DNA from: an uncultured Muribaculaceae bacterium
GTDB taxonomy: Bacteria; Bacillota_I; Bacilli_A; RF39; UBA660
Length of the DNA stretch: 63,377 nt
Direction of reading: 5' to 3'
Assembly: GCA_964486215.1 (NCBI GenBank)
Contig: CAZALI010000004.1
Location: 1 to 63,377, forward strand
Part shown: positions 1 through 63,377 of the stretch, piece by piece
Layout of the letters: the number at the start of each line of letters is the position of its first letter
Numbering within the stretch: the first letter of the stretch is position 1
Position numbers and translations under genes: made by a program
The notes under the pieces: generated by a model
What the model was told of the DNA's origin: nothing
Database searches by the model: none
What the model saw: the letters and a program-made list of their open reading frames with translations, nothing else

Positions 1-58
1 GATGGAAGAATGGTGACATTTTGAGTTGACCAGTACTAATAGATCGAGGATTTAATCA
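1..58 (+). rRNA. rrl: 23S rRNA, 3'-terminal fragment (gene starts upstream of the window)
   Basis: The sequence ...GGAAGAATGGTGACATTTTGAGTTGACCAGTACTAATAGATCGAGGATTTAATCA aligns by eye with the conserved 3' end of Bacillus-type 23S rRNA (...GCTGACGAATACTAATCGATCGAGGACTTAACCA). A 5S gene follows about 60 nt later. Confidence 0.7.
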
Positions 59-118
59 TATATTTAATTTGATGAACACAGTATCTAAGTTTTCAGAGAA
101 CTATATTAATAGTTTTTT

Positions 119-222
119 CTCGGTGACAATAGCTAGTGGGTCACACCTGTTCCCATCCCGAACACAGAAGTTAAGCCACTAAACGCTGACAATAGTGTAT
201 GCTAAGATAAGAAGTTGCCGAG
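119..222 (+). rRNA. rrf: 5S rRNA (short, about 104 nt)
   Basis: Contains the universal 5S core GTCACACCTGTTCCCATCCCGAACACAGAAGTTAAGCC. The terminal helix I pairs 5' CTCGGTGAC with 3' GTTGCCGAG. It sits directly after the 23S tail. Confidence 0.85.
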
Positions 223-259
223 ATTTTTTTATGCAATAATTTATTTTTATATAGAACAT

Positions 260-297
260 AAAAATCTATTAATAGTTTACTTAATAGATTTTTTTTA
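260..297 (+). terminator. Rho-independent terminator of the rRNA operon
   Basis: Perfect 12-bp stem AAAATCTATTAA / TTAATAGATTTT with an 8-nt loop, followed by a T-run. Confidence 0.8.
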
Positions 298-319
298 TTA
301 TATTAATAGTGGTGATAAT

Positions 320-1231
320 ATGAAAAATAAAAAAATAATAATAGCATTAGTAATCATTCTATTATTAATTATAGTATTTGTATGTATTAAATCTTTTTCT
401 AAAACGGAGAATAATTCTAAAAAAGAAAAAGAAAAAGTGGATCCTACACCAACTAATGTTATTGAAGAAATAGAATTTGATAGTACTGATGTTAAAGAGT
501 TCGTTGATAATCTACTTAAAGAAGATTCAACAGAGTTTGATATTAACAATCAAGAAATAAATTCAAAATACCAAGCATTAATGTCATTAATACACTGGTC
601 TAGTATTAACTCTATTAAAGAAATAATAAACAAAAATGATATTTTTAAAGCAATTACTTATGATATTCACGATAATGATATTACAGAAATTAAGACAGAA
701 GAAAATTCAATAATTGGAAGTATAAAAAAAGAAACTATTAATAAACAAATAAAGAATTTATTTTGCACGTCAAAAATAAAAATAGCACTAGATAAAAATG
801 ATGAAGATATTATTGTAAGTGAAGGAGATATGGAAAATACTAGTCAAAAATATAGGCATGCATCATTGAAAGAAGTGACTGATAATAGTTATGTATTTGA
901 ATTTGGAGATTATGAAGGAACATATGCTGCACCTATATTAAAACCATTTCCTAATAAGATAGTTAGTATTAAAGAATATAATGACTATTTATTGGTAGAA
1001 TCAAGACATATTTATTCACTAGGAAAAGAAAGAAAAGAAGATAGTTGGATTGTAAAAATTTGCTCTGATAGAATTTGTACTAATGTGATAGATGAAGTAT
1101 CTGTACCAGTACAGCACTACTTTTCAGTCAATATAGATAAATATATAGATAAAGCAGAAAAAATATATACAGTGTTTAAAAAACATAAAGGACATTATTA
1201 TTTTTACAAGAACTATATAGAAAACAAATAA
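320..1231 (+). CDS. Hypothetical N-terminally membrane-anchored protein
   Basis: ORF-track ORF 215..1231 trimmed to the internal ATG at 320 (MKNKKIIIALVIILLLIIVFV...). The upstream part overlaps the 5S gene and its terminator. A GGTGA Shine-Dalgarno lies just upstream. One N-terminal TM segment; no recognisable domain. Confidence 0.75.
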   Translation: MKNKKIIIALVIILLLIIVFVCIKSFSKTENNSKKEKEKVDPTPTNVIEEIEFDSTDVKEFVDNLLKEDSTEFDINNQEINSKYQALMSLIHWSSINSIKEIINKNDIFKAITYDIHDNDITEIKTEENSIIGSIKKETINKQIKNLFCTSKIKIALDKNDEDIIVSEGDMENTSQKYRHASLKEVTDNSYVFEFGDYEGTYAAPILKPFPNKIVSIKEYNDYLLVESRHIYSLGKERKEDSWIVKICSDRICTNVIDEVSVPVQHYFSVNIDKYIDKAEKIYTVFKKHKGHYYFYKNYIENK

Positions 1232-1280
1232 TGTAAAACTGTTTAAAAACCATTAAAAAGTTTGTATAACAGTTTTTTTC

Positions 1281-1289
1281 TGCTATAAT
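1281..1289 (+). promoter_or_regulatory. Extended -10 promoter element (TGCTATAAT) upstream of tsaE
   Basis: Exact TGnTATAAT match in the intergenic region after a hairpin plus T-run. No clear -35 element. Confidence 0.45.
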
Positions 1290-1306
1290 AAAATTAGGTG
1301 ATGGAA

Positions 1307-1765
1307 ATGGATTACAAAATTACAACTTATTCAGAGCAAGAAACTATAGAACTAGCTCAAAATATTGAATCAGAAAAGTTTCCTAATATGGTAATTTGCT
1401 TATCAGGAGACCTAGGTACAGGAAAAACAGTTTTCACAAAAGGATTTGCTCAAGCGATGGAAATAACTGATGATTTAACATCGCCAACATTCAATATTAT
1501 TAAAGAGTACACTACTGGAGACATGCCACTATATCATATGGATGTCTACAGACTAGATGGAAATCTAGGAGACTTAGAAATAGAAGAATACTTTACTAAG
1601 AAAGGTATAACTATTATTGAATGGGCTGATACAATTGAACAGTATCTGCCAAAGAATAGATTAGATATTTGGTTTAAGAGTTCCGAAGATGATGAAGATA
1701 AAAGAGTTATTACTATAACTCCACACGGAAAGAAATATGAAGAATTATGTGAGGCTGTACTATGA
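1307..1765 (+). CDS. tsaE: tRNA t6A37 biosynthesis ATPase TsaE
   Basis: P-loop GDLGTGKT, then TSPTF and YHMDVYRL blocks typical of TsaE/YjeE. ATGA overlap with tsaB. Start placed at ATG 1307, 5 nt after AGGTGA; GTG 1298 and ATG 1301 are alternatives. Confidence 0.9.
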   Translation: MDYKITTYSEQETIELAQNIESEKFPNMVICLSGDLGTGKTVFTKGFAQAMEITDDLTSPTFNIIKEYTTGDMPLYHMDVYRLDGNLGDLEIEEYFTKKGITIIEWADTIEQYLPKNRLDIWFKSSEDDEDKRVITITPHGKKYEELCEAVL

Positions 1766-2388
1766 GATATTTATATATAGATACATCTTCACCTTTTTTA
1801 TATGCAGGATTAGTAGAAGATGATAATCTTCTTGCGGAAAGACAAAAAGAATTAAGAGAAAATTTGTCTAAAGATGCTATATACGAAATAGCTGAAATGT
1901 TTAAAGAAGCTAACTTATCCCCAGATGATGTGGATAAAATAATTGTCATAAATGGTCCAGGATCATTCACAGGTATCAGAATAGGATTAACTATCGCAAA
2001 AGTATATGCTTGGGCAAAAGAGATTCCAATCACAACCGCATCTTCATTACTCGCAATGGCTATATCTAGTGATAATAATAAAATTCATGTACCAATGTTA
2101 GATGCTAGAAGAGATTTTGTCTATACTGCTATATATGATGAAAACTACGAAGAAATTTTAAAACCACAACATATAGAAAGAGACAAAATAATCGAAAAAT
2201 TAAAAGATTTATCTGATTATGAAGTAATATCGAATGATAATTTTACTGATATAACAGATGTTAATAGGTATAAACCAAATATTTTAAAAATAGTAGAGCA
2301 TTTAAAAGATAAAGAAAGTATTAATCCACATGCAGCTAATCCAGATTATCTTAAACTAACTGCTGCTGAAGAGAGAATAAATGAATGA
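1762..2388 (+). CDS. tsaB: tRNA t6A37 biosynthesis protein TsaB (YeaZ)
   Basis: INGPGSFTGIRIGLT motif of the YeaZ/TsaB family. Lies in the tsaE-tsaB-rimI-tsaD order and is translationally coupled on both sides. Confidence 0.9.
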   Translation: MRYLYIDTSSPFLYAGLVEDDNLLAERQKELRENLSKDAIYEIAEMFKEANLSPDDVDKIIVINGPGSFTGIRIGLTIAKVYAWAKEIPITTASSLLAMAISSDNNKIHVPMLDARRDFVYTAIYDENYEEILKPQHIERDKIIEKLKDLSDYEVISNDNFTDITDVNRYKPNILKIVEHLKDKESINPHAANPDYLKLTAAEERINE

Positions 2389-2783
2389 TTAAATTAATAA
2401 CTAAAGAAAATTATGAAGATTTAAATGATGATTTTTTATCTTTAGAATACTTAAAAAAAGAATTTGCTAGTAATCCTTTCGCTAAATTTTTAATATTTAT
2501 TGAGAATGATGAATTAATTGGTTATTTATATTATAGTGATATTTATGATAGAATAGAAATCAATCAATTTGAAGTAAAAGAAAAGTATAGAAATCAAGGA
2601 AAAGGTAATATGCTCTTAGAGTATTTAATTTCTAATAATAAGAAAGATATAAGTTTAGAAGTAAGAGAAAATAATACTTATGCCATCAAATTATATGAAA
2701 AAAATAATTTTAAAAAAGTATCAGTAAGAAATGGTTATTATGAAGGTATAGATGGCATATTAATGTATAGAAAGTATGAATAG
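2385..2783 (+). CDS. rimI: Ribosomal-protein-alanine N-acetyltransferase (GNAT)
   Basis: 132-aa GNAT fold with the acetyl-CoA motif KYRNQGKGNMLL. Canonical position between tsaB and tsaD. Confidence 0.8.
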   Translation: MIKLITKENYEDLNDDFLSLEYLKKEFASNPFAKFLIFIENDELIGYLYYSDIYDRIEINQFEVKEKYRNQGKGNMLLEYLISNNKKDISLEVRENNTYAIKLYEKNNFKKVSVRNGYYEGIDGILMYRKYE

Positions 2784-2793
2784 AGGTGATGAT

Positions 2794-3789
2794 ATGTACA
2801 TTTTAGCTATTGAAAGTAGTTGTGATGAGACAAGTGCATCTATCGTTAAAGATGGACATGAAGAGATAGCTACTGTTATTTCATCACAAATAGATATTCA
2901 TAAATTATATGGTGGAGTAGTTCCTGAAATAGCTAGTCGTAACCATATTAAGAATATAACTATAGTTTTAGAAGAATGTTTAGAAAAGGCTCATATGACT
3001 ATGGATGAAGTGGATGCTATAGGTATAACGTACGGTCCAGGTTTAATTGGATCACTTTTAGTTGGCCTAGAAGCTGCTAAGACACTTGCTTTCATATACA
3101 ATAAGCCTTTAATACCTGTTCATCATATAGCTGGACATATCTATGCTAATAACTTAGTAAAAGAAATGAAATTCCCATTACTTGCTGTTGTCGTAAGTGG
3201 TGGTCATACCGAACTTGATTTAATGACAGAGCATTATAACTTTAAAAAATTAGGTGGTACTTTAGATGATGCTATTGGAGAGTGTTACGATAAAGTAGCC
3301 CGTGTTATAGGATTAGAATATCCAGGTGGACCTAAAGTAGACAAATTAGCCCATATTGGAAAAGTAACATATAAATTACCTGTTCCAATGAAAGACGATA
3401 GTTATAATTTTTCTTTTAGTGGTCTAAAGAGTGCTGTTATTAATTTAGCTCACAACGAAAAGCAAAGAGGAGTAGAATTAAATAAAGAAGATCTTGCTGC
3501 TTCATTTCAAGAAGTCGCCACTTCATCAATTATAAATAAAGTAGAAAAAGCAATAGAAGACTATGATATAAAAACAGTTATTGTAGCTGGTGGAGTTGCT
3601 GCTAACTTAGGTTTAAGAGAAAAAATGACAAGTTTATGTGATAAATTAAAAGTAGACTTATCTATTCCTCCAATGGAATATTGTACAGATAATGCTACAA
3701 TGATAGGAGCTGCAGCTTATTATGCCTATAAAAAAGGAAGAATAGCTGATTTGCGATTAAACTCTGTATCACAAGATGAATTAAAATAA
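2794..3789 (+). CDS. tsaD: tRNA N6-adenosine threonylcarbamoyltransferase TsaD
   Basis: Kae1/Gcp hallmarks: ESSCDETS, HHIAGH metal site, VVSGGHTEL, AGGVAAN. Start moved to ATG 2794 (MYILAIE), preceded by AGAGGTGA. Confidence 0.95.
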   Translation: MYILAIESSCDETSASIVKDGHEEIATVISSQIDIHKLYGGVVPEIASRNHIKNITIVLEECLEKAHMTMDEVDAIGITYGPGLIGSLLVGLEAAKTLAFIYNKPLIPVHHIAGHIYANNLVKEMKFPLLAVVVSGGHTELDLMTEHYNFKKLGGTLDDAIGECYDKVARVIGLEYPGGPKVDKLAHIGKVTYKLPVPMKDDSYNFSFSGLKSAVINLAHNEKQRGVELNKEDLAASFQEVATSSIINKVEKAIEDYDIKTVIVAGGVAANLGLREKMTSLCDKLKVDLSIPPMEYCTDNATMIGAAAYYAYKKGRIADLRLNSVSQDELK

Positions 3790-3862
3790 GTTTTATACTT
3801 ATTTTTTTTATAAAAAAATGTTATAATAAAATCGATTAAAGTAGAAAAGAAGGTTGGATAGT

Positions 3863-5050
3863 ATGTTGAAATCACAAGTTGGTTATAGTACTAATATAGA
3901 TTATTATGAATCCGGTGTAGAAACAGCACAGATGGCTACTAATGAATTAAATGAACAGAAGTTAGGTTTTTTATTTACGTCATGCCAAGATGATATTAAG
4001 GAAGTAATAAGAGGTATTAGAACAAAGACTTCTGTACCTTTAATTGGTTGTACTAGTAGTGGAGGTTTGATTGTTCCAGATAAAATTGTGACTGGTGAAA
4101 AAAGCTTTGCTGGTATGTTAGTATTAAATGATAATGAAATGACTATTGGTATGGCTTGTCATGAAGCTGGTAGAAATCCTAGAGCTATTGGTAGAAAAGT
4201 TGCTATAGACGCTGTAAGTGATGCTAAAACTACTCGTGCTCCTTCATATTTTTACATGGTTGCTTCTCCTAAAGAAGAGGAAGAATATCTTCAAGGTATT
4301 CAAGATGTTATAGGAAGAGTTCCAATGTTTGGAGGATCAGCTGCTGATGACGATATGAGTGGTAATTGGAAAATAATTTGTAATGATAAAGTCTTTTCTG
4401 ATGGTGTAGCTGTAGCTTTCTTCTATACTGATAATGAAATAGCAACATCATTCACAGGAGATTATCGTGAGACTAACAATGTTGGTATTATTACTAAAGT
4501 AGAAGATAATCGTGAACTTGTTGAAATAAATGGTGAAGGTGCTCTAAAACAATATGCCGAGTGGACTAATAAAAATATAGAGGATCTACAAGGAAGTAAT
4601 CTTTTAAAATCATCTGTAATGCATCCACTAGGAGTAAAAGATCCAATAGGTAATATTACTCTTATTAGATATCCAGTATTTGGAGATGATAAAGGAACAA
4701 GAACTATTAAAGATGATACTATTAAATTAGGTAATAAAGTAGTAGAGTCAACAGCTATTATGGAATTAGAGACAACTGTTGATGAGTTAATTGATTCAGC
4801 AACTGATATGATAAAAGATGTTAAGAATAAATTATATAATGATCCAGTAGCTTATGTTTTTATTCACTGTGCTGGAAGAAAGTTAGCTATAGGTGATAGG
4901 TTAGAAGAAGTACATGAACTTATGGTTAGAGAAACTAAAGGAGTACCATTCATCACAACGTTTGCTTTTGGTGAATATGGTTATGATGAGCATTCAGCTA
5001 ATATGTGTGGTGGATTAATGCTTTCATTCACAGCTTTTGGAAAAGAATAA
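3863..5050 (+). CDS. Stand-alone FIST-type sensory domain protein (FIST_N + FIST_C-like)
   Basis: Soluble protein of about 395 aa with GCTSSGG, FGGSAADD and a terminal FGEYG, blocks that recall FIST N/C domains. Family call is from memory of motifs only. An extended -10 (TGTTATAAT, 3819..3827) lies upstream. Confidence 0.65.
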   Translation: MLKSQVGYSTNIDYYESGVETAQMATNELNEQKLGFLFTSCQDDIKEVIRGIRTKTSVPLIGCTSSGGLIVPDKIVTGEKSFAGMLVLNDNEMTIGMACHEAGRNPRAIGRKVAIDAVSDAKTTRAPSYFYMVASPKEEEEYLQGIQDVIGRVPMFGGSAADDDMSGNWKIICNDKVFSDGVAVAFFYTDNEIATSFTGDYRETNNVGIITKVEDNRELVEINGEGALKQYAEWTNKNIEDLQGSNLLKSSVMHPLGVKDPIGNITLIRYPVFGDDKGTRTIKDDTIKLGNKVVESTAIMELETTVDELIDSATDMIKDVKNKLYNDPVAYVFIHCAGRKLAIGDRLEEVHELMVRETKGVPFITTFAFGEYGYDEHSANMCGGLMLSFTAFGKE

Positions 5051-5057
5051 TTATTAT

Positions 5058-5093
5058 AAAATAACTGTTAAATTTAACAGTTATTTTTATTTT
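5058..5093 (+). terminator. Rho-independent terminator after the FIST gene
   Basis: 10-bp perfect stem ATAACTGTTA / TAACAGTTAT with loop AATT, followed by TTTTATTTT. Confidence 0.8.
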
Positions 5094-5124
5094 GTGGTAT
5101 TATATATTTAGAGCGAGTAAAAAC

Positions 5125-5153
5125 TTGCAATAATGATAAGTATATGGTATAAT
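5125..5153 (+). promoter_or_regulatory. Sigma-A type promoter of the adhesin-sortase operon
   Basis: TTGCAA (-35, 5125..5130), 17-bp spacer, TATAAT (-10, 5148..5153); 29 nt upstream of the start codon. Confidence 0.6.
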
Positions 5154-5181
5154 ATAGCCATTTGTTAGGGGGAATAATATT

Positions 5182-6654
5182 ATGAAATCATTATTCAAGA
5201 AATTATCTATTATCATCGTAACTTTACTAGTATTCATAGGTGGTAATTATGGTGTAAAAGCCGTTAGTAATACTATTCATTTAGCTGATGCTAAAGCTGT
5301 TCCAAGATATATTGATGGACTAAAATTTAGCATTAAGAGAATGACAAACGGAGAGTATTTATATTGTCTACACAGAAATGCAAATACTGCTCAAAATGTA
5401 ACTGCTAAACTAGATGGAAGAACAGACAATGGAGTTTCATATATTTTAGCTAATGGTTATCCAGTAAAAAGTATAACTGGTAATAGAACTAAGGACTATT
5501 ACATAACACAAACTGCTGTATGGTGGTACTTAGATGATGCAAAAGGTGCATCTAATTTAAGCAGAGAATTTAAGAGTCAATCTGGTACTATGATTAATCA
5601 TATTAAGAGATTAGTAAGAGGAGCTAAAAAAGCTGGTTCTCCAAGAAGAACTGCTAATATTAAATTAACAACAAAGAGTACTGAAATGATTCTAAAAGAT
5701 GGATATTATGTTTCAGAAGTAATTAAAGGTAATGCTACTGATAATTATAAAGTAACAGTATCAGGACCTGCTGGTACTAAAGTTGTTGACTTAAATGGTA
5801 ATGTTAAAAATACTTTTAAACCAAAAGAAGGATTTAGAGTAAAAGTACCATTAAGTGAAGCTAAGAAAGAAAACGTTAAAGTAACAGCTAAGACAACTGC
5901 AACTTATTATCAAGCATATAGATATTATCCAACAGATAAGTCAATGCAAAAAGTAGCACGTTTAGTTAAAGAATCAAATTCTAAAGCATCTAATTTAGGA
6001 TTAACTATTTCCAAGTCTGTACTTAGAGTTAATAAATTAGATGAAGATACTAAACAAAATATAGCAGGAGCAACAATAGCTTTGAAAGATGCTAGTGGAA
6101 AAACTATTACTACATGGGTTTCTACTAGTGATACTCATATAATTCAAAACTTACAAAATGGTACATATACTATTGAAGAAGTAAATGCACCTGATGGATA
6201 TAAGAAATCAGAAACAACAAAGACCTTTACTATAAATGATAAAGTTAGAGATGTTACAATAAACTTATATAATAAAGCTGAAGAAAGTGTTGTAACAATC
6301 ACAAAAGTTGATAAAGAAACAAATGCACCACTAGCTGGAGCTGTTCTAGTTGTAAAAGATGCAAATGGTACTGAAATTGAACGTTTCACTACTACAACAG
6401 AAGCACATGTAATTAAAGATTTAGAAGCAGGTACATATACTGTAGAAGAAGTAGAAGCACCTGCAGGATATATGAAGAATGAAACAGGAGTTGAATTCAC
6501 TATCGATAGTGAGCACTTAACTCATCAAATAACAATAGAGAATTATAAAGAAGTAGTAGTTCCAGATACATCAACTGCTAGTACAATTATTCTTACTATA
6601 TTAGGTATTGTCATTACTATCGTAGGACTTAATTTCATTAAGAGATATGCTTAA
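5182..6654 (+). CDS. Surface adhesin: signal peptide, thioester domain (TED), 2 CnaB/SpaA-type domains, C-terminal sorting signal
   Basis: TED Cys context YLYCLHRN and the TQxA(I/V)W motif ITQTAVWWY. Two roughly 90-aa repeats (KLDEDTKQNIAGATIALKD...NGTYTIEEVNAPDGY and KVDKETNAPLAGAVLVVKD...AGTYTVEEVEAPAGY) are typical of CnaB/prealbumin-fold stalk domains. The tail is VPDTS, a hydrophobic stretch, then KRYA. Confidence 0.9.
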   Translation: MKSLFKKLSIIIVTLLVFIGGNYGVKAVSNTIHLADAKAVPRYIDGLKFSIKRMTNGEYLYCLHRNANTAQNVTAKLDGRTDNGVSYILANGYPVKSITGNRTKDYYITQTAVWWYLDDAKGASNLSREFKSQSGTMINHIKRLVRGAKKAGSPRRTANIKLTTKSTEMILKDGYYVSEVIKGNATDNYKVTVSGPAGTKVVDLNGNVKNTFKPKEGFRVKVPLSEAKKENVKVTAKTTATYYQAYRYYPTDKSMQKVARLVKESNSKASNLGLTISKSVLRVNKLDEDTKQNIAGATIALKDASGKTITTWVSTSDTHIIQNLQNGTYTIEEVNAPDGYKKSETTKTFTINDKVRDVTINLYNKAEESVVTITKVDKETNAPLAGAVLVVKDANGTEIERFTTTTEAHVIKDLEAGTYTVEEVEAPAGYMKNETGVEFTIDSEHLTHQITIENYKEVVVPDTSTASTIILTILGIVITIVGLNFIKRYA

Positions 6655-7306
6655 TTATAATAAAAATAAACGCGAGATTTCACCTAGTTTAGTTGCCATT
6701 ATTGGTGCACTAATTATCATGCTAGGTGGATTCTTTATTTCTTACAACTACATTGAAAGTAAGAAAGTTCTAGCCTATGATTATGTATCTACAGAATTCT
6801 TTTCTAAAAATGAAGAGACTAAACAAATAATAACTGAATCTGAAGATACTAAAATACGTGAAGCTGTAACTGGAGAAGAATCAGATGTAGTTACAAATGA
6901 TTTTATAGGTTATTTAACAATACCTAAAATTAATCTACGTAAAGGTTTTCTTGATAGAAGATCAACAGAAAATGACGTAGAAAAGAATATATATGTAGTA
7001 GAAGGATCTACTTATCCTGATGTTAAAAGAGGTAATTTAATAATAGCTGGTCACTCTGGTACTGGATGGAAAGCTTTCTTTAATGACTTATATAAGTTAG
7101 GAAAAGGAGACTATGCTATTGTTTCATACAAAGGAAAGAAATATACATATTCTATTACAAGTATTTATAAACAATCTAAGACAGGTAAAATTGCTATCTA
7201 TAGGAACTATGATAAGACAACCCTAACATTAATTACTTGTACTAATTATGATAGTAAAACACAAACTGTCTATGTTGCAGAATTAATTTCTACAGAAAAT
7301 GAATAA
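6647..7306 (+). CDS. Sortase-family transpeptidase (atypical: no Arg after the catalytic Cys)
   Basis: N-terminal TM anchor, LIIAGHSG (catalytic His) and TLTLITC (catalytic Cys). Its start overlaps the adhesin stop by 8 nt. Confidence 0.85.
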   Translation: MLNYNKNKREISPSLVAIIGALIIMLGGFFISYNYIESKKVLAYDYVSTEFFSKNEETKQIITESEDTKIREAVTGEESDVVTNDFIGYLTIPKINLRKGFLDRRSTENDVEKNIYVVEGSTYPDVKRGNLIIAGHSGTGWKAFFNDLYKLGKGDYAIVSYKGKKYTYSITSIYKQSKTGKIAIYRNYDKTTLTLITCTNYDSKTQTVYVAELISTENE

Positions 7307-7328
7307 TTAAATAAATGGGGGTGAAGTT

Positions 7329-8216
7329 ATGACAAGGATGTCACTAGGTGAGGAATTAGACTTGCTATTTAAAGTGTGTCTTCAAAACAAGTTATCTATA
7401 GTAATATTCTTACTTCTTGCTATTGTAGCTTATCTATTTATTACTACTAATAAAAGAAATGCTAATGTTACTAAAAAGACTTATATTATTGCCTATGTTG
7501 TAATAATAGTTTTCGTACTTGTAACTTTTAGTACACACATTGCTAAATTTTTTGATTATATGATAAATAATTTCTTTATAGCTGTTTATTTTCCTAATTT
7601 AGCCATATACTTCGCAGCCATTATAGTATCAAATATAATTGCTTTTATAAGTGTATTTAATTTTGATATAAATAGAATAATACGTAATATTAATATAGTT
7701 GTTTATAGTATTATATCTTTTCTCTTCTTCTTGTTAATAGGTGTTATTTCTGATAGAGGTCTAGATATTTATAGTCAACATTCTATATATGCGAATGATA
7801 AAGCTCATGCTTTAATAGAACTTACAAGTATTATCTTTATGATATGGATTATATTCTTAATTACTTATTATGCAATAAGAAGATATCAAGAAAAGAAACA
7901 AGATAAAGAAAAAGTTGTTAAGAAGAAAATACCTAATAATATTATTGAGGTTGATAGTCCAAAGATAGCCTTAAAAGTAACAGAACCACCAAAGTTAGAT
8001 GAAGAAGAAATAAATGCTAAAGTAGCTGAAGAAGTAGACAAGAGAGTAAAAACAAAATTAGCTGAGAATAAAGCTTTAGATAATATCTTAAGTAGAGAAG
8101 ATTATGTACTATTACTAAAAATATTAAAAGAGAAAAAAGAAGAAAAAACAAAAGATATAATAGATGATCAGAGTAGTTTAATGAAATTAGACGAAATGTA
8201 TAAAAGTGTACGATAA
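7329..8216 (+). CDS. Polytopic membrane protein with Lys/Glu-rich cytoplasmic tail (unknown function)
   Basis: Five to six hydrophobic segments followed by a charged, coiled-coil-like C-terminus. Strong SD GGGGGTGA. Last gene before the operon terminator. Confidence 0.75.
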   Translation: MTRMSLGEELDLLFKVCLQNKLSIVIFLLLAIVAYLFITTNKRNANVTKKTYIIAYVVIIVFVLVTFSTHIAKFFDYMINNFFIAVYFPNLAIYFAAIIVSNIIAFISVFNFDINRIIRNINIVVYSIISFLFFLLIGVISDRGLDIYSQHSIYANDKAHALIELTSIIFMIWIIFLITYYAIRRYQEKKQDKEKVVKKKIPNNIIEVDSPKIALKVTEPPKLDEEEINAKVAEEVDKRVKTKLAENKALDNILSREDYVLLLKILKEKKEEKTKDIIDDQSSLMKLDEMYKSVR

Positions 8217-8232
8217 TACACTTTTTTTTTAC
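8202..8232 (+). terminator. Rho-independent terminator of the adhesin-sortase operon
   Basis: Stem AAAAGTGTA / TACACTTTT overlapping the stop codon, followed by a long T-run. Confidence 0.7.
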
Positions 8233-8272
8233 TAGTTTTTAGACTATAATTAATATGAGTGGAGGTAATACT

Positions 8273-8977
8273 ATGGAGTATAAAATCACAGGTGGTAATT
8301 TACCAGTTGTCAGATGCAAATTAGAAAAAGGTGAAACTATTCATTGTGAATCAGGTGGTATGTCTTGGATGGATAATACCTTTAAAATGGATACTAATAC
8401 TGGAGGAGCTAAGACTTTCTTCTCTAAGTTTGTCACAGCTGAAAAATTAATGCGTAATAAATATACTGCTGAAGAAGATGGTGAAATAGCTTTTGCTAGT
8501 TGTTTTCCAGGATCTATTGGAGCTATGGAAATAAAAGAAGGAGAAACACTAATTGCCCAAGATAGTGCTTATTTAGCTGATTATGGTAATATCTCTATGT
8601 CTATTTTCTTCCAAAAGAAAATAGGAACTGGTCTTTTTGGTGGAAAAGGATTTATCATGCAAAAATTCGTAGGTGAGGGAACTGTTTTTCTTGAATTTGA
8701 TGGATCAGTTACTGAATATGAATTAGCTGAAGGTGAAAAGAAAATTATTGATACTGGTTATTTAGTTGCTATGGAAGGATCATGTAGTATGGATATTACT
8801 ATGATTAAAGGCGTTAAAAATATTTTCTTTGGTGGAGAAGGTCTTTTCAATACTACTGTAACTGGACCTGGAAAAATTTATATTCAATCAATGCCTATAT
8901 CTAAAGTAGCTAATAAAATGTATTACTATATGCCAGGAAAAACAACCACAACTTATACAAATACATCAGAAGAATAG
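8273..8977 (+). CDS. AIM24 / TIGR00266-family protein
   Basis: MEYKITGGNLPVVRCKLEKGETIHCESGGMSWM... matches the characteristic N-terminus and length of the AIM24 (DUF124) family. Start moved to ATG 8273 after GGAGGT. Confidence 0.75.
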   Translation: MEYKITGGNLPVVRCKLEKGETIHCESGGMSWMDNTFKMDTNTGGAKTFFSKFVTAEKLMRNKYTAEEDGEIAFASCFPGSIGAMEIKEGETLIAQDSAYLADYGNISMSIFFQKKIGTGLFGGKGFIMQKFVGEGTVFLEFDGSVTEYELAEGEKKIIDTGYLVAMEGSCSMDITMIKGVKNIFFGGEGLFNTTVTGPGKIYIQSMPISKVANKMYYYMPGKTTTTYTNTSEE

Positions 8978-8984
8978 GTGCTAT

Positions 8985-11075
8985 ATGGATTTAAGTGAAT
9001 TAAATGAAAGACAAAAAGAAGCGGTTCTATATAATGAAGGACCACTTTTAATAATAGCTGGAGCTGGAGCTGGTAAGACTAAAACATTAACTACTAAAAT
9101 AGCTTATTTGATTGAGAATGGAGTACATCCAGAGAATATTTTAGCTATAACTTTTACTAATAAGGCAGCTAAAGAAATGAAAGATAGATGTTTCTCTTTA
9201 ATTGGCAACTTAGCTAAATTACTTCAAGTATCTACTTTTCATAGTTTTGGTTTAAGAATACTAAGAGAAAATTATGATAGATTAGGCTATGATAAGAACT
9301 TTAATATTATGGATGCAGATGATTCTTTAACAGTTGTTAAAAAGATTATTAAAGACTTAAACTTAGATACTAAGACTTATAGTCCTAAAGCTATAAGAAA
9401 TCAGATAAGTAGCTGTAAAAATGAACTTATTTCACCTGAACAATATAAAAAGTATACTGTAAGTGACTATGAAGAAGTAATATATAAAGTTTATAAATTA
9501 TACGATGAAAAGCTACAGAAAAATAATGCTGTAGATTTTGATGATCTTTTAATTTTACCAATAAAATTATTTAGAGAACACAAAGATGTTTTAGAAGCAT
9601 ATCAAGAATTATTTAAATACGTCTTAATAGATGAATATCAAGATACTAATGAAGCTCAATATATTTTAACTAAATTAATTAGTGAAAAGTATGAAAATAT
9701 TACTTGTGTAGGTGATGATTGTCAAAGTATATACTCATTTAGAGGAGCTAATTATAAAAATATCCTAAACTTTGAAAAAGATTATCCAAATGCTAAGATA
9801 ATTCTTCTAGAACAAAATTATCGTTCTACTACTACTATACTAGAGGCAGCTAATGATGTTATCAGGAATAATAAAGAAAGAAAAGATAAGAAACTATGGA
9901 CATCTCGTGGAGAAGGAGAAAAGATAAATTACTATAAAGCTCTTAATGAACAAGATGAAGCAGGATATGTCGTTAAATCTATTAAAGAATTATTAGATAA
10001 TGGAGCTAAATACGAAGATATAGCTGTTCTTTATAGAACTAATGCTCAATCACGTCCTATGGAAGAAGCTATGTTAAAAGCAAATTTACCATATAGAGTA
10101 GTAGGTAGTTTTTACTTCTATTCCCGTGCTGAGATTAAAAATTTAATAGCTTATTTAAGACTAATACATAATTCTAAAGATAATGTTTCTCTACTTAGAG
10201 TAATTAATACTCCAAAAAGAGGTATAGGTCTAAAGACAATTCAAAATATAACAGAAAAAGCTGATAAAGAAAAAGTCTCTATGTTTGAAGCTATCTCTTC
10301 AGGTAAAGAATTAATCTTTAAACAGTTAATAGAAAAGCTACAAGAAGAAGCAAAAGATTTAACTCTTACAGAATTAATAGATAGAGTATTAATAGAGAGT
10401 GGATTAAAAGAAGAATTAGAAGCTGAAAAAACATTAGAGTCAGAAATAAGACTAGAAAACTTAGAAGAATTTAAGTCTATTACAAAGACTTTCGAAGAAG
10501 AAGAAGGAGATATTTCTCTAGAAGATTTCTTACTTGAAATTAGCCTAATATCTGATGTTGAAGAGTATAAAGATGATAAGAATAGAGTAAGTTTAATGAC
10601 CATACATTCTGTTAAAGGATTAGAATTTCCATATGTATTTGTAATAGGTATGGAAGAAGGATTATTCCCACATATGAATTCCATAATGGAGAGTGGTGAA
10701 GTAGAAGAAGAGAGAAGATTGATGTATGTAGCTTTAACACGAGCTAAAGATTTATTGTATTTAGTTAATGCTAGACAGAGAACTTTATTTGGTAATAATC
10801 AAGTAAATCCTACAAGTCGTTTTATAAATGAAATAGATAAGAGTCTACTGAATGTTATTAATAATGAAGAAAAAGAAAAAGTAGTAAAACTAGATACAAA
10901 TGATGTCTTCAGAAAAGAAGAAGTAGACTATCAAGTAGGAGATTTAGTTTATCATGAGACATTTGGTACTGGTAAAGTTGTAGAAGTATCAAATACTTTG
11001 GTAAGTGTAGCCTTTAAACATCCATATGGAATTAAAAAGTTAATGAAAAATCATAAGAAGTTATCTAAGATATAA
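8985..11075 (+). CDS. pcrA: ATP-dependent DNA helicase PcrA (UvrD family)
   Basis: Walker A AGAGAGKTKT, DEYQDTN, QNYRS, TIHSVKGLEF, VALTRA helicase motifs. Lies upstream of ligA as in Bacillus. Confidence 0.95.
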   Translation: MDLSELNERQKEAVLYNEGPLLIIAGAGAGKTKTLTTKIAYLIENGVHPENILAITFTNKAAKEMKDRCFSLIGNLAKLLQVSTFHSFGLRILRENYDRLGYDKNFNIMDADDSLTVVKKIIKDLNLDTKTYSPKAIRNQISSCKNELISPEQYKKYTVSDYEEVIYKVYKLYDEKLQKNNAVDFDDLLILPIKLFREHKDVLEAYQELFKYVLIDEYQDTNEAQYILTKLISEKYENITCVGDDCQSIYSFRGANYKNILNFEKDYPNAKIILLEQNYRSTTTILEAANDVIRNNKERKDKKLWTSRGEGEKINYYKALNEQDEAGYVVKSIKELLDNGAKYEDIAVLYRTNAQSRPMEEAMLKANLPYRVVGSFYFYSRAEIKNLIAYLRLIHNSKDNVSLLRVINTPKRGIGLKTIQNITEKADKEKVSMFEAISSGKELIFKQLIEKLQEEAKDLTLTELIDRVLIESGLKEELEAEKTLESEIRLENLEEFKSITKTFEEEEGDISLEDFLLEISLISDVEEYKDDKNRVSLMTIHSVKGLEFPYVFVIGMEEGLFPHMNSIMESGEVEEERRLMYVALTRAKDLLYLVNARQRTLFGNNQVNPTSRFINEIDKSLLNVINNEEKEKVVKLDTNDVFRKEEVDYQVGDLVYHETFGTGKVVEVSNTLVSVAFKHPYGIKKLMKNHKKLSKI

Positions 11076-11128
11076 AGTTGACAGTTATCATAATAAGTGT
11101 TTATATAAAGCTATAAGGAGGCCTTAAT

Positions 11129-12043
11129 ATGGATAAAACTTTAGTTATATTAGCTGCTGGTATGGGTAGTAGATTTGGAGGATTAAAACAAATTACACCT
11201 ATGGGACCAAATGGTGAATTCATAATAGATTATTCTATATATGATGCTATTAAAGCAGGCTTTAACAAAGTAGTATTTATTATTAAAGAGGAGAATTTAA
11301 AGGATTTTAAAGAAACTATAGGTAAAAGAATAGAGAAACTTATTAAAACAGAATATGTTTTCCAAAATAATGATAATGTACCAGATAAATATGATAAGTT
11401 AAAAAATAGAGAAAAGCCACTTGGCACAGCCCATGCTGTACTTTGCTGTAAAGATGTAGTAAATGAACCATTTTTAGTTATAAATGCAGATGACTTTTAT
11501 AGTTATGATGCTTTCAAAGAAGCAAGTGATTACCTAGAGGTATGTTCACGTAGTAAAAAGCCATATCACTATGGAATGATTGTTTATAATGTTGAAAATA
11601 CTATTCTAGCTGCTGGGCCAGTAAAAAGAGGTGTCTGTGACATAAAAGATGGTAAGTTAATGGGCTATGCTGAAAGTAGAGTAGAGGAAGTAGATGGAAA
11701 GATCTATGCAGAGCCATTATCTGGTGGAGAAAGAAAAGAAGTTCCTACTCATACACCAGTTAATATGAATGTACTTGCTCTAGAACCAACACTTTTTCCA
11801 TTTATAGAAAAGGAATTTAAAGAATTTTTAGAGAAGAATAAAGATAACCCAGAAGGTTGTGAAATATATATTCCAGAAGTATTATTTGATGCTTCTCATG
11901 AAAGCTATGCTATTATTGATGCTATTCCTACAACAGGAGTATGGCATGGTGTAACATACAAAGAAGATACTCCAGAAGTTAAAAAAGCTATCCACAAACT
12001 AGTCAAAGAAAAAGAATATCCAAGTAATTTATGGAATAAATAG
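11129..12043 (+). CDS. Sugar-phosphate nucleotidyltransferase family protein
   Basis: N-terminal LAAGMGSRFGGLKQ nucleotide-binding signature and a PLGTAHAV block. Substrate not assignable. Confidence 0.75.
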   Translation: MDKTLVILAAGMGSRFGGLKQITPMGPNGEFIIDYSIYDAIKAGFNKVVFIIKEENLKDFKETIGKRIEKLIKTEYVFQNNDNVPDKYDKLKNREKPLGTAHAVLCCKDVVNEPFLVINADDFYSYDAFKEASDYLEVCSRSKKPYHYGMIVYNVENTILAAGPVKRGVCDIKDGKLMGYAESRVEEVDGKIYAEPLSGGERKEVPTHTPVNMNVLALEPTLFPFIEKEFKEFLEKNKDNPEGCEIYIPEVLFDASHESYAIIDAIPTTGVWHGVTYKEDTPEVKKAIHKLVKEKEYPSNLWNK

Positions 12044-12069
12044 TCTAAGTAATCTTAGACTTTTTTATT
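12042..12069 (+). terminator. Rho-independent terminator
   Basis: Stem AGTCTAAG / CTTAGACT with loop TAAT, then TTTTTT; overlaps the stop codon. Confidence 0.75.
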
Positions 12070-12085
12070 TATGAAAAGTGTTTTA

Positions 12086-12094
12086 TGATATAAT
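12086..12094 (+). promoter_or_regulatory. Extended -10 promoter (TGATATAAT)
   Basis: Exact TGnTATAAT, 20 nt upstream of the 12114 start. Confidence 0.5.
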
Positions 12095-12113
12095 AAGAGC
12101 AGTGGGTGGTTGA

Positions 12114-14850
<2,737 letters not shown>

Positions 14851-14859
14851 ACACTAAAA

Positions 14860-14868
14860 TGATATAAT
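14860..14868 (+). promoter_or_regulatory. Extended -10 promoter (TGATATAAT)
   Basis: Exact 9-mer in the 40-nt gap between ligA and the next gene. Confidence 0.4.
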
Positions 14869-14890
14869 ATGTATGTTCGAGGTGAGCAAA

Positions 14891-15664
14891 ATGCCTAAGA
14901 AAAAGACTACTAAAAAGACAACTAAAAAAGATAGAGAAAAACTACAAAAAGAAGTGGATAAAGAGATAAAGAAGAACTTCTCTGATACTCCATTATTGAC
15001 ACCTATAGAAAACAGTGAAAAAGATATTAAAGATATAAAAGTACAAAAAGAAGAAAAAGCTAAGAAAAGTCCTAGTAAAAAGACAAATATTATTTTAAAT
15101 ATTATTTTAGGACTTCTAGTACTTGCTATTATCTTAATAGCTATCGATGTAGTATGCGTATCTAAATATAATAAAGGTCCATACTTTGCTATACCAGTAA
15201 AGAAATATAAAGATGGTGGAACTAAGACATATATAGGTTTAGGCTATAAAGTAATTGACTATAACCAAAAACAAGGTAGACGTGATAAGACTATTGGTCT
15301 ATGGACTATGAAGTATTATACTGAGCCAAGAAATATTGTTATTTTTGATTTAGCTATAGAGTTTGAAGAAGATGCTAAAGCTGCTTTAAAGAATTACTAT
15401 AAACAATTTATTAGAGTAACTGGTGAAGTAAAAGAAATAGATGAAAAGAATAATAAAATGATTCTAGAATTTGCTGATGAAGGTGGCAAATATATAATAG
15501 ACTTAGATTGTTCTATGGCAGAAAAAGATAGTCTAAAAGATCTTAAGAAAGGTGATAATGCTAGACTAATTGGTACTATTACCGGATTTGCTATGAAGAC
15601 TAAGAAACTTCCAAATACTGTCTTCATAGAAGATTGCTTTGCTGAAAAGGTAACAGAAGAATAG
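14891..15664 (+). CDS. Hypothetical single-pass membrane protein (Lys-rich N-terminus)
   Basis: Start at ATG 14891 (MPKKKTTKK) after GAGGTGA. One TM segment (IILNIILGLLVLAIILIAIDVV); no recognisable domain. Confidence 0.7.
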   Translation: MPKKKTTKKTTKKDREKLQKEVDKEIKKNFSDTPLLTPIENSEKDIKDIKVQKEEKAKKSPSKKTNIILNIILGLLVLAIILIAIDVVCVSKYNKGPYFAIPVKKYKDGGTKTYIGLGYKVIDYNQKQGRRDKTIGLWTMKYYTEPRNIVIFDLAIEFEEDAKAALKNYYKQFIRVTGEVKEIDEKNNKMILEFADEGGKYIIDLDCSMAEKDSLKDLKKGDNARLIGTITGFAMKTKKLPNTVFIEDCFAEKVTEE

Positions 15665-15684
15665 TTTGACTATTCTTTTTTTAT
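15657..15684 (+). terminator. Rho-independent terminator
   Basis: Stem AAGAATAG / CTATTCTT with a 5-nt loop and a T-run; overlaps the stop codon. Confidence 0.7.
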
Positions 15685-15701
15685 TAAAAGATACTAATAT
15701 A

Positions 15702-15710
15702 TGATATAAT
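15702..15710 (+). promoter_or_regulatory. Extended -10 promoter (TGATATAAT) of gatCAB
   Basis: Exact 9-mer, 26 nt upstream of the gatC start. Confidence 0.5.
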
Positions 15711-15735
15711 ATATTCAGTCCGAGGAGATGTTTTT

Positions 15736-16044
15736 ATGAAGGAAAAATTAACTAAAGAACAAGTTCTACATGTAGCTAATTTAGCTAGAATTAAAGTAGA
15801 TGAAAAAGAAATAGAAAAGTACCAAGTAGAGTTAAAACAATTACTAGATGACGTAGAAAAGATTACTGAAGTAGAAGACTATGATGAAGATATTATGATT
15901 GCTCCTTGGGATCATAATACTACTCTAAGAAAAGATGAAGAGAAAGATATGTTAGAAGCTAAAGAAGTATTAAAAAATGCTCCTCATCATAGTGGTAACT
16001 ATATAACAGTCCCAGTAGTAATTGGTGAAAGTGAAGGTGCTTAA
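15736..16044 (+). CDS. gatC: Asp/Glu-tRNA amidotransferase subunit C
   Basis: 102-aa protein with VLHVANLARIKV... typical of GatC; directly abuts gatA. Confidence 0.9.
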   Translation: MKEKLTKEQVLHVANLARIKVDEKEIEKYQVELKQLLDDVEKITEVEDYDEDIMIAPWDHNTTLRKDEEKDMLEAKEVLKNAPHHSGNYITVPVVIGESEGA

Positions 16045-17493
16045 ATGAAGTATTTAGATAAACCTATCATTGAAATAAATGAACTATTAAAAGAAGGCAC
16101 TATTAAACCAATAGATTTAGTAGAAGAAGCTTTTAATAATATTGAAGAGAATAAAGAGTTAAATGCTTATATTACTCTAAATAAGGAAGAAGCTATAAAT
16201 GAAGCTAAAGAATTAGAAGGACAAGAAGTAGATAACATCTTATTTGGTATACCAATAGCTGTAAAAGATAATATTTTAACTAAAGATTTAAGAACTACCG
16301 CAGCCTCTCATATCCTAGATAATTTTATTCCTATCTATGATGCTACTGTTGTAGAAAAGATAAAAGGAAAACATATGATTATTATTGGTAAAACTAATAT
16401 GGATGAATTTGCTATGGGTTCCTCTTCAAGAACTTCTTATTTTGGAGCTCCTAAAAATCCATGGAACAATAATAAAATATCAGGCGGATCTAGTGGTGGA
16501 AGTGCTACTACTATTTCATCTCGTGACTTACCATTTGCTTTAGGTACTGATACAGGTGGTTCTATTAGACAACCATCTGCTTATACCGGAATAGTTGGTA
16601 TGAAGCCAACATATGGTAGAGTATCTCGTTATGGAGTAATAGCTTTTGCTTCATCATTAGACCAAGTAGGTGCTATGACTACTAATGTTTTAAATAATGC
16701 ACTACTTTTAAATGTTATTAGTGGTCATGATGATAAAGACTTAACTTCTTCTCCAAAAGAAGTAGATGACTATACTAAATTTATTGGTAAAGACATAAAA
16801 GATAAAAAGATAGCTGTACCAAATTACTTTATGAGTGACATTGTCGATATCGAAATAAGAAAAAAGATAGAAGAAGTTATTGATATGTTAAAAGGAAATG
16901 GTGCTATCGTAGACTATGTCGATATGAAGTACTTAGAAAATGCTGTAACACTATATCAGATTATTGCTATGGGAGAAGCCTCTTCTAACTTAGCTAGATA
17001 TGATGGTATAAGATATGGCTTATCTTATGAAAATCCAAAGAATCATGATGATTTATACTTAGAGACAAGACGTGAAGGATTTGGTAAAGAAGTAAAAAGA
17101 AGAATAATGGTAGGTTCTTACTTATTAAGTGGAGAAAATGCTAAGACTTATTATAATAAAGCTCTATCTATTAGAGATGATATGACTAAAGAATTTGCTA
17201 AAGTATTTAAAGACTATGATTATATCATAGGTCCAACTACGACAACTACTGCCTATAACTTATCTGATCCTATGGATGATCCATCTAAGAGCTTTATGGA
17301 TGATGTTTTAGTAATACCAGTAAATATGGCTGGATTACCTGGTTTAAGCATACCAGTAGGCTTTTCTAAGGATAAAATGCCAATAGGCTTACATATTATA
17401 GGTGATAAGTTTGAAGAAGCTGAAATGTACAGATTAGCTAGCTTTATAGAGAATAAATTAGACTTAGATCTAAATCCGAAAGGAGGTAGATAA
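16045..17493 (+). CDS. gatA: Asp/Glu-tRNA amidotransferase subunit A
   Basis: Amidase signature GGSSGGSA...GTDTGGSIRQPSA. Confidence 0.95.
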   Translation: MKYLDKPIIEINELLKEGTIKPIDLVEEAFNNIEENKELNAYITLNKEEAINEAKELEGQEVDNILFGIPIAVKDNILTKDLRTTAASHILDNFIPIYDATVVEKIKGKHMIIIGKTNMDEFAMGSSSRTSYFGAPKNPWNNNKISGGSSGGSATTISSRDLPFALGTDTGGSIRQPSAYTGIVGMKPTYGRVSRYGVIAFASSLDQVGAMTTNVLNNALLLNVISGHDDKDLTSSPKEVDDYTKFIGKDIKDKKIAVPNYFMSDIVDIEIRKKIEEVIDMLKGNGAIVDYVDMKYLENAVTLYQIIAMGEASSNLARYDGIRYGLSYENPKNHDDLYLETRREGFGKEVKRRIMVGSYLLSGENAKTYYNKALSIRDDMTKEFAKVFKDYDYIIGPTTTTTAYNLSDPMDDPSKSFMDDVLVIPVNMAGLPGLSIPVGFSKDKMPIGLHIIGDKFEEAEMYRLASFIENKLDLDLNPKGGR

Positions 17494-17494
17494 T

Positions 17495-18919
17495 ATGTCT
17501 AAGTATATTAAAACTATTGGTATTGAAGTCCATGTAGAATTAAAAACTAAATCAAAGATCTTTTCTACATCACGTAATGGCTATGGACAAATGGCTAACT
17601 CTTTAACTAATGTAGTAGATTTAGGTTATCCAGGTACATTGCCAACATTAAATGAAGAAGTAATAAATCTAGGTATAAAAGCCGCTACTATTCTTAATTG
17701 TAAAATTAGAAAAGAAATGTTCTTCGATAGAAAGAATTACTTCTATCCAGATAATCCAAAGAATTATCAAATTACTCAAGCTAGAACTCCAATAGGATAT
17801 GATGGTTATGTAGAAATAGAAGAAGATGGAGAGAAGAAAAAAATATACATAGAAGAAATGCATATTGAAGAAGATACTTGTAAATCTACTCATAGAACTG
17901 ATAAGACTCTTCTTGACTTCAATAGAGCAGGAGTACCTCTAATAGAGATTGTAACTAAACCATGTATATCTACTCCAAATGAAGCTAAATTATATCTAGA
18001 AAAATTAAAAGAATTATTATTCTATGCTGATGTATCTGATTGTAAGATGGAAGAAGGCTCTATGAGAGCTGATGCTAATATCTCTCTAAGAAAGAGTACT
18101 TCTGATCCATTAGGTACTAAAGTAGAAGTAAAGAATATTGGTTCTATTTCTAATGTAAAATTAGCTCTCGAAAAAGAAGCTATTCGTCAAGAAAAGATGC
18201 TAGATAATGGCGAAGAATTTAGAGAACAAACTAGACGTTTCGATGATAAAATATCTGATACTGTTTTAATGAGAGTAAAAGAAACTGGTAATGACTATCG
18301 TTATTTCCCAGAGCCAGATATTCCTACAGTTATAATAACTGATGAAAGAATAGAAGAAGTTAAAAAGACTATTCCTATGCTTCCAGATGAGAGAAAAGAA
18401 AGATATAAGAAATCAAATGTAAGTGATTTAAATATCAAGAAATTAATTTTAAATAGATCGTTATCTGATTACTTTAATGAACTATTAGATGAAGATATTG
18501 ATCATAATATCGCAGCTAATTTATTACTAGGAGATATTGAAGCATACTTAAATAAGAATGAAAAGACTATTTCTGATACAACTTTAACTAAAGAGAGATT
18601 TATTGATTTAGTAAAAGCTGTATCAAGTAAAGAACTAACTAGTAAGAACTTAAAAGATTTACTAGAACAAATTTTAACAGAAACTACTAGTATTAAAGAA
18701 ATTATCTCCTCATCTTCAGTAGAAAATATAACTGATACAACTGAGTTAAATTCTATTATAGATAAAATATTAAAAGAGAATGAATCTTCTGTTAATGACT
18801 ATAAAGCAGGCCATGATAGAGCCATTAAATATTTAATGGGACAAGTCATGAAAGAAACACATGGAGGAGCTAATCCATCTCTTGCTATGTCAATATTAAA
18901 AGATAAATTAGACAAGTAA
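17495..18919 (+). CDS. gatB: Asp/Glu-tRNA amidotransferase subunit B
   Basis: IGIEVHVEL, YPGTLP, DRKNYFYPD, NRAGVPLIEIV and a C-terminal YqeY-like GatB tail. Confidence 0.95.
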   Translation: MSKYIKTIGIEVHVELKTKSKIFSTSRNGYGQMANSLTNVVDLGYPGTLPTLNEEVINLGIKAATILNCKIRKEMFFDRKNYFYPDNPKNYQITQARTPIGYDGYVEIEEDGEKKKIYIEEMHIEEDTCKSTHRTDKTLLDFNRAGVPLIEIVTKPCISTPNEAKLYLEKLKELLFYADVSDCKMEEGSMRADANISLRKSTSDPLGTKVEVKNIGSISNVKLALEKEAIRQEKMLDNGEEFREQTRRFDDKISDTVLMRVKETGNDYRYFPEPDIPTVIITDERIEEVKKTIPMLPDERKERYKKSNVSDLNIKKLILNRSLSDYFNELLDEDIDHNIAANLLLGDIEAYLNKNEKTISDTTLTKERFIDLVKAVSSKELTSKNLKDLLEQILTETTSIKEIISSSSVENITDTTELNSIIDKILKENESSVNDYKAGHDRAIKYLMGQVMKETHGGANPSLAMSILKDKLDK

Positions 18920-18926
18920 TTGTAAA

Positions 18927-18955
18927 TTGAAAAAGCACTATACTTAGTGTATAAT
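18927..18955 (+). promoter_or_regulatory. Sigma-A type promoter
   Basis: TTGAAA (-35), 17-bp spacer, TATAAT (-10), upstream of the 18977 start. Confidence 0.55.
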
Positions 18956-18976
18956 TATAGAGTAGGATGTGATGAT

Positions 18977-19423
18977 ATGGAATTTGCTAAAAAGCATAAA
19001 AATACTGTAATTGCTATAATAATATTTTTCTTAGTATTAATAGTTTTCCTATATTTTAATAAAGTAATAAATACTAATGAGAATAAAGCAGTATATGGAA
19101 CTAGACTAGATAAAATAAAAGACATAAAAATAAGTGAAAATAGAGAATCTCAAGTAGAAGATGTATTCGCATCATCTGCTGAAGACGTATCTGTAAGAGA
19201 ACAAGGACGTATCATTGAAATAAATGTTGTTTTAAACAAAAATGTTGGTAGAGATAAAGCAAAAGAATTAGCTAAAAAAGCTTATAATATCTTCTCAGAT
19301 AAAGAAAGAAAAGCTTATGATATACAAATATTCTTCAGTAAGAAGAGTGATGATAAATCATTCCCAATAATTGGCTATGCTCATCATAATAAAAGTGGCT
19401 TTTCTTGGACGAAGGATAGATAA
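18977..19423 (+). CDS. Hypothetical N-terminally anchored protein
   Basis: Start at ATG 18977 (MEFAKKHKNTVIAIIIFFLVLIVFLYF). One TM segment; no recognisable domain. Confidence 0.7.
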   Translation: MEFAKKHKNTVIAIIIFFLVLIVFLYFNKVINTNENKAVYGTRLDKIKDIKISENRESQVEDVFASSAEDVSVREQGRIIEINVVLNKNVGRDKAKELAKKAYNIFSDKERKAYDIQIFFSKKSDDKSFPIIGYAHHNKSGFSWTKDR

Positions 19424-19426
19424 TTT

Positions 19427-21466
19427 ATGAAGAAAAGATTAATAATATTTTTACCATTAATAATTGCTATCACAGTCTTCGTACTAGTATATAGATATTA
19501 TAATAAAGAAGATAAGACTACTACTTTAACTATCAAAGAAAAAAGATGGGTAGAAGATAATAAAGATACTGCCTATGATTTTGAAGTTATTAATGATTAC
19601 CCATTATATGGAATAGATGGAAAAGGAGTATTTTTTAACTTTATTAAAGACTTTGAAGATAATATTGGTATAGATTTTAATGAAATACCATATTCTAAAA
19701 TAACATCTCCTAAAAACAAAGATTATCGTATTAGAATTCTAGATAAAGACAAAGATCTATCTAAAGATGATTTAAAGATTTTTGATGATTACTACGTAGT
19801 TATAGGTAAGACTTATCAAAGAATAAACCATATAAAAGATATGAAAAATCTAAATTTAGGTATTCTCAGTAGTGATAGTAAAGATATTAGTTATTACTTA
19901 AAGAGTGGATCTAATTTATCATATACTACTTATAATTCTATAGCTGAAGTATATGCAGCTCTAGATAAAGGCGAAGTTAATATGATAGTAGTTCCAAATA
20001 TAATGTATTTAAACTATACTATTGAAACTAATAAGTATCATATAAATTATTTCTTAACTGAAATGAGTAAACAAGTAGTATTAACTTTAAGTAAAGATAA
20101 TAATGAGTTAAATGAAATAGTACGTAAGTACTATAAGAAGTGGAAATTAACTAAATACGTTAAAGAATATAATAAAGAGTATTTAAACTATTATATAGAA
20201 AACAATAATATATCTGCTAAAACATTAGATAATTTAATATCTAAAAACTATGTATATGGTTATGCTGAAAATGAGCCATATGAAGCTAAAGTAAATAATA
20301 AGATGGCTGGTATTGCAGGAGAGTATATTGATAGGGCATCTCGTTTATCAGGTATCAACTTTAAGATTAAGAAATTTAAAACAAAAAAAGACTTAAAAGA
20401 AGCTATAGATAGGGGAGAAGTAGATATCTACTTTGACTACTATAACTACAATAATAATAAGTATTTAGCTACTATATCTCCATTTATTGAAGATTATGTC
20501 GTCTTAGGTAAAGAAAAAGATAATCATGTAGTAACATCATTTGAAAGTCTAAGAGGACAAAAAGTAGCTATGTTACAAGAAGATTCTTTATACAATTACT
20601 TTGAGAATAACTCTCGTACTAAGATAAGTACTTATCCTAATATTCATGATTTAGTAAAGAAATCTGATACTAAATTATTAATAGTAGATAATGAAGTATA
20701 TTCTCATTATCAAAATAATAAATTCTCTAAATATCAATTATTATATAAAGATACTATGATGAATGATTATAAATTCATGGTTAAAAAGAATAATAAAGAG
20801 TTCTATGATCTATTTAATTATATTATTAATACTAACTCTTATTATAACTATCGTAATAGTGGATTAAATAACTTACATGCATCACTTCTAGCTACTAGTA
20901 CTATGAGAGATGCCTATATAATTATATTAATACTTATATTTGCTCCAATTATTTTAATAACACTTATTTATTTATTCTTAAAGTATAAACATAAACTTAA
21001 AAAGATTAAGATAACTGATAGACATAAATATACAGATATGTTGACATCTCTAAAGAATAGGAACTATTTAAATGCTAAAATACCAGAATGGGAAGATTGC
21101 AAAGTATTCCCACAAGCAATAGTTATAGTAGATTTAAATAATGTTAAATACGTAAATGATAATTATGGTCATTCTGCAGGAGATGACTTAATAGTTAAAG
21201 CTGCCGGAGTACTAGTAAATACTCAATTAGAAAATAGTGAAATTATTCGTACAGATGGTAATGAATTCTTAATTTACCTAGTAGGCTATAGTGAAAAACA
21301 AGTAGCTACATATACTAAGAAATTATCTAAAGAAATGAAGTCACTTCCTCATGAATTTGGCGCAGCTATTGGCTTCAGTATGATTACTGATGATATAAAA
21401 ACACTTGATGATACAATTAATGAAGCAACTCTAGAAATGATTACAAATAAAGAAGAATATAAATAG
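19427..21466 (+). CDS. Membrane sensor: extracytoplasmic tandem solute-binding-like region, TM, degenerate GGDEF domain
   Basis: N-terminal TM, an extracellular part of about 470 aa, a second TM (IIILILIFAPIILITLIYLF), then a GGDEF fold (SLKNRNYL, DLNNVKYVNDNYGHSAGD). The signature reads DGNEF (21254..21268) instead of GG(D/E)EF. Confidence 0.8.
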   Translation: MKKRLIIFLPLIIAITVFVLVYRYYNKEDKTTTLTIKEKRWVEDNKDTAYDFEVINDYPLYGIDGKGVFFNFIKDFEDNIGIDFNEIPYSKITSPKNKDYRIRILDKDKDLSKDDLKIFDDYYVVIGKTYQRINHIKDMKNLNLGILSSDSKDISYYLKSGSNLSYTTYNSIAEVYAALDKGEVNMIVVPNIMYLNYTIETNKYHINYFLTEMSKQVVLTLSKDNNELNEIVRKYYKKWKLTKYVKEYNKEYLNYYIENNNISAKTLDNLISKNYVYGYAENEPYEAKVNNKMAGIAGEYIDRASRLSGINFKIKKFKTKKDLKEAIDRGEVDIYFDYYNYNNNKYLATISPFIEDYVVLGKEKDNHVVTSFESLRGQKVAMLQEDSLYNYFENNSRTKISTYPNIHDLVKKSDTKLLIVDNEVYSHYQNNKFSKYQLLYKDTMMNDYKFMVKKNNKEFYDLFNYIINTNSYYNYRNSGLNNLHASLLATSTMRDAYIIILILIFAPIILITLIYLFLKYKHKLKKIKITDRHKYTDMLTSLKNRNYLNAKIPEWEDCKVFPQAIVIVDLNNVKYVNDNYGHSAGDDLIVKAAGVLVNTQLENSEIIRTDGNEFLIYLVGYSEKQVATYTKKLSKEMKSLPHEFGAAIGFSMITDDIKTLDDTINEATLEMITNKEEYK

Positions 21467-21474
21467 GAGTAATT

Positions 21475-22299
21475 ATGAAAGCAAGAGAGATCACAAGAAA
21501 AATAATAGATATTGTCACAACACCAGAAATGAGAGTCCTACCAGGACAACTTGCTTTTTTTGTTGTGATGTCTCTTATACCTCTAATAGCTCTAAGTAGA
21601 ATAATCGCAACTCAGTTAGGTTTACCTCTATCTAGAATGCTATTTAGTGGTATAGTACCAAAAGATGTAGCTATAATTATTAGTAATATTGAAAGTAATT
21701 CTCAAGGAGTTACTATCAATCTAGTAGTATTCCTAATATTAGCTTTTATCTTAGCTTCTAATGGTGCTCATTCTATGATAATTACATCTAATGAAATATA
21801 TAAACTAGATTCCAGCGATTGGTTAGCTCATAGATTAAAAGCTATAGGTATGACAATTATCTTCGTAGGATTATTTATTTTTATGTTATTAGTACCTGTC
21901 TTTGGAGATACTATCTTTAATTTAATAAAAGAAAACGTAAAGAATCCTCAAGACATAGATATATTATTTAGACTATATCAAATAATTAAATATCCTATTA
22001 TGATAATAATTGTCTATTTCAATGTTAAATGGATATATATCATGGCTCCAGATATTAAAATAAAATCTAAGAGTACTACATCAGGTGCTTTATTTACTAC
22101 GATAGGATGGTTAATATCTAGTGAAATTTATTCATTATATACTACATATTTTGTTAGATATGATTTATTCTTAGGAAGTATTTCATCTTTATTAATATTA
22201 TTAATTTGGGTATATATAATGTCTTATATATTCTCACTAGGCTTAATAATAAATGCTAGCGGATCTGCTGAGCAAATTGAAAAAGAAGAGTCTAAATGA
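21475..22299 (+). CDS. YihY/BrkB-family membrane protein
   Basis: Six TM segments and the LPGQLAFFVVMSLIPLI block typical of the YihY/virulence factor BrkB family. Confidence 0.8.
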   Translation: MKAREITRKIIDIVTTPEMRVLPGQLAFFVVMSLIPLIALSRIIATQLGLPLSRMLFSGIVPKDVAIIISNIESNSQGVTINLVVFLILAFILASNGAHSMIITSNEIYKLDSSDWLAHRLKAIGMTIIFVGLFIFMLLVPVFGDTIFNLIKENVKNPQDIDILFRLYQIIKYPIMIIIVYFNVKWIYIMAPDIKIKSKSTTSGALFTTIGWLISSEIYSLYTTYFVRYDLFLGSISSLLILLIWVYIMSYIFSLGLIINASGSAEQIEKEESK

Positions 22300-22322
22300 T
22301 ATAATTTATACGAGGAATAAAA

Positions 22323-24373
22323 ATGAAAAGAATAAAACTTAAATTAAAAAGATTTATAAATAAAACTAAATCTTCTCTACGTAGAATAAAAGAAGAAGAA
22401 CTAATTAAAAAATATTTTAAAGAAAATACTTTATTTTTAGTATTCATACTTATAAATGTAATAAATTCTACTATGTTAAGACTATTTTGTATGCATACTG
22501 TAGAGAATTTATTATCATTTAGAGCTATTATAGGAGATGCTTTAGTAGTAGTATTAATAGGATCATTTGGTTACTTATTAAAACCCAAGAATAGACCATA
22601 CTATTACTTTGGATTTACTTGTTTCTTCACAGCTATATGTACTATAAATTCTATTTATTATACATTCTATACGTCTTTTGCTTCTCTTTCTATGTTAGGC
22701 TTAGTTCAGTATATAGGAGATGTAGGAGATGCCGTTGTAGAAAATGTTTTCCAATTAAAAGATGTTGTTTATATGTTTGCTCCTATAACAATGTTATTAG
22801 TAAACAGAAAATTAGCTCATAAAAACTATTTTAAAAAAGTAGAAGTAAAATCAACTAGAAAGAAGAAGATGTTAACGTCATTGGGTATAGCTGGAGTATT
22901 AGCTATTATCTTCTTCGCAACTATGACTTCAGTTGATATCTCTCGTATTGTAAAACAGTGGAATAAAGAAAATATTGTTATGAGATGGGGTATATATATC
23001 TATCAAGGTAATGATATAATTGCTTCACTTCAACCAAAAATAAATTCTATGTTTGGTTATGATAGAGCTAAAATGAATTTCGAAGAGTACTTTAAAGCAA
23101 AAGAAAAACCAAAATCTAATGAATATACTAATATCTTTAAAGGAAAAAATATCTTAGTAATACATGCTGAGAGTATGATGACTAATGCTATGAGTTTAAA
23201 GTTCAACAATAAGGAAGTAACTCCTAACTTGAATAAGCTAGCGTCTGGCGGAATGTTCTTCTCTAATTTTTATTCTCAAGTAAGTGTAGGTACTTCGTCT
23301 GACAGTGAATTAACTTCTACTACGTCATTACTCCCAACAAAATCAGGCACAGCTTTTGTTTCATATGCAGATAGAACTTACTCATCTAGTATTTCATTAT
23401 TAGATGACATGGACTATTATACATTCGCTATGCATGCCAATAATGGTACATTCTGGAATAGAAAAATGATGCATAAGTCTTTAGGCTATAAGAGATTATA
23501 TGATAAGGCTGATTATGAGGTAACTAAAGAAACAACTATTGGACTAGGTTTAAGTGATAAAGAATTCTTTAAACAATCTATTCCAAAACTACAAAAGATT
23601 AATGAGAAACATAAGAATTGGTATGGCCTTATGATTATGTTATCTAATCATACACCATTCTCTGATGTTGAAAAATATGGAGATTTTGATGTTAATATAA
23701 AAGAAACAGTCACAAATCCTGATGGAATAACAACAGAAAAAGTATATCCATATATGGAAGGTAGAAAACTAGGTAATTACTTCAAATCTCTTCACTATGC
23801 TGATGAAGCATTAGGTGAATTTATGACAGAGTTAGATGAAGCTGGATTACTAAAAGATACAGTAGTTGTTCTATATGGAGATCATGATGCTAGACTTCCA
23901 AGAAAAGATTATAATTTACTATATAATTATGATAAAGAAAAAGATGAATTATTAGATGAAAATGATCCAAACTACAAGAATATGATAATTATAAGTATGA
24001 ATTAGGTAGAAAAGTACCATTTATTATCTGGACTAAAGATATGAAAGATACAGATCTAAATAAAGAGTACAAGAATGTCATGGGTATGTATGATGTAGTC
24101 CCAACTCTAGGTAATATGTTTGGTTTCTACAATAAATACTCTTTAGGACATGATATTTTTGATATAAAGAGTAATAATATTGTTGTATTTCCAAGTGGAA
24201 ACTGGCTAACAAATAAAGTATATTATAATTCTCAAAAAGGAGAAGCATATCCACTCACAACAGAAGCTATATCTCAAGAAGAAATAATATCTAATACTGA
24301 ATATACTAATAAATTATTAGATGTATCAAATGATATTATAGTATTTGATTTACTTAAGGAGGAAAAGAAATGA
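22323..24373 (+). pseudogene. LtaS-family (lipoteichoic acid synthase-like sulfatase) gene interrupted by a frameshift
   Basis: ORF 22323..24005 carries 5 TM segments and the sulfatase core (ILVIHAESMM, VGTSSDSEL, LSNHTPF, VLYGDHD). The missing C-terminal part (..YELGRKVPFIIWTKDMKDTD...) continues in another frame, which is open from 23966 and includes ORF 24041..24373. Confidence 0.75.
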
Positions 24374-25023
24374 AATTAAAAAAGAAAGCCAAGAAACTAG
24401 TAATACTATTATTAATAATTGTTTTATTAGTAGGAGGATACTTTATCTATGATAGATTTATAGATACTAATGTAAAAGAAAGCATTACTATTGATAAGAT
24501 TCCTGGATATGGTTATAAATTAAAAGATAATAAACCATTAAAGTATATTAAAATGTTTAGAGACTTAAAGAAAATATTAACTGATAAACCAGTAGATAAA
24601 GAAGCGTATGCCAAACAAATAACTAAGATGTTTATCTTTGATTTCTATTCTTTAAAAGATAAAACTCTAAAGACAGATATAGGTGGTGTAGAATTTGTTC
24701 ATCCAGACATATTAACAAATTTTGTGGAAAATGCTGAAAACACATATTATAAGAATGTTCAAAATAATCTATATGGTAAGAGAAAACAATCTCTACCAGC
24801 AGTAGATAACGTAAAGATACAAAGTATAGAACAAGATACATATAAGTACAATAATACAGTAGATGATAAAGCATATAAAGTAAAAGCTACATGGACTTAT
24901 AATTCAGCTAAATACGATGATTATCAAAAAGAAGCTGAATTAGTAATCGTACATAAAGGCAAAAAATTATATATAGTTGAATCTATTGATCCAAATGAAG
25001 ACATAGAAAAAGAAGATGAATAA
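24370..25023 (+). CDS. Hypothetical N-terminally anchored extracytoplasmic protein
   Basis: ATGA overlap with the upstream LtaS fragment. One TM segment (LVILLLIIVLLVGGYFIY); no recognisable domain. Confidence 0.7.
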   Translation: MKLKKKAKKLVILLLIIVLLVGGYFIYDRFIDTNVKESITIDKIPGYGYKLKDNKPLKYIKMFRDLKKILTDKPVDKEAYAKQITKMFIFDFYSLKDKTLKTDIGGVEFVHPDILTNFVENAENTYYKNVQNNLYGKRKQSLPAVDNVKIQSIEQDTYKYNNTVDDKAYKVKATWTYNSAKYDDYQKEAELVIVHKGKKLYIVESIDPNEDIEKEDE

Positions 25024-25036
25024 TCTTCTTTTTTTT
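25009..25036. terminator. Bidirectional terminator between convergent genes
   Basis: Stem AAGAAGAT / ATCTTCTT flanked by an A-run and a T-run, lying between and over the stop codons of the 24370 (+) and 25035 (-) genes. Confidence 0.6.
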
Positions 25037-27023
25037 ATGGCTCAATTGGTTCATCTTTTACACAAGTATTATTAGTCCATGTTCCACCTTGTTCTTCACA
25101 TATTTCTTGCTCTGTTTTAACAGGCGTTTCTTCTTTTTGCTCTTCTTGCTTTGGTACAATAACAGGTTCAGGATTTGTCTGTTGCGTACCAGATAGGGTA
25201 AGTGTAACAGTACCAGCTCTAGATATATCTGTACCAGCTGAAACGCTTTGTCTTACAACTGTTCCACCATTACCTACAAATACAACGCTAATACCATGGT
25301 TATTAGCATATCTTCTAGCTTGATCTTCTGTGTCACCTATAAAGTTAGGAATAACACCAGCATTCTTTTTAGCTGTATCAGAATCACTCAAGTCATAAGA
25401 ACTAGCATATGGACCTTTTCCAATAACTTTCTTTTCATATGGATTATTAATAGAGAAACTAAATGTTTTAATATTCTTAGCTTTCTTTTTACCTAAATTA
25501 GTCTTCATAGCATCCATAACATCTTGTTTACTATTTAAGTTAGGTATGTAATCATATAGATTCATTCTCATTCTACTATCATAAATCATCATACCAACAC
25601 CATCTAAATATAATTGATCAATATTTATAATATCACTATCTTCAGTAATAGTACTCTTCTTCATAATATCTTTAGCTATATTATAGAAAGATAATATTTG
25701 TTTAGTAGTTAAGTTGGTATCTAGACTATTACTTATAGTATTAAGTATTTCCATAAATGTACCAACATTTTTAATTGTTTTAGTTTTATTAGCTAGGGCT
25801 CTTACTAACTCTTGTTGATGAGCAGCTCTACCAAAATCACCATCAGCAAGTTGTTTTCTATCTCTAGCAAATACTAATGCTTCTTCACCTTTTAATGTTC
25901 TTCTACCAGGTTGAATACATACTTCACCAGTTCTACTAGAGTTATCAGTACATAACTGTTTAGGAACATCAACTTCAACTCCTCCAACAGCATCTACTAA
26001 TTTAACTAAACCTTTAAAGTTAATCTTAGCATAATAATCAATATTTATATCAAAGTATTCTTCTATAGTATTAATCATACAATCAGTACCATATCCAGCA
26101 GCATGTGTAATCTTATTTTTCTCTTTACCAGGCCAGCAAGCAATAGGTACATAAGAATCTCTAGGTATAGATAACATAGTAGCATTAAGTGTCTTAGGAT
26201 TAAACGTTAATAATATTAATGTATCTCCATTCGCAATAGCATTCTTATCTAATTTCTCAGCTGTAGAATCAATACCCATAAGTAACATTGTGAATGGTTC
26301 TTTAATAGATTTACCAGATGATTCAGTCTCACTCTTAGAAGTAGAAGACTTTAATAATTTCTTGCTCTTAGATACGATTATTCTTGTATCATCTTCAATA
26401 CTTTCAAACATAGGTATAGTATTAAACATATCTTTATAATTATCAGGTAAGAATGCTGCATCTATCTTTTCATCATATAAATCAGCAATTATAGATGTAT
26501 AATCATCATACTTAACAAGTTTATTATTATCATCTAAATCATGTTCTTTAATAATCTCTTTAGGAATAATATATCCATCAGGAGACTTTTTATTATTTAA
26601 TATAGCTATATCATAATCTTTAATATCATCAATGTCTTTAGCTTCATTCTTACTTAGTACTATTAAATCACTAGTATAAGTAACATATTTCTTATTTATA
26701 CCACTAATAAGACTATATCCATAGAATATTCCAATAGATAGAGCTATAGACATAATAGAGTATAGTATTAAGAATACGATATATAATCTTCTTTTCTTTT
26801 TATTTTTATGTTTCTTAATCTTACTACAAATTTTCTTAGTATAAAAAACACATAGTAAAGAAATAAATGCCAGTACTCCAATAACTATATATCTAATAGT
26901 ATTTTCTATATCACTAAGTAAATATATCTCATACATAGCATATAAACTACATACAACAGCAAATACTGTTAATATCTTTAACAGTAATGACAATGATTTT
27001 TTATTATAACTTTCTTTTCCCAT
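25035..27023 (-). CDS. LytR-CpsA-Psr (LCP) family glycopolymer ligase with C-terminal PASTA domain
   Basis: N-terminal TM segments and the LCP core (FTMLLMGIDS, LSIPRDSYVPI, KINFKGLVKLVDAVGGVEVDV, GEEALVFARDR). A C-terminal PASTA-like module follows (IPNFIGDTEDQARRYANNHGISVVFVGNGGTVVRQSVSAGTDISRAGTVTLTLSG). Start set at ATG 27023 after GGAGG. Confidence 0.85.
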   Translation of the reverse strand: MGKESYNKKSLSLLLKILTVFAVVCSLYAMYEIYLLSDIENTIRYIVIGVLAFISLLCVFYTKKICSKIKKHKNKKKRRLYIVFLILYSIMSIALSIGIFYGYSLISGINKKYVTYTSDLIVLSKNEAKDIDDIKDYDIAILNNKKSPDGYIIPKEIIKEHDLDDNNKLVKYDDYTSIIADLYDEKIDAAFLPDNYKDMFNTIPMFESIEDDTRIIVSKSKKLLKSSTSKSETESSGKSIKEPFTMLLMGIDSTAEKLDKNAIANGDTLILLTFNPKTLNATMLSIPRDSYVPIACWPGKEKNKITHAAGYGTDCMINTIEEYFDINIDYYAKINFKGLVKLVDAVGGVEVDVPKQLCTDNSSRTGEVCIQPGRRTLKGEEALVFARDRKQLADGDFGRAAHQQELVRALANKTKTIKNVGTFMEILNTISNSLDTNLTTKQILSFYNIAKDIMKKSTITEDSDIINIDQLYLDGVGMMIYDSRMRMNLYDYIPNLNSKQDVMDAMKTNLGKKKAKNIKTFSFSINNPYEKKVIGKGPYASSYDLSDSDTAKKNAGVIPNFIGDTEDQARRYANNHGISVVFVGNGGTVVRQSVSAGTDISRAGTVTLTLSGTQQTNPEPVIVPKQEEQKEETPVKTEQEICEEQGGTWTNNTCVKDEPIEP

Positions 27024-27181
27024 TAATATTCCTCCATGCAAACATATATATTATATCAAAATAATCTCTTATTATCAAAATTAGTATAGTTATATTATAA
27101 ATGATTATCTAATAAATTAGAATGAACAAGTGCTAATTATTAAGTATTTACAGTAAAACAAGTAAAGAAAAAGAACTATCA

Positions 27182-27283
27182 CTAGTCCACTCTAGCTAAT
27201 TGAATAGCTCCATAGCTAGCTATATCATTAATATCACATGTAACATCATCTTTAATATTCATCTGACAATTAGGACATATCAT
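27182..27283 (-). CDS. Possible 33-aa small protein (MICPNCQMNIKDDVTCDINDIASYGAIQLARVD)
   Basis: Not in the ORF track because it is too short. ATG preceded by GGTGGTGA. CxxC plus one further Cys. Same strand as the LCP gene and 158 nt upstream of it. No other support. Confidence 0.25.
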   Translation of the reverse strand: MICPNCQMNIKDDVTCDINDIASYGAIQLARVD

Positions 27284-27354
27284 ATTATCACCACCATAAT
27301 CGTAACAGAATTCAAATTATATGAAAAGCATCTTTGTAAATATATAAATTACTA

Positions 27355-27371
27355 CGTAAAATAAATGTAAA
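27355..27371 (+). promoter_or_regulatory. WalR-like direct repeat (CGTAAA-N5-TGTAAA)
   Basis: One mismatch to the WalR/YycF consensus TGTWAH-N5-TGTWAH. It lies about 46 to 62 nt upstream of the autolysin -10 element. Further TGTAAA hexamers sit at 27335 and 27397. Confidence 0.3.
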
Positions 27372-27416
27372 AGTACATAAATTTACACAAACTAAATGTA
27401 AATTTGCATATATAAT

Positions 27417-27425
27417 TGATATAAT
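27417..27425 (+). promoter_or_regulatory. Extended -10 promoter (TGATATAAT) of the GH73 autolysin gene
   Basis: Exact 9-mer, 27 nt upstream of the GTG start and its AGGAGG SD. Confidence 0.5.
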
Positions 27426-27451
27426 ATAATTGACAATAAGGAGGTGTTAGT

Positions 27452-30400
27452 GTGAAGAAACTATTATTAATAGCTATTTTAATTATGTCTATAACTATTA
27501 ATGTCAAGGCAACTTCTGAAACTAACTACTCCTCAAGAAGTGTATGTTCTACTTTTGAAGTAGCAGATGCGACTAGTAGTGGAGGACTTACTAAAGTTAA
27601 TTGTTATACTGACTTTAATACTGCGAAGAATGCCGTTAAAGCTACTACAAATACTAATAGAGTAATACTTACTAAAGTTGGAAGTAAGACAAGAATAATA
27701 TATGCCAACTACGGAATAGTTGACTTTAGTTATAATCCAGCTCGTACATCAAATCTTTATGAAGCAAGTAGTCTAGATACTAGACAGTATACATATCTCG
27801 ATACACTAGACACTTCTATGGCTACTGATGGAGCTTTCATTGACACTGCTTATTCTTCTAGTAAAAAAGTTTACGCTGCTAAAGTAAAGTTCTCAGGCTT
27901 TACAGGATGGATTAATACTAATGAAATAGAAATAGTTCCTCTAACCTGGGTAAAACAAACATCTTACTATACAATTAATTCTGATATAGTACATAACTTT
28001 GTAAATAGACCTCAAATGTCTCCTAGTGGATCATCATCTAGAACTATTGGACCTAAACCTACAATGTTAAGTACTGGAACATATTATTCTTATGATGGAC
28101 ATTATTTCTATACTAATAGAACTAATATGTTAAAAGACTATAAAGCTGGTAATTATAATAATTCTGTTAATAAATCTAATCCATATTATAACTACTATAT
28201 GTATTTATCTAATCATACTAAAACTAATTATTCATCAATTAATATTGATGAGTATATTAGAAATGTTTTAGGTTATACTATGGATGCTTATGGTAAGAAA
28301 GCAGAGTCTAAAACATCTAGACTATATGGAAACGGACAATTTTTCTATAATGCTCAACAACTACATGGAGCTAATGCATTACTTGCCTTAAGTTTAAGTA
28401 GAAATGAAACAGGAAATGGTACAAGTAAATTAGCTGTTCAAAAGAATAATGGTTTTGGACTTAATGCTGTAGACTCTAATCCATATGAAGAAGCAGATTG
28501 GTATGCAAGCTTCCCATCATCTATAATGGGTTTTGCATCACACTGGATTACAGATTTATATGCGAATGCTACTAAATGGCATTACTTTGGTCCACAATAT
28601 GGTAATAAAGCTATAGGTATGAATGTTAAGTATGCATCAGATATTTATTGGTCTGAAAAAATGGCTTCATTCTATTATGCTTTTGATAAATATAATGGGC
28701 TTCAAGATTATAACTATTATCAATTAGGTATAATTAAATCTCCAGTTGCCGCTAGAAGTGCTGCTAAAACTTCAGCTAAAAAGATTTATGACTATCCAGA
28801 ATATGAAGATGCAGTTGTAATAGTAGGCGAGGTAGCAGGAGAAAGTGTAGGAGGATCAACTACATGGTATAAAGTAATGAGTGATGTAAATATAGACTCT
28901 AACTATAATGCTAAATCTGGTAATTATAATTGGACTACTTATGTCTATGTACCTGCATCCTACATTCAAAAAATAAATACACCAATCTCTGGTTATAAAG
29001 CACCTAATAGTGTACCTACATATAAAGATAGTAATTATACATATGATCTATTAGTAGAAAATACTAATTTAAAACCAAGAGTTGCTAAAAGTATAAAAGA
29101 TACACCTTTCTACTATAATTCAACTCTTCAAACTAAAACAGGTAAGACATTAAAGAATAATAGATATGTTATGGTATATGCTATAGCTAAAGAAGGAAGT
29201 ACTATTAAATCATACTTAGTCACAAGTGATTACTTTAAAGATCAAAAACACTGGATAAATGCTGATGCTATTACTTTTGTAACATCTGAGTATGGTAAAG
29301 AAACAGTCACTACTGAAGCAAATGCTTATTCTTGGGTTAACTATAATACTGAAGATGTTGCTTCTACTAAGATATCTGGTAAATATACAAATTCTTATTT
29401 CCCAATTTTAGGTACTACAAAAGTAGGATCAAATACATGGTATAAAGTACCAGTAGATATAAATGGTACAGAAAGAGAATTTGGTTACACACTAGCTTCT
29501 GCTCCAGATGTAAGCATAACTAAATATAAGTATACTGCTTCTAATAATCCACCAGTAATAAATGCATCTAATAAAGAAATAAAAGTAAATACTGAATTTG
29601 ATCCAATGAATGGAGTAACCGCAACAGACGTAGAAGATAAAGATATAACAAATAAAATAACTTATACATCAACAGTTAATAATAAAGTAGTAGGTACTTA
29701 TAAAGTAACTTATAAAGTAACAGATTCTGGTAATCTAACCACTACTAAAGAGATAACTGTAAAAGTATTATCTAATGATAAACCAGTAATAAATGCTACT
29801 GATATTACTATTAGACAAAACTCTTCATTTGATCCAAAAGCTTATGCTACTGCTTATGATACAGAAGATAAAGACATTACAAATAAAATAATAGTAAAAG
29901 AAAATACTGTTAATACTAAAGTAGTAGGAGAATATACTGTAGTATATGAAGTAACTGATAGTGATAAAAATACTACTACTAAAGAAGTTAAAGTAACAGT
30001 AAGAGAAGTACCACATACTGATATTGAAAATGTAAATTTAGATGATTATGATGAAAGAGATGGAGAATTCTATCTAGAATCTCTAACTTGGAATAATAAT
30101 ACCAAGAAATTTACTATTAGTGGTTACTTAATAGTATTAAATGTTAATAATATTGATAAACAATATGCCTTAGTATTAAAAGATAAGAATAGTGATAAAT
30201 CATATAATATAGAAATAGATAGTTGGTTAGATAATACTCCATATGACTTAGGTAGTGAAAATGGTAAATCATATACTGAGTCATGGTTTAAAGGAGAAAT
30301 AGACTTAGATATTACAAATGGAGATTATGACTTATATATGTTAGGTATAAGTGATTATGATTATACTCTACAAGAAGTAAATAACTTCTTCAATAAGAAT

Positions 30401-30958
30401 ATTGCTCGTCGTGGAGAAGATAATAATCATGGTTATAACTTTAAAGTACAACAGAGAAGTAGAACTAAATCTATTGAATTATCTATAAGAGATGAACTAT
30501 ACACAACAAGTACAGCACCTACAAGTAGAAATATGGTAAATGGTTACGATGAAATAAGCTTTAAAAACAATAAATTATACATGTATGCATATTCATATGA
30601 CTTTGATGTAGCTTATAATAATAACTTAGCTATCACAAGAAAAGTAATCTTTGAAAATACTACTACGTATGAACAAAGAGTATTTGATGTAGGATGTACA
30701 AGAGGACCATTTACTCTAGAAACTCTAGATAATAAAGATAAGACCTATGCATGGTATGAAAAAGAGCTAGATATATCAAATCTACCAATAGGTAATTACA
30801 ATGTACTAGTTTATACAAAGACAGCAAATGCCGCTAACTACGATGAATTAATTGATCTATCTAAACGTCTAAATAAAGAGACAACAATAGATGATAAGTC
30901 GTATAAAATAGCTGTTAATAAAGAAAGAAATAATAGAGTAGAGCTTACTATTAAGTAA
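27452..30958 (+). CDS. Secreted multidomain peptidoglycan hydrolase (GH73 N-acetylglucosaminidase, SH3-like region, 2 Ig-like domains, unassigned C-terminal module)
   Basis: Signal peptide. GH73 block YNAQQLHGANALLALSLSRNETGNGTS...NNGFGLNAVDS with the catalytic Glu context. Two 78-aa Ig-like repeats (PVINA...DxEDKDITNKI...VGxYxVxYxVTDS). GTG start preceded by AGGAGG. Confidence 0.85.
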   Translation: MKKLLLIAILIMSITINVKATSETNYSSRSVCSTFEVADATSSGGLTKVNCYTDFNTAKNAVKATTNTNRVILTKVGSKTRIIYANYGIVDFSYNPARTSNLYEASSLDTRQYTYLDTLDTSMATDGAFIDTAYSSSKKVYAAKVKFSGFTGWINTNEIEIVPLTWVKQTSYYTINSDIVHNFVNRPQMSPSGSSSRTIGPKPTMLSTGTYYSYDGHYFYTNRTNMLKDYKAGNYNNSVNKSNPYYNYYMYLSNHTKTNYSSINIDEYIRNVLGYTMDAYGKKAESKTSRLYGNGQFFYNAQQLHGANALLALSLSRNETGNGTSKLAVQKNNGFGLNAVDSNPYEEADWYASFPSSIMGFASHWITDLYANATKWHYFGPQYGNKAIGMNVKYASDIYWSEKMASFYYAFDKYNGLQDYNYYQLGIIKSPVAARSAAKTSAKKIYDYPEYEDAVVIVGEVAGESVGGSTTWYKVMSDVNIDSNYNAKSGNYNWTTYVYVPASYIQKINTPISGYKAPNSVPTYKDSNYTYDLLVENTNLKPRVAKSIKDTPFYYNSTLQTKTGKTLKNNRYVMVYAIAKEGSTIKSYLVTSDYFKDQKHWINADAITFVTSEYGKETVTTEANAYSWVNYNTEDVASTKISGKYTNSYFPILGTTKVGSNTWYKVPVDINGTEREFGYTLASAPDVSITKYKYTASNNPPVINASNKEIKVNTEFDPMNGVTATDVEDKDITNKITYTSTVNNKVVGTYKVTYKVTDSGNLTTTKEITVKVLSNDKPVINATDITIRQNSSFDPKAYATAYDTEDKDITNKIIVKENTVNTKVVGEYTVVYEVTDSDKNTTTKEVKVTVREVPHTDIENVNLDDYDERDGEFYLESLTWNNNTKKFTISGYLIVLNVNNIDKQYALVLKDKNSDKSYNIEIDSWLDNTPYDLGSENGKSYTESWFKGEIDLDITNGDYDLYMLGISDYDYTLQEVNNFFNKNIARRGEDNNHGYNFKVQQRSRTKSIELSIRDELYTTSTAPTSRNMVNGYDEISFKNNKLYMYAYSYDFDVAYNNNLAITRKVIFENTTTYEQRVFDVGCTRGPFTLETLDNKDKTYAWYEKELDISNLPIGNYNVLVYTKTANAANYDELIDLSKRLNKETTIDDKSYKIAVNKERNNRVELTIK
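29549..30006 (+). repeat. Two tandem 234-nt coding repeats (Ig-like domains) inside the autolysin
   Basis: PPVINASNKEIKVNTEFDP...TKEITVKV and KPVINATDITIRQNSSFDP...TKEVKVTV; they are divergent at the DNA level. Confidence 0.8.
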
Positions 30959-30970
30959 GCTCTTTTTATT
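30940..30970 (+). terminator. Rho-independent terminator of the autolysin gene
   Basis: 10-bp perfect stem AGAGCTTACT / AGTAAGCTCT with loop ATTA, then TTTTT; overlaps the stop codon. Confidence 0.8.
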
Positions 30971-30994
30971 TGTTGAAATAATTAATAAAAGTAA

Positions 30995-31023
30995 TTGATT
31001 TTAAAACTATAGTTTGATAACAT
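30995..31023 (+). promoter_or_regulatory. Candidate promoter of the small hydrophobic peptide gene
   Basis: TTGATT (-35), a 17-bp spacer ending in TGA, and TAACAT (-10), that is TGnTAACAT. Predicted 5' UTR of about 60 nt. Confidence 0.4.
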
Positions 31024-31054
31024 AAACATTTGAACATTTAACTGTTGGGTGTCT

Positions 31055-31080
31055 ACCTCCTAAGTAAAAAGAGAGGAGGT
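31055..31080 (+). promoter_or_regulatory. 5' UTR hairpin sequestering the Shine-Dalgarno sequence
   Basis: ACCTCCT (31055..31061) is perfectly complementary to AGGAGGT (31074..31080), with a 12-nt loop. AGGAGGT is the SD, 8 nt upstream of ATG 31089. Confidence 0.5.
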
Positions 31081-31088
31081 TTGAGTAT

Positions 31089-31181
31089 ATGAAAAAACGC
31101 GAATATAGAATAAATATTCTCCGTTACTTATCACTCATTTTACTACTCATTACCTTACTGGTTTTAGTAATAAAAAAATGA
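31089..31181 (+). CDS. 30-aa hydrophobic peptide MKKREYRINILRYLSLILLLITLLVLVIKK (type I toxin-like)
   Basis: Not in the ORF track because it is too short. Strong GGAGG SD, a single TM helix with charged ends, and an isolated position between convergent genes. Confidence 0.45.
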   Translation: MKKREYRINILRYLSLILLLITLLVLVIKK

Positions 31182-31264
31182 CACTTAATTTCATAAGAAA
31201 TTAAATGTCTATCCAAAAAATCAGGTAGGCATTCAACAATAAGTTGAATGTTCCCACTAATTAA

Positions 31265-31293
31265 ATAATAACACAATATGTGTAATAAATCAA
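31265..31293 (-). promoter_or_regulatory. Candidate minus-strand promoter convergent on the small peptide gene (possible antisense RNA)
   Basis: On the minus strand: TTGATT (-35, overlapping the PASTA gene stop), a 17-bp spacer, and TGT-TATTAT (extended -10). Transcription would run through two hairpins (31252..31228 and 31204..31185) to a T-run that overlaps the peptide ORF 3' end. Confidence 0.3.
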
Positions 31294-33116
31294 CTAGCTA
31301 GTACTATTGATACTGTATCACAACTACTAACAGTACCACCATCAAATCCTGATATAAAGTCTGCTGAATCATATCCATCAGCTTTTTTACAAGTCACATT
31401 TACTTTTAATCCAGAACACTTTCTAGTTAAAGAACTTCTTAAAGCACTCGCAGCACTATTACAATTATTATATTGTTCTAATACAGAATATATTTCAGCT
31501 GGTCTAAAACTACAGCTATTACATGTTGGAGTAGGAGTAGAAGATCCTCCTCCTGAAGAATGATTATTATTACCACTATTACTACTATTAGAAGAAGGTT
31601 TATTATTAGTATCTCTTCGCTCTTCAACATTCTTGCCTTTACTTACAGTAATAGTAACAGTTGTATTTTCACTTATCTTAGAACCACTTCTAATAGATTG
31701 AGAAATAACCTTACCTTCACTAACTTCACTACTACTTCTATAAACAATACTATATTTAATATTATTATCTTTTAATATAGATATAGCTTTTTCTCTACTT
31801 AATCCAACTACATCAGGCATCTTTATTTGATTACCATTAGATATAATAACTTTAATAACATCGCCACTCTTAATTACTTCTCCTTCTTTAACAGAGAATT
31901 TAATTATTTCACCTACAGCAACTTTATCACTAAATTCATGTTCTTCTTCGTATTTAACATTATGTTTATTAGCCCATTCATAGAATTCAGCTAAATCTTT
32001 AAAATGTTTCATTCTTAGTTTACCAAGAGATACATATACTTTAATAGTATCACCACTAGTTACTATATCTCCTTTTTTCTTATCACTACCTATAACAGTA
32101 TTTTTCTTAATCTTATCATCATACTTTTCTTCAAATTCTACTTTTAAATGATTCTTAATAATCCATTTAGTAACTTCTTTAATAGATTTACCTTTTAATT
32201 CTATAACTTTAATCTTTTTACCACGACTAACAGTAACAGTAATTTCTTTATCATCAATCTTAATTTCAGTACCAGGCTTTTCAGATTGTTTCATCACAAT
32301 ACCTTTTTTGTATTTATCAGAATAATCATCTTTAAATTTATATTTAACATGATGTTCTTCTAAATAGAATTTAGCTCTGAATTTACTCATACCAACAAGC
32401 TCTCTTAAACTAACACTTTCAAAGTCTAATTCTTCTCCATAAGAGAAAGTAATCTTAATATTATCACTTCTCTTCATAGTACCTTTACGACTTTGTTCTA
32501 TAACTGTTCCTTCTTTACTTTTGCTACTCTTAAACTTAATATCTACATTTCCTAAGAAATTCTCTTCTACAAATGAAATAACTTCTTCTTTTTTCCAACC
32601 ACTCATATCAGGAATTACTATTTCTTTACTTGGACTAGGTCCATCACTAATAGCAATCTTTAAAGTATCAATATCTTTTAAAGCTTCACCTTCACGAACA
32701 CTCTGTGTAATAACAAAGTTTTCTTTAACCATATCACTATATTCATATTCTTCTTCTAATTTTATATTATTTTTCACAGACCAATTAACTACATAGTCAA
32801 TACTTTTACCACTTAAATTAATCATTCTAGTATTCTTTATACTAATAATATTATTTGTATTTAGAATATTAAAAGTATAAAAAGCTATTAATAAAAGACT
32901 ACTCATAAAGACAATACTCTTACTTTTAGCTTTAAACTTAATAGAATATACTACATAAAATAATGTGAATAATACTAAAATAAAACTATTTATAAGTTCA
33001 TTAATATCTTTATCAATAATAATATTTCCTACAAAGTAAGCTACACTTAATAAGAAAGTTATAACTAAAAATATATCCACAATTATATGTTTATTACTTT
33101 TATTTTTCTTAGGCAT
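31290..33116 (-). CDS. Membrane protein with about six PASTA domains and a Cys-rich C-terminal domain; no kinase or transpeptidase domain
   Basis: Three N-terminal TM segments. Six repeats of about 65 aa; the last is canonical PASTA (MPDVVGLSREKAISILKDNNIKYSIVYRSSSEVSEGKVISQSIRSGSKISENTTVTITVSKG). An S/N/G-rich linker is followed by a tail of about 75 aa with 7 Cys. Confidence 0.8.
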   Translation of the reverse strand: MPKKNKSNKHIIVDIFLVITFLLSVAYFVGNIIIDKDINELINSFILVLFTLFYVVYSIKFKAKSKSIVFMSSLLLIAFYTFNILNTNNIISIKNTRMINLSGKSIDYVVNWSVKNNIKLEEEYEYSDMVKENFVITQSVREGEALKDIDTLKIAISDGPSPSKEIVIPDMSGWKKEEVISFVEENFLGNVDIKFKSSKSKEGTVIEQSRKGTMKRSDNIKITFSYGEELDFESVSLRELVGMSKFRAKFYLEEHHVKYKFKDDYSDKYKKGIVMKQSEKPGTEIKIDDKEITVTVSRGKKIKVIELKGKSIKEVTKWIIKNHLKVEFEEKYDDKIKKNTVIGSDKKKGDIVTSGDTIKVYVSLGKLRMKHFKDLAEFYEWANKHNVKYEEEHEFSDKVAVGEIIKFSVKEGEVIKSGDVIKVIISNGNQIKMPDVVGLSREKAISILKDNNIKYSIVYRSSSEVSEGKVISQSIRSGSKISENTTVTITVSKGKNVEERRDTNNKPSSNSSNSGNNNHSSGGGSSTPTPTCNSCSFRPAEIYSVLEQYNNCNSAASALRSSLTRKCSGLKVNVTCKKADGYDSADFISGFDGGTVSSCDTVSIVLAS

Positions 33117-33236
33117 AATATCACATCCTATTCTATATACATTATATAATAAAGAGTATTATAACGTAAAATAATTAAGTAAAATAATGTCTAGTACTTG
33201 TAAAATATGATAAAATAAAAGGCAGTAGGTGATACT

Positions 33237-34148
33237 ATGTCTAAAGATAAAATATCTATTATTATTCCTTGTTTTAATGAAGAAGAATCTATCCCAATAA
33301 TTTATAAAGAAATAAAAAAAGTAATTAAAAAGATTAATACTAATCTTGAAATAATATTTATAGATGATGGATCTACAGATAATACATTAAATACAATAAA
33401 GAAGTTATCTAAAAAAGATAGAGTAGTAAGATATATTTCTTTTTCTAAGAATTTTGGTAAAGAAAGTGCTATGTATGCAGGTCTAAATTATTCTACAGGT
33501 AACTATGTCACAATAATGGACTGTGATATGCAAGATGATCCAAATAAGTTAATAGATATGTATAATATAATTACTACTGAGGATTATGACTGTGTAGGTC
33601 TATATTCTAAATATCACAAAGACTATAATATCTTTAGAAAAATAGGTACTAAGATTTGGTATAAATTATTTAGAATTGAAAGTTTAGCTGGAACTAGAGA
33701 TTATAGATTAATGAATAGAAAAGTAGTAGATGCATTCTTATCTCTAAAAGAGAGTAATAGGTATACAAAAGGTATATTTAATTATATAGGTTTTAAAACT
33801 AAATGGTTAGAGTATAAAACACCTAATAGAGTAGCTGGAAAATCTAAATACAATTTAAAGAAACTAACATCTTATTCAATAGAAGCTATCACATCATTCT
33901 CAATTAAGCCATTAATTATACCTATCTATTTAGGATTATTACTATTATTAATTTCAATTATATTGTTTATTCTTTTGATATTTAATTATTCTAAAATAAA
34001 TCTCTTAATAGGTTTAATAGTATTATTTACTAGTATAGAATTATTATTTATAGGAATTATAGGACTATATGTAGGAAAGATATATATGGAGTCGAAGAAT
34101 AGACCTCTATATATAATAAATGAAACAGAAAAAGATAATATTCAATAA
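33237..34148 (+). CDS. GT2 polyprenyl-phosphate glycosyltransferase (GtrB/CsbB-like, 2 C-terminal TM segments)
   Basis: SIIIPCFNEEESI, IDDGSTDNT, MDCDMQDDP (DxD) and two C-terminal TM helices. Confidence 0.85.
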   Translation: MSKDKISIIIPCFNEEESIPIIYKEIKKVIKKINTNLEIIFIDDGSTDNTLNTIKKLSKKDRVVRYISFSKNFGKESAMYAGLNYSTGNYVTIMDCDMQDDPNKLIDMYNIITTEDYDCVGLYSKYHKDYNIFRKIGTKIWYKLFRIESLAGTRDYRLMNRKVVDAFLSLKESNRYTKGIFNYIGFKTKWLEYKTPNRVAGKSKYNLKKLTSYSIEAITSFSIKPLIIPIYLGLLLLLISIILFILLIFNYSKINLLIGLIVLFTSIELLFIGIIGLYVGKIYMESKNRPLYIINETEKDNIQ

Positions 34149-34199
34149 CTTGTTTAATTAATTTATATGTTATAATAATTATGATAAGTAGGTGAAATA

Positions 34200-35276
34200 A
34201 TGAAAAAGAAACTTCTTTTTACTAGCTATAGTTTAGACTTAGGTGGTATAGAAAAAGCTTTAGTAAATTTACTCAATATAATTAATTATGATAAGTATGA
34301 AGTAACCTTAGTTTTAGAGAAAAAAGAAGGTATCTTTTTAGATGAAATAAATCCTAATGTAAAAGTAGAAGAACTAAAAGTATCAAATATACATAATACT
34401 TTAATCAGAAAAGCTATTAACTTTACTAGAAAATTTTTATTTAAATTAAAATATCATAATAAATATGATTTTAGTTGCTGCTACGCAACATATAGTTATA
34501 GTAGTGCTAAAATAGCTCAAATAGCTTCAACTAATTCATCTATTTTTATACATGGTAATTATAATGATATGTATCCTAATAAAGATGAATTCTATGAATT
34601 CTTTAATTCTAGAAATATAAGTAATTTTAGAAAAATAATATTTGTATCTAATGAGAGTAAAGATGCTTTTTCTACTAGATATCCAGAGTTAAAAGATAAG
34701 TTCTTAGTATTAAATAATTTTATTGATACAGATGAAATAATTACTAAGAGTAAAGAAGAAATTGATATAGAGAAACCTACTGGTACTTTACTAGTATTTA
34801 TAGGAAGATTAGATGATCAGTCCAAGAAAGTATTCAGACAAATAAACTTAGTAAAAAATATTCCTGATATAAATTTATGGATAATAGGAGAAGGACCAGA
34901 TAGATCTAAATATGAAGATAAAGTACAAGAAGAAAAACTAACTTCTAGAATTAAATTCTTAGGTCAAAAGAAGAATCCATATCCATATATGAATAAAGCA
35001 GACTATATAATACTAACTTCTGATTATGAAGGATTCCCAGTAACTTATTTAGAAGCTATTACTTTGAATAAAGATATTATTACTACTATTCCTACTAGTG
35101 ATGATTTAATTGATATTAGAAATTATGGACATGTTATTTCTAAAGATGAAGATAAGATGATAGAAGAAGTAAAAGATATTATTAAAAGTAAAAGTACAGT
35201 AGAAAAAATAGATTTTAATAAGAAACAAAAAGAGAGAATTAAACAACTAGAAGAATTATTTGATGAGGTGATCTAA
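34200..35276 (+). CDS. GT4-family (GT-B) glycosyltransferase
   Basis: SLDLGGIEKALVNL at the N-terminus and an EX7E-type block SDYEGFPVTYLEA. Confidence 0.85.
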   Translation: MKKKLLFTSYSLDLGGIEKALVNLLNIINYDKYEVTLVLEKKEGIFLDEINPNVKVEELKVSNIHNTLIRKAINFTRKFLFKLKYHNKYDFSCCYATYSYSSAKIAQIASTNSSIFIHGNYNDMYPNKDEFYEFFNSRNISNFRKIIFVSNESKDAFSTRYPELKDKFLVLNNFIDTDEIITKSKEEIDIEKPTGTLLVFIGRLDDQSKKVFRQINLVKNIPDINLWIIGEGPDRSKYEDKVQEEKLTSRIKFLGQKKNPYPYMNKADYIILTSDYEGFPVTYLEAITLNKDIITTIPTSDDLIDIRNYGHVISKDEDKMIEEVKDIIKSKSTVEKIDFNKKQKERIKQLEELFDEVI

Positions 35277-36187
35277 TGCCTAAGTTTAGTATAGTAGTAC
35301 CAGTCTATAATGTTGAAAAATACTTAAAGAAATGCCTAGATAGTATTAAAAATCAAACATATAAAAACTATGAAGTAATAATAGTAAATGATGGTACTAA
35401 AGATAATAGTATGGATATTGTAAAAGACTATGACTTTAAAGTAATTAATGAAGATAATGAAGGACTAAGTCAAGCTAGAAATAATGGTATAAAAAAAGCT
35501 CAAGGAGATTACTTAGTATTTGTTGATAGCGATGATTATATAGAAAAAGATTTATTAAAAGAATTAGAAAAAAGTACAGATAATAATCCTGATATAATTA
35601 GATATCAAGTAAGAGAAGTAAGAGAAAATAACTTAACTGACTATAATGAAGAACCATTTAATAATAAAAATGGAGTAGAAGCCTTTAAGTTAATAACTAA
35701 ATATCATTATGTAGAACCAGCTTGGTGTTATGCTATAAAAAGAAAATACTATGAAAAAGAAAAATTTAGTTTTAAAAAAGGAGCTTTTCATGAAGACTTT
35801 GGTCTAATACCTCTTGTTATTATGAAAGCTAATGTAGTAAACAGTATTCCATATATTGGTTATAATTATATTAAAAGAGAAAACAGTATTATGAGTAATA
35901 CTGATTATAATAAAACACTAAAGAAAGTAGAAGATTTTTATAATCATTATAATTACTTAGTAAAAGAAATAGATAATACAAAACTAGATTCTAAGTATTT
36001 TAAAAGTTTTATTTCTAATAGTTTAATCTTAAAAATAACGGAGTTAAATAATACTGATTATCATAAATATTTAAATAAGTTAAAAGAAGATAAAGTATTT
36101 GATAATCTACTAGAAGATACTCTTAGTAGAAAGATTAAAAAGAGACTAATATCTCTTTCACCCAAAATATATTATAGAAAGAAATGA
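35276..36187 (+). CDS. GT2-family glycosyltransferase
   Basis: FSIVVPVYNVEKYL, VNDGTKDNS, FVDSDDY. Confidence 0.85.
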   Translation: MPKFSIVVPVYNVEKYLKKCLDSIKNQTYKNYEVIIVNDGTKDNSMDIVKDYDFKVINEDNEGLSQARNNGIKKAQGDYLVFVDSDDYIEKDLLKELEKSTDNNPDIIRYQVREVRENNLTDYNEEPFNNKNGVEAFKLITKYHYVEPAWCYAIKRKYYEKEKFSFKKGAFHEDFGLIPLVIMKANVVNSIPYIGYNYIKRENSIMSNTDYNKTLKKVEDFYNHYNYLVKEIDNTKLDSKYFKSFISNSLILKITELNNTDYHKYLNKLKEDKVFDNLLEDTLSRKIKKRLISLSPKIYYRKK

Positions 36188-36191
36188 TAAT

Positions 36192-36692
36192 ATGGCATAT
36201 AAAGTATTTAATAAAGGTCTAATTAATAGATATGGTAAAAAGTTTGAAGAAAAAAGTATTTATTCACTAGATACATCTGAAAGAGAATTAAAATTTGGTA
36301 ATAACGGTTATGGTTATCACTACGTTGACTATCTTGAAGATGGATTGAGATACTTTGATGGTATGAATGAAGAAATAGATATCGCAACAGTATATCCATT
36401 AGGTGATGTAGTAGAAAGCTTTGATGACTATTATGGTTACTATAACATGTACGTAACAGATAAGATATATATAGATCATGTCCTAAATAGAAATGAAATA
36501 ATAGACTATGCTTTAGATTTATCTATTCCTAAAGCAGAGAGATTTATAACGGGATATAAATTAAATGACTATGAAAAAGAACTATTCGAAAAGTGTTATC
36601 ATGATCCTCATATAGATAAAGCTATTGATTATTACCAAAATCATAATATGGATGCCTATAATACTCCTAAAGTATTAAAGAAGGTGAGATAG
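36192..36692 (+). CDS. Hypothetical soluble protein embedded in the glycosyltransferase operon
   Basis: 166-aa ORF tightly packed between two GT2 genes. No TM segment and no catalytic motif recognised. Confidence 0.7.
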   Translation: MAYKVFNKGLINRYGKKFEEKSIYSLDTSERELKFGNNGYGYHYVDYLEDGLRYFDGMNEEIDIATVYPLGDVVESFDDYYGYYNMYVTDKIYIDHVLNRNEIIDYALDLSIPKAERFITGYKLNDYEKELFEKCYHDPHIDKAIDYYQNHNMDAYNTPKVLKKVR

Positions 36693-37636
36693 TGAATGAC
36701 ATTAGTATAATAGTACCTATCTATAATGCTTCTAAAACTCTAAATAAATGTATTGATTCATTAATAAATCAAACTAAAAAAGAATTAGAAATAATTCTTA
36801 TAAATGATGGATCAACAGATAATTCAGGAGAAATAATAGATTCATATAAAGATGATAGAATTAAATATTTTAGTAGAACAAATCATGGTATAGGTAATAC
36901 TAGAAACTTTGGTATAAATAAAGCTACTGGTAAATATTTAATGTTTGTTGACAGTGATGATTACTTAGACTTAAATGCTTGTGAAAGATTATATACTGAA
37001 GCAGAAAAGTATGATTATGACTTAGTAGTTTGTAATTACTATAGAGTAATAAATGATAATTTAATACAAGAAAAAGTACAAAAATTAAATGATTATACTT
37101 TAAAAGGAGACAAAGAAATACTTTTAAAAGTAAATCTATCTCCCTGGAATAAGATATATAAAAGTTCTTTAATTAAAGATAATAAAATTAAATTTATGGA
37201 AGATTTAAAATATGAAGATGCTCCATTCGTAATAAATGCTTTATTAAAAGCAACTAAAATAGGTCAAATAAAAGATTATTTAAATTATTATGTTATTCAT
37301 GAAAAAAGTGAAACAACTATTAGAGATGAAAAAGTATTTGATATTATAAAAATAGTTGATATTATCAGAAATGATTTAAAAGATGAAGATTATTTATCAG
37401 ATACTTTAGATGAATTAACTATTCAAATATTAGCTAATTATAATATTCAACAAAGAGTTCAAAAAGATAAGAATTTAGCTATGAAATTTATAGATGAGTC
37501 TTTTAATTATTTAGAAAAAAACATACCTAATTATAAACAAAATAATTATTTTAAAAAGAGAAATAAATTAAAAGCTCTAATAGAGAGGAGCAAACCTTTA
37601 ACTAAGTTATACGTTAAGTTATATTATAATAAGTAG
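36692..37636 (+). CDS. GT2-family glycosyltransferase
   Basis: ISIIVPIYNASKTL, INDGSTDNS, FVDSDDY. GTG start overlapping the previous stop. Confidence 0.85.
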   Translation: MNDISIIVPIYNASKTLNKCIDSLINQTKKELEIILINDGSTDNSGEIIDSYKDDRIKYFSRTNHGIGNTRNFGINKATGKYLMFVDSDDYLDLNACERLYTEAEKYDYDLVVCNYYRVINDNLIQEKVQKLNDYTLKGDKEILLKVNLSPWNKIYKSSLIKDNKIKFMEDLKYEDAPFVINALLKATKIGQIKDYLNYYVIHEKSETTIRDEKVFDIIKIVDIIRNDLKDEDYLSDTLDELTIQILANYNIQQRVQKDKNLAMKFIDESFNYLEKNIPNYKQNNYFKKRNKLKALIERSKPLTKLYVKLYYNK

Positions 37637-37643
37637 GTGCATT

Positions 37644-40600
37644 ATGGTAAAGAAAAGATTATATTGGATAGATGTTTTAAAAGGTATGGGTGCCATATTA
37701 GTATTATTAGGTCACTTAGTACCATACAATAGTATGATAAAAATATACATATATTCTTTTCATGTACCATTATTTTTCTTTATATCTGGATATGTATTTA
37801 AATATGAGAAGAAAATAGATTACTTTTTTTATAAGAAAGTAAATAGATTATTAATACCATATATAAAGTATTCAATACTTTCTTTTTTTGCTAGTTATTT
37901 TGTAGAAGATGTAGTAGCATCTAAAAGAGAAATCTTATATCATATTTTCTTTGTAGGTGGAACTAACTACTTTAATACATCACTATGGTTCTTAGTTATA
38001 TTATTCTTTACTTTAATAATTGCTGAAATAGTAGGCCTCATAGTAAATAAATTAAAGATTAAGACTAATCAATTAATAAATACTCTAATACTATTATGTT
38101 TATTAGTAGTAGGTTTGTTGTTCATTAAATTTAATATAACTTTACCATTTGGTATTCAGATATTACCTCATTCTTTATTAATATTCTATTTAGGTTACTT
38201 ATATAAGAAATCAACCAAGTTACCAAAATTATTATCTAAACTACTAAAGAAGATTACTATTATGAAATATGCTATTATACCTGTTGGAATATTAGCTATA
38301 GTACTAGGTCAAATTAATGGTAATATAGCTATGTCAATGAGTGAATATAATAATTACTTTATATATTTATTTGTAGCTTTAGTAAATATTATGATATATA
38401 TTTTGATTGCTAAAAAGATTAATAGACAAAAAGTATTAGAAAAATTAGGTGAGTTATCTCTATTTATGATATGTACTCAGAGAATACTAATAAAATTTAT
38501 TTATTATTTCCAAAATAAATTTGACTTAACTTTACTACAATCACCTAATATTCTCATTGACATTGGTATAACTATACTTATACTTATGTTATACTTAAGT
38601 TATGGAAAGGCCAAGGAAGTGATTAAAATGAAAAAGAAATCATGGATTTTGACTATGTTATTAATATTAATTAGTTTTAATATAACTTGTGTAAACGCCA
38701 AGTCTACTGGTTGGGAAGTTATAGATGGGAAATACTACTATTATGATTCTCAAACTAATGCTTACTTAACTGGATGGCAGACAATAGATGGACTAAAATA
38801 CTACTTTGATCCAACAACAAGAGTAAGATTACAAGGAATACATGAAGTAGATGGTAAGAAGTATTTCTTTGGAGTAACAAAAGGTAAAGTAATGTATGGT
38901 TGGATTAACTATGACAATAAAAAGTATTATACAGATCCAACTACTGGAGTATTATCTAGTGGAGTAACCAAAGTAGGAAGTAAAAACTATTTCTTTGGCA
39001 TAAATACAAATAAATTAATGTATGGATTAATAAATAATCATGATGGAGAAAAATATTATAGTAATAAAGATGGTGTTCTTCAAACGGGATGGCAGAAGAT
39101 AAGTGGAAAAACTTATTATTTTGATAAGACAACTTATAAAGCTAAGAGTGGTTGGCAGACAATAGATAATTTAAAATACTACTTTGATCCAACGACAAAA
39201 GTAAGACTACAAGGAATACATGAAGTAGATGGTAAGAAGTATTTCTTTGGAGTAACAAAAGGTAAAGTAATGTATGGTTGGATTAACTATGACAATAAAA
39301 AGTATTATACAGATCCAACTACTGGAGTATTATCTAGTGGAGTAACCAAAGTAGGAAGTAAAAACTATTTCTTTGGCATAAATACAAATAAATTAATGTA
39401 TGGATTAATAAATAATCATGATGGAGAAAAATATTATAGTAATAAAGATGGAATTCTTCAAAAAGGCTGGCAAACTGTAAGCGGAAAAACTTATTATTTT
39501 AATACTGTAACATACAAAGCTGTTAAAGGTTGGCAAACTATAAATAATTTAAATTATTACTTTGATCAAACGACAAGAGTAAGACTACAAGGAATACATG
39601 AAGTAGATGGTAAGAAATATTTCTTTGGAGTAAATACTGGTAAAGTAATGTATGGTTGGATTAACTATGATAATAAAAAGTACTATACAGATCCAATGTC
39701 AGGAGTACTCGCAAGTGGCGTAACTAAAGTAGATATTAATAGTTATTTCTTTGGCATAAATACAAATAAATTAATGTATGGACTAATAAATAATCATGAT
39801 GGAGAAAAATATTATAGTAATAAAGATGGCGCTCTTCAAACTGGAATGCTTGAAATAAATAGTAAATGGTATTATTTTGATAAAACTAATTATAAAGCTT
39901 TAAGTGGAATTCAAATTATTGATAATGCTGAATACTATTTTGATCCAACTACTAAAGTAAGAGCTAAATACATAACTAAAGTAGATGGAAAGTATTACTT
40001 CTATGGAATAAAGTATGGTAAAAAACAATATGGATTAATATCATACGATGGTGAGTATTATTATGCTGATCCCCAAACAGGTGAACTACAAACAGGTTGG
40101 GTAACTATAGATGATAAATTATATTACTATTTACCAGATAGTAAGAAAAGAGCTAAAGGTGTTCACAAAGTAGATGGAAAATATTATTTCTTTGCGATCA
40201 CAACTGGATTAGTTAGAAAAGGCTGGATAAATTATAATAATAAAACATATTATGCTGATCCCCAAACAGGTGTCTTAGTAACTACAAATACTACTATAGA
40301 TGGTGTATATTATAAATTTAATAGTAATGGAACTATTATTTCTCAATGGATAAAGGATTCGCAAGGAACAAGATATTTATTCGCAAATGGTAAATATGCT
40401 GATGACTGGACTCATATTGAAGGAGGAAAACACTTCTTTAATTCACTTGGTTATTTAATTGATAAAAATGCTAGAAAAGTAATAGACGTTTCTGCTCATA
40501 ATGGAACTATTGACTGGGATAAAGTAAAATCTAAAGGTGATATAGATGCTGTAATCTTAAGAATCGCAGCTGGTTGTGAAAGTGAAGACACTAAATTAAA

Positions 40601-41051
40601 ATACAATATAGAAAACTTAAAGAGATTAGGCATTCCATATGGAGTATACATCTATAGTTATGCAGAAAATGAAAGAGAAGGTAAACTATATGCTCAGTTT
40701 ACTAAAAAAACATTAGACAAATATTCTATGAATCCAACATATGGAGTATATTTCGATCTAGAAAATAATGGTATAACTAATTATCTAAAAGCTAGTGATT
40801 ATGATAAGATAGTTAAAGGATTTATGAACTATATGGCTGGTACCAAATATAAAAGTGTTACTAGAATATATACATATAAATCATTTGCTGAAACAAAACT
40901 AACATCTAGTTATACAAAACAATTTATATACTGGATGGCTCAGTATTATCATTACTGTACTTATAATGGCAGCTTTAAAGCATGGCAATATAGTAGTACA
41001 GAAAAACTTCCAGGTATATCAGGAAATGTTGATATGAGTGTTTGGTATTAA
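37644..41051 (+). CDS. Single ORF joining an Acyl_transf_3 membrane O-acyltransferase (aa 1-328) to a signal-peptide-bearing cell-wall-binding-repeat GH25 muramidase (aa 329-1135)
   Basis: N-terminus: WIDVLKGMGAILVLLGH...FHVPLFFFISGY and about 10 TM segments. Internal ATG at 38628, preceded by AGGAAG, opens MKKKSWILTMLLILISFNITCVNA-KS. Next come about 25 CW_binding-type 20-aa repeats (GWQTIDGLKYYFD...). The GH25 core follows (VIDVSAHNGTIDWDKV, YGVYIYSYA, WMAQYY, WQYSSTEKLPGISGNVDMSVW). Confidence 0.85.
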   Translation: MVKKRLYWIDVLKGMGAILVLLGHLVPYNSMIKIYIYSFHVPLFFFISGYVFKYEKKIDYFFYKKVNRLLIPYIKYSILSFFASYFVEDVVASKREILYHIFFVGGTNYFNTSLWFLVILFFTLIIAEIVGLIVNKLKIKTNQLINTLILLCLLVVGLLFIKFNITLPFGIQILPHSLLIFYLGYLYKKSTKLPKLLSKLLKKITIMKYAIIPVGILAIVLGQINGNIAMSMSEYNNYFIYLFVALVNIMIYILIAKKINRQKVLEKLGELSLFMICTQRILIKFIYYFQNKFDLTLLQSPNILIDIGITILILMLYLSYGKAKEVIKMKKKSWILTMLLILISFNITCVNAKSTGWEVIDGKYYYYDSQTNAYLTGWQTIDGLKYYFDPTTRVRLQGIHEVDGKKYFFGVTKGKVMYGWINYDNKKYYTDPTTGVLSSGVTKVGSKNYFFGINTNKLMYGLINNHDGEKYYSNKDGVLQTGWQKISGKTYYFDKTTYKAKSGWQTIDNLKYYFDPTTKVRLQGIHEVDGKKYFFGVTKGKVMYGWINYDNKKYYTDPTTGVLSSGVTKVGSKNYFFGINTNKLMYGLINNHDGEKYYSNKDGILQKGWQTVSGKTYYFNTVTYKAVKGWQTINNLNYYFDQTTRVRLQGIHEVDGKKYFFGVNTGKVMYGWINYDNKKYYTDPMSGVLASGVTKVDINSYFFGINTNKLMYGLINNHDGEKYYSNKDGALQTGMLEINSKWYYFDKTNYKALSGIQIIDNAEYYFDPTTKVRAKYITKVDGKYYFYGIKYGKKQYGLISYDGEYYYADPQTGELQTGWVTIDDKLYYYLPDSKKRAKGVHKVDGKYYFFAITTGLVRKGWINYNNKTYYADPQTGVLVTTNTTIDGVYYKFNSNGTIISQWIKDSQGTRYLFANGKYADDWTHIEGGKHFFNSLGYLIDKNARKVIDVSAHNGTIDWDKVKSKGDIDAVILRIAAGCESEDTKLKYNIENLKRLGIPYGVYIYSYAENEREGKLYAQFTKKTLDKYSMNPTYGVYFDLENNGITNYLKASDYDKIVKGFMNYMAGTKYKSVTRIYTYKSFAETKLTSSYTKQFIYWMAQYYHYCTYNGSFKAWQYSSTEKLPGISGNVDMSVWY
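38772..39905 (+). repeat. Three tandem 378-bp (126-aa) coding super-repeats
   Basis: Units start at 38772, 39150 and 39528. Copies 1 and 2 share a stretch of about 250 nt with a single visible mismatch; copy 3 is slightly more diverged. Confidence 0.9.
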
Positions 41052-41052
41052 T

Positions 41053-41083
41053 AAAATAGTACTATAAAAGTACTATTTTTTTA
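41053..41083 (+). terminator. Rho-independent terminator
   Basis: 10-bp stem AAAATAGTAC / GTACTATTTT with a 7-nt loop and a T-run. Confidence 0.75.
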
Positions 41084-41135
41084 TTATATATGGTATCATA
41101 TAAGTATAAATATCTCATAAATATGAGGTGATAAT

Positions 41136-42428
41136 ATGAAGAAATTAAATATAACTTTTTGTAGTTTTCCAGACTTTTCTAATAATGCTAAAGCATTATA
41201 TGAATATATGAGTAATAGGTATGGAAACAAGCTAAACTATACTTGGATAGTATATAATAAAGATTCTGTAGATAAACTAAATAAGCAAGGAATAAAAGCT
41301 ATTTTAATTGGTACAGATGAATTTAAAAACTATGTTAAAAAAACTGATGTTTTCTTTACTACTCAAGGTAACTTAGATGGCGATAAAACAAATAAATCTA
41401 TTTATGTAGAACTATGGCATGGAATGGGTCCTAAAATGAATGGCTATTTCAGTAAAAAGCCAAGTAAAGAAGATATAGTTGGTTTTGATCATATGCGAAA
41501 AATATTTGACTATGTAATCGCACCTAATGATTTTTGGAGAGTAGTTTATAGTTCTAAGTTATATGTAGAATACTCTAGAGTATTGCCACTAGGTATGCCT
41601 AAATTAAACTATTTTAAGTACTCTAATGGTATAGAAGGATTAAATAAAGTCTTAAAGATGGATACAACTAAATTTAAAAAGAGAATTATCTATATGCCAA
41701 CTTTTAAGAAAGGTTTTCATCATAAAGATGCTTTAAGCATAAATACTAGTAACATATTTGATTTTGAAAAATATAATGAACAAGACTTAATAGATTATTT
41801 AGAAAAGAATAATTATTTACTATGTATTAAGAGACATCCAGGAGATAAGACAAAGTATACAAAAGTTGAATCAAATAATATTAAGAATATTGATGATAAA
41901 GAATTATTAAAAGAAGACTTGAGTATAAATGAAATATTAAATGCTTTTGATATGTTAATAACAGACTATTCATCTGTAGGAGTAGAATTCTTATTCTTAG
42001 ATAGACCAGTATTATATGCTGTAAATGACATGGATGAGTATTTAGATAATAGAGGAATACTTTTCTCTAATAAAAGCTTTTGGTTAAATGGCCCCCAAGT
42101 AAAGAAAATAGATAAATTCTTTAAAGAAACAGATAAATTATTAAATGATAATAAGTATTATCGTACTGAAAGAAGTATGGCTAGAAAGCTTTTCTTTGGA
42201 GATATAAAAGATGGTGGTTGTGACAAAATATGTGACTATTTCTTTAATGAGAATGGTGAATTAAATCCTAATATAAAACAATATGTTTGTACAGAGACAG
42301 TTCTAAAAGAACAAGTAATAAGAGATAAAGCTGCTATCAAAGATTTAAGATCACAATTAAAGGAAATAGTTGAATCAAAAGGATGGCAATTCTTAGAAAA
42401 ACTAAGAAGTATTAAAAGAAAATTATAA
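41136..42428 (+). CDS. CDP-alditol:poly(alditol phosphate) transferase (TagB/TagF family)
   Basis: Glyphos_transf hallmarks LWHGMGPK and ITDYSSVGVEFLFLDRPVLY. Confidence 0.85.
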   Translation: MKKLNITFCSFPDFSNNAKALYEYMSNRYGNKLNYTWIVYNKDSVDKLNKQGIKAILIGTDEFKNYVKKTDVFFTTQGNLDGDKTNKSIYVELWHGMGPKMNGYFSKKPSKEDIVGFDHMRKIFDYVIAPNDFWRVVYSSKLYVEYSRVLPLGMPKLNYFKYSNGIEGLNKVLKMDTTKFKKRIIYMPTFKKGFHHKDALSINTSNIFDFEKYNEQDLIDYLEKNNYLLCIKRHPGDKTKYTKVESNNIKNIDDKELLKEDLSINEILNAFDMLITDYSSVGVEFLFLDRPVLYAVNDMDEYLDNRGILFSNKSFWLNGPQVKKIDKFFKETDKLLNDNKYYRTERSMARKLFFGDIKDGGCDKICDYFFNENGELNPNIKQYVCTETVLKEQVIRDKAAIKDLRSQLKEIVESKGWQFLEKLRSIKRKL

Positions 42429-42441
42429 ATGAGGTGTTAAT

Positions 42442-43116
42442 ATGGCAAATATTGCAGTTATTCCCATAGGCGGAGTTGGTAAACGAATGCAAAATGAAAT
42501 ACCAAAACAATTTATAACTATCAATGATAAACCATTATATATGTATACACTAGAAAAAATTCAAAATAATAATAAGATAGATAAAATAATAATAGCTTGT
42601 TTAAAAGACTACAAAGATAAAGTAATAAATGAATGTAAAGAAAAGAATATCTCTAAAGTAATGGCCGTTGTATCCGATGGAGAAACACAACTAGGTTCAC
42701 TATTTAATTGCTTTGAATTCTTAAATGGTCAAATAAAAGATGATGATAAAATACTTATTCATGTTGGAAATAGACCTAATATAACAGGAGAATTAATAGA
42801 CAGATGTCTTGACTCATACGACGAAGTAGGCCCTCTAGCCGCAACTATCCCAGCCGTAGAAGTAATGATTAATAAAGATACAAGAGAAATCATTCCTAGA
42901 AATGATATTGTCCGTATCCAAACACCACAAGTATTTGCTTTTAAAGATATTAAAGAATTAATTCCACGCAAGAATGAGTATAAATTTATTGCTAATACAA
43001 TGTGTGATTTATTTATTAAACTAGATAAAAGAATAAGCTTTATAGATGGAGACTTAATGAATTTTAAAATTACTTATCCAGAAGACTTAGAGTTATTTAA
43101 GAAAATTATTAGTTAA
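42442..43116 (+). CDS. IspD/TarI-family cytidylyltransferase (copy 1)
   Basis: IAVIPIGGVGKRMQNEIPKQF N-terminal signature; length about 224 aa. Confidence 0.8.
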   Translation: MANIAVIPIGGVGKRMQNEIPKQFITINDKPLYMYTLEKIQNNNKIDKIIIACLKDYKDKVINECKEKNISKVMAVVSDGETQLGSLFNCFEFLNGQIKDDDKILIHVGNRPNITGELIDRCLDSYDEVGPLAATIPAVEVMINKDTREIIPRNDIVRIQTPQVFAFKDIKELIPRKNEYKFIANTMCDLFIKLDKRISFIDGDLMNFKITYPEDLELFKKIIS

Positions 43117-43126
43117 ATTTTATATA

Positions 43127-43135
43127 TGATATAAT
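43127..43135 (+). promoter_or_regulatory. Extended -10 promoter (TGATATAAT)
   Basis: Exact 9-mer in the gap before the ABC permease gene. Confidence 0.4.
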
Positions 43136-43157
43136 TATAGTAGAGGTGTAATTGAAG

Positions 43158-43967
43158 ATGAAAATAAAAAACATCATTGCTAATTTTAAACATTATTGGT
43201 TTTTAATGACGCAATTAATTTCTCGGGATTTTAAGGTTAAATATAAAAGATCAGTGTTAGGAGTAGTATGGAGTTTACTATATCCAATTTTGATGTTGAC
43301 AGTAATGACTATAGTATTCTCTAATATGTTTAAATTTAGTGTACCTGGAGTTAACTATGTAGTTTACTTAATGACAGGTATTATTATGTGGAATTATTTT
43401 AGTGAAGCATCTAATACAGCTATGACATCAGTTGTTATGAACTTTACTTTAATAAATAAAGTATATATACCAAAATATATTTTCCCAATAGCTAAATGTA
43501 TCTTTGTAGGAATTAACTTTGTTTTAACATTAATTCCTTGGTTAGGAATAATAGCTTTATCTTACTTTGGTTTAGGAAAATATACTTGTCACTTTAATAT
43601 ATATTTTTTAATATTACCATATATATTCTTATGTTTATTCTTCTTTACGATAGGAGTAAGTTTATTTTTATCATGTGTTTCAGTATTCTTAAGAGATGTA
43701 TTTTATATCTACGGAATAGTCTTAACTATGTGGAACTACGTAACACCAGTATTCTATAGTGTTGAAATGCTACCAGAAAAGTTACAGTACTTATGGCAAT
43801 TTAATCCACTATATCAGTATTTAACAGCTGCTAGAGAAATAGTACTATATGGTAGAAGCCCATCTCTACTTACTCTTGGACTATTAGGATTGATGGCTAT
43901 CTTGAGTCTAATTATTGGTGGTATAGTCTTTAAGAAGAATCAAGACAAGTTCATTTATTACGTATAG
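43158..43967 (+). CDS. ABC-2 type polysaccharide/teichoic acid export permease (TagG-like)
   Basis: Six TM segments and the N-terminal LISRDFKVKYKRSVLGVVWSLL motif typical of TagG/KpsM-type permeases. ATG 43158 chosen; TTG 43152 is possible. Confidence 0.85.
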   Translation: MKIKNIIANFKHYWFLMTQLISRDFKVKYKRSVLGVVWSLLYPILMLTVMTIVFSNMFKFSVPGVNYVVYLMTGIIMWNYFSEASNTAMTSVVMNFTLINKVYIPKYIFPIAKCIFVGINFVLTLIPWLGIIALSYFGLGKYTCHFNIYFLILPYIFLCLFFFTIGVSLFLSCVSVFLRDVFYIYGIVLTMWNYVTPVFYSVEMLPEKLQYLWQFNPLYQYLTAAREIVLYGRSPSLLTLGLLGLMAILSLIIGGIVFKKNQDKFIYYV

Positions 43968-43979
43968 GAGGAATACTTT

Positions 43980-44720
43980 ATGATAATTAAACTAGATAAT
44001 GTATCAATGAAATTTAACTTAGGTATAGAAAAAGAATTCTCTATAAAACAAGCATTTGTAAATTTCTTTAGTTTTAAACATAAAAAGAAGAAAAAAGAAG
44101 AATTCTGGGCTTTAAGAGATATATCTTTTGAAGTAGAAAAAGGTGAAGTAATTGGCCTAATTGGAAGTAATGGAGCTGGTAAATCTACTATGTTAAAAGT
44201 AGTTAGTGGAGTTATGAAGCCAACAAAAGGAGAGTTAACGGTCAATGGAGTTATATCCCCAATGATAGAGTTAGGTGCAGGCTTTGATCCAGAATTAACT
44301 GCTAGAGAAAATATTTTCTTAAATGGAGCTATCCTAGGTTACTCCAAGAAATTTCTAGAAGAAAAATTTGATGAGATAGTAGAATTCTCTGAATTAAAAG
44401 ATTTCTTAGATGTTCCAGTAAAGAACTTCTCTTCAGGAATGAATGCAAAATTAGCTTTTTCCATCGCAACTATTGTCAATCCAGAAATCCTTATTGTAGA
44501 TGAAATATTATCCGTAGGAGATATTAAATTCCAAGAGAAGAGTAAAAAGAAAATGTTAGAGATGATTAAAGGTGGCACAACAGTCTTATATGTATCACAC
44601 TCATTAGAATCCATAAAAGAGCTATGTGATAGAGTTATTTGGATAGAACATGGAAAGATTGTAGAAATGGGTAAAACAGAAGAAATATGTCGTGATTATT
44701 ACAAATCTCAAATGAACTAG
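43980..44720 (+). CDS. Polysaccharide/teichoic acid export ATP-binding protein (TagH-like, short form)
   Basis: Walker A GSNGAGKST, signature FSSGMNAKL, Walker B ILIVDE. Confidence 0.9.
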   Translation: MIIKLDNVSMKFNLGIEKEFSIKQAFVNFFSFKHKKKKKEEFWALRDISFEVEKGEVIGLIGSNGAGKSTMLKVVSGVMKPTKGELTVNGVISPMIELGAGFDPELTARENIFLNGAILGYSKKFLEEKFDEIVEFSELKDFLDVPVKNFSSGMNAKLAFSIATIVNPEILIVDEILSVGDIKFQEKSKKKMLEMIKGGTTVLYVSHSLESIKELCDRVIWIEHGKIVEMGKTEEICRDYYKSQMN

Positions 44721-44732
44721 GAGGCCGGTAGA

Positions 44733-46529
44733 ATGAGTAAAAAATATATACACTATTGTTGGTTCGGAGGAAAACCTCTACCTAAACTTGCTAAAAAATG
44801 TATCAAGAGTTGGAAAAAATACTTACCTGATTATGAAATAATAGAGTGGAATGAATCAAATGTTGATTTAAATGAATGCCCATTTATCAAAGAAGCTTAT
44901 GCTAATAAGAAATGGGCTTTTGTAGCTGATTATGCTAGAACTAGAGCTCTTTATGAAAAAGGTGGTATCTATTTTGACACAGATATGTTAATAACTAAAA
45001 ATATAGATTTTTTACTAGACAAAGAAACTTTCTTAGGAATAGAAGATTCAATGATGGTTAATGCTGCTGTATGGGGTACAAATAAACCTAAAACAGTATT
45101 AGCTAAAAGATTATTAGATTTTTATCAGTCACAAGAACGCTTTGATACTGATAATATGTATAGTTATAGTATTCCAAGATTAATAACTAAAATATTAGAT
45201 GAGTATGGTTTTGATCCAACAGAAAAAGATGTTCAAGTTCTAAATAAGAATATCTATATTTATCCAAGACCATATTTTTATCCATTATCATATGATTTTA
45301 AAAATAATATGTTTACCGAGGATACATGTATGATTCATTACTTTGATGCTACATGGATACCTAAAAATGATCAAATAGAAATGAAAATGATTAGAAAGAT
45401 AGGTAGAGATAATACTAGAAGAGTATTAAAAGTATATAGATTGTCTAAAAAAGGAGTAAAGAAGATAGCAAAAGGTGTATTATATCCAGCTGTCTTATAT
45501 AAAAGATATAGAGAAAAAGTTAATAAAAAATACTTTGATAATTTAGCTCTTGCTTTAAGTGATTTAGACAAAATAAAAGAAGATTATATAGCTATGCATA
45601 ATCCAGAATGGTTAGGTGTAACTTCTGCTACTATAGAGTTATTTAATTCTCGTGTAAGATGTGGAGAATTATTGCGTAAAAAAGATGTTAAAAAAGTAGG
45701 AGATGCTATCTTAAATAAGAATATAAAACAAGTTATCTTCAGTGCTATGTGTATAGGTTGGAAAGACTTGGCAATCTATCTAAAAAGTAAAAATAAAGAT
45801 ATAAAAGTAAAAGTATTCTGGCATGGTAATCATTCTCAAGTATCAGAGCCATATGGTTGGGAAAGAAATATTGAAATAATAGAACTTCATAAACAAGGAA
45901 TAATAGATGTCTTCGCAACATGTAAAGGAAGCATGATTAGATTCTACGAAAATGAAGGATATAAAACAACTCTTGTCAGAAACAATGTAATATTACCTAA
46001 AAAGATTACCGGTAATCCACCAAAAGATAAGATAAAAATAGGTATATATGCTGCTAAAAGTGATGATTGGAGAAAAAATTTATTTACTCAACTTGCCGCA
46101 GCTTCTCTAATTCCTAATGCCGTAGTAGATATGGTTCCTCTAAATCCAGAAGCTAAGAAATTTGCTAGTGAAATTAATTTAAAATTAGAAGGATTAGATA
46201 AACCTATCCCAAGAGAAGAATTATTAAAGAGAATGAGTAATAATACCATAAATTTATATGTAACGTTCTCTGAATGTGCTCCAATGCTTCCTGTAGAAAG
46301 TTTCGAAGTAGGAGTACCATGCATTTCTGGTAATAATCACCATTACTTTAAAAATAATGAGTTAGAAAAATATTTAATTGTAAAGAATGAAGAAAGTTCA
46401 ACTGAAATAGCTAAACAAATTAATAACTGTCTAGCTAATAAAGATAAAGTAATTAAATTGTATAAGGAATGGAAGAAAGAAAATAATGCTTTAAGTAAAG
46501 AAAGTGTTAAAACTTTCTTAGAAATGTAG
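44733..46529 (+). CDS. Two-domain glycosyltransferase (N-terminal GT32/Och1-like DxD domain plus C-terminal GT-B-like half)
   Basis: IHYCWFGGKPLP...WAFVADYARTRALYEKGGIYFDTDM (Gly_transf_sug type), followed by a Rossmann-like half of about 300 aa. Confidence 0.75.
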   Translation: MSKKYIHYCWFGGKPLPKLAKKCIKSWKKYLPDYEIIEWNESNVDLNECPFIKEAYANKKWAFVADYARTRALYEKGGIYFDTDMLITKNIDFLLDKETFLGIEDSMMVNAAVWGTNKPKTVLAKRLLDFYQSQERFDTDNMYSYSIPRLITKILDEYGFDPTEKDVQVLNKNIYIYPRPYFYPLSYDFKNNMFTEDTCMIHYFDATWIPKNDQIEMKMIRKIGRDNTRRVLKVYRLSKKGVKKIAKGVLYPAVLYKRYREKVNKKYFDNLALALSDLDKIKEDYIAMHNPEWLGVTSATIELFNSRVRCGELLRKKDVKKVGDAILNKNIKQVIFSAMCIGWKDLAIYLKSKNKDIKVKVFWHGNHSQVSEPYGWERNIEIIELHKQGIIDVFATCKGSMIRFYENEGYKTTLVRNNVILPKKITGNPPKDKIKIGIYAAKSDDWRKNLFTQLAAASLIPNAVVDMVPLNPEAKKFASEINLKLEGLDKPIPREELLKRMSNNTINLYVTFSECAPMLPVESFEVGVPCISGNNHHYFKNNELEKYLIVKNEESSTEIAKQINNCLANKDKVIKLYKEWKKENNALSKESVKTFLEM

Positions 46530-46537
46530 GTGAGACT

Positions 46538-47467
46538 ATGAAAGTAAGAGAAATAGATACAATTAAAAATAAAGATTTTATAGTCTTATTACCAGAATCA
46601 GATCATATGATTAAAGATAGTGTTGAATATACATTTAAAAATGTTTTCTATCTAAATTATGAAAAGACTGAAGAAGATTCTGAAAAACTAATTAATTTTA
46701 TAAATAATAAAGATAATGAATTAATATTATTTGACTATGATGAATTTTATCGTACTATACTTCCATATATAAAGAAAAATAAAAGAACTAAGTGGGTCTT
46801 TAAGGATAATATATCTACACTAACTAATGGTTGGTCTAGAGCCTATTATAATAATGTGGTTGAATTCTATGATAGAAATATAGTAGATGAAATATTATTC
46901 TTAGATAAATCAACATATGAAGTATTTAAAAATGCCGGCTATAGAACAAAACATATTTTATTAGACAGTAATCCTAATTTAGAGAAAACTAAGAAGTCTA
47001 AATCAATAGGTTTAATAGGAAATGATTTTGATCCAAATAATAATATTTATAATGAACTAAGTGCTTTAAAACTAATAGATTATGATTACATAAAACTATT
47101 AAAAAGTATGCCAGCTACTAAGCATTTTATAAGTTTCTTCGATATTAAAGAAAAAGAAGTAAATACAATTGATGAAGTAATAAAAGATAATGATATTAAC
47201 TTATATTGTAATTTTACTTTTAATAATTATGAATTGGTATTAAAGAGTATGGATATGGAAATACCATGTTTATTAGGTAATACTGATATCTTTGATAATT
47301 ATCCAAATCTAAAAAAATATTTAGTACTAGAAAGTGATGATGATATTGGAGAAATAGCTGATAAAATAGAAGCTATAAGAAAACATAAAAAAGATATATT
47401 AGAAGAATACAAGAAGTTTAGAAAAGAGTACTCAAAAGAAGTAAAAGAATTAATTAAAAAGATATGA
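46538..47467 (+). CDS. Hypothetical protein, paralogous to the C-terminal half of the preceding glycosyltransferase
   Basis: INLYCNFTFNNYELVLKSMDMEIPCLLGN...YLVLESDDDIGEIADKI aligns with INLYVTFSECAPMLPVESFEVGVPCISGN...YLIVKNEESSTEIAKQI of the 44733 product. Confidence 0.7.
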   Translation: MKVREIDTIKNKDFIVLLPESDHMIKDSVEYTFKNVFYLNYEKTEEDSEKLINFINNKDNELILFDYDEFYRTILPYIKKNKRTKWVFKDNISTLTNGWSRAYYNNVVEFYDRNIVDEILFLDKSTYEVFKNAGYRTKHILLDSNPNLEKTKKSKSIGLIGNDFDPNNNIYNELSALKLIDYDYIKLLKSMPATKHFISFFDIKEKEVNTIDEVIKDNDINLYCNFTFNNYELVLKSMDMEIPCLLGNTDIFDNYPNLKKYLVLESDDDIGEIADKIEAIRKHKKDILEEYKKFRKEYSKEVKELIKKI

Positions 47468-47477
47468 AAGGAATATT

Positions 47478-48917
47478 ATGAATAAAGTAAAAGCATTTAT
47501 AAAAAATAATAAAGATATAATTATATGTACTTTAATAGCTATGATAGTATGTTTATTTCTATTCTTAGTATACTATCCAGGTATTATGACTTATGATGGA
47601 AATAACCAGTGGAAACAAGTACAGACAGGAGTTATAAATAATGCTCATCCTATCTTTTCTACATTCTTTATGTTGCTTTTATCTAAGATTCATAATACTA
47701 CAACGATAGTTATTCTCTTTCAAATATTAGCTTTCTCAGTTACTTGGGGCTTATTAGTAAGAGAAATAAGAGTAAAGAATGAAAAACAAAATATTATAAA
47801 ATATATTTATACATTTATTATGTGTTTTATACCTATAATTGGAATATATATAATTTCTCTATGGAAAGATATACTATATAGTATTTATTTACTAGGACTA
47901 GGAGGAATTATTCTATATGGTATAAATCATAATTTTAAATATAAAAATTATCACTATGTATTAACGGGTATATTATTAACTTTAATTGCTAGCTACAGAC
48001 ATAATGGTATTATAGTAGCTATTCTTATGTTAATGATTATAGGAATAGGTTTACTAGTAAAGAGAAAAACAATTACTAAAAAGACAGTAAAGAAATATAG
48101 CTTAGTATTCTTAGTATTTATAATTGCTATGTTATTAATTGCTATACCTAAAAAGATATATACTGATAAAACTAATAAAGAAGTAAAAACTAATCAATTA
48201 GAAAGAAAAATATCTCTTAAAAATAAATATATTTTATGGATGATACAAGCAGAATTAAAAGAGGGAAAAATAAAAAATAAAAAAGATTTAAAATTCTTAA
48301 GTAATATAACTAACTTAGATAAATTTAAAGATAATTATAATCCATATATAATTAATGACTTAGTATATAAGAATGACTTGAATGCTAATTTTATAAATAA
48401 AAATGAAGATAAAATATTAGATATATTAATAAAGTATGCTGGTAAAAACCCAGAAGTAATAATTGATCATGTTATAAGAAGAGATGCTTTACTAATAAAT
48501 CCAGTATCAAAAAATATTACTTATGTATATGTATATAGTTTTTCTGAATGGGATTATCTTGGTTTTGATAAATTAACTCCAAAAACTAAGTTTAAATTCT
48601 TTAGAGATAATATATATGATAGAGTTATTAATTTATCTTTTAAAGGAATACTAAAATATTTCTATCAACCAGCTCTAATATTATATATAAGTATAATAAT
48701 GCTAATAATACTATCTATAAAAGTATATGGTAAAAGTATTCATTTATTAGGTTTACCAATGTATCTTAATACTATCTCTTTATTGCCAATTAATCTAGCT
48801 CAAGACTTGAGATATGTATATATAAATTACTTAATATTCTTTGTAATATTATTAATATTTATTATTAATTTTAAAGAGATAATAAAAAGAGATAAAAAAG
48901 CTAAGAAATCTAAATAG
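47478..48917 (+). CDS. Polytopic membrane protein (candidate GT-C glycosyltransferase or polymerase)
   Basis: At least 9 hydrophobic segments with one large loop. No named family recognised. Confidence 0.65.
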   Translation: MNKVKAFIKNNKDIIICTLIAMIVCLFLFLVYYPGIMTYDGNNQWKQVQTGVINNAHPIFSTFFMLLLSKIHNTTTIVILFQILAFSVTWGLLVREIRVKNEKQNIIKYIYTFIMCFIPIIGIYIISLWKDILYSIYLLGLGGIILYGINHNFKYKNYHYVLTGILLTLIASYRHNGIIVAILMLMIIGIGLLVKRKTITKKTVKKYSLVFLVFIIAMLLIAIPKKIYTDKTNKEVKTNQLERKISLKNKYILWMIQAELKEGKIKNKKDLKFLSNITNLDKFKDNYNPYIINDLVYKNDLNANFINKNEDKILDILIKYAGKNPEVIIDHVIRRDALLINPVSKNITYVYVYSFSEWDYLGFDKLTPKTKFKFFRDNIYDRVINLSFKGILKYFYQPALILYISIIMLIILSIKVYGKSIHLLGLPMYLNTISLLPINLAQDLRYVYINYLIFFVILLIFIINFKEIIKRDKKAKKSK

Positions 48918-48925
48918 GAGGATCT

Positions 48926-49642
48926 ATGAATAAAATATTATTAATAATACCTGCATACAACGAAGAAGATAATATCTTAAAAACATATCAAGATATTATA
49001 AATTTCAATAAAAAGAATAAAACTAATTATGAATGTATTGTGATTAATGATGGATCAACAGATAAGACAAGAGAAATACTTGAGAAAGAAAAGATTCCTC
49101 ACATAAATTTAATTCATAATTTAGGTATAGGTGGAGCTGTTCAAACTGGATACAAGTACGCTAACTATAATAATTATGATATAGCTATTCAATATGATGG
49201 TGATGGTCAACATGATGTAGCTTATGTTGAAAAATTAATAGAACCAATTATTAATAATAAAGCAGACTTTACAACAGGAAGTAGATTTATAGGAAATATA
49301 AGTAAATTTAAAACTAGTGCAGCTAGAAGAATGGGTATACATATAATATCTTTCTTCATTAAATTAGTAACAGGTTTTAAACTATACGATACAACTAGTG
49401 GTTTTAGAGCAGCCAATAAAGAAATAATTAGTTTATTTGCTAACGAGTATCCAATAGAATATCCTGAACCAATAACTACTGTAGAATTATTAAAAAGAGG
49501 ATATAGGATAAAAGAGATAGCTGTTAATATGAAAGAAAGAGAAGGTGGTAAATCTTCTATTCGTGCTTGGAAAAATGTTTATTATATGATGAATGTATGT
49601 TTATCAATTTTAATAATGGGCATAAGGAGGTATAAAAAATGA
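48926..49642 (+). CDS. GT2 polyprenyl-phosphate sugar synthase-like glycosyltransferase
   Basis: LLIIPAYNEEDNI, INDGSTDKT, IQYDGDGQHD. Confidence 0.85.
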   Translation: MNKILLIIPAYNEEDNILKTYQDIINFNKKNKTNYECIVINDGSTDKTREILEKEKIPHINLIHNLGIGGAVQTGYKYANYNNYDIAIQYDGDGQHDVAYVEKLIEPIINNKADFTTGSRFIGNISKFKTSAARRMGIHIISFFIKLVTGFKLYDTTSGFRAANKEIISLFANEYPIEYPEPITTVELLKRGYRIKEIAVNMKEREGGKSSIRAWKNVYYMMNVCLSILIMGIRRYKK

Positions 49643-49986
49643 TTAATAGATTATATATAACTGCTTTTGTAATAATAGTATTATTACTAATTATAATAAT
49701 TGATCTCCTAAAAAAAGGAAGAATACCTGTCAAATATGCTATAGCTTGGTGTTTTGCTTTAGTATTTGGATGCATATTACTAGCTATACCAAACTTATTA
49801 TCAACTATTTCTAAATTCTTAGGATTTGAATTACCATCTAATATGGTTTTAACAGTCTTTATACTATTACTATTCTTAATTACTATAGTATTAACTGTTA
49901 TGATAGCTGGTCAAAAGAAAAAGACTACTTTATTGATACAAGAAGTATCACTATTAAAAGAGCAATTACAAAAACAAAAAAAATAG
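49639..49986 (+). CDS. Small 4-TM membrane protein (DUF2304-like)
   Basis: 115 aa. LLKKGRIPVKYAIAW after TM1 and a C-terminal coiled tail. ATGA overlap with the upstream GT2. Confidence 0.7.
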   Translation: MINRLYITAFVIIVLLLIIIIDLLKKGRIPVKYAIAWCFALVFGCILLAIPNLLSTISKFLGFELPSNMVLTVFILLLFLITIVLTVMIAGQKKKTTLLIQEVSLLKEQLQKQKK

Positions 49987-49999
49987 ACAGGAGACTACT

Positions 50000-52039
50000 A
50001 TGAAAAAAGCATTATTAATAATTACAATCTTAATAATTTCTGGTTGTGGAGTATTGTCATATATTTTAGGATATGAAGCACAAAAAATAAATGAATATAA
50101 GTTTTATACTGATAATAAAGACCTTCAAATAACTAGTATTTATATTGGAGATAGAATTCGTTCTAATAAAAACTATTTAAATAAAAATACTGAGTTAGAT
50201 AAAGAAACAAATAATATTATTTTAAAGAAAGAGAGTAGATATACTCCTTTTTTGACCATTAAAAGAACAAAAATAGATAATATTTATATTCAATTTGAAA
50301 GTAAAACAGAAACTGGAGAAATATCAGTAGAAGAAAATTCTAAACTAACAGACGTTATTAGTATTAAAAATAATAGTAAATATACTTATAGTAATTCCAC
50401 GGCCAGTTTAATAATTAATTATATTAAGAATATTAATATTAAACAGATATTATTATTAATATTAATAGCTCTAGTAGAAGGAATAATTACTTTTATATGT
50501 TTAAAATATATATTAAAATTCTTAGATAATTTAGATAAAATAACTATTCCTAAAATAATACTATTTGTATTATCTGAATTTATATTATTTTTACTTTCTT
50601 ATTATGTATTAATATTAGTATTTGGTCTATTAACTTTAGTACCAATCTTTATACTTTTAATACACTATATTATAAAGAATAAAGAACTTATTAAAAATAA
50701 TCTACAAGTATGTTATGTATTAATTGCTACTACTGTAGGTATAATGATGCTATTTACTATACCACCGATGAATGTACCAGATGAAAATATTCACTTTTGT
50801 AAAATATTTGTTGCTGCTTCTACAGATGATTATTATATTAAAGGTAAAGATCACCTACCAGTTGAAGTAGAAGAGTTTGTAGCTAACTACAAAGATGGTA
50901 CTTTAGATGCTAGATATAAATTATCTCCTAGAACTTATTTCTATGATATGTATAATACTTTAAATTATAGAAGATTATCTCATGATACTAGACTACATAG
51001 AAAAACAGCTGGATTATATGTAATGTCTTATATACCAGCCTTAATGACCATATTAGTAACTAAAATAATTAATATGCCTATTTATTATGTATTTATATTA
51101 GCTAGATTAGTTAACTTAATAGTACTTATTTGTACTATATATTATGTAATAAAAAATATCTCTTACTTTAAAAAAGCTTTCTTTGTAGTAGGACTTTTAC
51201 CAATAGTATTACATCAAGCTGCTGCAGTTAACCAAGATTGTATAACGAATGCTATATTTATTTTTGTACTTTATAAATTTATAAACTTAATATTTGGTGA
51301 AGATAAAGCTGATCTTAATAATATGGCTATTTTATTCGTATCGGCATTATGTCTATCTTGTTGTAAATTTGGCTATTTCCCAGTAAGCTTCTTAGCTCTT
51401 TTAATCCCGGCTAATAAATTTACTAGTAAAAAGTTATACCATATAACAAGATTATTATTTATATTCATTCCAATGTTATTGTCATTATATACAGCTGGAG
51501 CTGGTACTAAGCTAGCTGGTCATATAGGTAATTATAATTATCGAGATCATTATAGAGTAAATTTAATATGGACTAATCCCAAACTATTTATCATAATATT
51601 ATATAATACTATTATACATAGATTAGATTTAGACTTCTTTAGAGGTCTAATAGATGGTTATGGTTGGTCTACAAAATGGACATCTAGTTTACCACTATTT
51701 ATATCTCAAACATCATTAATGTTATTAGTATTATGTAAAGATAAGAATGATAAGAAAATGAATTTAATTCAAATATTAGCTTTCTTAATTATAATTGCTA
51801 TGATATGTGCTATTATTTATGGCTCAATGCTATTTGGTTGGACTATAGTAGGTAGTACTAGTATTGATGGGCTACAACCACGATACTTTGTACCAGTAAC
51901 TTTAATGCTAATAATGGTATTATCTAATATAAAAATATTTGATATAAAAGTAGAAAATAAGAACTTGTATTATGCTATATCAATTATAATTATTAATATA
52001 GTAGCTGTGTATACATTACTCACAAGTTTTTACATATAA
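50000..52039 (+). CDS. Large polytopic membrane protein (DUF2142-like, GT-C-type candidate)
   Basis: At least 12 TM segments and the PPMNVPDENIHF motif after the first core TM. The N-terminus has a lipobox-like IISGC followed by an extra domain of about 150 aa. Confidence 0.7.
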   Translation: MKKALLIITILIISGCGVLSYILGYEAQKINEYKFYTDNKDLQITSIYIGDRIRSNKNYLNKNTELDKETNNIILKKESRYTPFLTIKRTKIDNIYIQFESKTETGEISVEENSKLTDVISIKNNSKYTYSNSTASLIINYIKNINIKQILLLILIALVEGIITFICLKYILKFLDNLDKITIPKIILFVLSEFILFLLSYYVLILVFGLLTLVPIFILLIHYIIKNKELIKNNLQVCYVLIATTVGIMMLFTIPPMNVPDENIHFCKIFVAASTDDYYIKGKDHLPVEVEEFVANYKDGTLDARYKLSPRTYFYDMYNTLNYRRLSHDTRLHRKTAGLYVMSYIPALMTILVTKIINMPIYYVFILARLVNLIVLICTIYYVIKNISYFKKAFFVVGLLPIVLHQAAAVNQDCITNAIFIFVLYKFINLIFGEDKADLNNMAILFVSALCLSCCKFGYFPVSFLALLIPANKFTSKKLYHITRLLFIFIPMLLSLYTAGAGTKLAGHIGNYNYRDHYRVNLIWTNPKLFIIILYNTIIHRLDLDFFRGLIDGYGWSTKWTSSLPLFISQTSLMLLVLCKDKNDKKMNLIQILAFLIIIAMICAIIYGSMLFGWTIVGSTSIDGLQPRYFVPVTLMLIMVLSNIKIFDIKVENKNLYYAISIIIINIVAVYTLLTSFYI

Positions 52040-52067
52040 AGTTAATAGATACTATTAACTTTTTTTT
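52039..52067 (+). terminator. Rho-independent terminator
   Basis: 10-bp stem AAGTTAATAG / CTATTAACTT followed by a T-run. Confidence 0.7.
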
Positions 52068-52080
52068 ATAAAAAGAAATA

Positions 52081-52089
52081 TGATATAAT
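52081..52089 (+). promoter_or_regulatory. Extended -10 promoter (TGATATAAT)
   Basis: Exact 9-mer, 24 nt upstream of the 52113 start. Confidence 0.5.
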
Positions 52090-52112
52090 TAGTATGATTA
52101 TGGAGTGATTTT

Positions 52113-53231
52113 ATGAATAAAACTATCTTAATATTCACAGCTTATTATCTTCCACACTTAGGTGGAATTGAAAGATACTTAGATAATTTAATGCATGAAC
52201 TAGTAAAATTAAAAGTACGAGTAATACTAGTCACATCTAATTATAATGATGATAAAAAACATGAAGTACAAGATGGTATAGAAATATATAGAATACCAGT
52301 CTTTAATATTTTTAAAAACAGATATCCTATATTTAAATTAAATAGTGAAGAAAGAGGAGTATTAAAAGAACTAGATAAAGAAAAAATAGATGCCATAATA
52401 GTTAATACTCGTTTTCACTTATCTTCTCATATAGGAGCTAAATATGGGAAAAAGAGAAGTATACCAGTCTTCTTAATCGAACATGGTTCACAGTATGTAA
52501 CATTAGATAATAAATTTATTGATTTCTTCGCTAATAGATATGAAGACTTTCTAACTTGGAAAATAAGGAACAAAATAACTGCTTGGTATGGAGCTTCTCC
52601 ATCTAGCTGTAACTGGTTAAAACACTTTAATATAGAAGCTGCTGGTTACTGGAATAATGGTATTAATACTAATTTAAAACTACCAGAGAAAAAGAAACAT
52701 CAAGGTATAAATTTCTTATATGCAGGAAGACTAATTAAACAAAAAGGAGTAGGTAATATCCTAGAAGCTTTTACTGAATTAGAAAAGAAATATAATAATA
52801 TAAAAATTAATATAGCTGGTTCTGGAGCAGAATTAGATTATTACAAAGAAAATTATAAAAGTAAAAATATTAAATTCTTAGGTCAAATAGATTTTTCTAA
52901 ATTATTAGAGTATTTTTCTAAAAGTGATGTTTTCTTGTATCCATCACTTTGGCCAGAAGCATTAGCTTCATCAGTATTAGAAGCTGGTCTAATGGAAGTA
53001 TCTACTATTGGTACTACTCAACCAGGTATTATAGATATCCTAGATGAAAATAATGGTATACTAATAGATGGTAGTGTAGAAGAATTAAAAGAATCTATGG
53101 AATTATTAATAAAAGATAAAGAATTAAGAGATAAATTAGCTAAGCAGTTACACAAAGATGTTCTTAAGAAATTTGCTTGGAATAATAATGCTAAAAAAGT
53201 ATTAAAAGATATAGATAAATATCTAAAATAG
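52113..53231 (+). CDS. GT4-family glycosyltransferase
   Basis: FTAYYLPHLGGIERYL at the N-terminus and a C-terminal GT-B block PSLWPEALASSVLEA. Confidence 0.85.
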   Translation: MNKTILIFTAYYLPHLGGIERYLDNLMHELVKLKVRVILVTSNYNDDKKHEVQDGIEIYRIPVFNIFKNRYPIFKLNSEERGVLKELDKEKIDAIIVNTRFHLSSHIGAKYGKKRSIPVFLIEHGSQYVTLDNKFIDFFANRYEDFLTWKIRNKITAWYGASPSSCNWLKHFNIEAAGYWNNGINTNLKLPEKKKHQGINFLYAGRLIKQKGVGNILEAFTELEKKYNNIKINIAGSGAELDYYKENYKSKNIKFLGQIDFSKLLEYFSKSDVFLYPSLWPEALASSVLEAGLMEVSTIGTTQPGIIDILDENNGILIDGSVEELKESMELLIKDKELRDKLAKQLHKDVLKKFAWNNNAKKVLKDIDKYLK

Positions 53232-53240
53232 GAGATAAAT

Positions 53241-54761
53241 ATGCGGGTTAAAAAATCATTTTTAAATGCTACAACTAATTCACTGATACTAGTAATTAGA
53301 TCAGTATTAATGTTTGCTGTTAGAATAGTATTTGTAAAGACATTAGGTCAAACTCTACTAGGTGTAGATAGCCTATTTACTAATTTATTACTAGTACTAT
53401 CAATGGCTGATTCAGGTATAAGTACAGCTATAAACTTTAGTCTATATAAACCATTATCAGATAAAGATTATGATAAAGTAAGTATCTTAATGTCTTTCTA
53501 TAAGAGAGTATATAGAACTCTAGGATTAATTGTAATTGGTATAGGTATAGCTTTTATACCATGTTTAAGTATTATTATAAAAGAACCAGTAGAGAATTTA
53601 TATTTATTATATTTGATATATCTCGCAACTACTGCGATTACATACTTTATATCATATAAAGATGCTTTATTAAATGCTGATCAAAACTACTATAAATCAA
53701 GTATTATAGTAGGTTCTACTTATAGTTTAATGTATATTACTAGAATAATATTCTTAATTGTAATGCCTAACTTTATAATATATGCACTTATACAATTAAT
53801 AATGATGTTTATTCAAAGAATATTAATAAATAGATATATTACTAAACAGTATTCTCATATTAAATTTAATTTAAAAGAAAAACTACCTAAAAAAGAAACA
53901 AAAGAAATATTTAATAAGATAGAATCTATGTTTATAAATAAACTAGGTGGTTTCTTAGTAAATGGTACTGATAATATTATAATATCTGCTACTTTAAAAT
54001 CTGGATTAGGAGTAGTAGCTGTTTATACTAATTTCTATTCTATAGTTAATACAGTTGATACTATTATTACTAGAGGTTTAAGTGGAGTAACATCTAGTTT
54101 TGGAGATCTAGCTGTCAATGAATCTAAAAAGACTCAAGAAGATGTCTTTAATAATCTAAACTTTATATCATTTGTAATATATGGATTATTCTTTGTAGGT
54201 TTCTATTTCTTATTAAATGAATTAATAGTAATCTTCTTTGGTAATAACTTTAAACTAGGTTTAAGTATAATATTACTAATATGTTTAAACTTCTATATAA
54301 CTGGTATTCTAAAACCATTAGACGTTGTTAAAGAAGCTACAGGTAACTTTGTCCATGATAAATATGTTAACTTGATGCAAGCAGGAATAAATATTATTCT
54401 ATCAATTATCTTAGCTAAGTACTTAGGCTTATTCGGAATAGTACTCGCAACATTCTTAAGTTATGTCTTACTTCCATTATGGAATAGACCATATGTAACA
54501 TACAAATATACTTTTAATAAGAATCCATTTAATTACTTTAAAATTCATATTAAATATGCTCTTAGCTTAGTATTGATAATTTTCTTAATAAGTTTAATTA
54601 TAGATAAGATAGTAATAAGCAGTTTAATATTAGACTTTATAGTTAAAAGTATCATAATATCAATTCTCTATTTATTATTAATAATACTTATTTATTTCAA
54701 AACACCAGAGTATAAATTCTATTATAATTTAGTAAAAAAAGTATTAAAAAAGACTAATTAA
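53241..54761 (+). CDS. Wzx-like oligosaccharide flippase (MOP superfamily)
   Basis: About 14 TM segments and an N-terminal block typical of polysaccharide biosynthesis/flippase proteins. Confidence 0.8.
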   Translation: MRVKKSFLNATTNSLILVIRSVLMFAVRIVFVKTLGQTLLGVDSLFTNLLLVLSMADSGISTAINFSLYKPLSDKDYDKVSILMSFYKRVYRTLGLIVIGIGIAFIPCLSIIIKEPVENLYLLYLIYLATTAITYFISYKDALLNADQNYYKSSIIVGSTYSLMYITRIIFLIVMPNFIIYALIQLIMMFIQRILINRYITKQYSHIKFNLKEKLPKKETKEIFNKIESMFINKLGGFLVNGTDNIIISATLKSGLGVVAVYTNFYSIVNTVDTIITRGLSGVTSSFGDLAVNESKKTQEDVFNNLNFISFVIYGLFFVGFYFLLNELIVIFFGNNFKLGLSIILLICLNFYITGILKPLDVVKEATGNFVHDKYVNLMQAGINIILSIILAKYLGLFGIVLATFLSYVLLPLWNRPYVTYKYTFNKNPFNYFKIHIKYALSLVLIIFLISLIIDKIVISSLILDFIVKSIIISILYLLLIILIYFKTPEYKFYYNLVKKVLKKTN

Positions 54762-54773
54762 TTAGTCTTTTTC
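54746..54773. terminator. Bidirectional terminator shared by convergent flippase and licD genes
   Basis: 11-bp perfect palindrome AAAAAGACTAA-TTAA-TTAGTCTTTTT. Both stop codons (54759..54761 and 54762..54764) lie in its loop and stem. Confidence 0.7.
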
Positions 54774-55607
54774 TTTTGGAAACTTTATTTCTAATACTGG
54801 ATGACAAACTCTTTTATCTTTAGGAGGTAATTTCATATAATCACCATAATAATGTCTTAGTATTTCGTCATATCTCTTAGGTATAAAAACTTTTAAACTT
54901 TCAAAATCATGTTCAATAGGATCAGTTAAATACTCTTTATCAATAATTTCTTTAAATAGATATGTTCCTGCATAAGAAGCTATCATTTTAGTATCTTTAT
55001 TATTATCTTTTCTCATCAATTTAGAAAGTCTTTTCTTTAATCTTTCACCATTATAGAAAACAGATAATATACTTATTATTTTAATAATAGTATTCTTTTT
55101 CTTATCTTCCATATAATTTAGATGATTATATTTCTTTAATAAAATCATTTTTAAACAATAAATATGAAAATATCTTAGTTTAGAAAAGAATGAATCATCT
55201 TTAATATTATCAAAAGCAAATACGTCAATCCATATACCAGCTCTACTATCATCTTTAGAAGAAGTAACCTCTAAGTACTTTGAATCCTTTCTTTTTAATT
55301 TAGAGAAAAGCATACCACATTCTTTATCAGTTTCTATAGACTCAAAAAAGAATCTCTTTTTATCTAATTCTTTAGCTTGTACTTTTATGAATTTATCATA
55401 ATTATCTCTAGTAAGACATACATCAACATCATCATCCCAAGGAATAAATCCATTATGTCTAACAGCTCCAATTAATGATCCACCAATAAGATAGTATTCA
55501 ATTTTATTCTTTCTACAAATTCTATCAAATTCTTTTAGAATTTCTAGTTCTACATCATGAAGTTTTTTTAATTGTTTATCAGTTAAAGTAATTGACTTTT
55601 TTCCCAT
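54762..55607 (-). CDS. LicD-family phosphotransferase
   Basis: YYLIGGSLIGAVRHNGFIPWDDDVDV and WIDVFAFD motifs of LicD/fukutin-type nucleotidyl/phosphotransferases. Confidence 0.85.
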   Translation of the reverse strand: MGKKSITLTDKQLKKLHDVELEILKEFDRICRKNKIEYYLIGGSLIGAVRHNGFIPWDDDVDVCLTRDNYDKFIKVQAKELDKKRFFFESIETDKECGMLFSKLKRKDSKYLEVTSSKDDSRAGIWIDVFAFDNIKDDSFFSKLRYFHIYCLKMILLKKYNHLNYMEDKKKNTIIKIISILSVFYNGERLKKRLSKLMRKDNNKDTKMIASYAGTYLFKEIIDKEYLTDPIEHDFESLKVFIPKRYDEILRHYYGDYMKLPPKDKRVCHPVLEIKFPKEKD

Positions 55608-55678
55608 ATTATCACCAAAATGATTATAACATTATTGAATACTATTGTCTAATAAAGCTTTATGTTAAAATTTAGTTA

Positions 55679-55687
55679 TGCTATAAT
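55679..55687 (+). promoter_or_regulatory. Extended -10 promoter (TGCTATAAT) of the cytidylyltransferase-SDR-araD operon
   Basis: TGnTATAAT, 26 nt upstream of ATG 55713 (SD AGGAGG). Confidence 0.5.
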
Positions 55688-55712
55688 GAAATTGAAATAC
55701 TAGGAGGTTTTT

Positions 55713-56432
55713 ATGAAAAAAGTTGCAATTATCATAGCTGGTGGTGTAGGAGCTCGTATGGAGCAATCTATACCTAAACAGTTTTTAAATGTAGGCGAAA
55801 AACCTATAATTATCTATACATTGGAGGCTTTCCAAAGACATCCAAATATTGATTCAATAATTGTAGTATGCCTAGATGGGTGGCATGAAATATTAAAATC
55901 TTATGCTAAACAATTTAATATTACTAAATTAGAATCAGTAGTATCAGGTGGAGAAAATGGACAAGGCTCTATTAAAAATGGCTTAGATGAAGCTAAGAGA
56001 TTAGGCTATAAAAAGAATGACATAGTACTAATACATGATGCTATAAGACCTATGGTCGATAATGAAACATTATCTGCTAACATTGCTACAGCAGAAAAAT
56101 ATGGTAATGCTACTGTAGTAGTTCCAGTCACAACAGTAGTCCTAAAGAAAGGTAGACATGAAGAATATTCAGAAAAAGTTGTTAATAGAGATGGCCTATA
56201 TTTAACACAAACACCTCAATCATTTAAATTAGGAGAGATATTAAGTGCTCATAAAGAAGCTAAAGAAAAAGGTATAACAAACTCCGTAGCTAGTTGTGAT
56301 TTATATACTAAGTTAGGTAGAAAAGTTTATTATTCACCTGGATCTGAAACTAATATAAAATTAACTAGACCTGGTGATATTCTAATATTTAAGGCTTTAC
56401 TAAATACTAAAAAGCCAGATTGGATGTCTTAA
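55713..56432 (+). CDS. IspD/TarI-family pentose/pentitol-phosphate cytidylyltransferase (copy 2)
   Basis: VAIIIAGGVGARMEQSIPKQF, IHDAIRP, TQTPQSF, which are classic IspD/TarI blocks. Confidence 0.85.
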   Translation: MKKVAIIIAGGVGARMEQSIPKQFLNVGEKPIIIYTLEAFQRHPNIDSIIVVCLDGWHEILKSYAKQFNITKLESVVSGGENGQGSIKNGLDEAKRLGYKKNDIVLIHDAIRPMVDNETLSANIATAEKYGNATVVVPVTTVVLKKGRHEEYSEKVVNRDGLYLTQTPQSFKLGEILSAHKEAKEKGITNSVASCDLYTKLGRKVYYSPGSETNIKLTRPGDILIFKALLNTKKPDWMS

Positions 56433-56433
56433 A

Positions 56434-57468
56434 ATGAATTTAACATTATATAAACAAGGTATTAAAAAAGTTTTAAAGTATAATTCTTTTGAAAAATTAA
56501 AGAACAAATCAATATTAATACTAGGAGCTAATGGTTTAATAGGTTCCGGAATAATAGATGTATTAGCATACTTAAATTCTGAATTGAACTATAATATTAA
56601 GATAATATGTTCTGTTAGAAATAAAAATAAGATATTAGAGAGATTCAATTCATATAATAATTTAAAAATAGTAGAACAAGATTTATTAAAAGATTTTACT
56701 ATAACAGAAAAAGTTGATTATGTAATAAATGCTGCTAGTAATGCTCATCCATTAGCTTTTTCTACAGATCCAGTTGGTACTATAAGTGCTAATTTCATTG
56801 GTACAAAAAACATCTTAGAATATTGTAAAAGTAATAAAGTAAAAAGAATGCTATTTATTTCTTCAGGAGAAATATATGGACAGGGTAGTGATGACATAAA
56901 AGCTTTTAAAGAAGACTATAGTGGTAAGATAAATTCAACAGATTTTAGAAGTTGTTATCCAATAGGTAAACTAGCTGCTGAATCACTATGTGCCTCTTAT
57001 TTGGAAGAATATGGAGTAAAAACTGTTATTGCTAGATTATGTCATACTTATGGACCAACTCAACAAGAAAACGATAGTAGAGCATCACAACAATTTATAA
57101 AGAATGTTTTAAATGATAAAGATATTGTTTTAAAGAGTCCAGGCGTACAAGTAAGATCATATTGCTATGTATTAGATTCTGTTACGGGAATTTTAAGAAT
57201 ACTATTAGATGGTAAAAGTGGTGAAGCCTATAATGTTGCTAATAATGCTTCAATTCTTTCTATCAGAGAATTTGCTGAAACTGTCGCAGCAACTAAAAAT
57301 AGAAAAGTAATTTTTGATATTCCAAGCGAAAGTGAAAAAAGAGGATACAATAAAGTCACTAGATCAGTTTTAGATGGAACTAAACTAGAAAAACTTGGTT
57401 GGAAACCAATATATGGATATAAAGATGGAATAAAAGAAACAATAGGAGTATTAGAAAATGTTAAATAA
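56434..57468 (+). CDS. Extended-SDR NAD(P)-dependent reductase/epimerase
   Basis: GANGLIGSG Rossmann motif and catalytic YPIGK (YxxxK). Starts 1 nt after the stop of the cytidylyltransferase gene. Confidence 0.8.
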
Positions 57469-58147
57469 ATTAAAAAAAGAAGTTTATGAAGCTAATCTAG
57501 AATTAGTAAAACAAGATTTAGTTGTATATACTTGGGGAAATGTATCTGCTATAGATAGAAAATCTAACTTAGTAGTAATAAAACCAAGTGGAGTAGACTA
57601 TGCTACTATGAAAGTAGATGATATGGTTGTAGTAGACTTAGATGGAAATATTGTTGAAGGAAAATTAAGACCATCTTCAGATACTCCAACTCATCTAGAA
57701 TTATATAAACATTTTAAAGATATTGGTGCTGTAGTACATACACACTCTAGTTGGGCAACAGCTTGGGCTCAATCAGGTAGAGGCATTCCACCTTATGGTA
57801 CTACACATGCTGACACATTCTATGGAACTATACCATGTACTAGAGTATTAACTAAAGATGAAGTAAATAAAGATTATGAATTAAATACTGGTAAAGTAAT
57901 AGTAGAAACATTTAAAAATATAGATGAAAATGCTATTCCTGGAGTACTATGTAAAAGCCATGGACCATTTGTCTGGGGAAAAGATGCTAAAACAGCTGTC
58001 TATAATGCTAAAGTATTAGAAGAAGTAGCTAAAATGGCTTATCATACAGAAATATTAAATAAAGATATTAAAGAAGTTAATCAATACTTATTAGATAAAC
58101 ATTATTTAAGAAAACATGGTAAAAATGCTTATTACGGTCAAAAATAA
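57458..58147 (+). CDS. araD: L-ribulose-5-phosphate 4-epimerase (AraD-type class II aldolase fold)
   Basis: Near full-length collinearity with E. coli AraD as recalled: [62 protein letters not shown]. 11-nt overlap with the SDR gene. Confidence 0.85.
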
Positions 58148-58152
58148 GAGAG

Positions 58153-58178
58153 AAAAGAAGATTTATCTTCTTTTTTTG
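58153..58178 (+). terminator. Rho-independent terminator
   Basis: Stem AAAGAAGA / TCTTCTTT with loop TTTA and a T-run. Confidence 0.7.
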
Positions 58179-58261
58179 TGGAAAACAAATTAAATATTTG
58201 ATACAATGTTATTAAGAATAGATGAGGTAAGAGATATCAATAGGTGGGAACGGTGAATAAT

Positions 58262-59386
58262 ATGAAAAAAATAGAGAGAAACTCTAACCATGAATTAATG
58301 CGTATTATATCCATGTTTTTAATTGTATTGGGACATTCAATACTATTTGGAAACGCTCTTAAGAATTCACAAAATGAAAGTGTTACTATGATACTTATGA
58401 TTTGGGAATTCATTCTTCTAGTACACGTTAATTCTTTTGCTTTATTAACAGGTTATTATCAATCTAATAGTACTTTTAAACAATCAGCTCTTTGGAAAAT
58501 AATTAATCAAACTTTATTCTATAAAGCATTAATCTTAATTATTTTAACAGCTTTAGGTTTGATATCTTTAGGAAAAGTAGAAATATTAAAAGAACTATTT
58601 CCTATTAATATGACCCAGTATTGGTTTATAAAAGTATATTTCTTACTATATTGTCTTTCACCATTTCTAAATAAATTTATAAATGTCTTAAATAAAAAAG
58701 ATTTTAAAAGATTACTTATTGTTGGTTTTATACTATTCTCTATAATCCCAGCTATTACTAATTATGGGGCTTTTAGTAATAATGGATATACTCTATATAA
58801 TTTTATTTATTTATATTTTGTAGGTGCTTATTTAAGAATTTATCCACTAGACAAAAGTTATTTATTTAAAAGATTATCTAAGAATGCTTATCAATTATCT
58901 TTAATAGTAATATTTATTACTTCTGTAGCACTAAGATTTATCTTATATTATTTTGCGGATAGAATAGCTGGTACAAACTCTATTTTAGATGAAATAGCTA
59001 TAACTATTACACATGGTATGGATCATTATAGTAGACCACTTCTAATGATTCAAAGTATAGCTTATTTTTCTTGGTTTACTAGTATTACTATAAAATCTAA
59101 GATTATAAATAAAATATCTCCATTAGTACTAGGAGTATATATAATACATATTAATATGTATCTAAGAGAATTCTTGTTTAAATGGGTAGGTGTAGATAGA
59201 GGACCAACTTATTCTTATAGATTACTAATTGATGTTCTTTTAGGAACAATAATTATCTTTATAGCTTGCTTAGTAATAGAATATATTAGACAAGTAATAT
59301 TTAAATTTATTTATAAGAGAAAGATATCTAAAAAGATTAGAGATAGTTATTATAATTTATTACATAATATTTATATAAAAGACTAA
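58262..59386 (+). CDS. Acyl_transf_3 family membrane O-acyltransferase
   Basis: NHELMRIISMFLIVLGH... and about 10 TM segments. Start at ATG 58262. TGATACAAT lies at 58199..58207 upstream. Confidence 0.8.
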   Translation: MKKIERNSNHELMRIISMFLIVLGHSILFGNALKNSQNESVTMILMIWEFILLVHVNSFALLTGYYQSNSTFKQSALWKIINQTLFYKALILIILTALGLISLGKVEILKELFPINMTQYWFIKVYFLLYCLSPFLNKFINVLNKKDFKRLLIVGFILFSIIPAITNYGAFSNNGYTLYNFIYLYFVGAYLRIYPLDKSYLFKRLSKNAYQLSLIVIFITSVALRFILYYFADRIAGTNSILDEIAITITHGMDHYSRPLLMIQSIAYFSWFTSITIKSKIINKISPLVLGVYIIHINMYLREFLFKWVGVDRGPTYSYRLLIDVLLGTIIIFIACLVIEYIRQVIFKFIYKRKISKKIRDSYYNLLHNIYIKD

Positions 59387-59416
59387 GAATATAGAAATAT
59401 ATTCTTTTTTATTTTT
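59385..59416 (+). terminator. Rho-independent terminator
   Basis: Stem AAGAATATA / TATATTCTT with loop GAAA and a T-run. Confidence 0.7.
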
Positions 59417-59417
59417 A

Positions 59418-59426
59418 TGATATAAT
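59418..59426 (+). promoter_or_regulatory. Extended -10 promoter (TGATATAAT)
   Basis: Exact 9-mer, 25 nt upstream of ATG 59451 (SD GGGAGG). Confidence 0.5.
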
Positions 59427-59450
59427 AGAAGTAATTTGGGAGGTATTTTT

Positions 59451-59747
59451 ATGGAGTTTATTTGTTTGTTTTTCCCAACTCTTATAGCTATGGGAAAAGA
59501 TATTAATACAAAGAATATTTATAAAGTAATATATGATTATGCTATGTATAATTTAAGTATTAATTTTATATCATTTTTAATAGTTAGAGTAGTTACTCAG
59601 TCACAATTAGTTATAGATAGTAACTTATGGACTATGAAATTTACTCTTAAATATATAATACTTAGTTCATTTATAGCTCTTATATTGCCAAAAGTAATAG
59701 AATTCTTAAAGAAGAATTTCTCTATATCTATAAAGAGGTCAAAATGA
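59451..59747 (+). CDS. Small 3-TM membrane protein (unknown), translationally coupled to the LtaS-family gene
   Basis: 98 aa. ATGA overlap with the next gene. Confidence 0.65.
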   Translation: MEFICLFFPTLIAMGKDINTKNIYKVIYDYAMYNLSINFISFLIVRVVTQSQLVIDSNLWTMKFTLKYIILSSFIALILPKVIEFLKKNFSISIKRSK

Positions 59748-61261
59748 TTAAGAAAATTATTAAGAATTTCTTTGTATTCTTATATATATTTATAATTACT
59801 TTAATATATTTTTCTACTAAATGGGCTCTTCATACTTTTGAATTTCTAAATTTTGATGAAATAGTTTTTCAATTAACTTCACCATTATCTGGAACTGAGA
59901 GTACTATTATGACTAGTTTTTATAGTAATAGTTTATTCCCAAGTATAGTATTTTCTGTTATATGCTTTATATTGATAAAGACGCTTTATAGTTATTTAAG
60001 TACTGAGTATCTTAATATAAATATAATGATTAGAAATAAGAAATTTAATTTTAATATTAAGACTATTATTCTAAAGATAATTATAACTACTATAATTATT
60101 ATTAGTGGACTATGTATTATTAATAATAGCTGTACTAAACTACATTTACCAAAGTATCTTAAATCTTTATTTGAAAGTTCTAAGTTTATTGAAGAACACT
60201 ATGTAGATCCAAAAGAAGTAAAAATAACTTTCCCAGATAAAAAGAGAAATTTAGTATTTATCTTCGCAGAATCATTTGAAAGTAGTTACTTTCCAGTTAG
60301 TTTAGGTGGAAGTAATAATAAAAATCCTATGGAACCATTAAATACTTTAACTGAAGAAAATTTAAATTTTTCTGATAATGAAAAGTTTGGTGGTTCACAG
60401 CAATTAGCAGGTACAACATGGACAACAGGAGCTATAGTAGCTTATACTACAGGTCTACCAGTAAAAATAGATCCTACTCTTACCAATGGCGCTGATAGAA
60501 GTAATGTCTTAAATGGAGCTACTGCTTTAGGACATATTCTAGAAAAGAATGGTTATAATGAAACATTTATGATGGGATCAGATAGTTCTTTTGGTAGTAG
60601 AAAAGGTTATTTAAAAAAACATGGTAATTATTACATCTATGATGAAAAAGAAGCTAAAAAGTTAAAGAAAGTACCAAAAGATTATCATGTATGGTGGGGT
60701 ATAGAAGATAAGAAATTATTTGAAATAGCTAAAGATGAATTAACAAGATTAGATAATGAAAGTAAACCATTTAACTTTTCTATATTGACTACTGATACTC
60801 ATTTCCCAGGTGGTTTTATAAATAAAGAATGTACTGGATATCATTATGAAGATGACTATTCTAATTCAGTATATTGTAGTGCTAAAGAAATAAGAGACTT
60901 TATTGAATGGATAAAGAAACAATCATTCTATGAAAATACAACTATTATTTTAGTTGGAGATCATCTTAGTATGGAAAAGGATTATCTACCATTAGATCAA
61001 AAGAGAAGAGTTTATAATCTTATAATTAATTCTCCTATAGAAGCAAAACAAACAAAGAATAGAGAATTCTCATCTCTAGATATGTTCCCAACTACTTTAG
61101 CTAGTATGAATGTAAAGATAGAAGGAGATAGATTAGGTCTAGGTACCAATTTATATTCCGATGAAAAAACATTGATAGAACAATATGGATATGATAAAGT
61201 TAATAGTGAATTAGAAAAAAGAAGTATATTTTATGATAATAAATTTATTTATAATAAATAA
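59744..61261 (+). CDS. LtaS/phosphoglycerol-transferase family sulfatase (intact paralog)
   Basis: N-terminal TM segments and the sulfatase core VFIFAESFES, GTTWTTGAIVAYTTG, LTTDTHFP, ILVGDHL. Confidence 0.8.
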   Translation: MIKKIIKNFFVFLYIFIITLIYFSTKWALHTFEFLNFDEIVFQLTSPLSGTESTIMTSFYSNSLFPSIVFSVICFILIKTLYSYLSTEYLNINIMIRNKKFNFNIKTIILKIIITTIIIISGLCIINNSCTKLHLPKYLKSLFESSKFIEEHYVDPKEVKITFPDKKRNLVFIFAESFESSYFPVSLGGSNNKNPMEPLNTLTEENLNFSDNEKFGGSQQLAGTTWTTGAIVAYTTGLPVKIDPTLTNGADRSNVLNGATALGHILEKNGYNETFMMGSDSSFGSRKGYLKKHGNYYIYDEKEAKKLKKVPKDYHVWWGIEDKKLFEIAKDELTRLDNESKPFNFSILTTDTHFPGGFINKECTGYHYEDDYSNSVYCSAKEIRDFIEWIKKQSFYENTTIILVGDHLSMEKDYLPLDQKRRVYNLIINSPIEAKQTKNREFSSLDMFPTTLASMNVKIEGDRLGLGTNLYSDEKTLIEQYGYDKVNSELEKRSIFYDNKFIYNK

Positions 61262-61283
61262 TTTCCTCTAATAGGAGGTACAT

Positions 61284-62204
61284 ATGAAAAAATGTAAAAT
61301 TATTATGAATCCTAAAAGTGGTAAAAAGAAAAAGACCAATTATACTGCTTTATATGACATACTTAGAAATCACGGTTATGATGCGGAAATAATATATACT
61401 AAAGCAGCCAAAGATGCCACTAAAATAGTAGAAGAATTACCTAATGATATTGATTTAGTAATTTCTGCTGGTGGAGATGGTACTCTAAATGAAGTAGTAA
61501 CTGGTGATATGCATAGGAGAAAAATGCTTACTCTAGCTAACTTACCACTTGGTACTGTAAATGATGTAGGTAATATGTATGGACTACATCAAAGCACTTT
61601 AAAAAATTTAGAAGCTATATTAAATGGTGTCCCTAAAAAGATAGATGTTTGCTATATAAATGATACAGTATTTGTCTATGTAGCTTGTTTAGGAGACTAT
61701 ACTGATATGGCTTATGCTACACCAAGAGATTTAAAAAAGATGTATGGTAAATTTGGTTATATTATGTATGGATTAAAACAATTTTTAACTAATAAAATCC
61801 ATAATTATAATATCAGATATACTGTAAATGGAAAAACTTATACCGATGATTATTCATTCTTCTTTATTACTAATTCATCACGTATTGCTGGAGTAGACGA
61901 TGTCTACTATGATATAAAATTAGATGATAATATGTTCGAAGTAGCTATGGCTAAAATAAGACGTAAAAAAGATATGTTTAAACTATTAGGTATGATGTTT
62001 ACTAGTGATATAGAAAATATACCTAATATAACTTACTATCAAACATCATCTATAGATATAGAATTCTTAAATCCACCTAAGACATCTTGGTGTATAGATG
62101 GAGAAGAATACAAGAGTACTAGTACTAAATTTTCACTTAAAGTTATTAAAGGGCCTAAGATGTTAATGCCTAAAGTGAATCTAGATAGATTATTCAATAA
62201 ATGA
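61284..62204 (+). CDS. Diacylglycerol kinase-family lipid kinase (DagK/YegS type)
   Basis: IMNPKSGKKK and SAGGDGTLNEVV catalytic-domain motifs. Confidence 0.85.
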   Translation: MKKCKIIMNPKSGKKKKTNYTALYDILRNHGYDAEIIYTKAAKDATKIVEELPNDIDLVISAGGDGTLNEVVTGDMHRRKMLTLANLPLGTVNDVGNMYGLHQSTLKNLEAILNGVPKKIDVCYINDTVFVYVACLGDYTDMAYATPRDLKKMYGKFGYIMYGLKQFLTNKIHNYNIRYTVNGKTYTDDYSFFFITNSSRIAGVDDVYYDIKLDDNMFEVAMAKIRRKKDMFKLLGMMFTSDIENIPNITYYQTSSIDIEFLNPPKTSWCIDGEEYKSTSTKFSLKVIKGPKMLMPKVNLDRLFNK

Positions 62205-62218
62205 AATGAGGACTAATT

Positions 62219-62716
62219 ATGAATGAACAAGAACAAGCAGATAAAAAAATGATTTTTAATTACTTAAAAGAATTTGCTGATCCGCTTCCATATAAAATGA
62301 GAGATAGAGATTTATCTATACATTATTATAAAGACTATATAGAAGCAAAATATAGAGGATTAAATACTCATCATCAGACTTATGATGTAAATGCTAGTAT
62401 CATAGTATATTGTGATAAAGTATTAATTAATATATATGAAAAACATGCCTATTATGATAAGAATACTGGTACTAAAATATCTAAAAAAAGATATCAAACA
62501 GGTGGTTTTGAATTATTAAATGATATCATTAATATGCAAAATGTAACTACTATGGTTGAAACTCATAGAAAAGGAAATAAAGCAGGTAAAAAAGAAGTTA
62601 ATATCCTAGCTAATGAAAAAGAATATACTTTTACTGATGGTAATGATTTCTTACATAATTATCATGGACTTCAAGAGTATTATAATCAAAATAAAGAACA
62701 TGTTAAAAGAATATAA
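62219..62716 (+). CDS. Hypothetical cytoplasmic protein
   Basis: 165-aa ORF with SD GAGGA. No recognisable motif. Confidence 0.65.
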   Translation: MNEQEQADKKMIFNYLKEFADPLPYKMRDRDLSIHYYKDYIEAKYRGLNTHHQTYDVNASIIVYCDKVLINIYEKHAYYDKNTGTKISKKRYQTGGFELLNDIINMQNVTTMVETHRKGNKAGKKEVNILANEKEYTFTDGNDFLHNYHGLQEYYNQNKEHVKRI

Positions 62717-62735
62717 TTTAAATATTCTTTTTTTT
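62706..62735 (+). terminator. Rho-independent terminator
   Basis: Stem AAAGAATAT / ATATTCTTT with a 7-nt loop and a T-run. Confidence 0.65.
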
Positions 62736-62763
62736 ATGATAATATCTTATTAGAGGTAAAATT

Positions 62764-63377
62764 ATGTTTCAAAAGAGAAGAGAACAAAAATTAGTAATTA
62801 AATTATCTTTATATTTATTATATTTAATTATAATAACTATTCTTTTTATCGCAGCTTATAATATTTATAAAGATTCTAATACTATAAAATCTTTTAATAA
62901 AGTAGAAAAGACAAGTGATTATGCTTATATAAATATATCTCGTATGTCTAATAAATTTGCCTATTATAAAGATAAAAATATTGGTATACACTACGTAATG
63001 GAAATAGAAGATACTAATAAATGGCATACGTATTTAATAGCTATAAATGAAGATAATATAAGTAAATATCAAGAACTTATAGATTATACTAATAATAAAG
63101 TAAAGAAAGCTAAACCAATCAAAGTATATGGTTATCCTATTGTTATAAGTGATGAATTAAAAAATGTTTCTATTAAACATATAAATGAATTCTTACCAAA
63201 AGAAAATGAAGTAAATATTAATAAAGACAATTATGATGATTATTTAACTAATTGTTACTTAGATACTACTAAGTCAAAAAAAGAAGACTTTAATTTATTA
63301 CTATTCATAGTACTATTCTTAATACTAATAATGATCTTTTTAATGATATATACATTATTAGAAAATAACATAGTAGT
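62764..63377 (+). CDS. Hypothetical membrane protein, 3'-truncated by the window edge
   Basis: ATG 62764 after AGAGGT. The frame stays open to the end of the window, so it is absent from the ORF track for lack of a stop. There is a TM segment near the N-terminus and another near residue 190. Confidence 0.6.
   Translation, partial: MFQKRREQKLVIKLSLYLLYLIIITILFIAAYNIYKDSNTIKSFNKVEKTSDYAYINISRMSNKFAYYKDKNIGIHYVMEIEDTNKWHTYLIAINEDNISKYQELIDYTNNKVKKAKPIKVYGYPIVISDELKNVSIKHINEFLPKENEVNINKDNYDDYLTNCYLDTTKSKKEDFNLLLFIVLFLILIMIFLMIYTLLENNIV

Follow-up and report, generated by a model that had tools for sequence, protein, structure and literature searches.

A conserved three-gene unit of an uncultured RF39 bacterium encodes a thioester-domain adhesin, a sortase with Gln in place of the catalytic Arg, and a polytopic membrane protein

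The window analysed here, a stretch of DNA of 63,377 nucleotides, carries a three-gene unit whose features are listed in Table 1. A first-pass annotation had described the unit as a thioester adhesin, a sortase and a polytopic partner, and all three genes were found where that annotation had placed them. Genes 1 and 2 share 8 nt (6647..6654, from the ORF coordinates), as had also been described, which suggests that their expression is coupled. The upstream neighbour is a FIST-domain gene with its stop at 5050, and the terminator-like hairpin 3' of this gene is taken as the left boundary of the unit. The proposal that the unit is a discrete operon with a promoter at 5125..5153 and a terminator at 8202..8232 held in part. 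The promoter site is present (10/12), but an equal site lies at 5074..5103, and such sites are common in this DNA of 27% G+C, with 43 found against 31 expected. Two RNA-library contigs (>98% identity) covering 5127..5427 provide weak evidence of expression, and one of them begins at 5127, which is 5' of the transcript start that the candidate promoter at 5125..5153 would give. The hairpin at 8202..8232, with arms AAAAGUGUA and UACACUUUU followed by a U run, was likewise present and overlaps the stop codon of gene 3, but it fell below the threshold of the terminator scan, and the 71-nt stretch 8190..8260 folded no better than its shuffles (z-score -0.37).

Table 1. Features of the three-gene unit and its flanks, with positions in the window
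Feature	Position	Strand	Basis
Terminator-like hairpin and T run, ATAACTGTTAAATTTAACAGTTAT then TTTTTATTTT	5061..5093	+	Read from sequence
Candidate sigma-70-type promoter 1, TTAACA-18-TATTAT, TG extension	5074..5103	+	Consensus scan, 10/12
Candidate sigma-70-type promoter 2, TTGCAA-17-TATAAT, TG extension	5125..5153	+	Consensus scan, 10/12
Gene 1 RBS, AGGGGGAA	5168..5175	+	Sequence
Gene 1, class II TED (TIE-type) adhesin	5182..6654	+	490 aa ORF
Predicted thioester residues of gene 1	Cys62 at 5365..5367; Gln110 at 5509..5511	+	BaTIE alignment
C-terminal sorting signal, E457-V-V-V460-P-D-T463 / S464	6550..6651	+	Sequence
Gene 2, Gln-type sortase	6647..7306	+	219 aa ORF
Gene 2 residues	His136 7052..7054; Lys178 7178..7180; Cys198 7238..7240; Gln206 7262..7264	+	Sequence
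Gene 3, membrane partner	7329..8216	+	295 aa ORF
Gene 3 conserved outer-face motif, D76-Y-M-x-N-N-F-F-x-A-x-Y-F-P-N90	7554..7598	+	Homologue alignment
Gene 3 cytoplasmic helical hairpin, residues 225-294, after a charged linker	8001..8210	+	Model
Weak intrinsic-terminator-like hairpin, 9 bp, 2 G-C pairs, nine T	8202..8232	+	Sequence, fold

The gene 1 protein has a signal peptide (residues 1-27), a Pfam TED domain (PF08341, residues 60-149, 37.9 bits against a cut-off of 22) and two SpaA/CnaB-type domains (116 bits in Pfam, about residues 279-366 and 371-456). In an alignment with BaTIE (PDB 6fwv, E 4.9e-30), the motifs YLYC62LHRN and ITQ110TAVWW fall on its thioester Cys and Gln. With the TED profile and both residues in place, the protein is by sequence a TIE adhesin with a predicted thioester, and the earlier reading of a thioester-domain adhesin on two CnaB stalks was borne out. 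The VPDTS motif (residues 460-464, 6559..6573), the membrane helix behind it (468-486) and the basic tail KRYA are also present as first described. The sorting-signal peptide, KEVVVPDTSTAS, is the predicted substrate of the sortase. At about 6 residues, the linker from the last stalk domain to the predicted cleavage site is short if the protein is to span the wall.

The signal was compared among 77 distinct homologous adhesins. Glu was found at P7 in 65 of these, Val at P6 in 63 and at P4 in 76, Pro at P3 in all 77, Asp or Asn at P2 in 75 and Thr at P1 in all 77, so that V-P-x-T is nearly invariant in the partner adhesins; P1' varied (A 39, S 13, G 9, N 8, D 6, K 2). The consensus at the homologous loci is E-V-x-V-P-[D/N]-T, followed by A, S, G, N or D. 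The motif had been called non-canonical, and VPDTS is indeed not LPxTG, but it is less exotic than that term implies, differing by one residue from the signals LPDTS and LPDTA of the class D substrates YhcR and YfkN of B. subtilis (PMC11231552). Against the class D type LP[DN]T[AS], P2 and P1' are similar, but P4 is nearly always Val. Moreover, the signal VPDTG of pneumococcal RrgC is handled by Arg-type sortases, so Val at P4 alone does not demand an enzyme with Gln.

The gene 2 protein is a sortase by profile, matching Pfam Sortase PF04203 at 70.8 bits (cut-off 26.6) and NCBIfam TIGR01076 at 57.3 bits (cut-off 39.35). Both the His (LIIAGH136SG) and the Cys (TLITC198) named in the first-pass annotation are present, and the catalytic Arg is absent from its usual place. 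A membrane anchor lies at residues 13-35, the catalytic domain begins at about residue 83, and the protein stops 21 residues past Cys198, without a C-terminal helix. Its structural model is weak (pLDDT 60), with strands at 164-177, 192-197 and 205-218; used as a Foldseek query, this model matched many sortase structures with a probability of 1.00. When gene 2 was checked against class HMMs, all matching curated models scored far below their cut-offs. Class D was rejected (NF033746, 46.4 bits against 165; NF058671, 60.4 against 140), as was class C (NF033745, 63.5 against 160); class E (40.9 against 160) and class F (26.7 against 166) were also below the NCBIfam cut-offs, and no class A or class B NCBIfam model was among the gene 2 matches at E up to 0.1.

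The 21 residues that follow Cys198 contain no Arg, in agreement with the earlier observation. In independent alignments with B. anthracis SrtA (2kw8), C. perfringens SrtD (4d70) and a plasmid-borne class D sortase, Gln206 falls on the catalytic Arg. The spacing from Cys198 to Gln206 is 8, as it is from Cys208 to Arg216 in S. pyogenes SrtA (PMC11231552), and the Glu-Leu pair at +6/+7 from Gln206 has its aligned counterpart in the plasmid class D enzyme at the same distance from the Arg. Because of these two spacings, Gln206 is, on the alignments, the equivalent of the catalytic Arg. It had been suggested that Gln or Thr occupies this position; the Gln is upheld by all three alignments, and the Thr finds no support, both spacings pointing to Gln206. 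The side chain of Gln is two to three atoms shorter than that of Arg and may not reach the same groups.

Gln206 was conserved in 63 of 66 diverse relatives with identity down to about 31%, among which His136 and Cys198 are invariant and the TLxTC motif is kept. Gln also occupied the Arg position in 85/85 loci, encoded by CAA in 58 and by CAG in 27, and among the 150 best representatives of clusters formed at 50% identity, at least about 140 were of the Gln type. As judged from this conservation, the Gln-type clade is clearly under purifying selection, which answers the alternative that the sortase is a decayed pseudogene. The His-Cys-Arg triad is described in reviews and recent papers as common to all sortases (PMC13257024, PMC11231552), and we found no published description of Arg-less sortases or of a Gln-type family in the literature. 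We infer, as had been proposed from the window, that the Gln-type sortase may be mechanistically divergent.

Gene 3 is preceded by a strong RBS (GGGGGTG, 6 nt 5' of the ATG). The model of its protein (pLDDT 83) has five membrane helices, at about residues 21-38, 45-66, 91-110, 116-143 and 157-185, in line with the 5-6 membrane stretches and charged tail first noted; the tail ends in a modelled helical hairpin. No fold match was found in the PDB (best E 2), and the window's protein matched no Pfam or NCBIfam family. DUF6057 (PF19529, cut-off 29.8 bits) was considered as the family of gene 3 and rejected, the window's protein giving no match. This profile matched 9 of 75 gene 3 homologues (best E 7.9e-10), and two homologues that were traced scored 13.7 and 15.7 bits over profile positions 78-300 of 569.

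Adhesin, sortase and gene 3 were found beside pcrA-ligA in the genomes of about 80 species, of which at least some belong to the order RF39, and chance cannot account for a trio that recurs this often. The order of the trio is kept in lineages whose sortases are just 49-53% identical, and gene 3 stands downstream of the sortase gene in 85/85 of the chromosomal loci fetched. The nearest named relatives are Candidatus Faecimonas, order RF39. A further Gln-type subfamily, about 37% identical, lies beside ParA/ParB genes and is paired with VEVPNTG adhesins, without gene 3. VPxT signals thus accompany Gln-type sortases in two distant subfamilies. The same annotation had called the sortase dedicated, and this does not hold strictly: at four related loci, sortase and gene 3 are retained but no adhesin gene lies upstream, so the adhesin need not be the sole substrate. 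The window also encodes an LCP glycopolymer-peptidoglycan transferase, an LtaS-like enzyme, a peptidoglycan-hydrolase domain, a PASTA protein, a choline-binding-repeat protein and a TarF-like enzyme, and for most RF39 a cell wall with peptidoglycan of the m-DAP type is predicted (PMC10868615). Together these indicate that a wall target for the adhesin exists.

The reading that we favour, and regard as reasonably probable, is that the unit serves surface display in a walled gut bacterium with a small genome, and that it is inherited vertically as a module. The gene 1 protein would be exported by Sec, presenting a thioester 'warhead' on two isopeptide-type stalks, with its C-terminal helix as a hold in the membrane. 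The membrane-anchored sortase would then read the extended signal E-V-x-V-P-[D/N]-T, and Cys198, helped by His136, would cut behind the Thr and transfer the adhesin to an amine of a peptidoglycan precursor, probably the side chain of meso-diaminopimelate. In the place of the Arg, the carboxamide of Gln206 most likely provides hydrogen bonds by which the substrate is positioned and the oxyanion stabilised. Bentley and colleagues reportedly found in 2008 that S. aureus SrtA keeps activity when Arg197 is replaced by uncharged citrulline, a result that would agree with hydrogen bonding as the task of this residue, one that an amide could take over. Gene 3 is most likely a membrane scaffold, and could position the sortase, the C-terminal helix of the substrate or the acceptor. 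Counting against this mechanism are the loss of most activity in Arg-to-Ala mutants of studied sortases (PMC13257024), the shorter side chain of Gln, the short linker, the adhesin-less loci, and the presence of Lys178 and Arg186 as possible sources of charge.

The last of these leads to the best of the alternatives, which we nevertheless consider unlikely: that a basic residue from elsewhere in the fold completes the triad and Gln206 is a neutral filler. Lys178, at the Pro of the canonical V-x-P-x-D, is Lys in 65 and Arg in one of the 66 members; Arg186 lies in the beta6-beta7 loop, at a position with a basic residue in 86% of members, and in SrtA this loop is mobile and touches the sorting signal (PMC11231552). 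However, Arg186 is not kept family-wide, and Lys178 directly follows the strand 164-177, which in the weak model would place it where the beta6/beta7 hairpin meets its loop, separated from Cys198 by about six strand residues, a distance that we estimate at roughly 20 A. A neutral filler, moreover, would not stay Gln in 95% of members while its synonymous codons turn over.

Slightly less likely again is an altered chemistry, in which cleavage occurs without attachment to peptidoglycan and the adhesin is released, or joined to lipid, teichoic acid or protein, with gene 3 involved. The loss of the catalytic Arg, the freedom at P1', the very short linker ahead of the signal, and an obligatory polytopic partner that has no fold match and some of whose homologues weakly match DUF6057, a large polytopic family, would all be consistent with it. 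Against it, the adhesin signal is complete for wall sorting, with its motif, helix and basic tail, genes for building and binding the wall lie in the window, and the subfamily beside ParA/ParB genes does without gene 3, which places gene 3 outside the core chemistry.

That the sortase is a dead scaffold, with the adhesin held by its own helix or processed by a canonical sortase encoded elsewhere, seems improbable. Arg-to-Ala mutants of studied sortases do lose most activity and are nearly inactive (PMC13257024), but a dead enzyme would have no need of an invariant His, Cys and TLxTC, or of partner adhesins with an invariant V-P-x-T; the gene overlap suggests coupled expression, and the 63-kb window holds no second sortase and no further sorting signal. 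A pilus-type, class C-like system polymerising the adhesin is very improbable. Class C did give the best NCBIfam score, and among PDB sequences the closest match was the class C sortase of the enterococcal Ebp system, but that score is far under the cut-off, gene 2 shows neither a C-terminal helix nor a DP[WFY] lid motif, and there is a single substrate gene without the canonical YPKN pilin motif.

Inhibitor design and models of mechanism lean on the sortase Arg, and the Gln-type clade would be a natural test of what this residue is needed for. As the signal tolerates many residues after the Thr, a Gln-type sortase may also serve protein ligation. RF39 are common, uncultured gut residents with small genomes, and the genes for a predicted covalent adhesin and for its anchoring are retained in them at one fixed position of the chromosome; gene 3, without a known fold, is a candidate for a new sortase partner. 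More speculatively, and with clearly less confidence, the Gln-type enzymes could form a separate, unnamed sortase class with a His-Cys-Gln site, specific for V-P-x-T on thioester adhesins, whose chromosomal RF39 form would be a two-part machine in which gene 3, as a new fold, presents the substrate or acceptor. In that case the textbook His-Cys-Arg triad would not be required for sortase chemistry.

Among known systems, the class D sortases (B. subtilis YhcS; 4d70; B. anthracis SrtD 2ln7) share with gene 2 a single N-terminal anchor and a small catalytic domain with no lid and no C-terminal helix, and their signals, like that of gene 1, have D/N at P2 and A/S after the Thr (PMC11231552). In both the sequence and the fold comparisons, the class D structure 4d70 was one of the best matches to gene 2, and the plasmid-borne relative nearest to gene 2 (34% identity) is annotated as class D. 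Gene 2 differs from class D in having Gln for Arg, Lys for the Pro of V-x-P-x-D and an obligatory polytopic partner gene, and the gene 1 signal in having Val rather than Leu at P4 and an upstream extension (E-V-x-V-P). Class A enzymes with a short beta7-beta8 loop (S. pyogenes SrtA, S. agalactiae SrtA 3rcc, B. anthracis SrtA 2kw8) provide the top Foldseek matches (3rcc and 2kw8) and, in S. pyogenes, the C208/R216 spacing already noted; gene 2 also resembles a housekeeping gene in its fixed chromosomal place across the lineage. In contrast to class A, it lacks the Arg, is paired with a VPxT-x signal rather than LPXTG, and overlaps a specific substrate gene.

Class II TIE proteins (BaTIE 6fwv; SaTIE, EfmTIE86, TIE-pLS20) are the counterparts of gene 1, with BaTIE aligning over the TED and stalks. 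BaTIE has LPATG after an unfolded spacer of 38 residues (PMC6194298), whereas gene 1 has VPDTS after about 6; TIE-pLS20, unlike gene 1, lacks a sorting signal and does not depend on a sortase (PMC8092201). Where TIE adhesins are carried on mobile elements, they promote mating (PMC8092201). Such a role fits the Gln-type subfamily found beside ParA/ParB genes.

In the SafA-SrtA system of Actinobacteria, the small membrane factor SafA is encoded beside the housekeeping sortase. By analogy, a membrane protein gene kept beside a sortase gene suggests that gene 3 may be a sortase-associated membrane partner, although it differs from the small SafA in that its protein has five helices in the membrane and a helical hairpin in the cytoplasm, and matches no family.

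The first-pass annotation had described a unit of three genes, and its open reading frames were recovered at the positions listed below, with the 8-nt overlap between genes 1 and 2, and with a gap of 22 nt before gene 3, which has a strong ribosome-binding site. Gene 1 was confirmed as a thioester adhesin with two stalk domains, since Pfam recognised a thioester domain (TED) and two SpaA/CnaB-type domains. In an alignment with BaTIE, a class II thioester adhesin of solved structure (6fwv; E 4.9e-30), YLYC62L lay opposite the thioester Cys and ITQ110TAVW opposite the thioester Gln. The C-terminus of the protein reads KEVVVPDTS, followed by a hydrophobic helix and KRYA, and the VPDTS signal lies where it had been reported. 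The proposed promoter is a good consensus match, but an equally good second site lies further upstream, and promoter-like matches are frequent in the 27% G+C DNA of the window. The proposed terminator is a true hairpin followed by a U run; it is rich in A+U, however, and the 71-nt stretch around it folds no better than shuffled sequences. A similar hairpin 3' of the upstream gene marks the left edge of the unit. Both promoter and terminator are weaker evidence for the unit than its gene-level features.

Positions of features in the window (forward-strand coordinates)
Feature	Coordinates	Strand	Remarks
FIST-domain protein	3854..5050		TTG start; directly upstream of the sortase unit
Hairpin	5061..5093		3' of upstream gene
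Second promoter-like site	5074..5103		
Putative promoter	5125..5153		
Gene 1, thioester adhesin	5182..6654		
VPDTS signal	6559..6573		in gene 1
Gene 2, sortase	6647..7306		
Lys178 codon	7178..7180		in gene 2
Gene 3, polytopic membrane protein	7329..8216		
Putative terminator	8202..8232		
AIM24-family protein	8255..8977		between gene 3 and pcrA
GGDEF-domain protein	19427..21466		679 aa; domain C-terminal
LtaS-like enzyme	22323..24005		
LCP glycopolymer-peptidoglycan transferase	25035..27041	minus	
Peptidoglycan-hydrolase-domain protein	27452..30958		
PASTA-domain protein	31290..33116	minus	608 aa
Choline-binding-repeat protein	37644..41051		1,135 aa; choline-binding and glucan-binding-type repeats
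TarF-like enzyme	41136..42428		

Two sheep-gut RNA libraries contained contigs more than 98% identical to parts of gene 1 (5127..5427 and 5806..5956), and RNA coverage of the unit consisted of fragments at low depth. These contigs are weak evidence for expression of gene 1, because the contigs may stem from DNA carry-over. A peak at 8102..8228 was discarded as low-complexity sequence from other organisms.

Pfam (70.8 bits) and the generic NCBIfam model both identified the gene 2 product as a sortase, and it carries the sortase His and Cys motifs (AGH136SG and TLITC198). As had been noticed at first reading, the 21 residues following Cys198 contain no Arg. The first-pass annotation had placed Gln or Thr at the position of the catalytic Arg, and of these the Gln reading stood. 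Gln206 faced the Arg in a pairwise alignment with C. perfringens SrtD (4d70), in a profile of 66 diverse relatives aligned with B. anthracis SrtA (2kw8; KRYVVAGDL against the family's kqtvviael), and in a multiple alignment that included a class D sortase from a plasmid and paired H/H, C/C, Q206/R and L213/L. The Arg-type comparator was a 5.7-kb stretch of a C. perfringens plasmid comprising only sortase and surface-protein genes. A single ungapped profile alignment to 4d70 was off register by one residue. The Cys-to-Gln spacing of 8 equals that of C208 and R216 in S. pyogenes SrtA (PMC11231552), and Glu-Leu at +6/+7 from Gln206 matches the Glu-Leu that follows the Arg in the plasmid-borne class D enzyme; because these two anchors settle the register, Gln206 is taken as the Arg equivalent, and Thr205 and Thr207 were rejected by the alignment register. 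A structural model built from 28 close homologues had a mean pLDDT of 60, which is weak, so it was used for the fold and strand order only. In it, strand 192-197 precedes Cys198 and the next strand begins at residue 205, which fits an Arg equivalent at the start of beta8.

Conservation of this residue extends well beyond the window. A word-indexed search yielded 2,510 sortase relatives, and the motif TC-T-N-x-D-x-x-[T/S]-Q-[T/S]-[V/I]-Y was common to all of the 120 best, which were 64-100% identical. An exhaustive search of 50%-identity representatives returned 2,482 relatives; among the best 150, nearly all that extend to the C-terminus had Gln, down to about 35% identity. Among 66 aligned representatives, His136 and Cys198 were invariant and position 206 was Q in 63, N in two and Y in one. 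All 85 loci compared had Gln there, encoded by CAA in 58 and CAG in 27; since the amino acid is constant while both codons are used, selection acts on the amino acid. Judging from these alignments, Gln206 is a matter of design and not of decay, and a pseudogene was ruled out by this conservation. Two cluster representatives among the relatives (P0370 and P0382) read TC-LG-x-D-R-Q-L-V-V, with an Arg immediately before the conserved Gln, and may be intermediates of the Arg-to-Gln switch. A second family-specific change is Lys178 (K in 65 of 66, R in one), which takes the place of the Pro found in the canonical V-x-P-x-D, where the beta6-beta7 loop starts, and might contact the conserved P7 Glu of the sorting signal. 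A metagenome scan with a distant Gln-type member found one weak locus.

Assignment of gene 2 by sortase-class HMMs failed, as every class model scored far below its cut-off: class C (63.5 bits against 160), SrtD of the LPxTATN type (60.4 against 140), class D (46.4 against 165), class E (40.9 against 160) and class F (26.7 against 166). Class A and class B models were not among its NCBIfam matches. Among solved structures, enzymes of classes C, D and A came nearest, all about equally distant. The superfamily-level models recognise the protein, so we place it in the sortase superfamily and predict that it works like a sortase, but its triad lacks the Arg and it reached the cut-off of no class model. 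Recent papers describe His-Cys-Arg as common to all sortases (PMC13257024). In the literature searched, no description of Arg-less sortases and no report of citrulline replacing the sortase Arg was found.

We consider it probable that gene 2 encodes an active transpeptidase in which the Gln206 amide would take over the hydrogen-bonding job of Arg. That a basic residue from elsewhere in the fold serves the active site is rather unlikely, and we also think it unlikely that the enzyme has an altered chemistry or a different acceptor. A dead scaffold, set beside the invariant His and Cys, appears improbable. A pilus system is the least credible reading and was dismissed, as there is no second pilin, no lid and no C-terminal helix.

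Gene 3 had been described as a polytopic protein with a charged tail, and a confident model from 75 aligned homologues (pLDDT 83) bore this out, with five membrane helices, a variable charged linker and a C-terminal helical hairpin. In the model, short interfacial helices carry a conserved D-Y-M-x-N-N-F-F-x-A-x-Y-F-P-N. The positive-inside rule would put the basic loop that follows helix 1, together with the tail, in the cytoplasm, with the conserved motifs facing outward. No fold match to the model was found in the PDB (best E 2), and the window's copy matched no family. DUF6057, itself without an annotated function, was touched by 9 of the 75 homologues (best E 7.9e-10), and a scan of 30 further homologues gave only two weak matches. 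We tentatively assign gene 3 the role of a scaffold associated with the sortase.

In a scan, species-representative genomes yielded 575 sortase relatives. Of these the best 80 were inspected, and nearly all showed adhesin, sortase and gene 3 in that order, in some cases an AIM24-family gene next, and then pcrA and ligA. The same order was found in two further lineages with sortases only 49-53% identical, whose adhesins carry VPFTG and VPNTG; one of these adhesins is named for Candidatus Onthousia. The locus records bear the names Candidatus Faecimonas, uncultured Tenericutes, Mycoplasma, Erysipelotrichaceae or Bacilli, and Faecimonas is the GTDB genus CAG-877 in order RF39 (PMC8035907). Gene 3 followed the sortase in 85 of 85 chromosomal loci. 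Because four loci (L003, L004, L029 and L083) lack an adhesin gene and have the other two genes at the usual chromosomal site, sortase and gene 3 form a constant pair and the adhesin is a usual but not obligatory neighbour. L003 (4306-4611, 4741-6723) has a 101-aa hydrophobic membrane ORF between the FIST gene and the sortase, and its AIM24 homologue ends in a run of 16 serines. The FIST gene has a terminator-like hairpin of its own behind it and is found in synteny with the sortase unit in several relatives; the AIM24-family gene is present only in loci of the window's closest subgroup.

A subfamily of short-loop Gln-type sortases, sharing about 37% identity with that of the window, occupies another setting (L086:2752-16645, L088 and L090), in the order ParA, ParB, adhesin, sortase, small ORFs and an approximately 2,400-aa SNF2/helicase gene, without gene 3. 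Its adhesin is a SpaA/TED protein of about 910 aa ending in VEVPNTG, a helix and a basic tail. This setting looks like a mobile (conjugative or integrative) element of A+T-rich gut bacteria. No Gln-type sortase was found on PLSDB plasmids, where the closest sortase was a C. perfringens class D enzyme (34% identity).

For most RF39 bacteria a wall with m-DAP-type peptidoglycan is predicted (PMC10868615), and the window's wall genes, the six from the LtaS-like to the TarF-like enzyme in the table, ruled out a wall-less host; a wall is available for anchoring the adhesin. In the PASTA protein, the match to PknB-type kinases is confined to their PASTA-repeat part (profile positions 335-563), and a kinase domain may be lacking. 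The choline-binding-repeat gene adjoins glycosyltransferase and TarF-like genes that form a block, an arrangement suggestive of teichoic acids decorated with choline. The GGDEF (diguanylate cyclase) protein is unusual for a small-genome RF39-like bacterium.

The consensus signal of 77 distinct adhesins was E(P7)-V(P6)-x-V(P4)-P-[D/N]-T, with only about six residues between the last stalk strand and the motif. At P1' the residues were A (39), S (13), G (9), N (8), D (6) and K (2). Val at P4 accompanies the Gln-type enzyme in both subfamilies sampled, and only in the RF39 branch is the residue following the Thr free. The SpaA-type protein beside the C. perfringens plasmid class D sortase (L093:1-3078) ends in EIVKTGSS followed by a helix and KKRKLS, a signal that lacks the usual Pro. 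VPNTG, VPDTA, VPDTS and VPNTA were absent as sorting signals from the literature searched, in which VPDTG is the known signal of pneumococcal RrgC. VP[D/N]T closely resembles two class D signals known from B. subtilis, LPDTS and LPDTA (PMC11231552).

Follow-up and report, generated by a model that had tools for sequence, protein, structure and literature searches.

A putative type I toxin-antitoxin-like module between convergent autolysin and PASTA genes, and its relatives in low-GC gut and rumen bacteria

The DNA analysed, hereafter the window, is a stretch of 63,377 nucleotides with a GC content of 26.6%, in which a 331-bp gap separates two convergent genes encoding an autolysin and a PASTA protein. 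This gap holds, on the plus strand, a promoter-like sequence, a Shine-Dalgarno (SD) sequence and a 30-codon open reading frame (ORF) and, on the minus strand, a second promoter-like sequence and two hairpins (Table 1). The −35 box of the antisense promoter overlaps the stop codon of the PASTA gene (31290-31292), and the U7 tract of the antisense terminator overlaps the last codons of the ORF, where it corresponds to the AAAAAAA of the final lysine codons. In the window copy, the predicted antisense RNA shows full complementarity to the 3′ untranslated region of the peptide mRNA. Folding gave a minimum free energy of −62.3 kcal/mol for the peptide mRNA (z = −6.6) and of −30.2 kcal/mol for the minus-strand two-hairpin region (z = −7.2).

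An earlier note on this DNA had described the unlisted ORF, a plus-strand promoter of the form TTGATT-17-TGnTAACAT, the complementarity of ACCTCCT to the SD sequence AGGAGGT, a minus-strand promoter aimed at the ORF and two minus-strand hairpins followed by a T-run over its last codons; each of these elements was found where that note had placed it. The long-range inverted repeat 31029-31058 / 31223-31255 did not figure there. We also observed a minus-strand ORF of 50 codons (31124..31276), which extends beyond the antisense terminator.

Table 1. Features of the putative module in the window copy, with the basis of each assignment
Feature	Position	Strand	Basis
−35 box of the peptide-mRNA promoter, TTGATT	30995..31000	+	sequence; position in the family
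TG-extended −10 element, TGaTAACAT, 17-nt spacer from the −35 box	31015..31023	+	sequence
Predicted transcription start of the peptide mRNA	~31030	+	promoter position
5′ arm of the long-distance mRNA helix, from the predicted +1	31029..31058	+	folding, covariation in the family
Anti-Shine-Dalgarno, ACCUCCU; ACC(U) common to the long-distance helix	31055..31061	+	sequence, folding
Shine-Dalgarno, AGGAGGU, 8 nt 5′ of the ATG	31074..31080	+	sequence
30-codon ORF encoding MKKREYRINILRYLSLILLLITLLVLVIKK, putative membrane toxin	31089..31181	+	translation, homologues, dN/dS
Intrinsic terminator of the antisense RNA: second of the two hairpins, 13-bp stem 31209..31180, and U7 31178..31172	31172..31209	-	sequence, covariation
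3′ arm of the long-distance helix; also local hairpin 31230-31250	31223..31255	+	folding, covariation
Antisense promoter: TTGATT 31293..31288, 17-nt spacer, TGtTATTAT 31273..31265	31265..31293	-	sequence, family
Predicted antisense (antitoxin) RNA, ~87 nt, two hairpins	31172..31258	-	prediction; consensus structure built from 56 homologues
Predicted peptide mRNA, ~230 nt, 3′ end uncertain in the window copy	31030..31260	+	ends from promoter and terminator positions in the family

A pattern scan of metagenomes, anchored at the end of the ORF and the terminator, yielded at least 120 loci, 79 of which contain an intact ORF of ~30 residues with an SD sequence. Filtering left at least 77 distinct intact modules, and GGAGG is invariant in the alignment of these 77. 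The copies occupy many unrelated intergenic sites, often directly 3′ of tRNA genes, and the 173 flanking ORFs at the loci listed form 127 clusters, mostly of housekeeping genes, with no transposase association seen among them. Two or more profile matches occur at 16 of the loci listed, and ~13 hold at least two distinct copies within a few kb. Internal copies truncated at the 5′ end numbered 18 among those listed and copies truncated at the 3′ end none, counts that are biased by the search pattern, since its placement at the ORF end and terminator also fixes those alignment columns. A strong antisense promoter of the conserved type was retained in 13 of these 18 copies, and two more remnants consisting of the 3′ part only were found independently of the search pattern. 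Tandem copies and 5′-truncated copies that keep the antisense side are consistent with the behaviour of toxin-antitoxin loci. On the question of multiple copies, raised by the earlier note, the family offers many contexts, tandem arrangements and antisense-only remnants. No second copy was found within the 63-kb window.

Closer to the window itself, a contig with a 100% match is identical to the window across their overlap, and two short-read contigs end within the module. Scanning genomes with the PASTA protein brought up no relative above 46% identity; a relative of 71% identity lies on a contig that stops at the gene end, and distant relatives show a 47-nt gap at the corresponding place. 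The window module, a typical member and the peptide were each searched against plasmid and phage collections, and any matches were of the chance kind expected of AT-rich sequence. No meaningful match emerged in the phage collection for the window module or the typical member, or in the plasmid collection for the window module, and pattern scans of viral contigs gave chance matches only.

Judged from the window sequence alone, the promoters are not above chance. A promoter scan gave 5 promoter-like sites where 5.5 were expected, and the plus-strand promoter scores 8/12, under the scan threshold; terminator-like sites numbered 4 against 0.2 expected. Such frequencies and the low GC content are what would be seen if the signals were chance matches in AT-rich DNA and the minus-strand hairpins served, as tandem terminators, nothing but the PASTA gene, whose stop codon lies directly upstream of both hairpins, each of them with a minus-strand T-run. 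However, at least 77 distinct modules show the same arrangement in full, and in these the ORF, the SD sequence, the arms and the promoters are all conserved, with covariation; it is this conservation, among related modules from other genomic contexts, that shows the signals to be real. In addition, the downstream neighbour is co-directional in 35 of the 95 cases listed, so that the minus-strand elements cannot be that neighbour's terminators. The combination of PASTA terminators and a chance promoter is thus refuted by family conservation, and chance as an account of the whole locus is scarcely credible. One part of it survives: with the end of the PASTA gene at 31290, transcripts of that gene could be terminated by these minus-strand hairpins as well, and its read-through may end there.

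Both promoters keep their positions across the family. Among the members listed, the plus promoter shows TTGnnn at the −35 position, a 17-nt spacer in 64 of 78, and a TATAAT-like −10 element that carries the TG in 53 of 78; this element most often precedes the GTCTACC of the 5′ arm by 27 nt (37 of 78), with an overall range of 22-29. The TAACAT of the window is weaker than the commonest hexamers of the family. For the antisense promoter, the TG-extended −10 element is present in all 69 members listed and the 17-nt spacer in 68 of them, with TTGACA, TTGCAA or TTGAAA as the family's −35 box.

The encoded peptide consists of 30 residues, with MKKR at its N-terminus, about 20 hydrophobic residues and then KK, and a transmembrane helix is predicted. 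This basic-hydrophobic-basic pattern is kept in 62 ORFs of 30 codons among the members listed. For the family, dN/dS is 0.31 in the ORF frame as compared with 0.74 and 1.66 in the other frames, and the codon-position entropies are 0.68, 0.38 and 0.90. By these comparative measures, the ORF is under purifying selection. Homologues of the peptide, ~80% identical, are located in other genomic contexts. The check for conservation in relatives that the earlier note had proposed revealed both coding conservation and a kept pairing of the anti-SD with the SD sequence. The peptide has no match in Pfam, NCBIfam, PHROGs or PADLOC, and neither it nor the adjoining autolysin was found when looked up by exact sequence. 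A phmmer search of 1.84 billion representatives gave one match, an over-called protein, and a concatenated query of two variants gave two further matches. None of ten peptide variants looked up in a collection of 15 billion proteins was present as such, which implies that automatic annotation misses the whole family. Motif strings of the peptide were not found in a full-text literature search. On the RNA side, no Rfam family reached its threshold on the window or on seven loci of the family, and matches at E ≤ 10 in the window region were chance-level ones to unrelated families only.

In the window copy, the 27-bp long-distance helix of the mRNA has a free energy of −35.5 kcal/mol, against a background of the same geometry with a mean of −8.5, a standard deviation of 3.2 and a minimum of −24.5 kcal/mol (n = 1705). 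As DNA, the inverted repeat has four mismatches, and each of them becomes a G.U pair on the plus strand, which indicates that the constraint acts on RNA and not on DNA, and that the helix is specific to the plus strand. Among the family members listed, its 27 pairs are 92-98% paired and 10 of them show changes on both sides, whereas sliding the partner by 1-3 columns leaves 26-45% paired, and the observed covariation was reached by none of 500 shuffles. Diverged subfamilies retain the helix with different sequences (−27 to −39 kcal/mol, versus −9 to −13 when shuffled). These arms could also be read as the terminal inverted repeats of a dispersed, non-autonomous, miniature inverted-repeat-like element in which the ORF and the promoters are accidental: they enclose ~165 bp, the copies are scattered over unrelated intergenic sites, two short-read contigs break within the module, and the 47-nt gap of distant relatives falls at the same place. 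Against such an element stand the confinement of the low dN/dS to the ORF frame, the G.U pairs on one strand, the conservation of both promoters outside the arms, the single copy in the window and the lack of a transposase association among the flanking genes listed. Coding selection and the strand-specific G.U pairs led us to reject it, and we consider it very unlikely.

The anti-SD/SD helix is paired in 94% of cells across the 77 members listed. The upper stem of the antisense terminator covaries among the members listed (UA 52 / GC 25, UA 31 / CG 29, CG 29 / AU 11), and in 75 of the 77 one of its pairs reads C.A in the plus-strand sense but U.G in the minus-strand sense, such that full pairing of this hairpin exists on the minus strand only. 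The antisense 5′ hairpin was scored by folding each sequence separately, a single column structure being unusable for two classes of stem that are offset from each other in the alignment; by this measure it occurs, with differing stem sequences, in 93% of the members listed versus 6% of shuffles. The window copy lacks it. In typical members, the local hairpin of the 3′ arm is the terminator hairpin of the mRNA, further downstream than the antisense terminator, and at least six T follow within 8 nt in 66 of the 74 members listed. The window copy has three T in those 8 nt and misses the usual U-tract. Altogether, comparison of the family members demonstrates, at the level of sequence, that the ORF is conserved as a coding sequence and that the two promoters, the two terminators and the helices are conserved as well.

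These elements suggest a switch in three states. A sigma-A-type promoter would drive the ~230-nt mRNA for a single-helix transmembrane peptide that is basic at either end, and the convergent promoter would drive the ~87-nt antisense RNA. On the nascent transcript, the 7-bp ACCUCCU/AGGAGGU hairpin would form first and hide the ribosome-binding site. In the full-length mRNA, the 27-bp helix would join the 5′ end to the 3′ terminator region and, as it consumes part of the anti-SD, free the SD and the AUG. Finally, the antisense duplex would take the 3′ arm and break the 27-bp helix, upon which the SD lock would re-form; the duplex would probably be an RNase III substrate too. Folding of the window copy agrees with this scheme, since the full-length fold leaves the SD and the AUG open, and the 7-bp lock forms with the AUG paired when the long helix is forbidden or the 3′ region is blocked. 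Across the members listed, the SD was predicted to be unpaired with a median probability of 0.005 in the nascent, 0.15 in the full-length and 0.009 in the antisense-bound mRNA, and this probability was greater for the full-length than for the antisense-bound form in 55 of 72; the open form itself would expose the SD for no more than 15-30% of the time. Two diverged copies have a GGAGG-like stretch in the 3′ arm that pairs with the anti-SD. Note that the direction of the switch is a prediction of thermodynamic folding.

The comparative data support the interpretation, offered by the earlier note, of a type I toxin-antitoxin-like module, and we assign a probability of about three in four to an autonomous two-gene module of this kind. 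We infer that both RNAs are produced, that the peptide is toxic and that the switch runs in the direction given above. A non-toxic small membrane protein, such as a regulator or an accessory subunit, with its expression simply adjusted through a cis-antisense RNA and the folding of its mRNA, would equally be under purifying selection, match no toxin family and lie between chromosomal housekeeping genes instead of plasmid or phage genes. However, a functional partner predicts conserved neighbours, which the 127 clusters of flanking ORFs do not provide, and tandem paralogues with decayed and antisense-only copies are typical of toxin-antitoxin loci and not of accessory subunits. Three layers of control over translation would also be unusual for such a peptide, and we judge a harmless protein to be unlikely. 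Taken as a toxin-antitoxin-like module, the locus belongs to a large unannotated family whose carriers are low-GC gut and rumen bacteria. More tentatively, and at somewhat less than even odds, this may be a previously undescribed type I family, widespread in low-GC spore-forming gut and rumen Bacillota and missed by gene callers, in which the 5′-3′ pairing acts as an anti-anti-Shine-Dalgarno and the antitoxin represses remotely via the 3′ arm, without covering the ribosome-binding site.

One 30-codon ORF has thus led to at least 120 loci. Covariation defines the RNA side unusually well (two promoters, two terminators, a lock on the ribosome-binding site and a 27-bp end-to-end helix), and it is these supported elements that make the proposed three-state RNA switch a concrete one. 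Should the peptide be toxic, anaerobes of the rumen and gut may feel the influence of these modules on persistence, genome stability or phage defence, and the modules may account for some contig breaks in short-read assemblies.

The likeness to Fst, TxpA and BsrG drawn by the earlier note stands for the architecture and fails for the peptide, since none of 8 family peptides matched Pfam at E ≤ 10, including PF16935 (Hol_Tox), PF13955 and HOK_GEF. Without homology to TxpA/BsrG or Fst, the likeness is one of architecture and not of family membership. As in bsrG/SR4 and txpA/RatA of Bacillus subtilis (with bsrE/SR5 and yonT/SR6), the peptide is small and hydrophobic, and a convergent antisense RNA is predicted to overlap the mRNA at its 3′ end, including the last part of the ORF. 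SR4 reportedly binds the 3′ end of the bsrG mRNA, speeds its decay and tightens the structure around the SD, an action that would be close to the allosteric lock predicted here. In contrast, control sequences that we take to be TxpA and BsrG match Hol_Tox at 1e-7 to 1e-8, whereas the present peptides share no sequence homology with them and no Rfam family matches the antitoxin RNA. The neighbours here are housekeeping genes, unlike the prophage regions reported for most type I toxins of B. subtilis, and we know of no 27-bp 5′-3′ helix in those toxin mRNAs. T1TAdb gives the 3′-overlap convergent layout for Gram-positive families (PMC8594479).

The par locus of the Enterococcus faecalis plasmid pAD1 (fst/RNA II) resembles the present module in its convergent genes meeting at a terminator, its ~30-residue peptide and its translation-limiting 5′ structure. 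Control sequences, presumably those of Fst and PepA1, match PF13955 at ~1e-5, unlike the peptide described here. Moreover, because the terminator hairpin is fully paired on the minus strand only, there is no shared two-way terminator as in Fst/RNA II. The interaction of Fst and RNA II takes place at 5′ repeats outside the overlap (PMC8594479), whereas the antisense interaction predicted here lies within it.

Long-distance pairing is shared with hok/Sok of plasmid R1 and aapA1/IsoA1 of Helicobacter pylori, and is here supported by covariation. In hok and aapA1, the mRNA remains inert through this pairing until 3′-end processing, whereas the pairing here is predicted to do the opposite and open the SD. 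Their antisense RNAs lie in the 5′ part of the mRNA, in contrast to the 3′ end and the targeting of the 3′ arm here, and the hosts are Gram-negative and the peptides unrelated. In both systems, a 5′-3′ long-distance interaction operates in the mRNA and successive structures block translation during transcription (PMC8594479, PMC6733600).

Finally, the Clostridioides difficile modules, among them CD0956.2/RCd10 and CD2517.1/RCd8, consist of convergent overlapping genes whose toxins have a transmembrane helix and a lysine-rich C-terminus (PMC6563280). These toxins, compared by description, have 34-59 residues versus 30 here, and their modules lie in prophages or adjoin CRISPR arrays, whereas ours lies among housekeeping genes. 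They have in common with the module described here an anaerobic spore-forming Bacillota host, the convergent layout, the transmembrane helix and the lysine-rich C-terminus.

Comparison across a family of homologous regions indicates that the 30-residue membrane-peptide ORF in the 331-bp gap between an autolysin-like gene and a PASTA-repeat gene is a gene. An earlier note had proposed a type I toxin-antitoxin-like module here, and a sequence check found its elements in place: the ORF, the AGGAGGT Shine-Dalgarno motif (SD) and ACCTCCT (anti-SD), a plus-strand promoter (TTGATT, 17 nt, TGaTAACAT), a minus-strand promoter (TTGATT, 17 nt, TGtTATTAT) and two minus-strand hairpins, the second followed by T7 overlapping the last ORF codons. 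The autolysin gene ends at its own terminator, so the small ORF requires its own promoter; note that a scan found 5 promoter-like sites against 5.5 expected, i.e., promoter matches by themselves occur at chance frequency. In the window (GC content 26.6%), 8 of 50 ORFs end in TGA; because TGA serves as a stop there, the end of the peptide ORF is genuine under code 11. The host, which belongs to Bacillota, has a low GC content and carries sporulation genes. The window opens with a 5S rRNA gene (Rfam RF00001, 72.5 bits) and so probably starts where an rRNA operon ends. Five further intergenic gaps (357–410 nt) gave no Rfam match at the gathering threshold, and the rest of the window is tightly packed.

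Coordinates of features in the window and in compared loci (L handles)
Feature	Position	Strand	Details
5S rRNA gene	119-223	+	
Intergenic gap	15665-16044		
Intergenic gap	24006-24369		
Intergenic gap	27042-27451		
Autolysin-like gene	27452..30958	+	1168 residues; glucosaminidase and Ig-like domains
Autolysin terminator	30940-30963		followed by T-run
5′ arm of long helix	31029-31058		pairs with 3′ arm
ACCTCCT (anti-SD)	31055-31061	+	
AGGAGGT (SD)	31074-31080	+	
Peptide ORF	31089..31181	+	
Second minus-strand hairpin	31209..31180	-	
3′ arm of long helix	31223-31255		pairs with 5′ arm
PASTA-repeat gene	31290..33116	-	608 residues
Intergenic gap	49643-49999		
Intergenic gap	59387-59743		
Second-subfamily copy	L044 2614-2882		
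Second-subfamily copy	L035 6382-6637		
Second-subfamily copy	L128 3190-3445		
Second-subfamily copy	L108 4224-4478		
Second-subfamily copy	L041 1479-1731		
Second-subfamily copy	L082 2021-2271		
tRNA at module 3′ side			L020, L031, L035, L042, L046, L052, L057, L070, L072, L076, L091, L093, L105, L113, L121, L128, L130

The PASTA protein is a membrane protein with PASTA repeats only (six); it lacks a kinase domain, and its C-terminus is rich in Cys. Its gene is convergent with that of the autolysin-like partner (~1170 residues). Its closest homologue is 71% identical, on a contig that ends at the PASTA gene, and the convergent pair is kept in relatives of 46–48% identity (loci L002 5923-12916 and L005 5001-10591). 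Since one such relative has a 47-nt gap with a single hairpin only and another an aminopeptidase gene between the pair, the module is not part of the PASTA/autolysin locus. Using phmmer against 1.84 billion representative proteins, one over-called ORF was found (C-terminal end MKKREYNIRLLRYISLILLLLNLLVLVIKK), adjoining gerA genes, and a two-variant peptide query gave two further homologues, each with a complete module. The family was then assembled via a single sequence pattern of 21–22 nt (ORF end and terminator), which matched at least 120 metagenome stretches; after filtering, these held 105 unique full-length regions, 79 of which carry an intact ~30-residue ORF with an SD (77 distinct once trimmed to the transcribed part). 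Two independent short-read contigs, L001 and L007, come from opposite sides and both stop within the antisense terminator hairpin (window ~31188 and ~31185, respectively), which would be consistent with assembly breaking at a repeat within those genomes.

Among 62 ORFs of 30 codons, dN/dS was 0.31 in frame and 0.74 and 1.66 in the shifted frames, with entropies of 0.68, 0.38 and 0.90 at codon positions 1–3, and the ORF singled out at first reading is kept as coding across the family. The peptide consensus is M-K-K-R-x-F/Y-x-I-K-V/L-L-R/K-Y-I-S/T-I-I-L-L/F-L-L-I/T-I/L-M/L-I/V-x-V-I-K-K, its final four residues being set by the search pattern. The peptides had no match in Pfam, NCBIfam, PHROGs or PADLOC; in the same test, sequences of Fst, PepA1, TxpA and BsrG (positive control) were recognised by Pfam. 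In addition, none of ten peptide variants looked up in a 15-billion-protein collection was present, the peptide motifs occurred in no paper of the full-text library searched, and Rfam gave no match to the module on either strand.

Folded as RNA, positions 31030-31260 reached -62.3 kcal/mol (z = -6.6), dominated by a long-distance helix between the 5′ and 3′ arms that the earlier note had missed. As a duplex, this helix has -35.5 kcal/mol, against a background mean of -8.5 (sd 3.2, minimum -24.5) for 1705 same-geometry pairs across the window. The DNA inverted repeat has four mismatches, each of which is a G.U pair in the plus-strand RNA and would be A.C in the minus, so the constraint acts on the plus-strand RNA. 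Within the family, the 27 pairs of the helix are 92–98% paired (26–45% in a slide control with the partner moved 1–3 columns), both sides change in 10 pairs, and the observed covariation was reached by 0 of 500 shuffles. Several two-sided changes fall outside alternative local hairpins: 54/272 (UA 62, CG 8), 49/288 (GC 65, AU 6), 40/297 (GC 66, AU 4) and 52/277 (GC 65, AU 3). The anti-SD/SD helix proposed earlier is likewise kept (94% paired); since GGAGG never changes, only the opposite strand of this helix varies.

From folding energies only, we infer a possible three-step switch. The lock (ACCUCCU with AGGAGGU) would block translation during mRNA synthesis; the end-to-end helix would then partly open the ribosome-binding site and may also shield both mRNA ends; and the antisense RNA would take away the 3′ arm, so that the lock closes again, its pairing with the mRNA giving a long duplex for RNase III. 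For the window copy, the full-length MFE fold of the mRNA contains the long helix and leaves both SD and AUG free of pairing. When this helix is forbidden (-51.0 kcal/mol), or 31172-31258 is blocked to mimic the antisense RNA, a 5′ hairpin and the full 7-bp lock form in the predicted structure, with the AUG paired. Over 72 members, the median probability of an unpaired GGAGG was 0.005 (nascent), 0.15 (full-length) and 0.009 (antisense-bound), the full-length value exceeding the antisense-bound one in 55 of them.

Both promoters proposed in the earlier note proved to be conserved in the family. The plus-strand promoter combines TTGnnn, a 17-nt spacer (64/78) and a TATAAT-like -10 with TG (53/78), whose end lies most commonly 27 nt before GTCTACC (37/78; range 22–29), so that transcription is expected to begin with the initial nucleotide of the 5′ arm. 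The minus-strand promoter has a TG-extended -10 in 69/69 members (hexamer TATTAT in 39/69), a 17-nt spacer in 68/69 and a -35 box TTGACA, TTGCAA or TTGAAA; in 55 members it stands 33–35 nt past the 3′ arm, and in a short variant, to which the window copy belongs, 8–16 nt past it. The predicted long-variant antisense RNAs begin with a 5–6 bp hairpin (93% of members vs 6% of shuffles) whose stem sequences differ among members. The upper stem of the antisense terminator covaries (UA 52/GC 25, UA 31/CG 29, CG 29/AU 11), and one of its pairs is C.A on the plus strand and U.G on the minus in 75 of 77 members. As mRNA terminator, the 3′-arm hairpin precedes a strong plus-strand U-tract in 66 of 74 members. 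In the window copy, the ORF, SD, lock, long helix and antisense promoter and terminator are intact, but the copy counts among the weaker members of the family: its -10 is TAACAT, the mRNA terminator hairpin is followed by no U-tract (3 T in 8 nt), the antisense 5′ hairpin is missing, and the antisense -35 box shares bases with the PASTA stop codon. Read-through from the PASTA gene would likewise stop at the minus-strand hairpins, carrying the antisense sequence.

A second subfamily, often in tandem with the first (usually 100–2000 nt away) and with peptides including MKKKDMLISSLIIIIFLLLFLLFIVLI and MTKKDFLIFSLIITIFLLILLLFVVLIKKKST, wholly keeps the architecture with different arm sequences (-27 to -39 kcal/mol vs -9 to -13 shuffled); in two diverged copies, a GGAGG-like stretch in the 3′ arm pairs with the anti-SD. 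Locus L018 holds a 3′-part-only remnant of this subfamily beside a tRNA-Leu gene (134-325 and 1078-1102), with a hairpin AAGAACTTnnTACAAGTTCTT whose near-copy follows the intact module 750 nt off, an arrangement that may be a trace of duplication or rearrangement around the tRNA.

The nearest flanking ORFs (173 in 127 clusters) belong to housekeeping Pfam families (queuosine synthesis, SpoIVA, Dus, transketolase, ClpP, RuvB, DnaE and EF-Tu), and integrases and phage genes are absent from the 25 most frequent ones. A tRNA gene lies within 600 nt of 19 of 126 modules and is immediately downstream and convergent in 18, directly past the antisense promoter (Leu, Arg, His, Ser, Gln, Thr or Glu). 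This placement after tRNA 3′ ends could stem from shared terminators or from a hot spot for insertion. At least two profile hits were obtained at 16 loci, ~13 of which have at least two distinct copies within a few kb. Eighteen internal copies have lost their 5′ part, with promoter, 5′ arm and SD and in many cases the start codon as well, and kept the 3′ part, and no copy has lost the 3′ part, a count biased by the search pattern; two 3′-part-only second-subfamily remnants were found independently of it. A strong antisense promoter of the conserved type persists in 13 of these 18 copies, and a TG-extended -10 in 15. A pair of toxin and antidote would give rise to just such an asymmetry. At the 5′ junctions of four loci (L107, L117, L083 and L090), a terminator-like hairpin GTAAAAAAATTAC and a T-run replace the promoter, 5′ arm and SD; the peptide ORF is complete there, ATG included, and the antisense gene is kept.

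Altogether, with no match in the databases and library searched and with a shared layout, the module is classed as a putative new family of a known kind, type I toxin-antitoxin, belonging to no named family. The module's predicted allosteric lock recalls the action of SR4 on bsrG, and its end-to-end mRNA helix is reminiscent of hok and aapA1. In layout the module agrees with Gram-positive families whose antisense RNA overlaps both the 3′ end of the mRNA and that of the ORF (PMC8594479).

Follow-up and report, generated by a model that had tools for sequence, protein, structure and literature searches.

Alditol-phosphate units on Gram-positive surfaces and capsules play major roles as antigens, phage receptors and targets of lectins and antibodies. 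To our knowledge, all characterised CDP-pentitol routes begin at D-ribulose-5-P or D-xylulose-5-P. AbpA and AbpB of S. pneumoniae 17F, as reportedly described by Wang et al. in 2012, convert D-xylulose-5-P to CDP-D-xylulose and then to CDP-D-arabinitol. In C. jejuni, HS5.17 reduces CDP-6-D-fructose, following the cytidylylation step (PMC10918830). The original prediction set the present locus beside the known two-activity routes TarI/TarJ, Bcs1 and AbpA/AbpB, a list that omitted the CDP-hexitol pairs Mnp1/Mnp2 and HS5.18/HS5.17, which are the closest characterised relatives among those testable.

In the window, i.e. the whole stretch of 63,377 nucleotides that was analysed, three coupled plus-strand genes at positions 55713-58147 encode an IspD/TarI-family cytidylyltransferase (CTase), an extended SDR and a canonical AraD (Table 1), with wall polysaccharide genes for a Wzx-like flippase, a GT4 and a DUF2142 protein around them in a locus resembling those of gut Clostridia. 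The predicted translational coupling was confirmed by reading the sequence: one base lies between the CTase stop codon TAA (56430-56432) and the SDR ATG at 56434, and the AraD gene shares 11 nt with the end of the SDR gene, with AGGAG located 8 nt upstream of the AraD ATG. The licD gene is divergent from the trio, as had been stated. Regarding control signals, a promoter and a terminator of its own had been ascribed to the operon, of which the extended -10 is present with a poor -35, and the terminator is just a weak hairpin. A consensus scan returned the strong, divergent licD promoter-like site as the top site within the 5 kb scanned and missed the trio promoter because of its poor -35 hexamer. 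The hairpin has a dG of -10.3 kcal/mol (z -2.0), with equally stable folds in 6 of 200 shuffles, and a scan for G+C-rich terminators found none, so that read-through into an acyltransferase gene at 58244 is possible. Rfam and tRNA scans revealed no riboswitch or tRNA near the operon.

Table 1. Features of the trio and of the surrounding locus; enzyme functions are predictions.
Feature	Position	Strand	Remarks
CTase gene	55713-56432	+	239 aa; predicted pentulose-5-phosphate cytidylyltransferase, yielding CDP-pentulose
Extended SDR gene	56434-57468	+	344 aa; predicted NADPH-dependent CDP-pentulose 2-reductase
AraD gene (L-ribulose-5-phosphate 4-epimerase)	57458-58147	+	229 aa
LicD-family phosphotransferase gene	54762-55607	-	281 aa; PF04991; divergent, upstream of trio
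Extended -10 of trio, TGcTATAAT	55679-55687	+	Read from sequence; -35 poor
AGGAGG ribosome-binding site	55702-55707	+	5 nt upstream of CTase ATG
licD promoter-like site, TAGACA-17-TATAAT with upstream TG	55623-55651	-	Consensus scan, 11/12 matches
Weak A/U-rich hairpin with terminal U run, possible leaky intrinsic terminator	58150-58177	+	
TagF-like CDP-alditol phosphotransferase gene	41136-42428	+	PF04464, 6.9e-47
Second IspD-like CTase gene	42442-43116	+	PF01128, 1.2e-27; 33% identical to trio CTase; beside TagF-like gene

The CTase matched the IspD profile PF01128 over positions 2-220 of 221 (6e-42; 144.3 bits, cutoff 27), and the N-terminal GxGxR(M) nucleotide-binding loop followed by IPKQF is present (AGGVGARMEQSIPKQF, residues 9-24). 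Scores remained below the NCBIfam cutoffs both for true IspD (TIGR00453, 177.1, cutoff 181.3; NF001186, 174.4, cutoff 253) and for ribitol-5-P cytidylyltransferase (NF001183, 160, cutoff 166), with TarI and IspD being the nearest solved structures (E 1e-32 to 1e-27). Judged by its sequence, the enzyme is a member of the IspD/TarI family, yet by the curated cutoffs it lies outside the true IspD and TarI equivalogs.

The SDR (PF01370 Epimerase, 5.5e-47) carries the GxxGxxG motif as GANGLIGSG at residues 31-39 and the YxxxK motif as Y175-P-I-G-K179. Its top match among PDB sequences was the C. jejuni CDP-6-D-fructose reductase HS5.17 (8v4g/8v4h, E 7e-51; 32-33% identity), followed by UXS1 (2e-35). 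The same structures were the top Foldseek matches of the AlphaFold model (pLDDT 91; TM 0.85-0.91), in which a helix at residues 4-14 precedes the first strand, resembling the atypical N-terminal helix of HS5.17. Comparison with HS5.17 revealed conservation of the catalytic YxxxK motif (Y175 and K179), of NADPH residues (R56/K60 as R62/K66, R208 as R216), of most CDP-site residues (R164 as R172, R233 as R241, Y295 as Y305, T227 as S235) and of E140 as E146, and differences at two cytosine-contact positions (Asp212 to Q220, Phe226 to K234). The sugar-contact residues also differ, the window SDR having C203/H204 and G145 in place of T195/Q196 and M139, and such changes at the glucitol contacts are as expected for a different ketose. 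In a family check by sequence and fold, the SDR thus groups with the CDP-ketose reductases, and it is predicted to be a reductase of the type represented by HS5.17, to which Mnp2 and AbpB also belong, and not a nucleotide-hexose epimerase or dehydratase.

AraD matched PF00596 (Aldolase_II) at 1.7e-54, exceeded the cutoffs of NF006047 (392.7 bits, cutoff 257) and NF009003 (382.5, cutoff 331) in NCBIfam and fell 0.3 bit short of that of TIGR00760 (388.8, cutoff 389.1). Its alignment with E. coli AraD (1jdi) covers residues 1-228 of 229 (E 1.6e-85; 62% identity), bearing out the near-collinearity noted originally. The window AraD and every trio AraD share all 13 metal, acid/base and phosphate-pocket residues with the E. 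coli enzyme; we take these to be the Zn ligands D76, H95, H97 and H171, the acid/base residues D120 and Y229, T116, and the phosphate pocket N28, K42, S44, G45, S74 and S75. The fully kept pocket is suited to a free phosphomonoester rather than to a CDP diester, and AraD is predicted to be a canonical enzyme acting on the free phosphate ester.

The reported lack of araA and araB nearby was upheld, with tblastn and family scans detecting neither gene anywhere in the 63 kb window; both are also missing from the 80 loci inspected for the CTase-SDR pair. A metagenome scan with AraD yielded, for the most part, catabolic AraDs from species common in the human gut and was used as contrast only: of 80 relatives (65-69% identity), 57 adjoin araB, counted at a match of >200 aa, and 36 adjoin araA, with further short contigs having a truncated araB. 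The operon order of these catabolic relatives is araR-araA-araB-araD-mutarotase. Within the window, a canonical AraD stands outside any arabinose operon.

A survey of gene neighbourhoods revealed that IspD-SDR-AraD trios exist elsewhere. The CTase-SDR pair was found in 77 of 80 related genomic loci, with AraD directly downstream on the same strand in eight (L009, L013, L020, L041, L044, L057, L072 and L073) and separated from the pair by one glycosyltransferase gene in a ninth (L061). AraD was also present in four of the six close metagenomic SDR relatives; besides the nine loci named above, the trios comprise L084, L087, L172, L175, L176 and L177. In total, at least 15 trios were recovered from Clostridia, Lachnospiraceae, Oscillospiraceae and Gastranaerophilales, so that the hosts comprise several Bacillota families besides Gastranaerophilales. 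As at least 15 independent loci have this gene order, the adjacency of AraD is not due to chance. In the closest relative (L084), the SDR is swapped (43% identity), and CTase and AraD stay at 88%. Among close relatives the occurrence of AraD is patchy, with L170 (SDR 65% identical), L171 (SDR 63%) and L001 being devoid of it, which counts against a route via L-ribulose-5-P. Taken with the weak terminator and the second IspD-like CTase in the locus, these AraD-free relatives make the original term "self-contained" too strong. A degenerate AraD-like gene lies between CTase and SDR in L058, and a very common gut Firmicute (L088/L089) has orphan AraD genes among housekeeping genes.

In neighbour-joining trees, which are distance-based and without support values, AraD-linked pairs were scattered, and their monophyly was rejected. 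The trio AraDs are likewise polyphyletic, being interleaved with catabolic AraDs in the tree; the association has apparently formed or been retained more than once, a pattern that speaks for selection on the AraD activity itself. Alanine at CTase position 14 (GxG-A-RM) was found in 10 of 10 GTDB-derived trios versus 20% of the others, but it failed as a signature of AraD linkage in L087 (Lys) and L172 (Gln), and no SDR column exceeded a frequency difference of 0.6. With no residue signature parting AraD-linked from AraD-free CTases or SDRs, a specificity switch is not visible in these sequences, and this, too, counts against the L-ribulose route. Clustering of ORFs within +/-4 kb of the pair returned LicD, TagF-like proteins, glycosyltransferases, an ABC-2 permease, DegT, housekeeping proteins and AraD, the last being the only recurrent precursor-supply gene; Rpe was seen beside the pair only in a distant P. 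distasonis cassette.

LicD matched PF04991 over its full length (positions 1-227 of 227; 5.9e-43, 148 bits, cutoff 22.6) and is predicted to be a CDP-pentitol:glycan pentitol-phosphotransferase. No neighbour of the pair is more common than LicD homologues (29/80 loci), which also flank the closest relatives L084, L170, L171, L172 and L177; TagF-like genes adjoin the pair in 13 of 80. The TagF-like gene of the window and the second CTase next to it may constitute another user or maker of CDP-alditol, with a putative link to the trio. Among the scanned window ORFs of at least 120 aa, no ADH-type TarJ was found.

The computational checks suggested with the original prediction all turned out in its favour, and the prediction as a whole is partly supported. 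We propose, with a probability of roughly 55%, that the trio constitutes a three-step route to a CDP-pentitol via L-ribulose-5-P, a non-central pentulose phosphate, where we infer the direction of AraD, the substrate of the CTase and the product. AraD would epimerise free D-xylulose-5-P from the pentose phosphate pathway at C4 to L-ribulose-5-P, and the CTase would react this pentulose-5-P with CTP to CDP-L-ribulose. The SDR would then bind the CDP-ketose and reduce C2 with NADPH, an order for which homology to HS5.17, Mnp2 and AbpB speaks. Depending on the face of hydride delivery, the product would be either CDP-L-arabinitol or CDP-L-ribitol, the latter corresponding to D-ribitol-1-P, which is enantiomeric to ordinary ribitol phosphate, and LicD may transfer the pentitol phosphate onto the repeat unit of the surrounding wall polysaccharide. 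As D-xylulose-5-P is a universal intermediate, the sole new metabolite provided by a lone AraD is L-ribulose-5-P. With the equilibrium constant of AraD being near 1, both epimers would coexist and the CTase would need to discriminate between them, which counts against the route. The trio probably makes an undescribed L-configured CDP-pentitol, and the presence or absence of AraD could act as a serotype-like switch between D-xylulose- and L-ribulose-derived pentitols.

It is unlikely, in our estimation, that the pair follows an AbpA/AbpB-like course from D-xylulose-5-P to CDP-D-arabinitol (or CDP-xylitol) and that AraD operates catabolically, converting L-ribulose-5-P to D-xylulose-5-P either as the sole AraD of a split arabinose regulon or by channelling arabinose carbon into the polymer. 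The pair alone is the common form, also in close relatives, and D-xylulose-5-P is the AbpA/AbpB substrate; moreover, AraD-linked pairs are without a specificity signature, and trio AraDs are indistinguishable from catabolic ones. The Rpe cassette is a precedent for a supply epimerase of central pentulose phosphates, and with its epimerase merely interconverting central metabolites, supply boosting is a real alternative logic. Against this, obtaining L-ribulose-5-P requires AraA and AraB, and neither gene was found in the window or in any of the 80 pair loci. D-xylulose-5-P is not known to be limiting in any metabolism. A split regulon would, in addition, need at least five independent origins, each directly after an SDR gene, and the catabolic ara operons of the relatives have their own araD. 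We regard it as quite improbable that CTase and SDR are promiscuous for the C4 epimers and AraD shifts only the precursor pool, whereby AraD-positive strains would make a mixed or altered ratio of D-xylulose- and L-ribulose-derived pentitol phosphates and AraD-free cassettes might use L-ribulose-5-P from an AraD encoded elsewhere. The patchy, signature-free occurrence of AraD, the orphan AraD genes of L088/L089 and the free combination of modules implied by the SDR swap in L084 agree with such promiscuity. Against it, the characterised relatives HS5.18 and HS5.17 were reported to be specific, within the set of substrates assayed, for fructose-6-P and CDP-fructose (PMC10918830).

That AraD is functionally unrelated to the pair, or acts on another substrate such as a CDP-pentulose in place of the free phosphate ester, appears very improbable. 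Nothing direct speaks for it, the degenerate gene in L058 implying that the slot tolerates a non-canonical protein; the overlap and translational coupling of the SDR and AraD genes and the recurrence of the trio oppose an unrelated AraD, and the intact phosphate pocket opposes a CDP-pentulose substrate. There is next to no likelihood that the SDR acts on nucleotide-hexoses as a 4-epimerase, dehydratase or decarboxylase, with an ordinary nucleotide sugar as the product of the cassette. Generic epimerase/dehydratase matches in Pfam and NCBIfam, all far under the equivalog cutoffs, point in that direction, but a CDP-ketose reductase is the top match in both sequence and fold. Furthermore, the position of the dehydratase Asp/Glu-Lys pair is Gly145/Glu146, as in reductases, and the partner in 77 of 80 loci is an IspD-type alditol/ketose-phosphate CTase and not a sugar-1-P nucleotidyltransferase.

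Extending the proposed L-ribulose route beyond the window is tentative, with our confidence falling somewhat short of an even chance: in gut Clostridia and Gastranaerophilales, a dedicated AraD may provide L-ribulose-5-P as precursor of an undescribed CDP-L-ribitol or CDP-L-arabinitol, and AraD or Rpe together with swappable C2 reductases may bring about a combinatorial diversification of pentitol phosphates. A literature search on AraD in capsule or teichoic loci, CDP-L-ribulose, CDP-L-arabinitol and L-arabinitol phosphate found nothing relevant. If true, CDP-L-ribitol would give D-ribitol-1-phosphate, a mirror image of the ribitol phosphate that occurs in dystroglycan and in every teichoic acid known so far, and the recurrent AraD cassette would add pentitols of L configuration to the known activated alditols. 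AraD, which textbooks treat as a catabolic enzyme, would gain an anabolic role, and a class of unannotated "L-ribulose-5-phosphate 4-epimerase" genes that abundant gut bacteria carry in their polysaccharide loci would be accounted for.

Compared with known systems, the window cassette resembles HS5.18/HS5.17 of C. jejuni HS:5 (CDP-6-D-glucitol) and Mnp1/Mnp2 of S. pneumoniae 35A (CDP-D-mannitol) in that an IspD-family CTase comes first, acting on a ketose phosphate, and in having an extended SDR with an N-terminal helix, which in those systems reduces the CDP-ketose at C2 with NADPH. Those are two-gene systems that use fructose-6-P and lack an epimerase, whereas the window adds a pentulose-phosphate epimerase to the operon. 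By description, AbpA/AbpB share the pentulose-level logic, AbpA being of about 240 aa like the window CTase, but they comprise two genes, with a central metabolite as substrate and without the third gene, AraD.

Like TarI/TarJ and Bcs1 (CDP-D-ribitol), the cassette has a CTase of the IspD/TarI family and would supply wall polymers with a CDP-pentitol donor, used by TagF/TarL- or LicD/fukutin-type transferases. In those systems, free D-ribulose-5-P is reduced before cytidylylation, either by a medium-chain ADH or by a classical SDR that is fused to the CTase; the extended SDR of the window, with its CDP site, implies the reversed order. Relative to the epimerases of araBAD, ulaF and sgbE, the window AraD has the same catalytic and binding residues as the E. 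coli enzyme but is without isomerase and kinase, being coupled instead to a biosynthetic SDR in a wall-polysaccharide locus. The likeness in architecture extends to the IspD-SDR-Rpe cassette of a Parabacteroides distasonis CPS locus (NZ_OY725754.1), where the pair is followed by an overlapping pentulose-5-P epimerase gene and accompanied by TagF-like transferases. Its SDR and CTase share just 34-39% identity with the pair proteins used for comparison (36% between its SDR and that of the window), and its epimerase is a ribulose-phosphate 3-epimerase (D-Ru5P/D-Xu5P) and not AraD. This cassette, uncharacterised as well, implies that a pentulose-5-P epimerase can occupy the third slot, which counts in favour of the L-ribulose route.

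Reading of the ORFs bore out the three-gene layout of the original prediction, in which an IspD/TarI-type cytidylyltransferase (CTase), an SDR and an L-ribulose-5-phosphate 4-epimerase (AraD) lie divergent from licD; the trio is genuine, its genes are coupled, and it is met repeatedly. A single base separates the CTase stop from the SDR start, the SDR gene shares its last 11 nt with AraD, and AGGAG stands ahead of the AraD start. Upstream of the trio, an extended -10 element (TGcTATAAT) and an AGGAGG ribosome-binding site are present, and licD is served by a strong divergent promoter-like site. That the operon is self-contained, as had been proposed, is plausible but not secure, because the one hairpin that follows the trio is A/U-rich and weak (dG -10.3, z -2.0).

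A scan of one genome per species with the SDR alignment yielded 80 loci, in which CTase and AraD were sought by tblastn; the nearest SDR relatives in this genome collection were from uncultured gut Clostridia. Among cultured organisms, Konateibacter and Clostridiaceae isolates from mouse gut came closest. An IspD-type CTase was found directly upstream of the SDR in 77 of the 80 loci, and in eight the SDR is immediately followed by an AraD gene in the same orientation (L009, L013, L020, L041, L044, L057, L072 and L073). LicD was the commonest neighbour of the CTase-SDR pair (29/80), followed by TagF-like transferases (13/80). Among six close metagenomic SDR relatives looked up, four have a downstream AraD, namely P0009 (L175, 60% SDR identity to the window), P0016 (L177, 60%), P0032 (L172, 58%) and P0058 (L176, 54%), and two do not, P0003 (L170, 65%) and P0008 (L171, 63%). 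Triads of this kind recur in other genomes, and the nearest AraD relatives, P0123 (88%) and P0134 (75%), are both members of trios. In locus L061, a GT2 glycosyltransferase gene separates SDR from AraD, and the variant is closely preceded by a thiamine-diphosphate enzyme-like ORF. In Konateibacter massiliensis (L058), a degenerate AraD-like gene (37% identity) is located between CTase and SDR. Its product, in which the residues of the phosphate pocket and two metal-binding His are replaced, has probably either become an inactive relic or taken on a new function.

Neither araA nor araB was found in the window or in any of the pair loci, and the AraD of the window lies outside arabinose catabolism. 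For 80 metagenomic AraD relatives (65-69% identity), adjoining araB was seen in 57 and adjoining araA in 36, the operon order of the catabolic relatives being araR-araA-araB-araD-mutarotase. Judged by its residues, the window AraD is canonical. Its alignment with E. coli AraD covers the full length (E 1.6e-85), it scores above the NCBIfam AraD subfamily cutoffs and 0.3 bit short of the TIGR00760 equivalog cutoff, and it retains, as does every other trio AraD, all 13 residues known in the E. coli enzyme as metal ligands, acid/base catalysts and phosphate pocket. The intact phosphomonoester pocket argues that AraD acts on a free pentulose phosphate, upstream of the CTase, rather than on a CDP-sugar.

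An orphan AraD (73% identity; L088/L089) is surrounded by housekeeping genes, with no ara operon or polysaccharide locus around it, in a gut Firmicute that is very common (104 blocks of the collection), and could be an in-trans source of L-ribulose-5-phosphate for AraD-free cassettes. The AraD of L085 (77% identity) lies within a polysaccharide locus together with Wzy-like, glycosyltransferase, hexapeptide acetyltransferase and UDP-GlcNAc 2-epimerase genes, and no CTase-SDR pair was present within the 6.9 kb seen.

In generic family scans, the window SDR matched the epimerase/dehydratase superfamily only, all matches being far under the equivalog cutoffs. Its best PDB sequence match was 8v4g/8v4h (E 7e-51), the next being UDP-xylose synthase (2e-35), and 8v4g/8v4h again came first (TM 0.85-0.91) in a structure search with an AlphaFold model (pLDDT 91, pTM 0.92) in which the unusual N-terminal helix is present. 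These entries are C. jejuni HS5.17, which reduces CDP-6-D-fructose, made by the IspD-type HS5.18, to CDP-6-D-glucitol, and which has been related to the pneumococcal CDP-D-mannitol pair Mnp1/Mnp2 (Ghosh et al., PMC10918830). Transfer of the published active-site residues of HS5.17 via alignment revealed the catalytic Tyr/Lys (Y175/K179) and the NADPH-phosphate residues (R62, K66, R216) to be kept and the CDP pocket (R172, R241, Y305, S235, E146) to be mostly kept, whereas the glucitol-chain contacts T195/Q196 and M139 are replaced by C203/H204 and G145, as expected if the same reaction takes place on another ketose. Residues and model point to a reductase of the CDP-ketose type. A nucleotide-hexose epimerase/dehydratase, which would have contradicted the original prediction, is not what was found, given this residue pattern and the best matches in both sequence and fold.

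In neighbour-joining trees, SDRs and CTases from AraD-linked pairs are dispersed among those from AraD-free pairs, and AraDs of the trios are intermingled with catabolic ones. No residue signature dividing AraD-linked from AraD-free pairs was found; CTase Ala14, the sole candidate marker, does not hold for L087 and L172. The cassette most closely related to that of the window (L084, Logan SRR13978217 contig) shares 88% identity in CTase, 88% in AraD and 64% in LicD, but only 43% in the SDR, which belongs to a different clade (motifs SSFEVYG and LSRVFGP) and has lost the equivalent of the NADPH residue Arg216; the swap could have changed C2 stereochemistry or cofactor. With CTase and AraD kept and the SDR swapped, the cassette parts behave as exchangeable modules, as parts of capsule and O-antigen loci usually do. 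Since a DAG kinase directly follows AraD in L084, the window carries an insertion of ~3 kb after the trio (acyltransferase-3, a small ORF and an LtaS-like gene). In Parabacteroides distasonis (L173, NZ_OY725754.1), an IspD/TarI CTase and an SDR homologue (36% identity) are followed by ribulose-phosphate 3-epimerase (Rpe), whose gene has a 4-nt overlap, with two TagF-like transferases downstream. This shows that the third slot is able to hold another pentulose-5-phosphate epimerase, an Rpe trio not being among the 80 closer pair loci.

The window has a G+C content of ~27% and matches the ENA metagenome scaffold XIEF21-1_SAMN15829918. Family scans placed the housekeeping genes tsaEBD, pcrA, ligA and gatAB after the 5S rRNA gene and a cell-wall glycopolymer locus from ~33 kb to ~62 kb. 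The latter contains GT2 and GT4 glycosyltransferases, a TagG/TagH-like ABC exporter, a Wzx-like flippase, a DUF2142 protein, acyltransferase-3 proteins, an LtaS-like protein and a DAG kinase. The 1135-aa fusion is unusual in architecture, and the 608-aa PASTA protein gave no match to a kinase or transpeptidase domain. The second IspD-like cytidylyltransferase (33% identity to the trio CTase) lies directly 3' of the TagF-like gene, ahead of the exporter, with no adjoining reductase gene; a second IspD paralogue also adjoins the pair in L073 and L051.

Coordinates of features in the window and in related loci
Sequence	Feature	Position	Strand	Remark
Window	5S rRNA gene	119-223		72.5 bits; tail of rRNA operon at window start
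Window	LtaS/phosphoglycerol-transferase-like sulfatase-domain protein	22323-24005		Family scans; upstream of glycopolymer locus
Window	LCP (LytR-CpsA-Psr) ligase fused to PASTA domain	25035-27041	-	Upstream of glycopolymer locus
Window	608-aa protein, five PASTA repeats	31290-33116	-	Near LCP ligase
Window	1135-aa fusion	37644-41051		Acyltransferase-3 membrane domain, many cell-wall/choline-binding repeats, C-terminal GH25 muramidase
Window	TagF-like CDP-alditol phosphotransferase, then second IspD-like cytidylyltransferase	41136-43116		
Window	Second IspD-like cytidylyltransferase	42442-43116		
Window	licD	54762-55607	-	
Window	CTase	55713-56432	+	
Window	SDR	56434-57468	+	
Window	AraD	57458-58147	+	
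Window	LtaS/phosphoglycerol-transferase-like sulfatase-domain protein	59744-61261		Family scans; between trio and DAG kinase
L058	AraD-like gene	9311-9970		
L061	Trio variant	8035-12659		
L084	Closest cassette	996-3456		
L085	AraD	5001-5693		
L088/L089	Orphan AraD	5001-5690		
L173	CTase-SDR-Rpe	5238-7640		

D-xylulose-5-phosphate is always available, whereas L-ribulose-5-phosphate otherwise requires AraA and AraB; by this pathway logic, the sole addition of a lone AraD to a biosynthetic operon would be L-ribulose-5-phosphate. We favour, with a probability of about 0.55, a route in which L-ribulose-5-phosphate made by AraD would be cytidylylated and then reduced at C2, the face of hydride delivery deciding between CDP-L-ribitol (D-ribitol-1-phosphate) and CDP-L-arabinitol, with LicD as the likely transferase. 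The main rival, which we regard as unlikely, is a D-xylulose route resembling that of pneumococcal AbpA/AbpB, in which AraD would work catabolically and belong to a split regulon; it needs the same split to have arisen repeatedly at the same position. A variant invoking promiscuity or pool-shifting is given little chance.

The route via L-ribulose-5-phosphate is directly checkable in vitro. Within an incomplete coverage of the literature, so that this is absence of evidence only, no AraD in a CDP-alditol pathway and no CDP-L-ribulose, CDP-L-arabinitol or L-arabinitol phosphate polymers were found. The chemistry of every step is already known, but not the combination or the predicted product. 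As the C3 configuration is common to D-xylulose and L-ribulose, an enzyme like AbpB of the CDP-D-arabinitol route would only have to tolerate inversion at C4.
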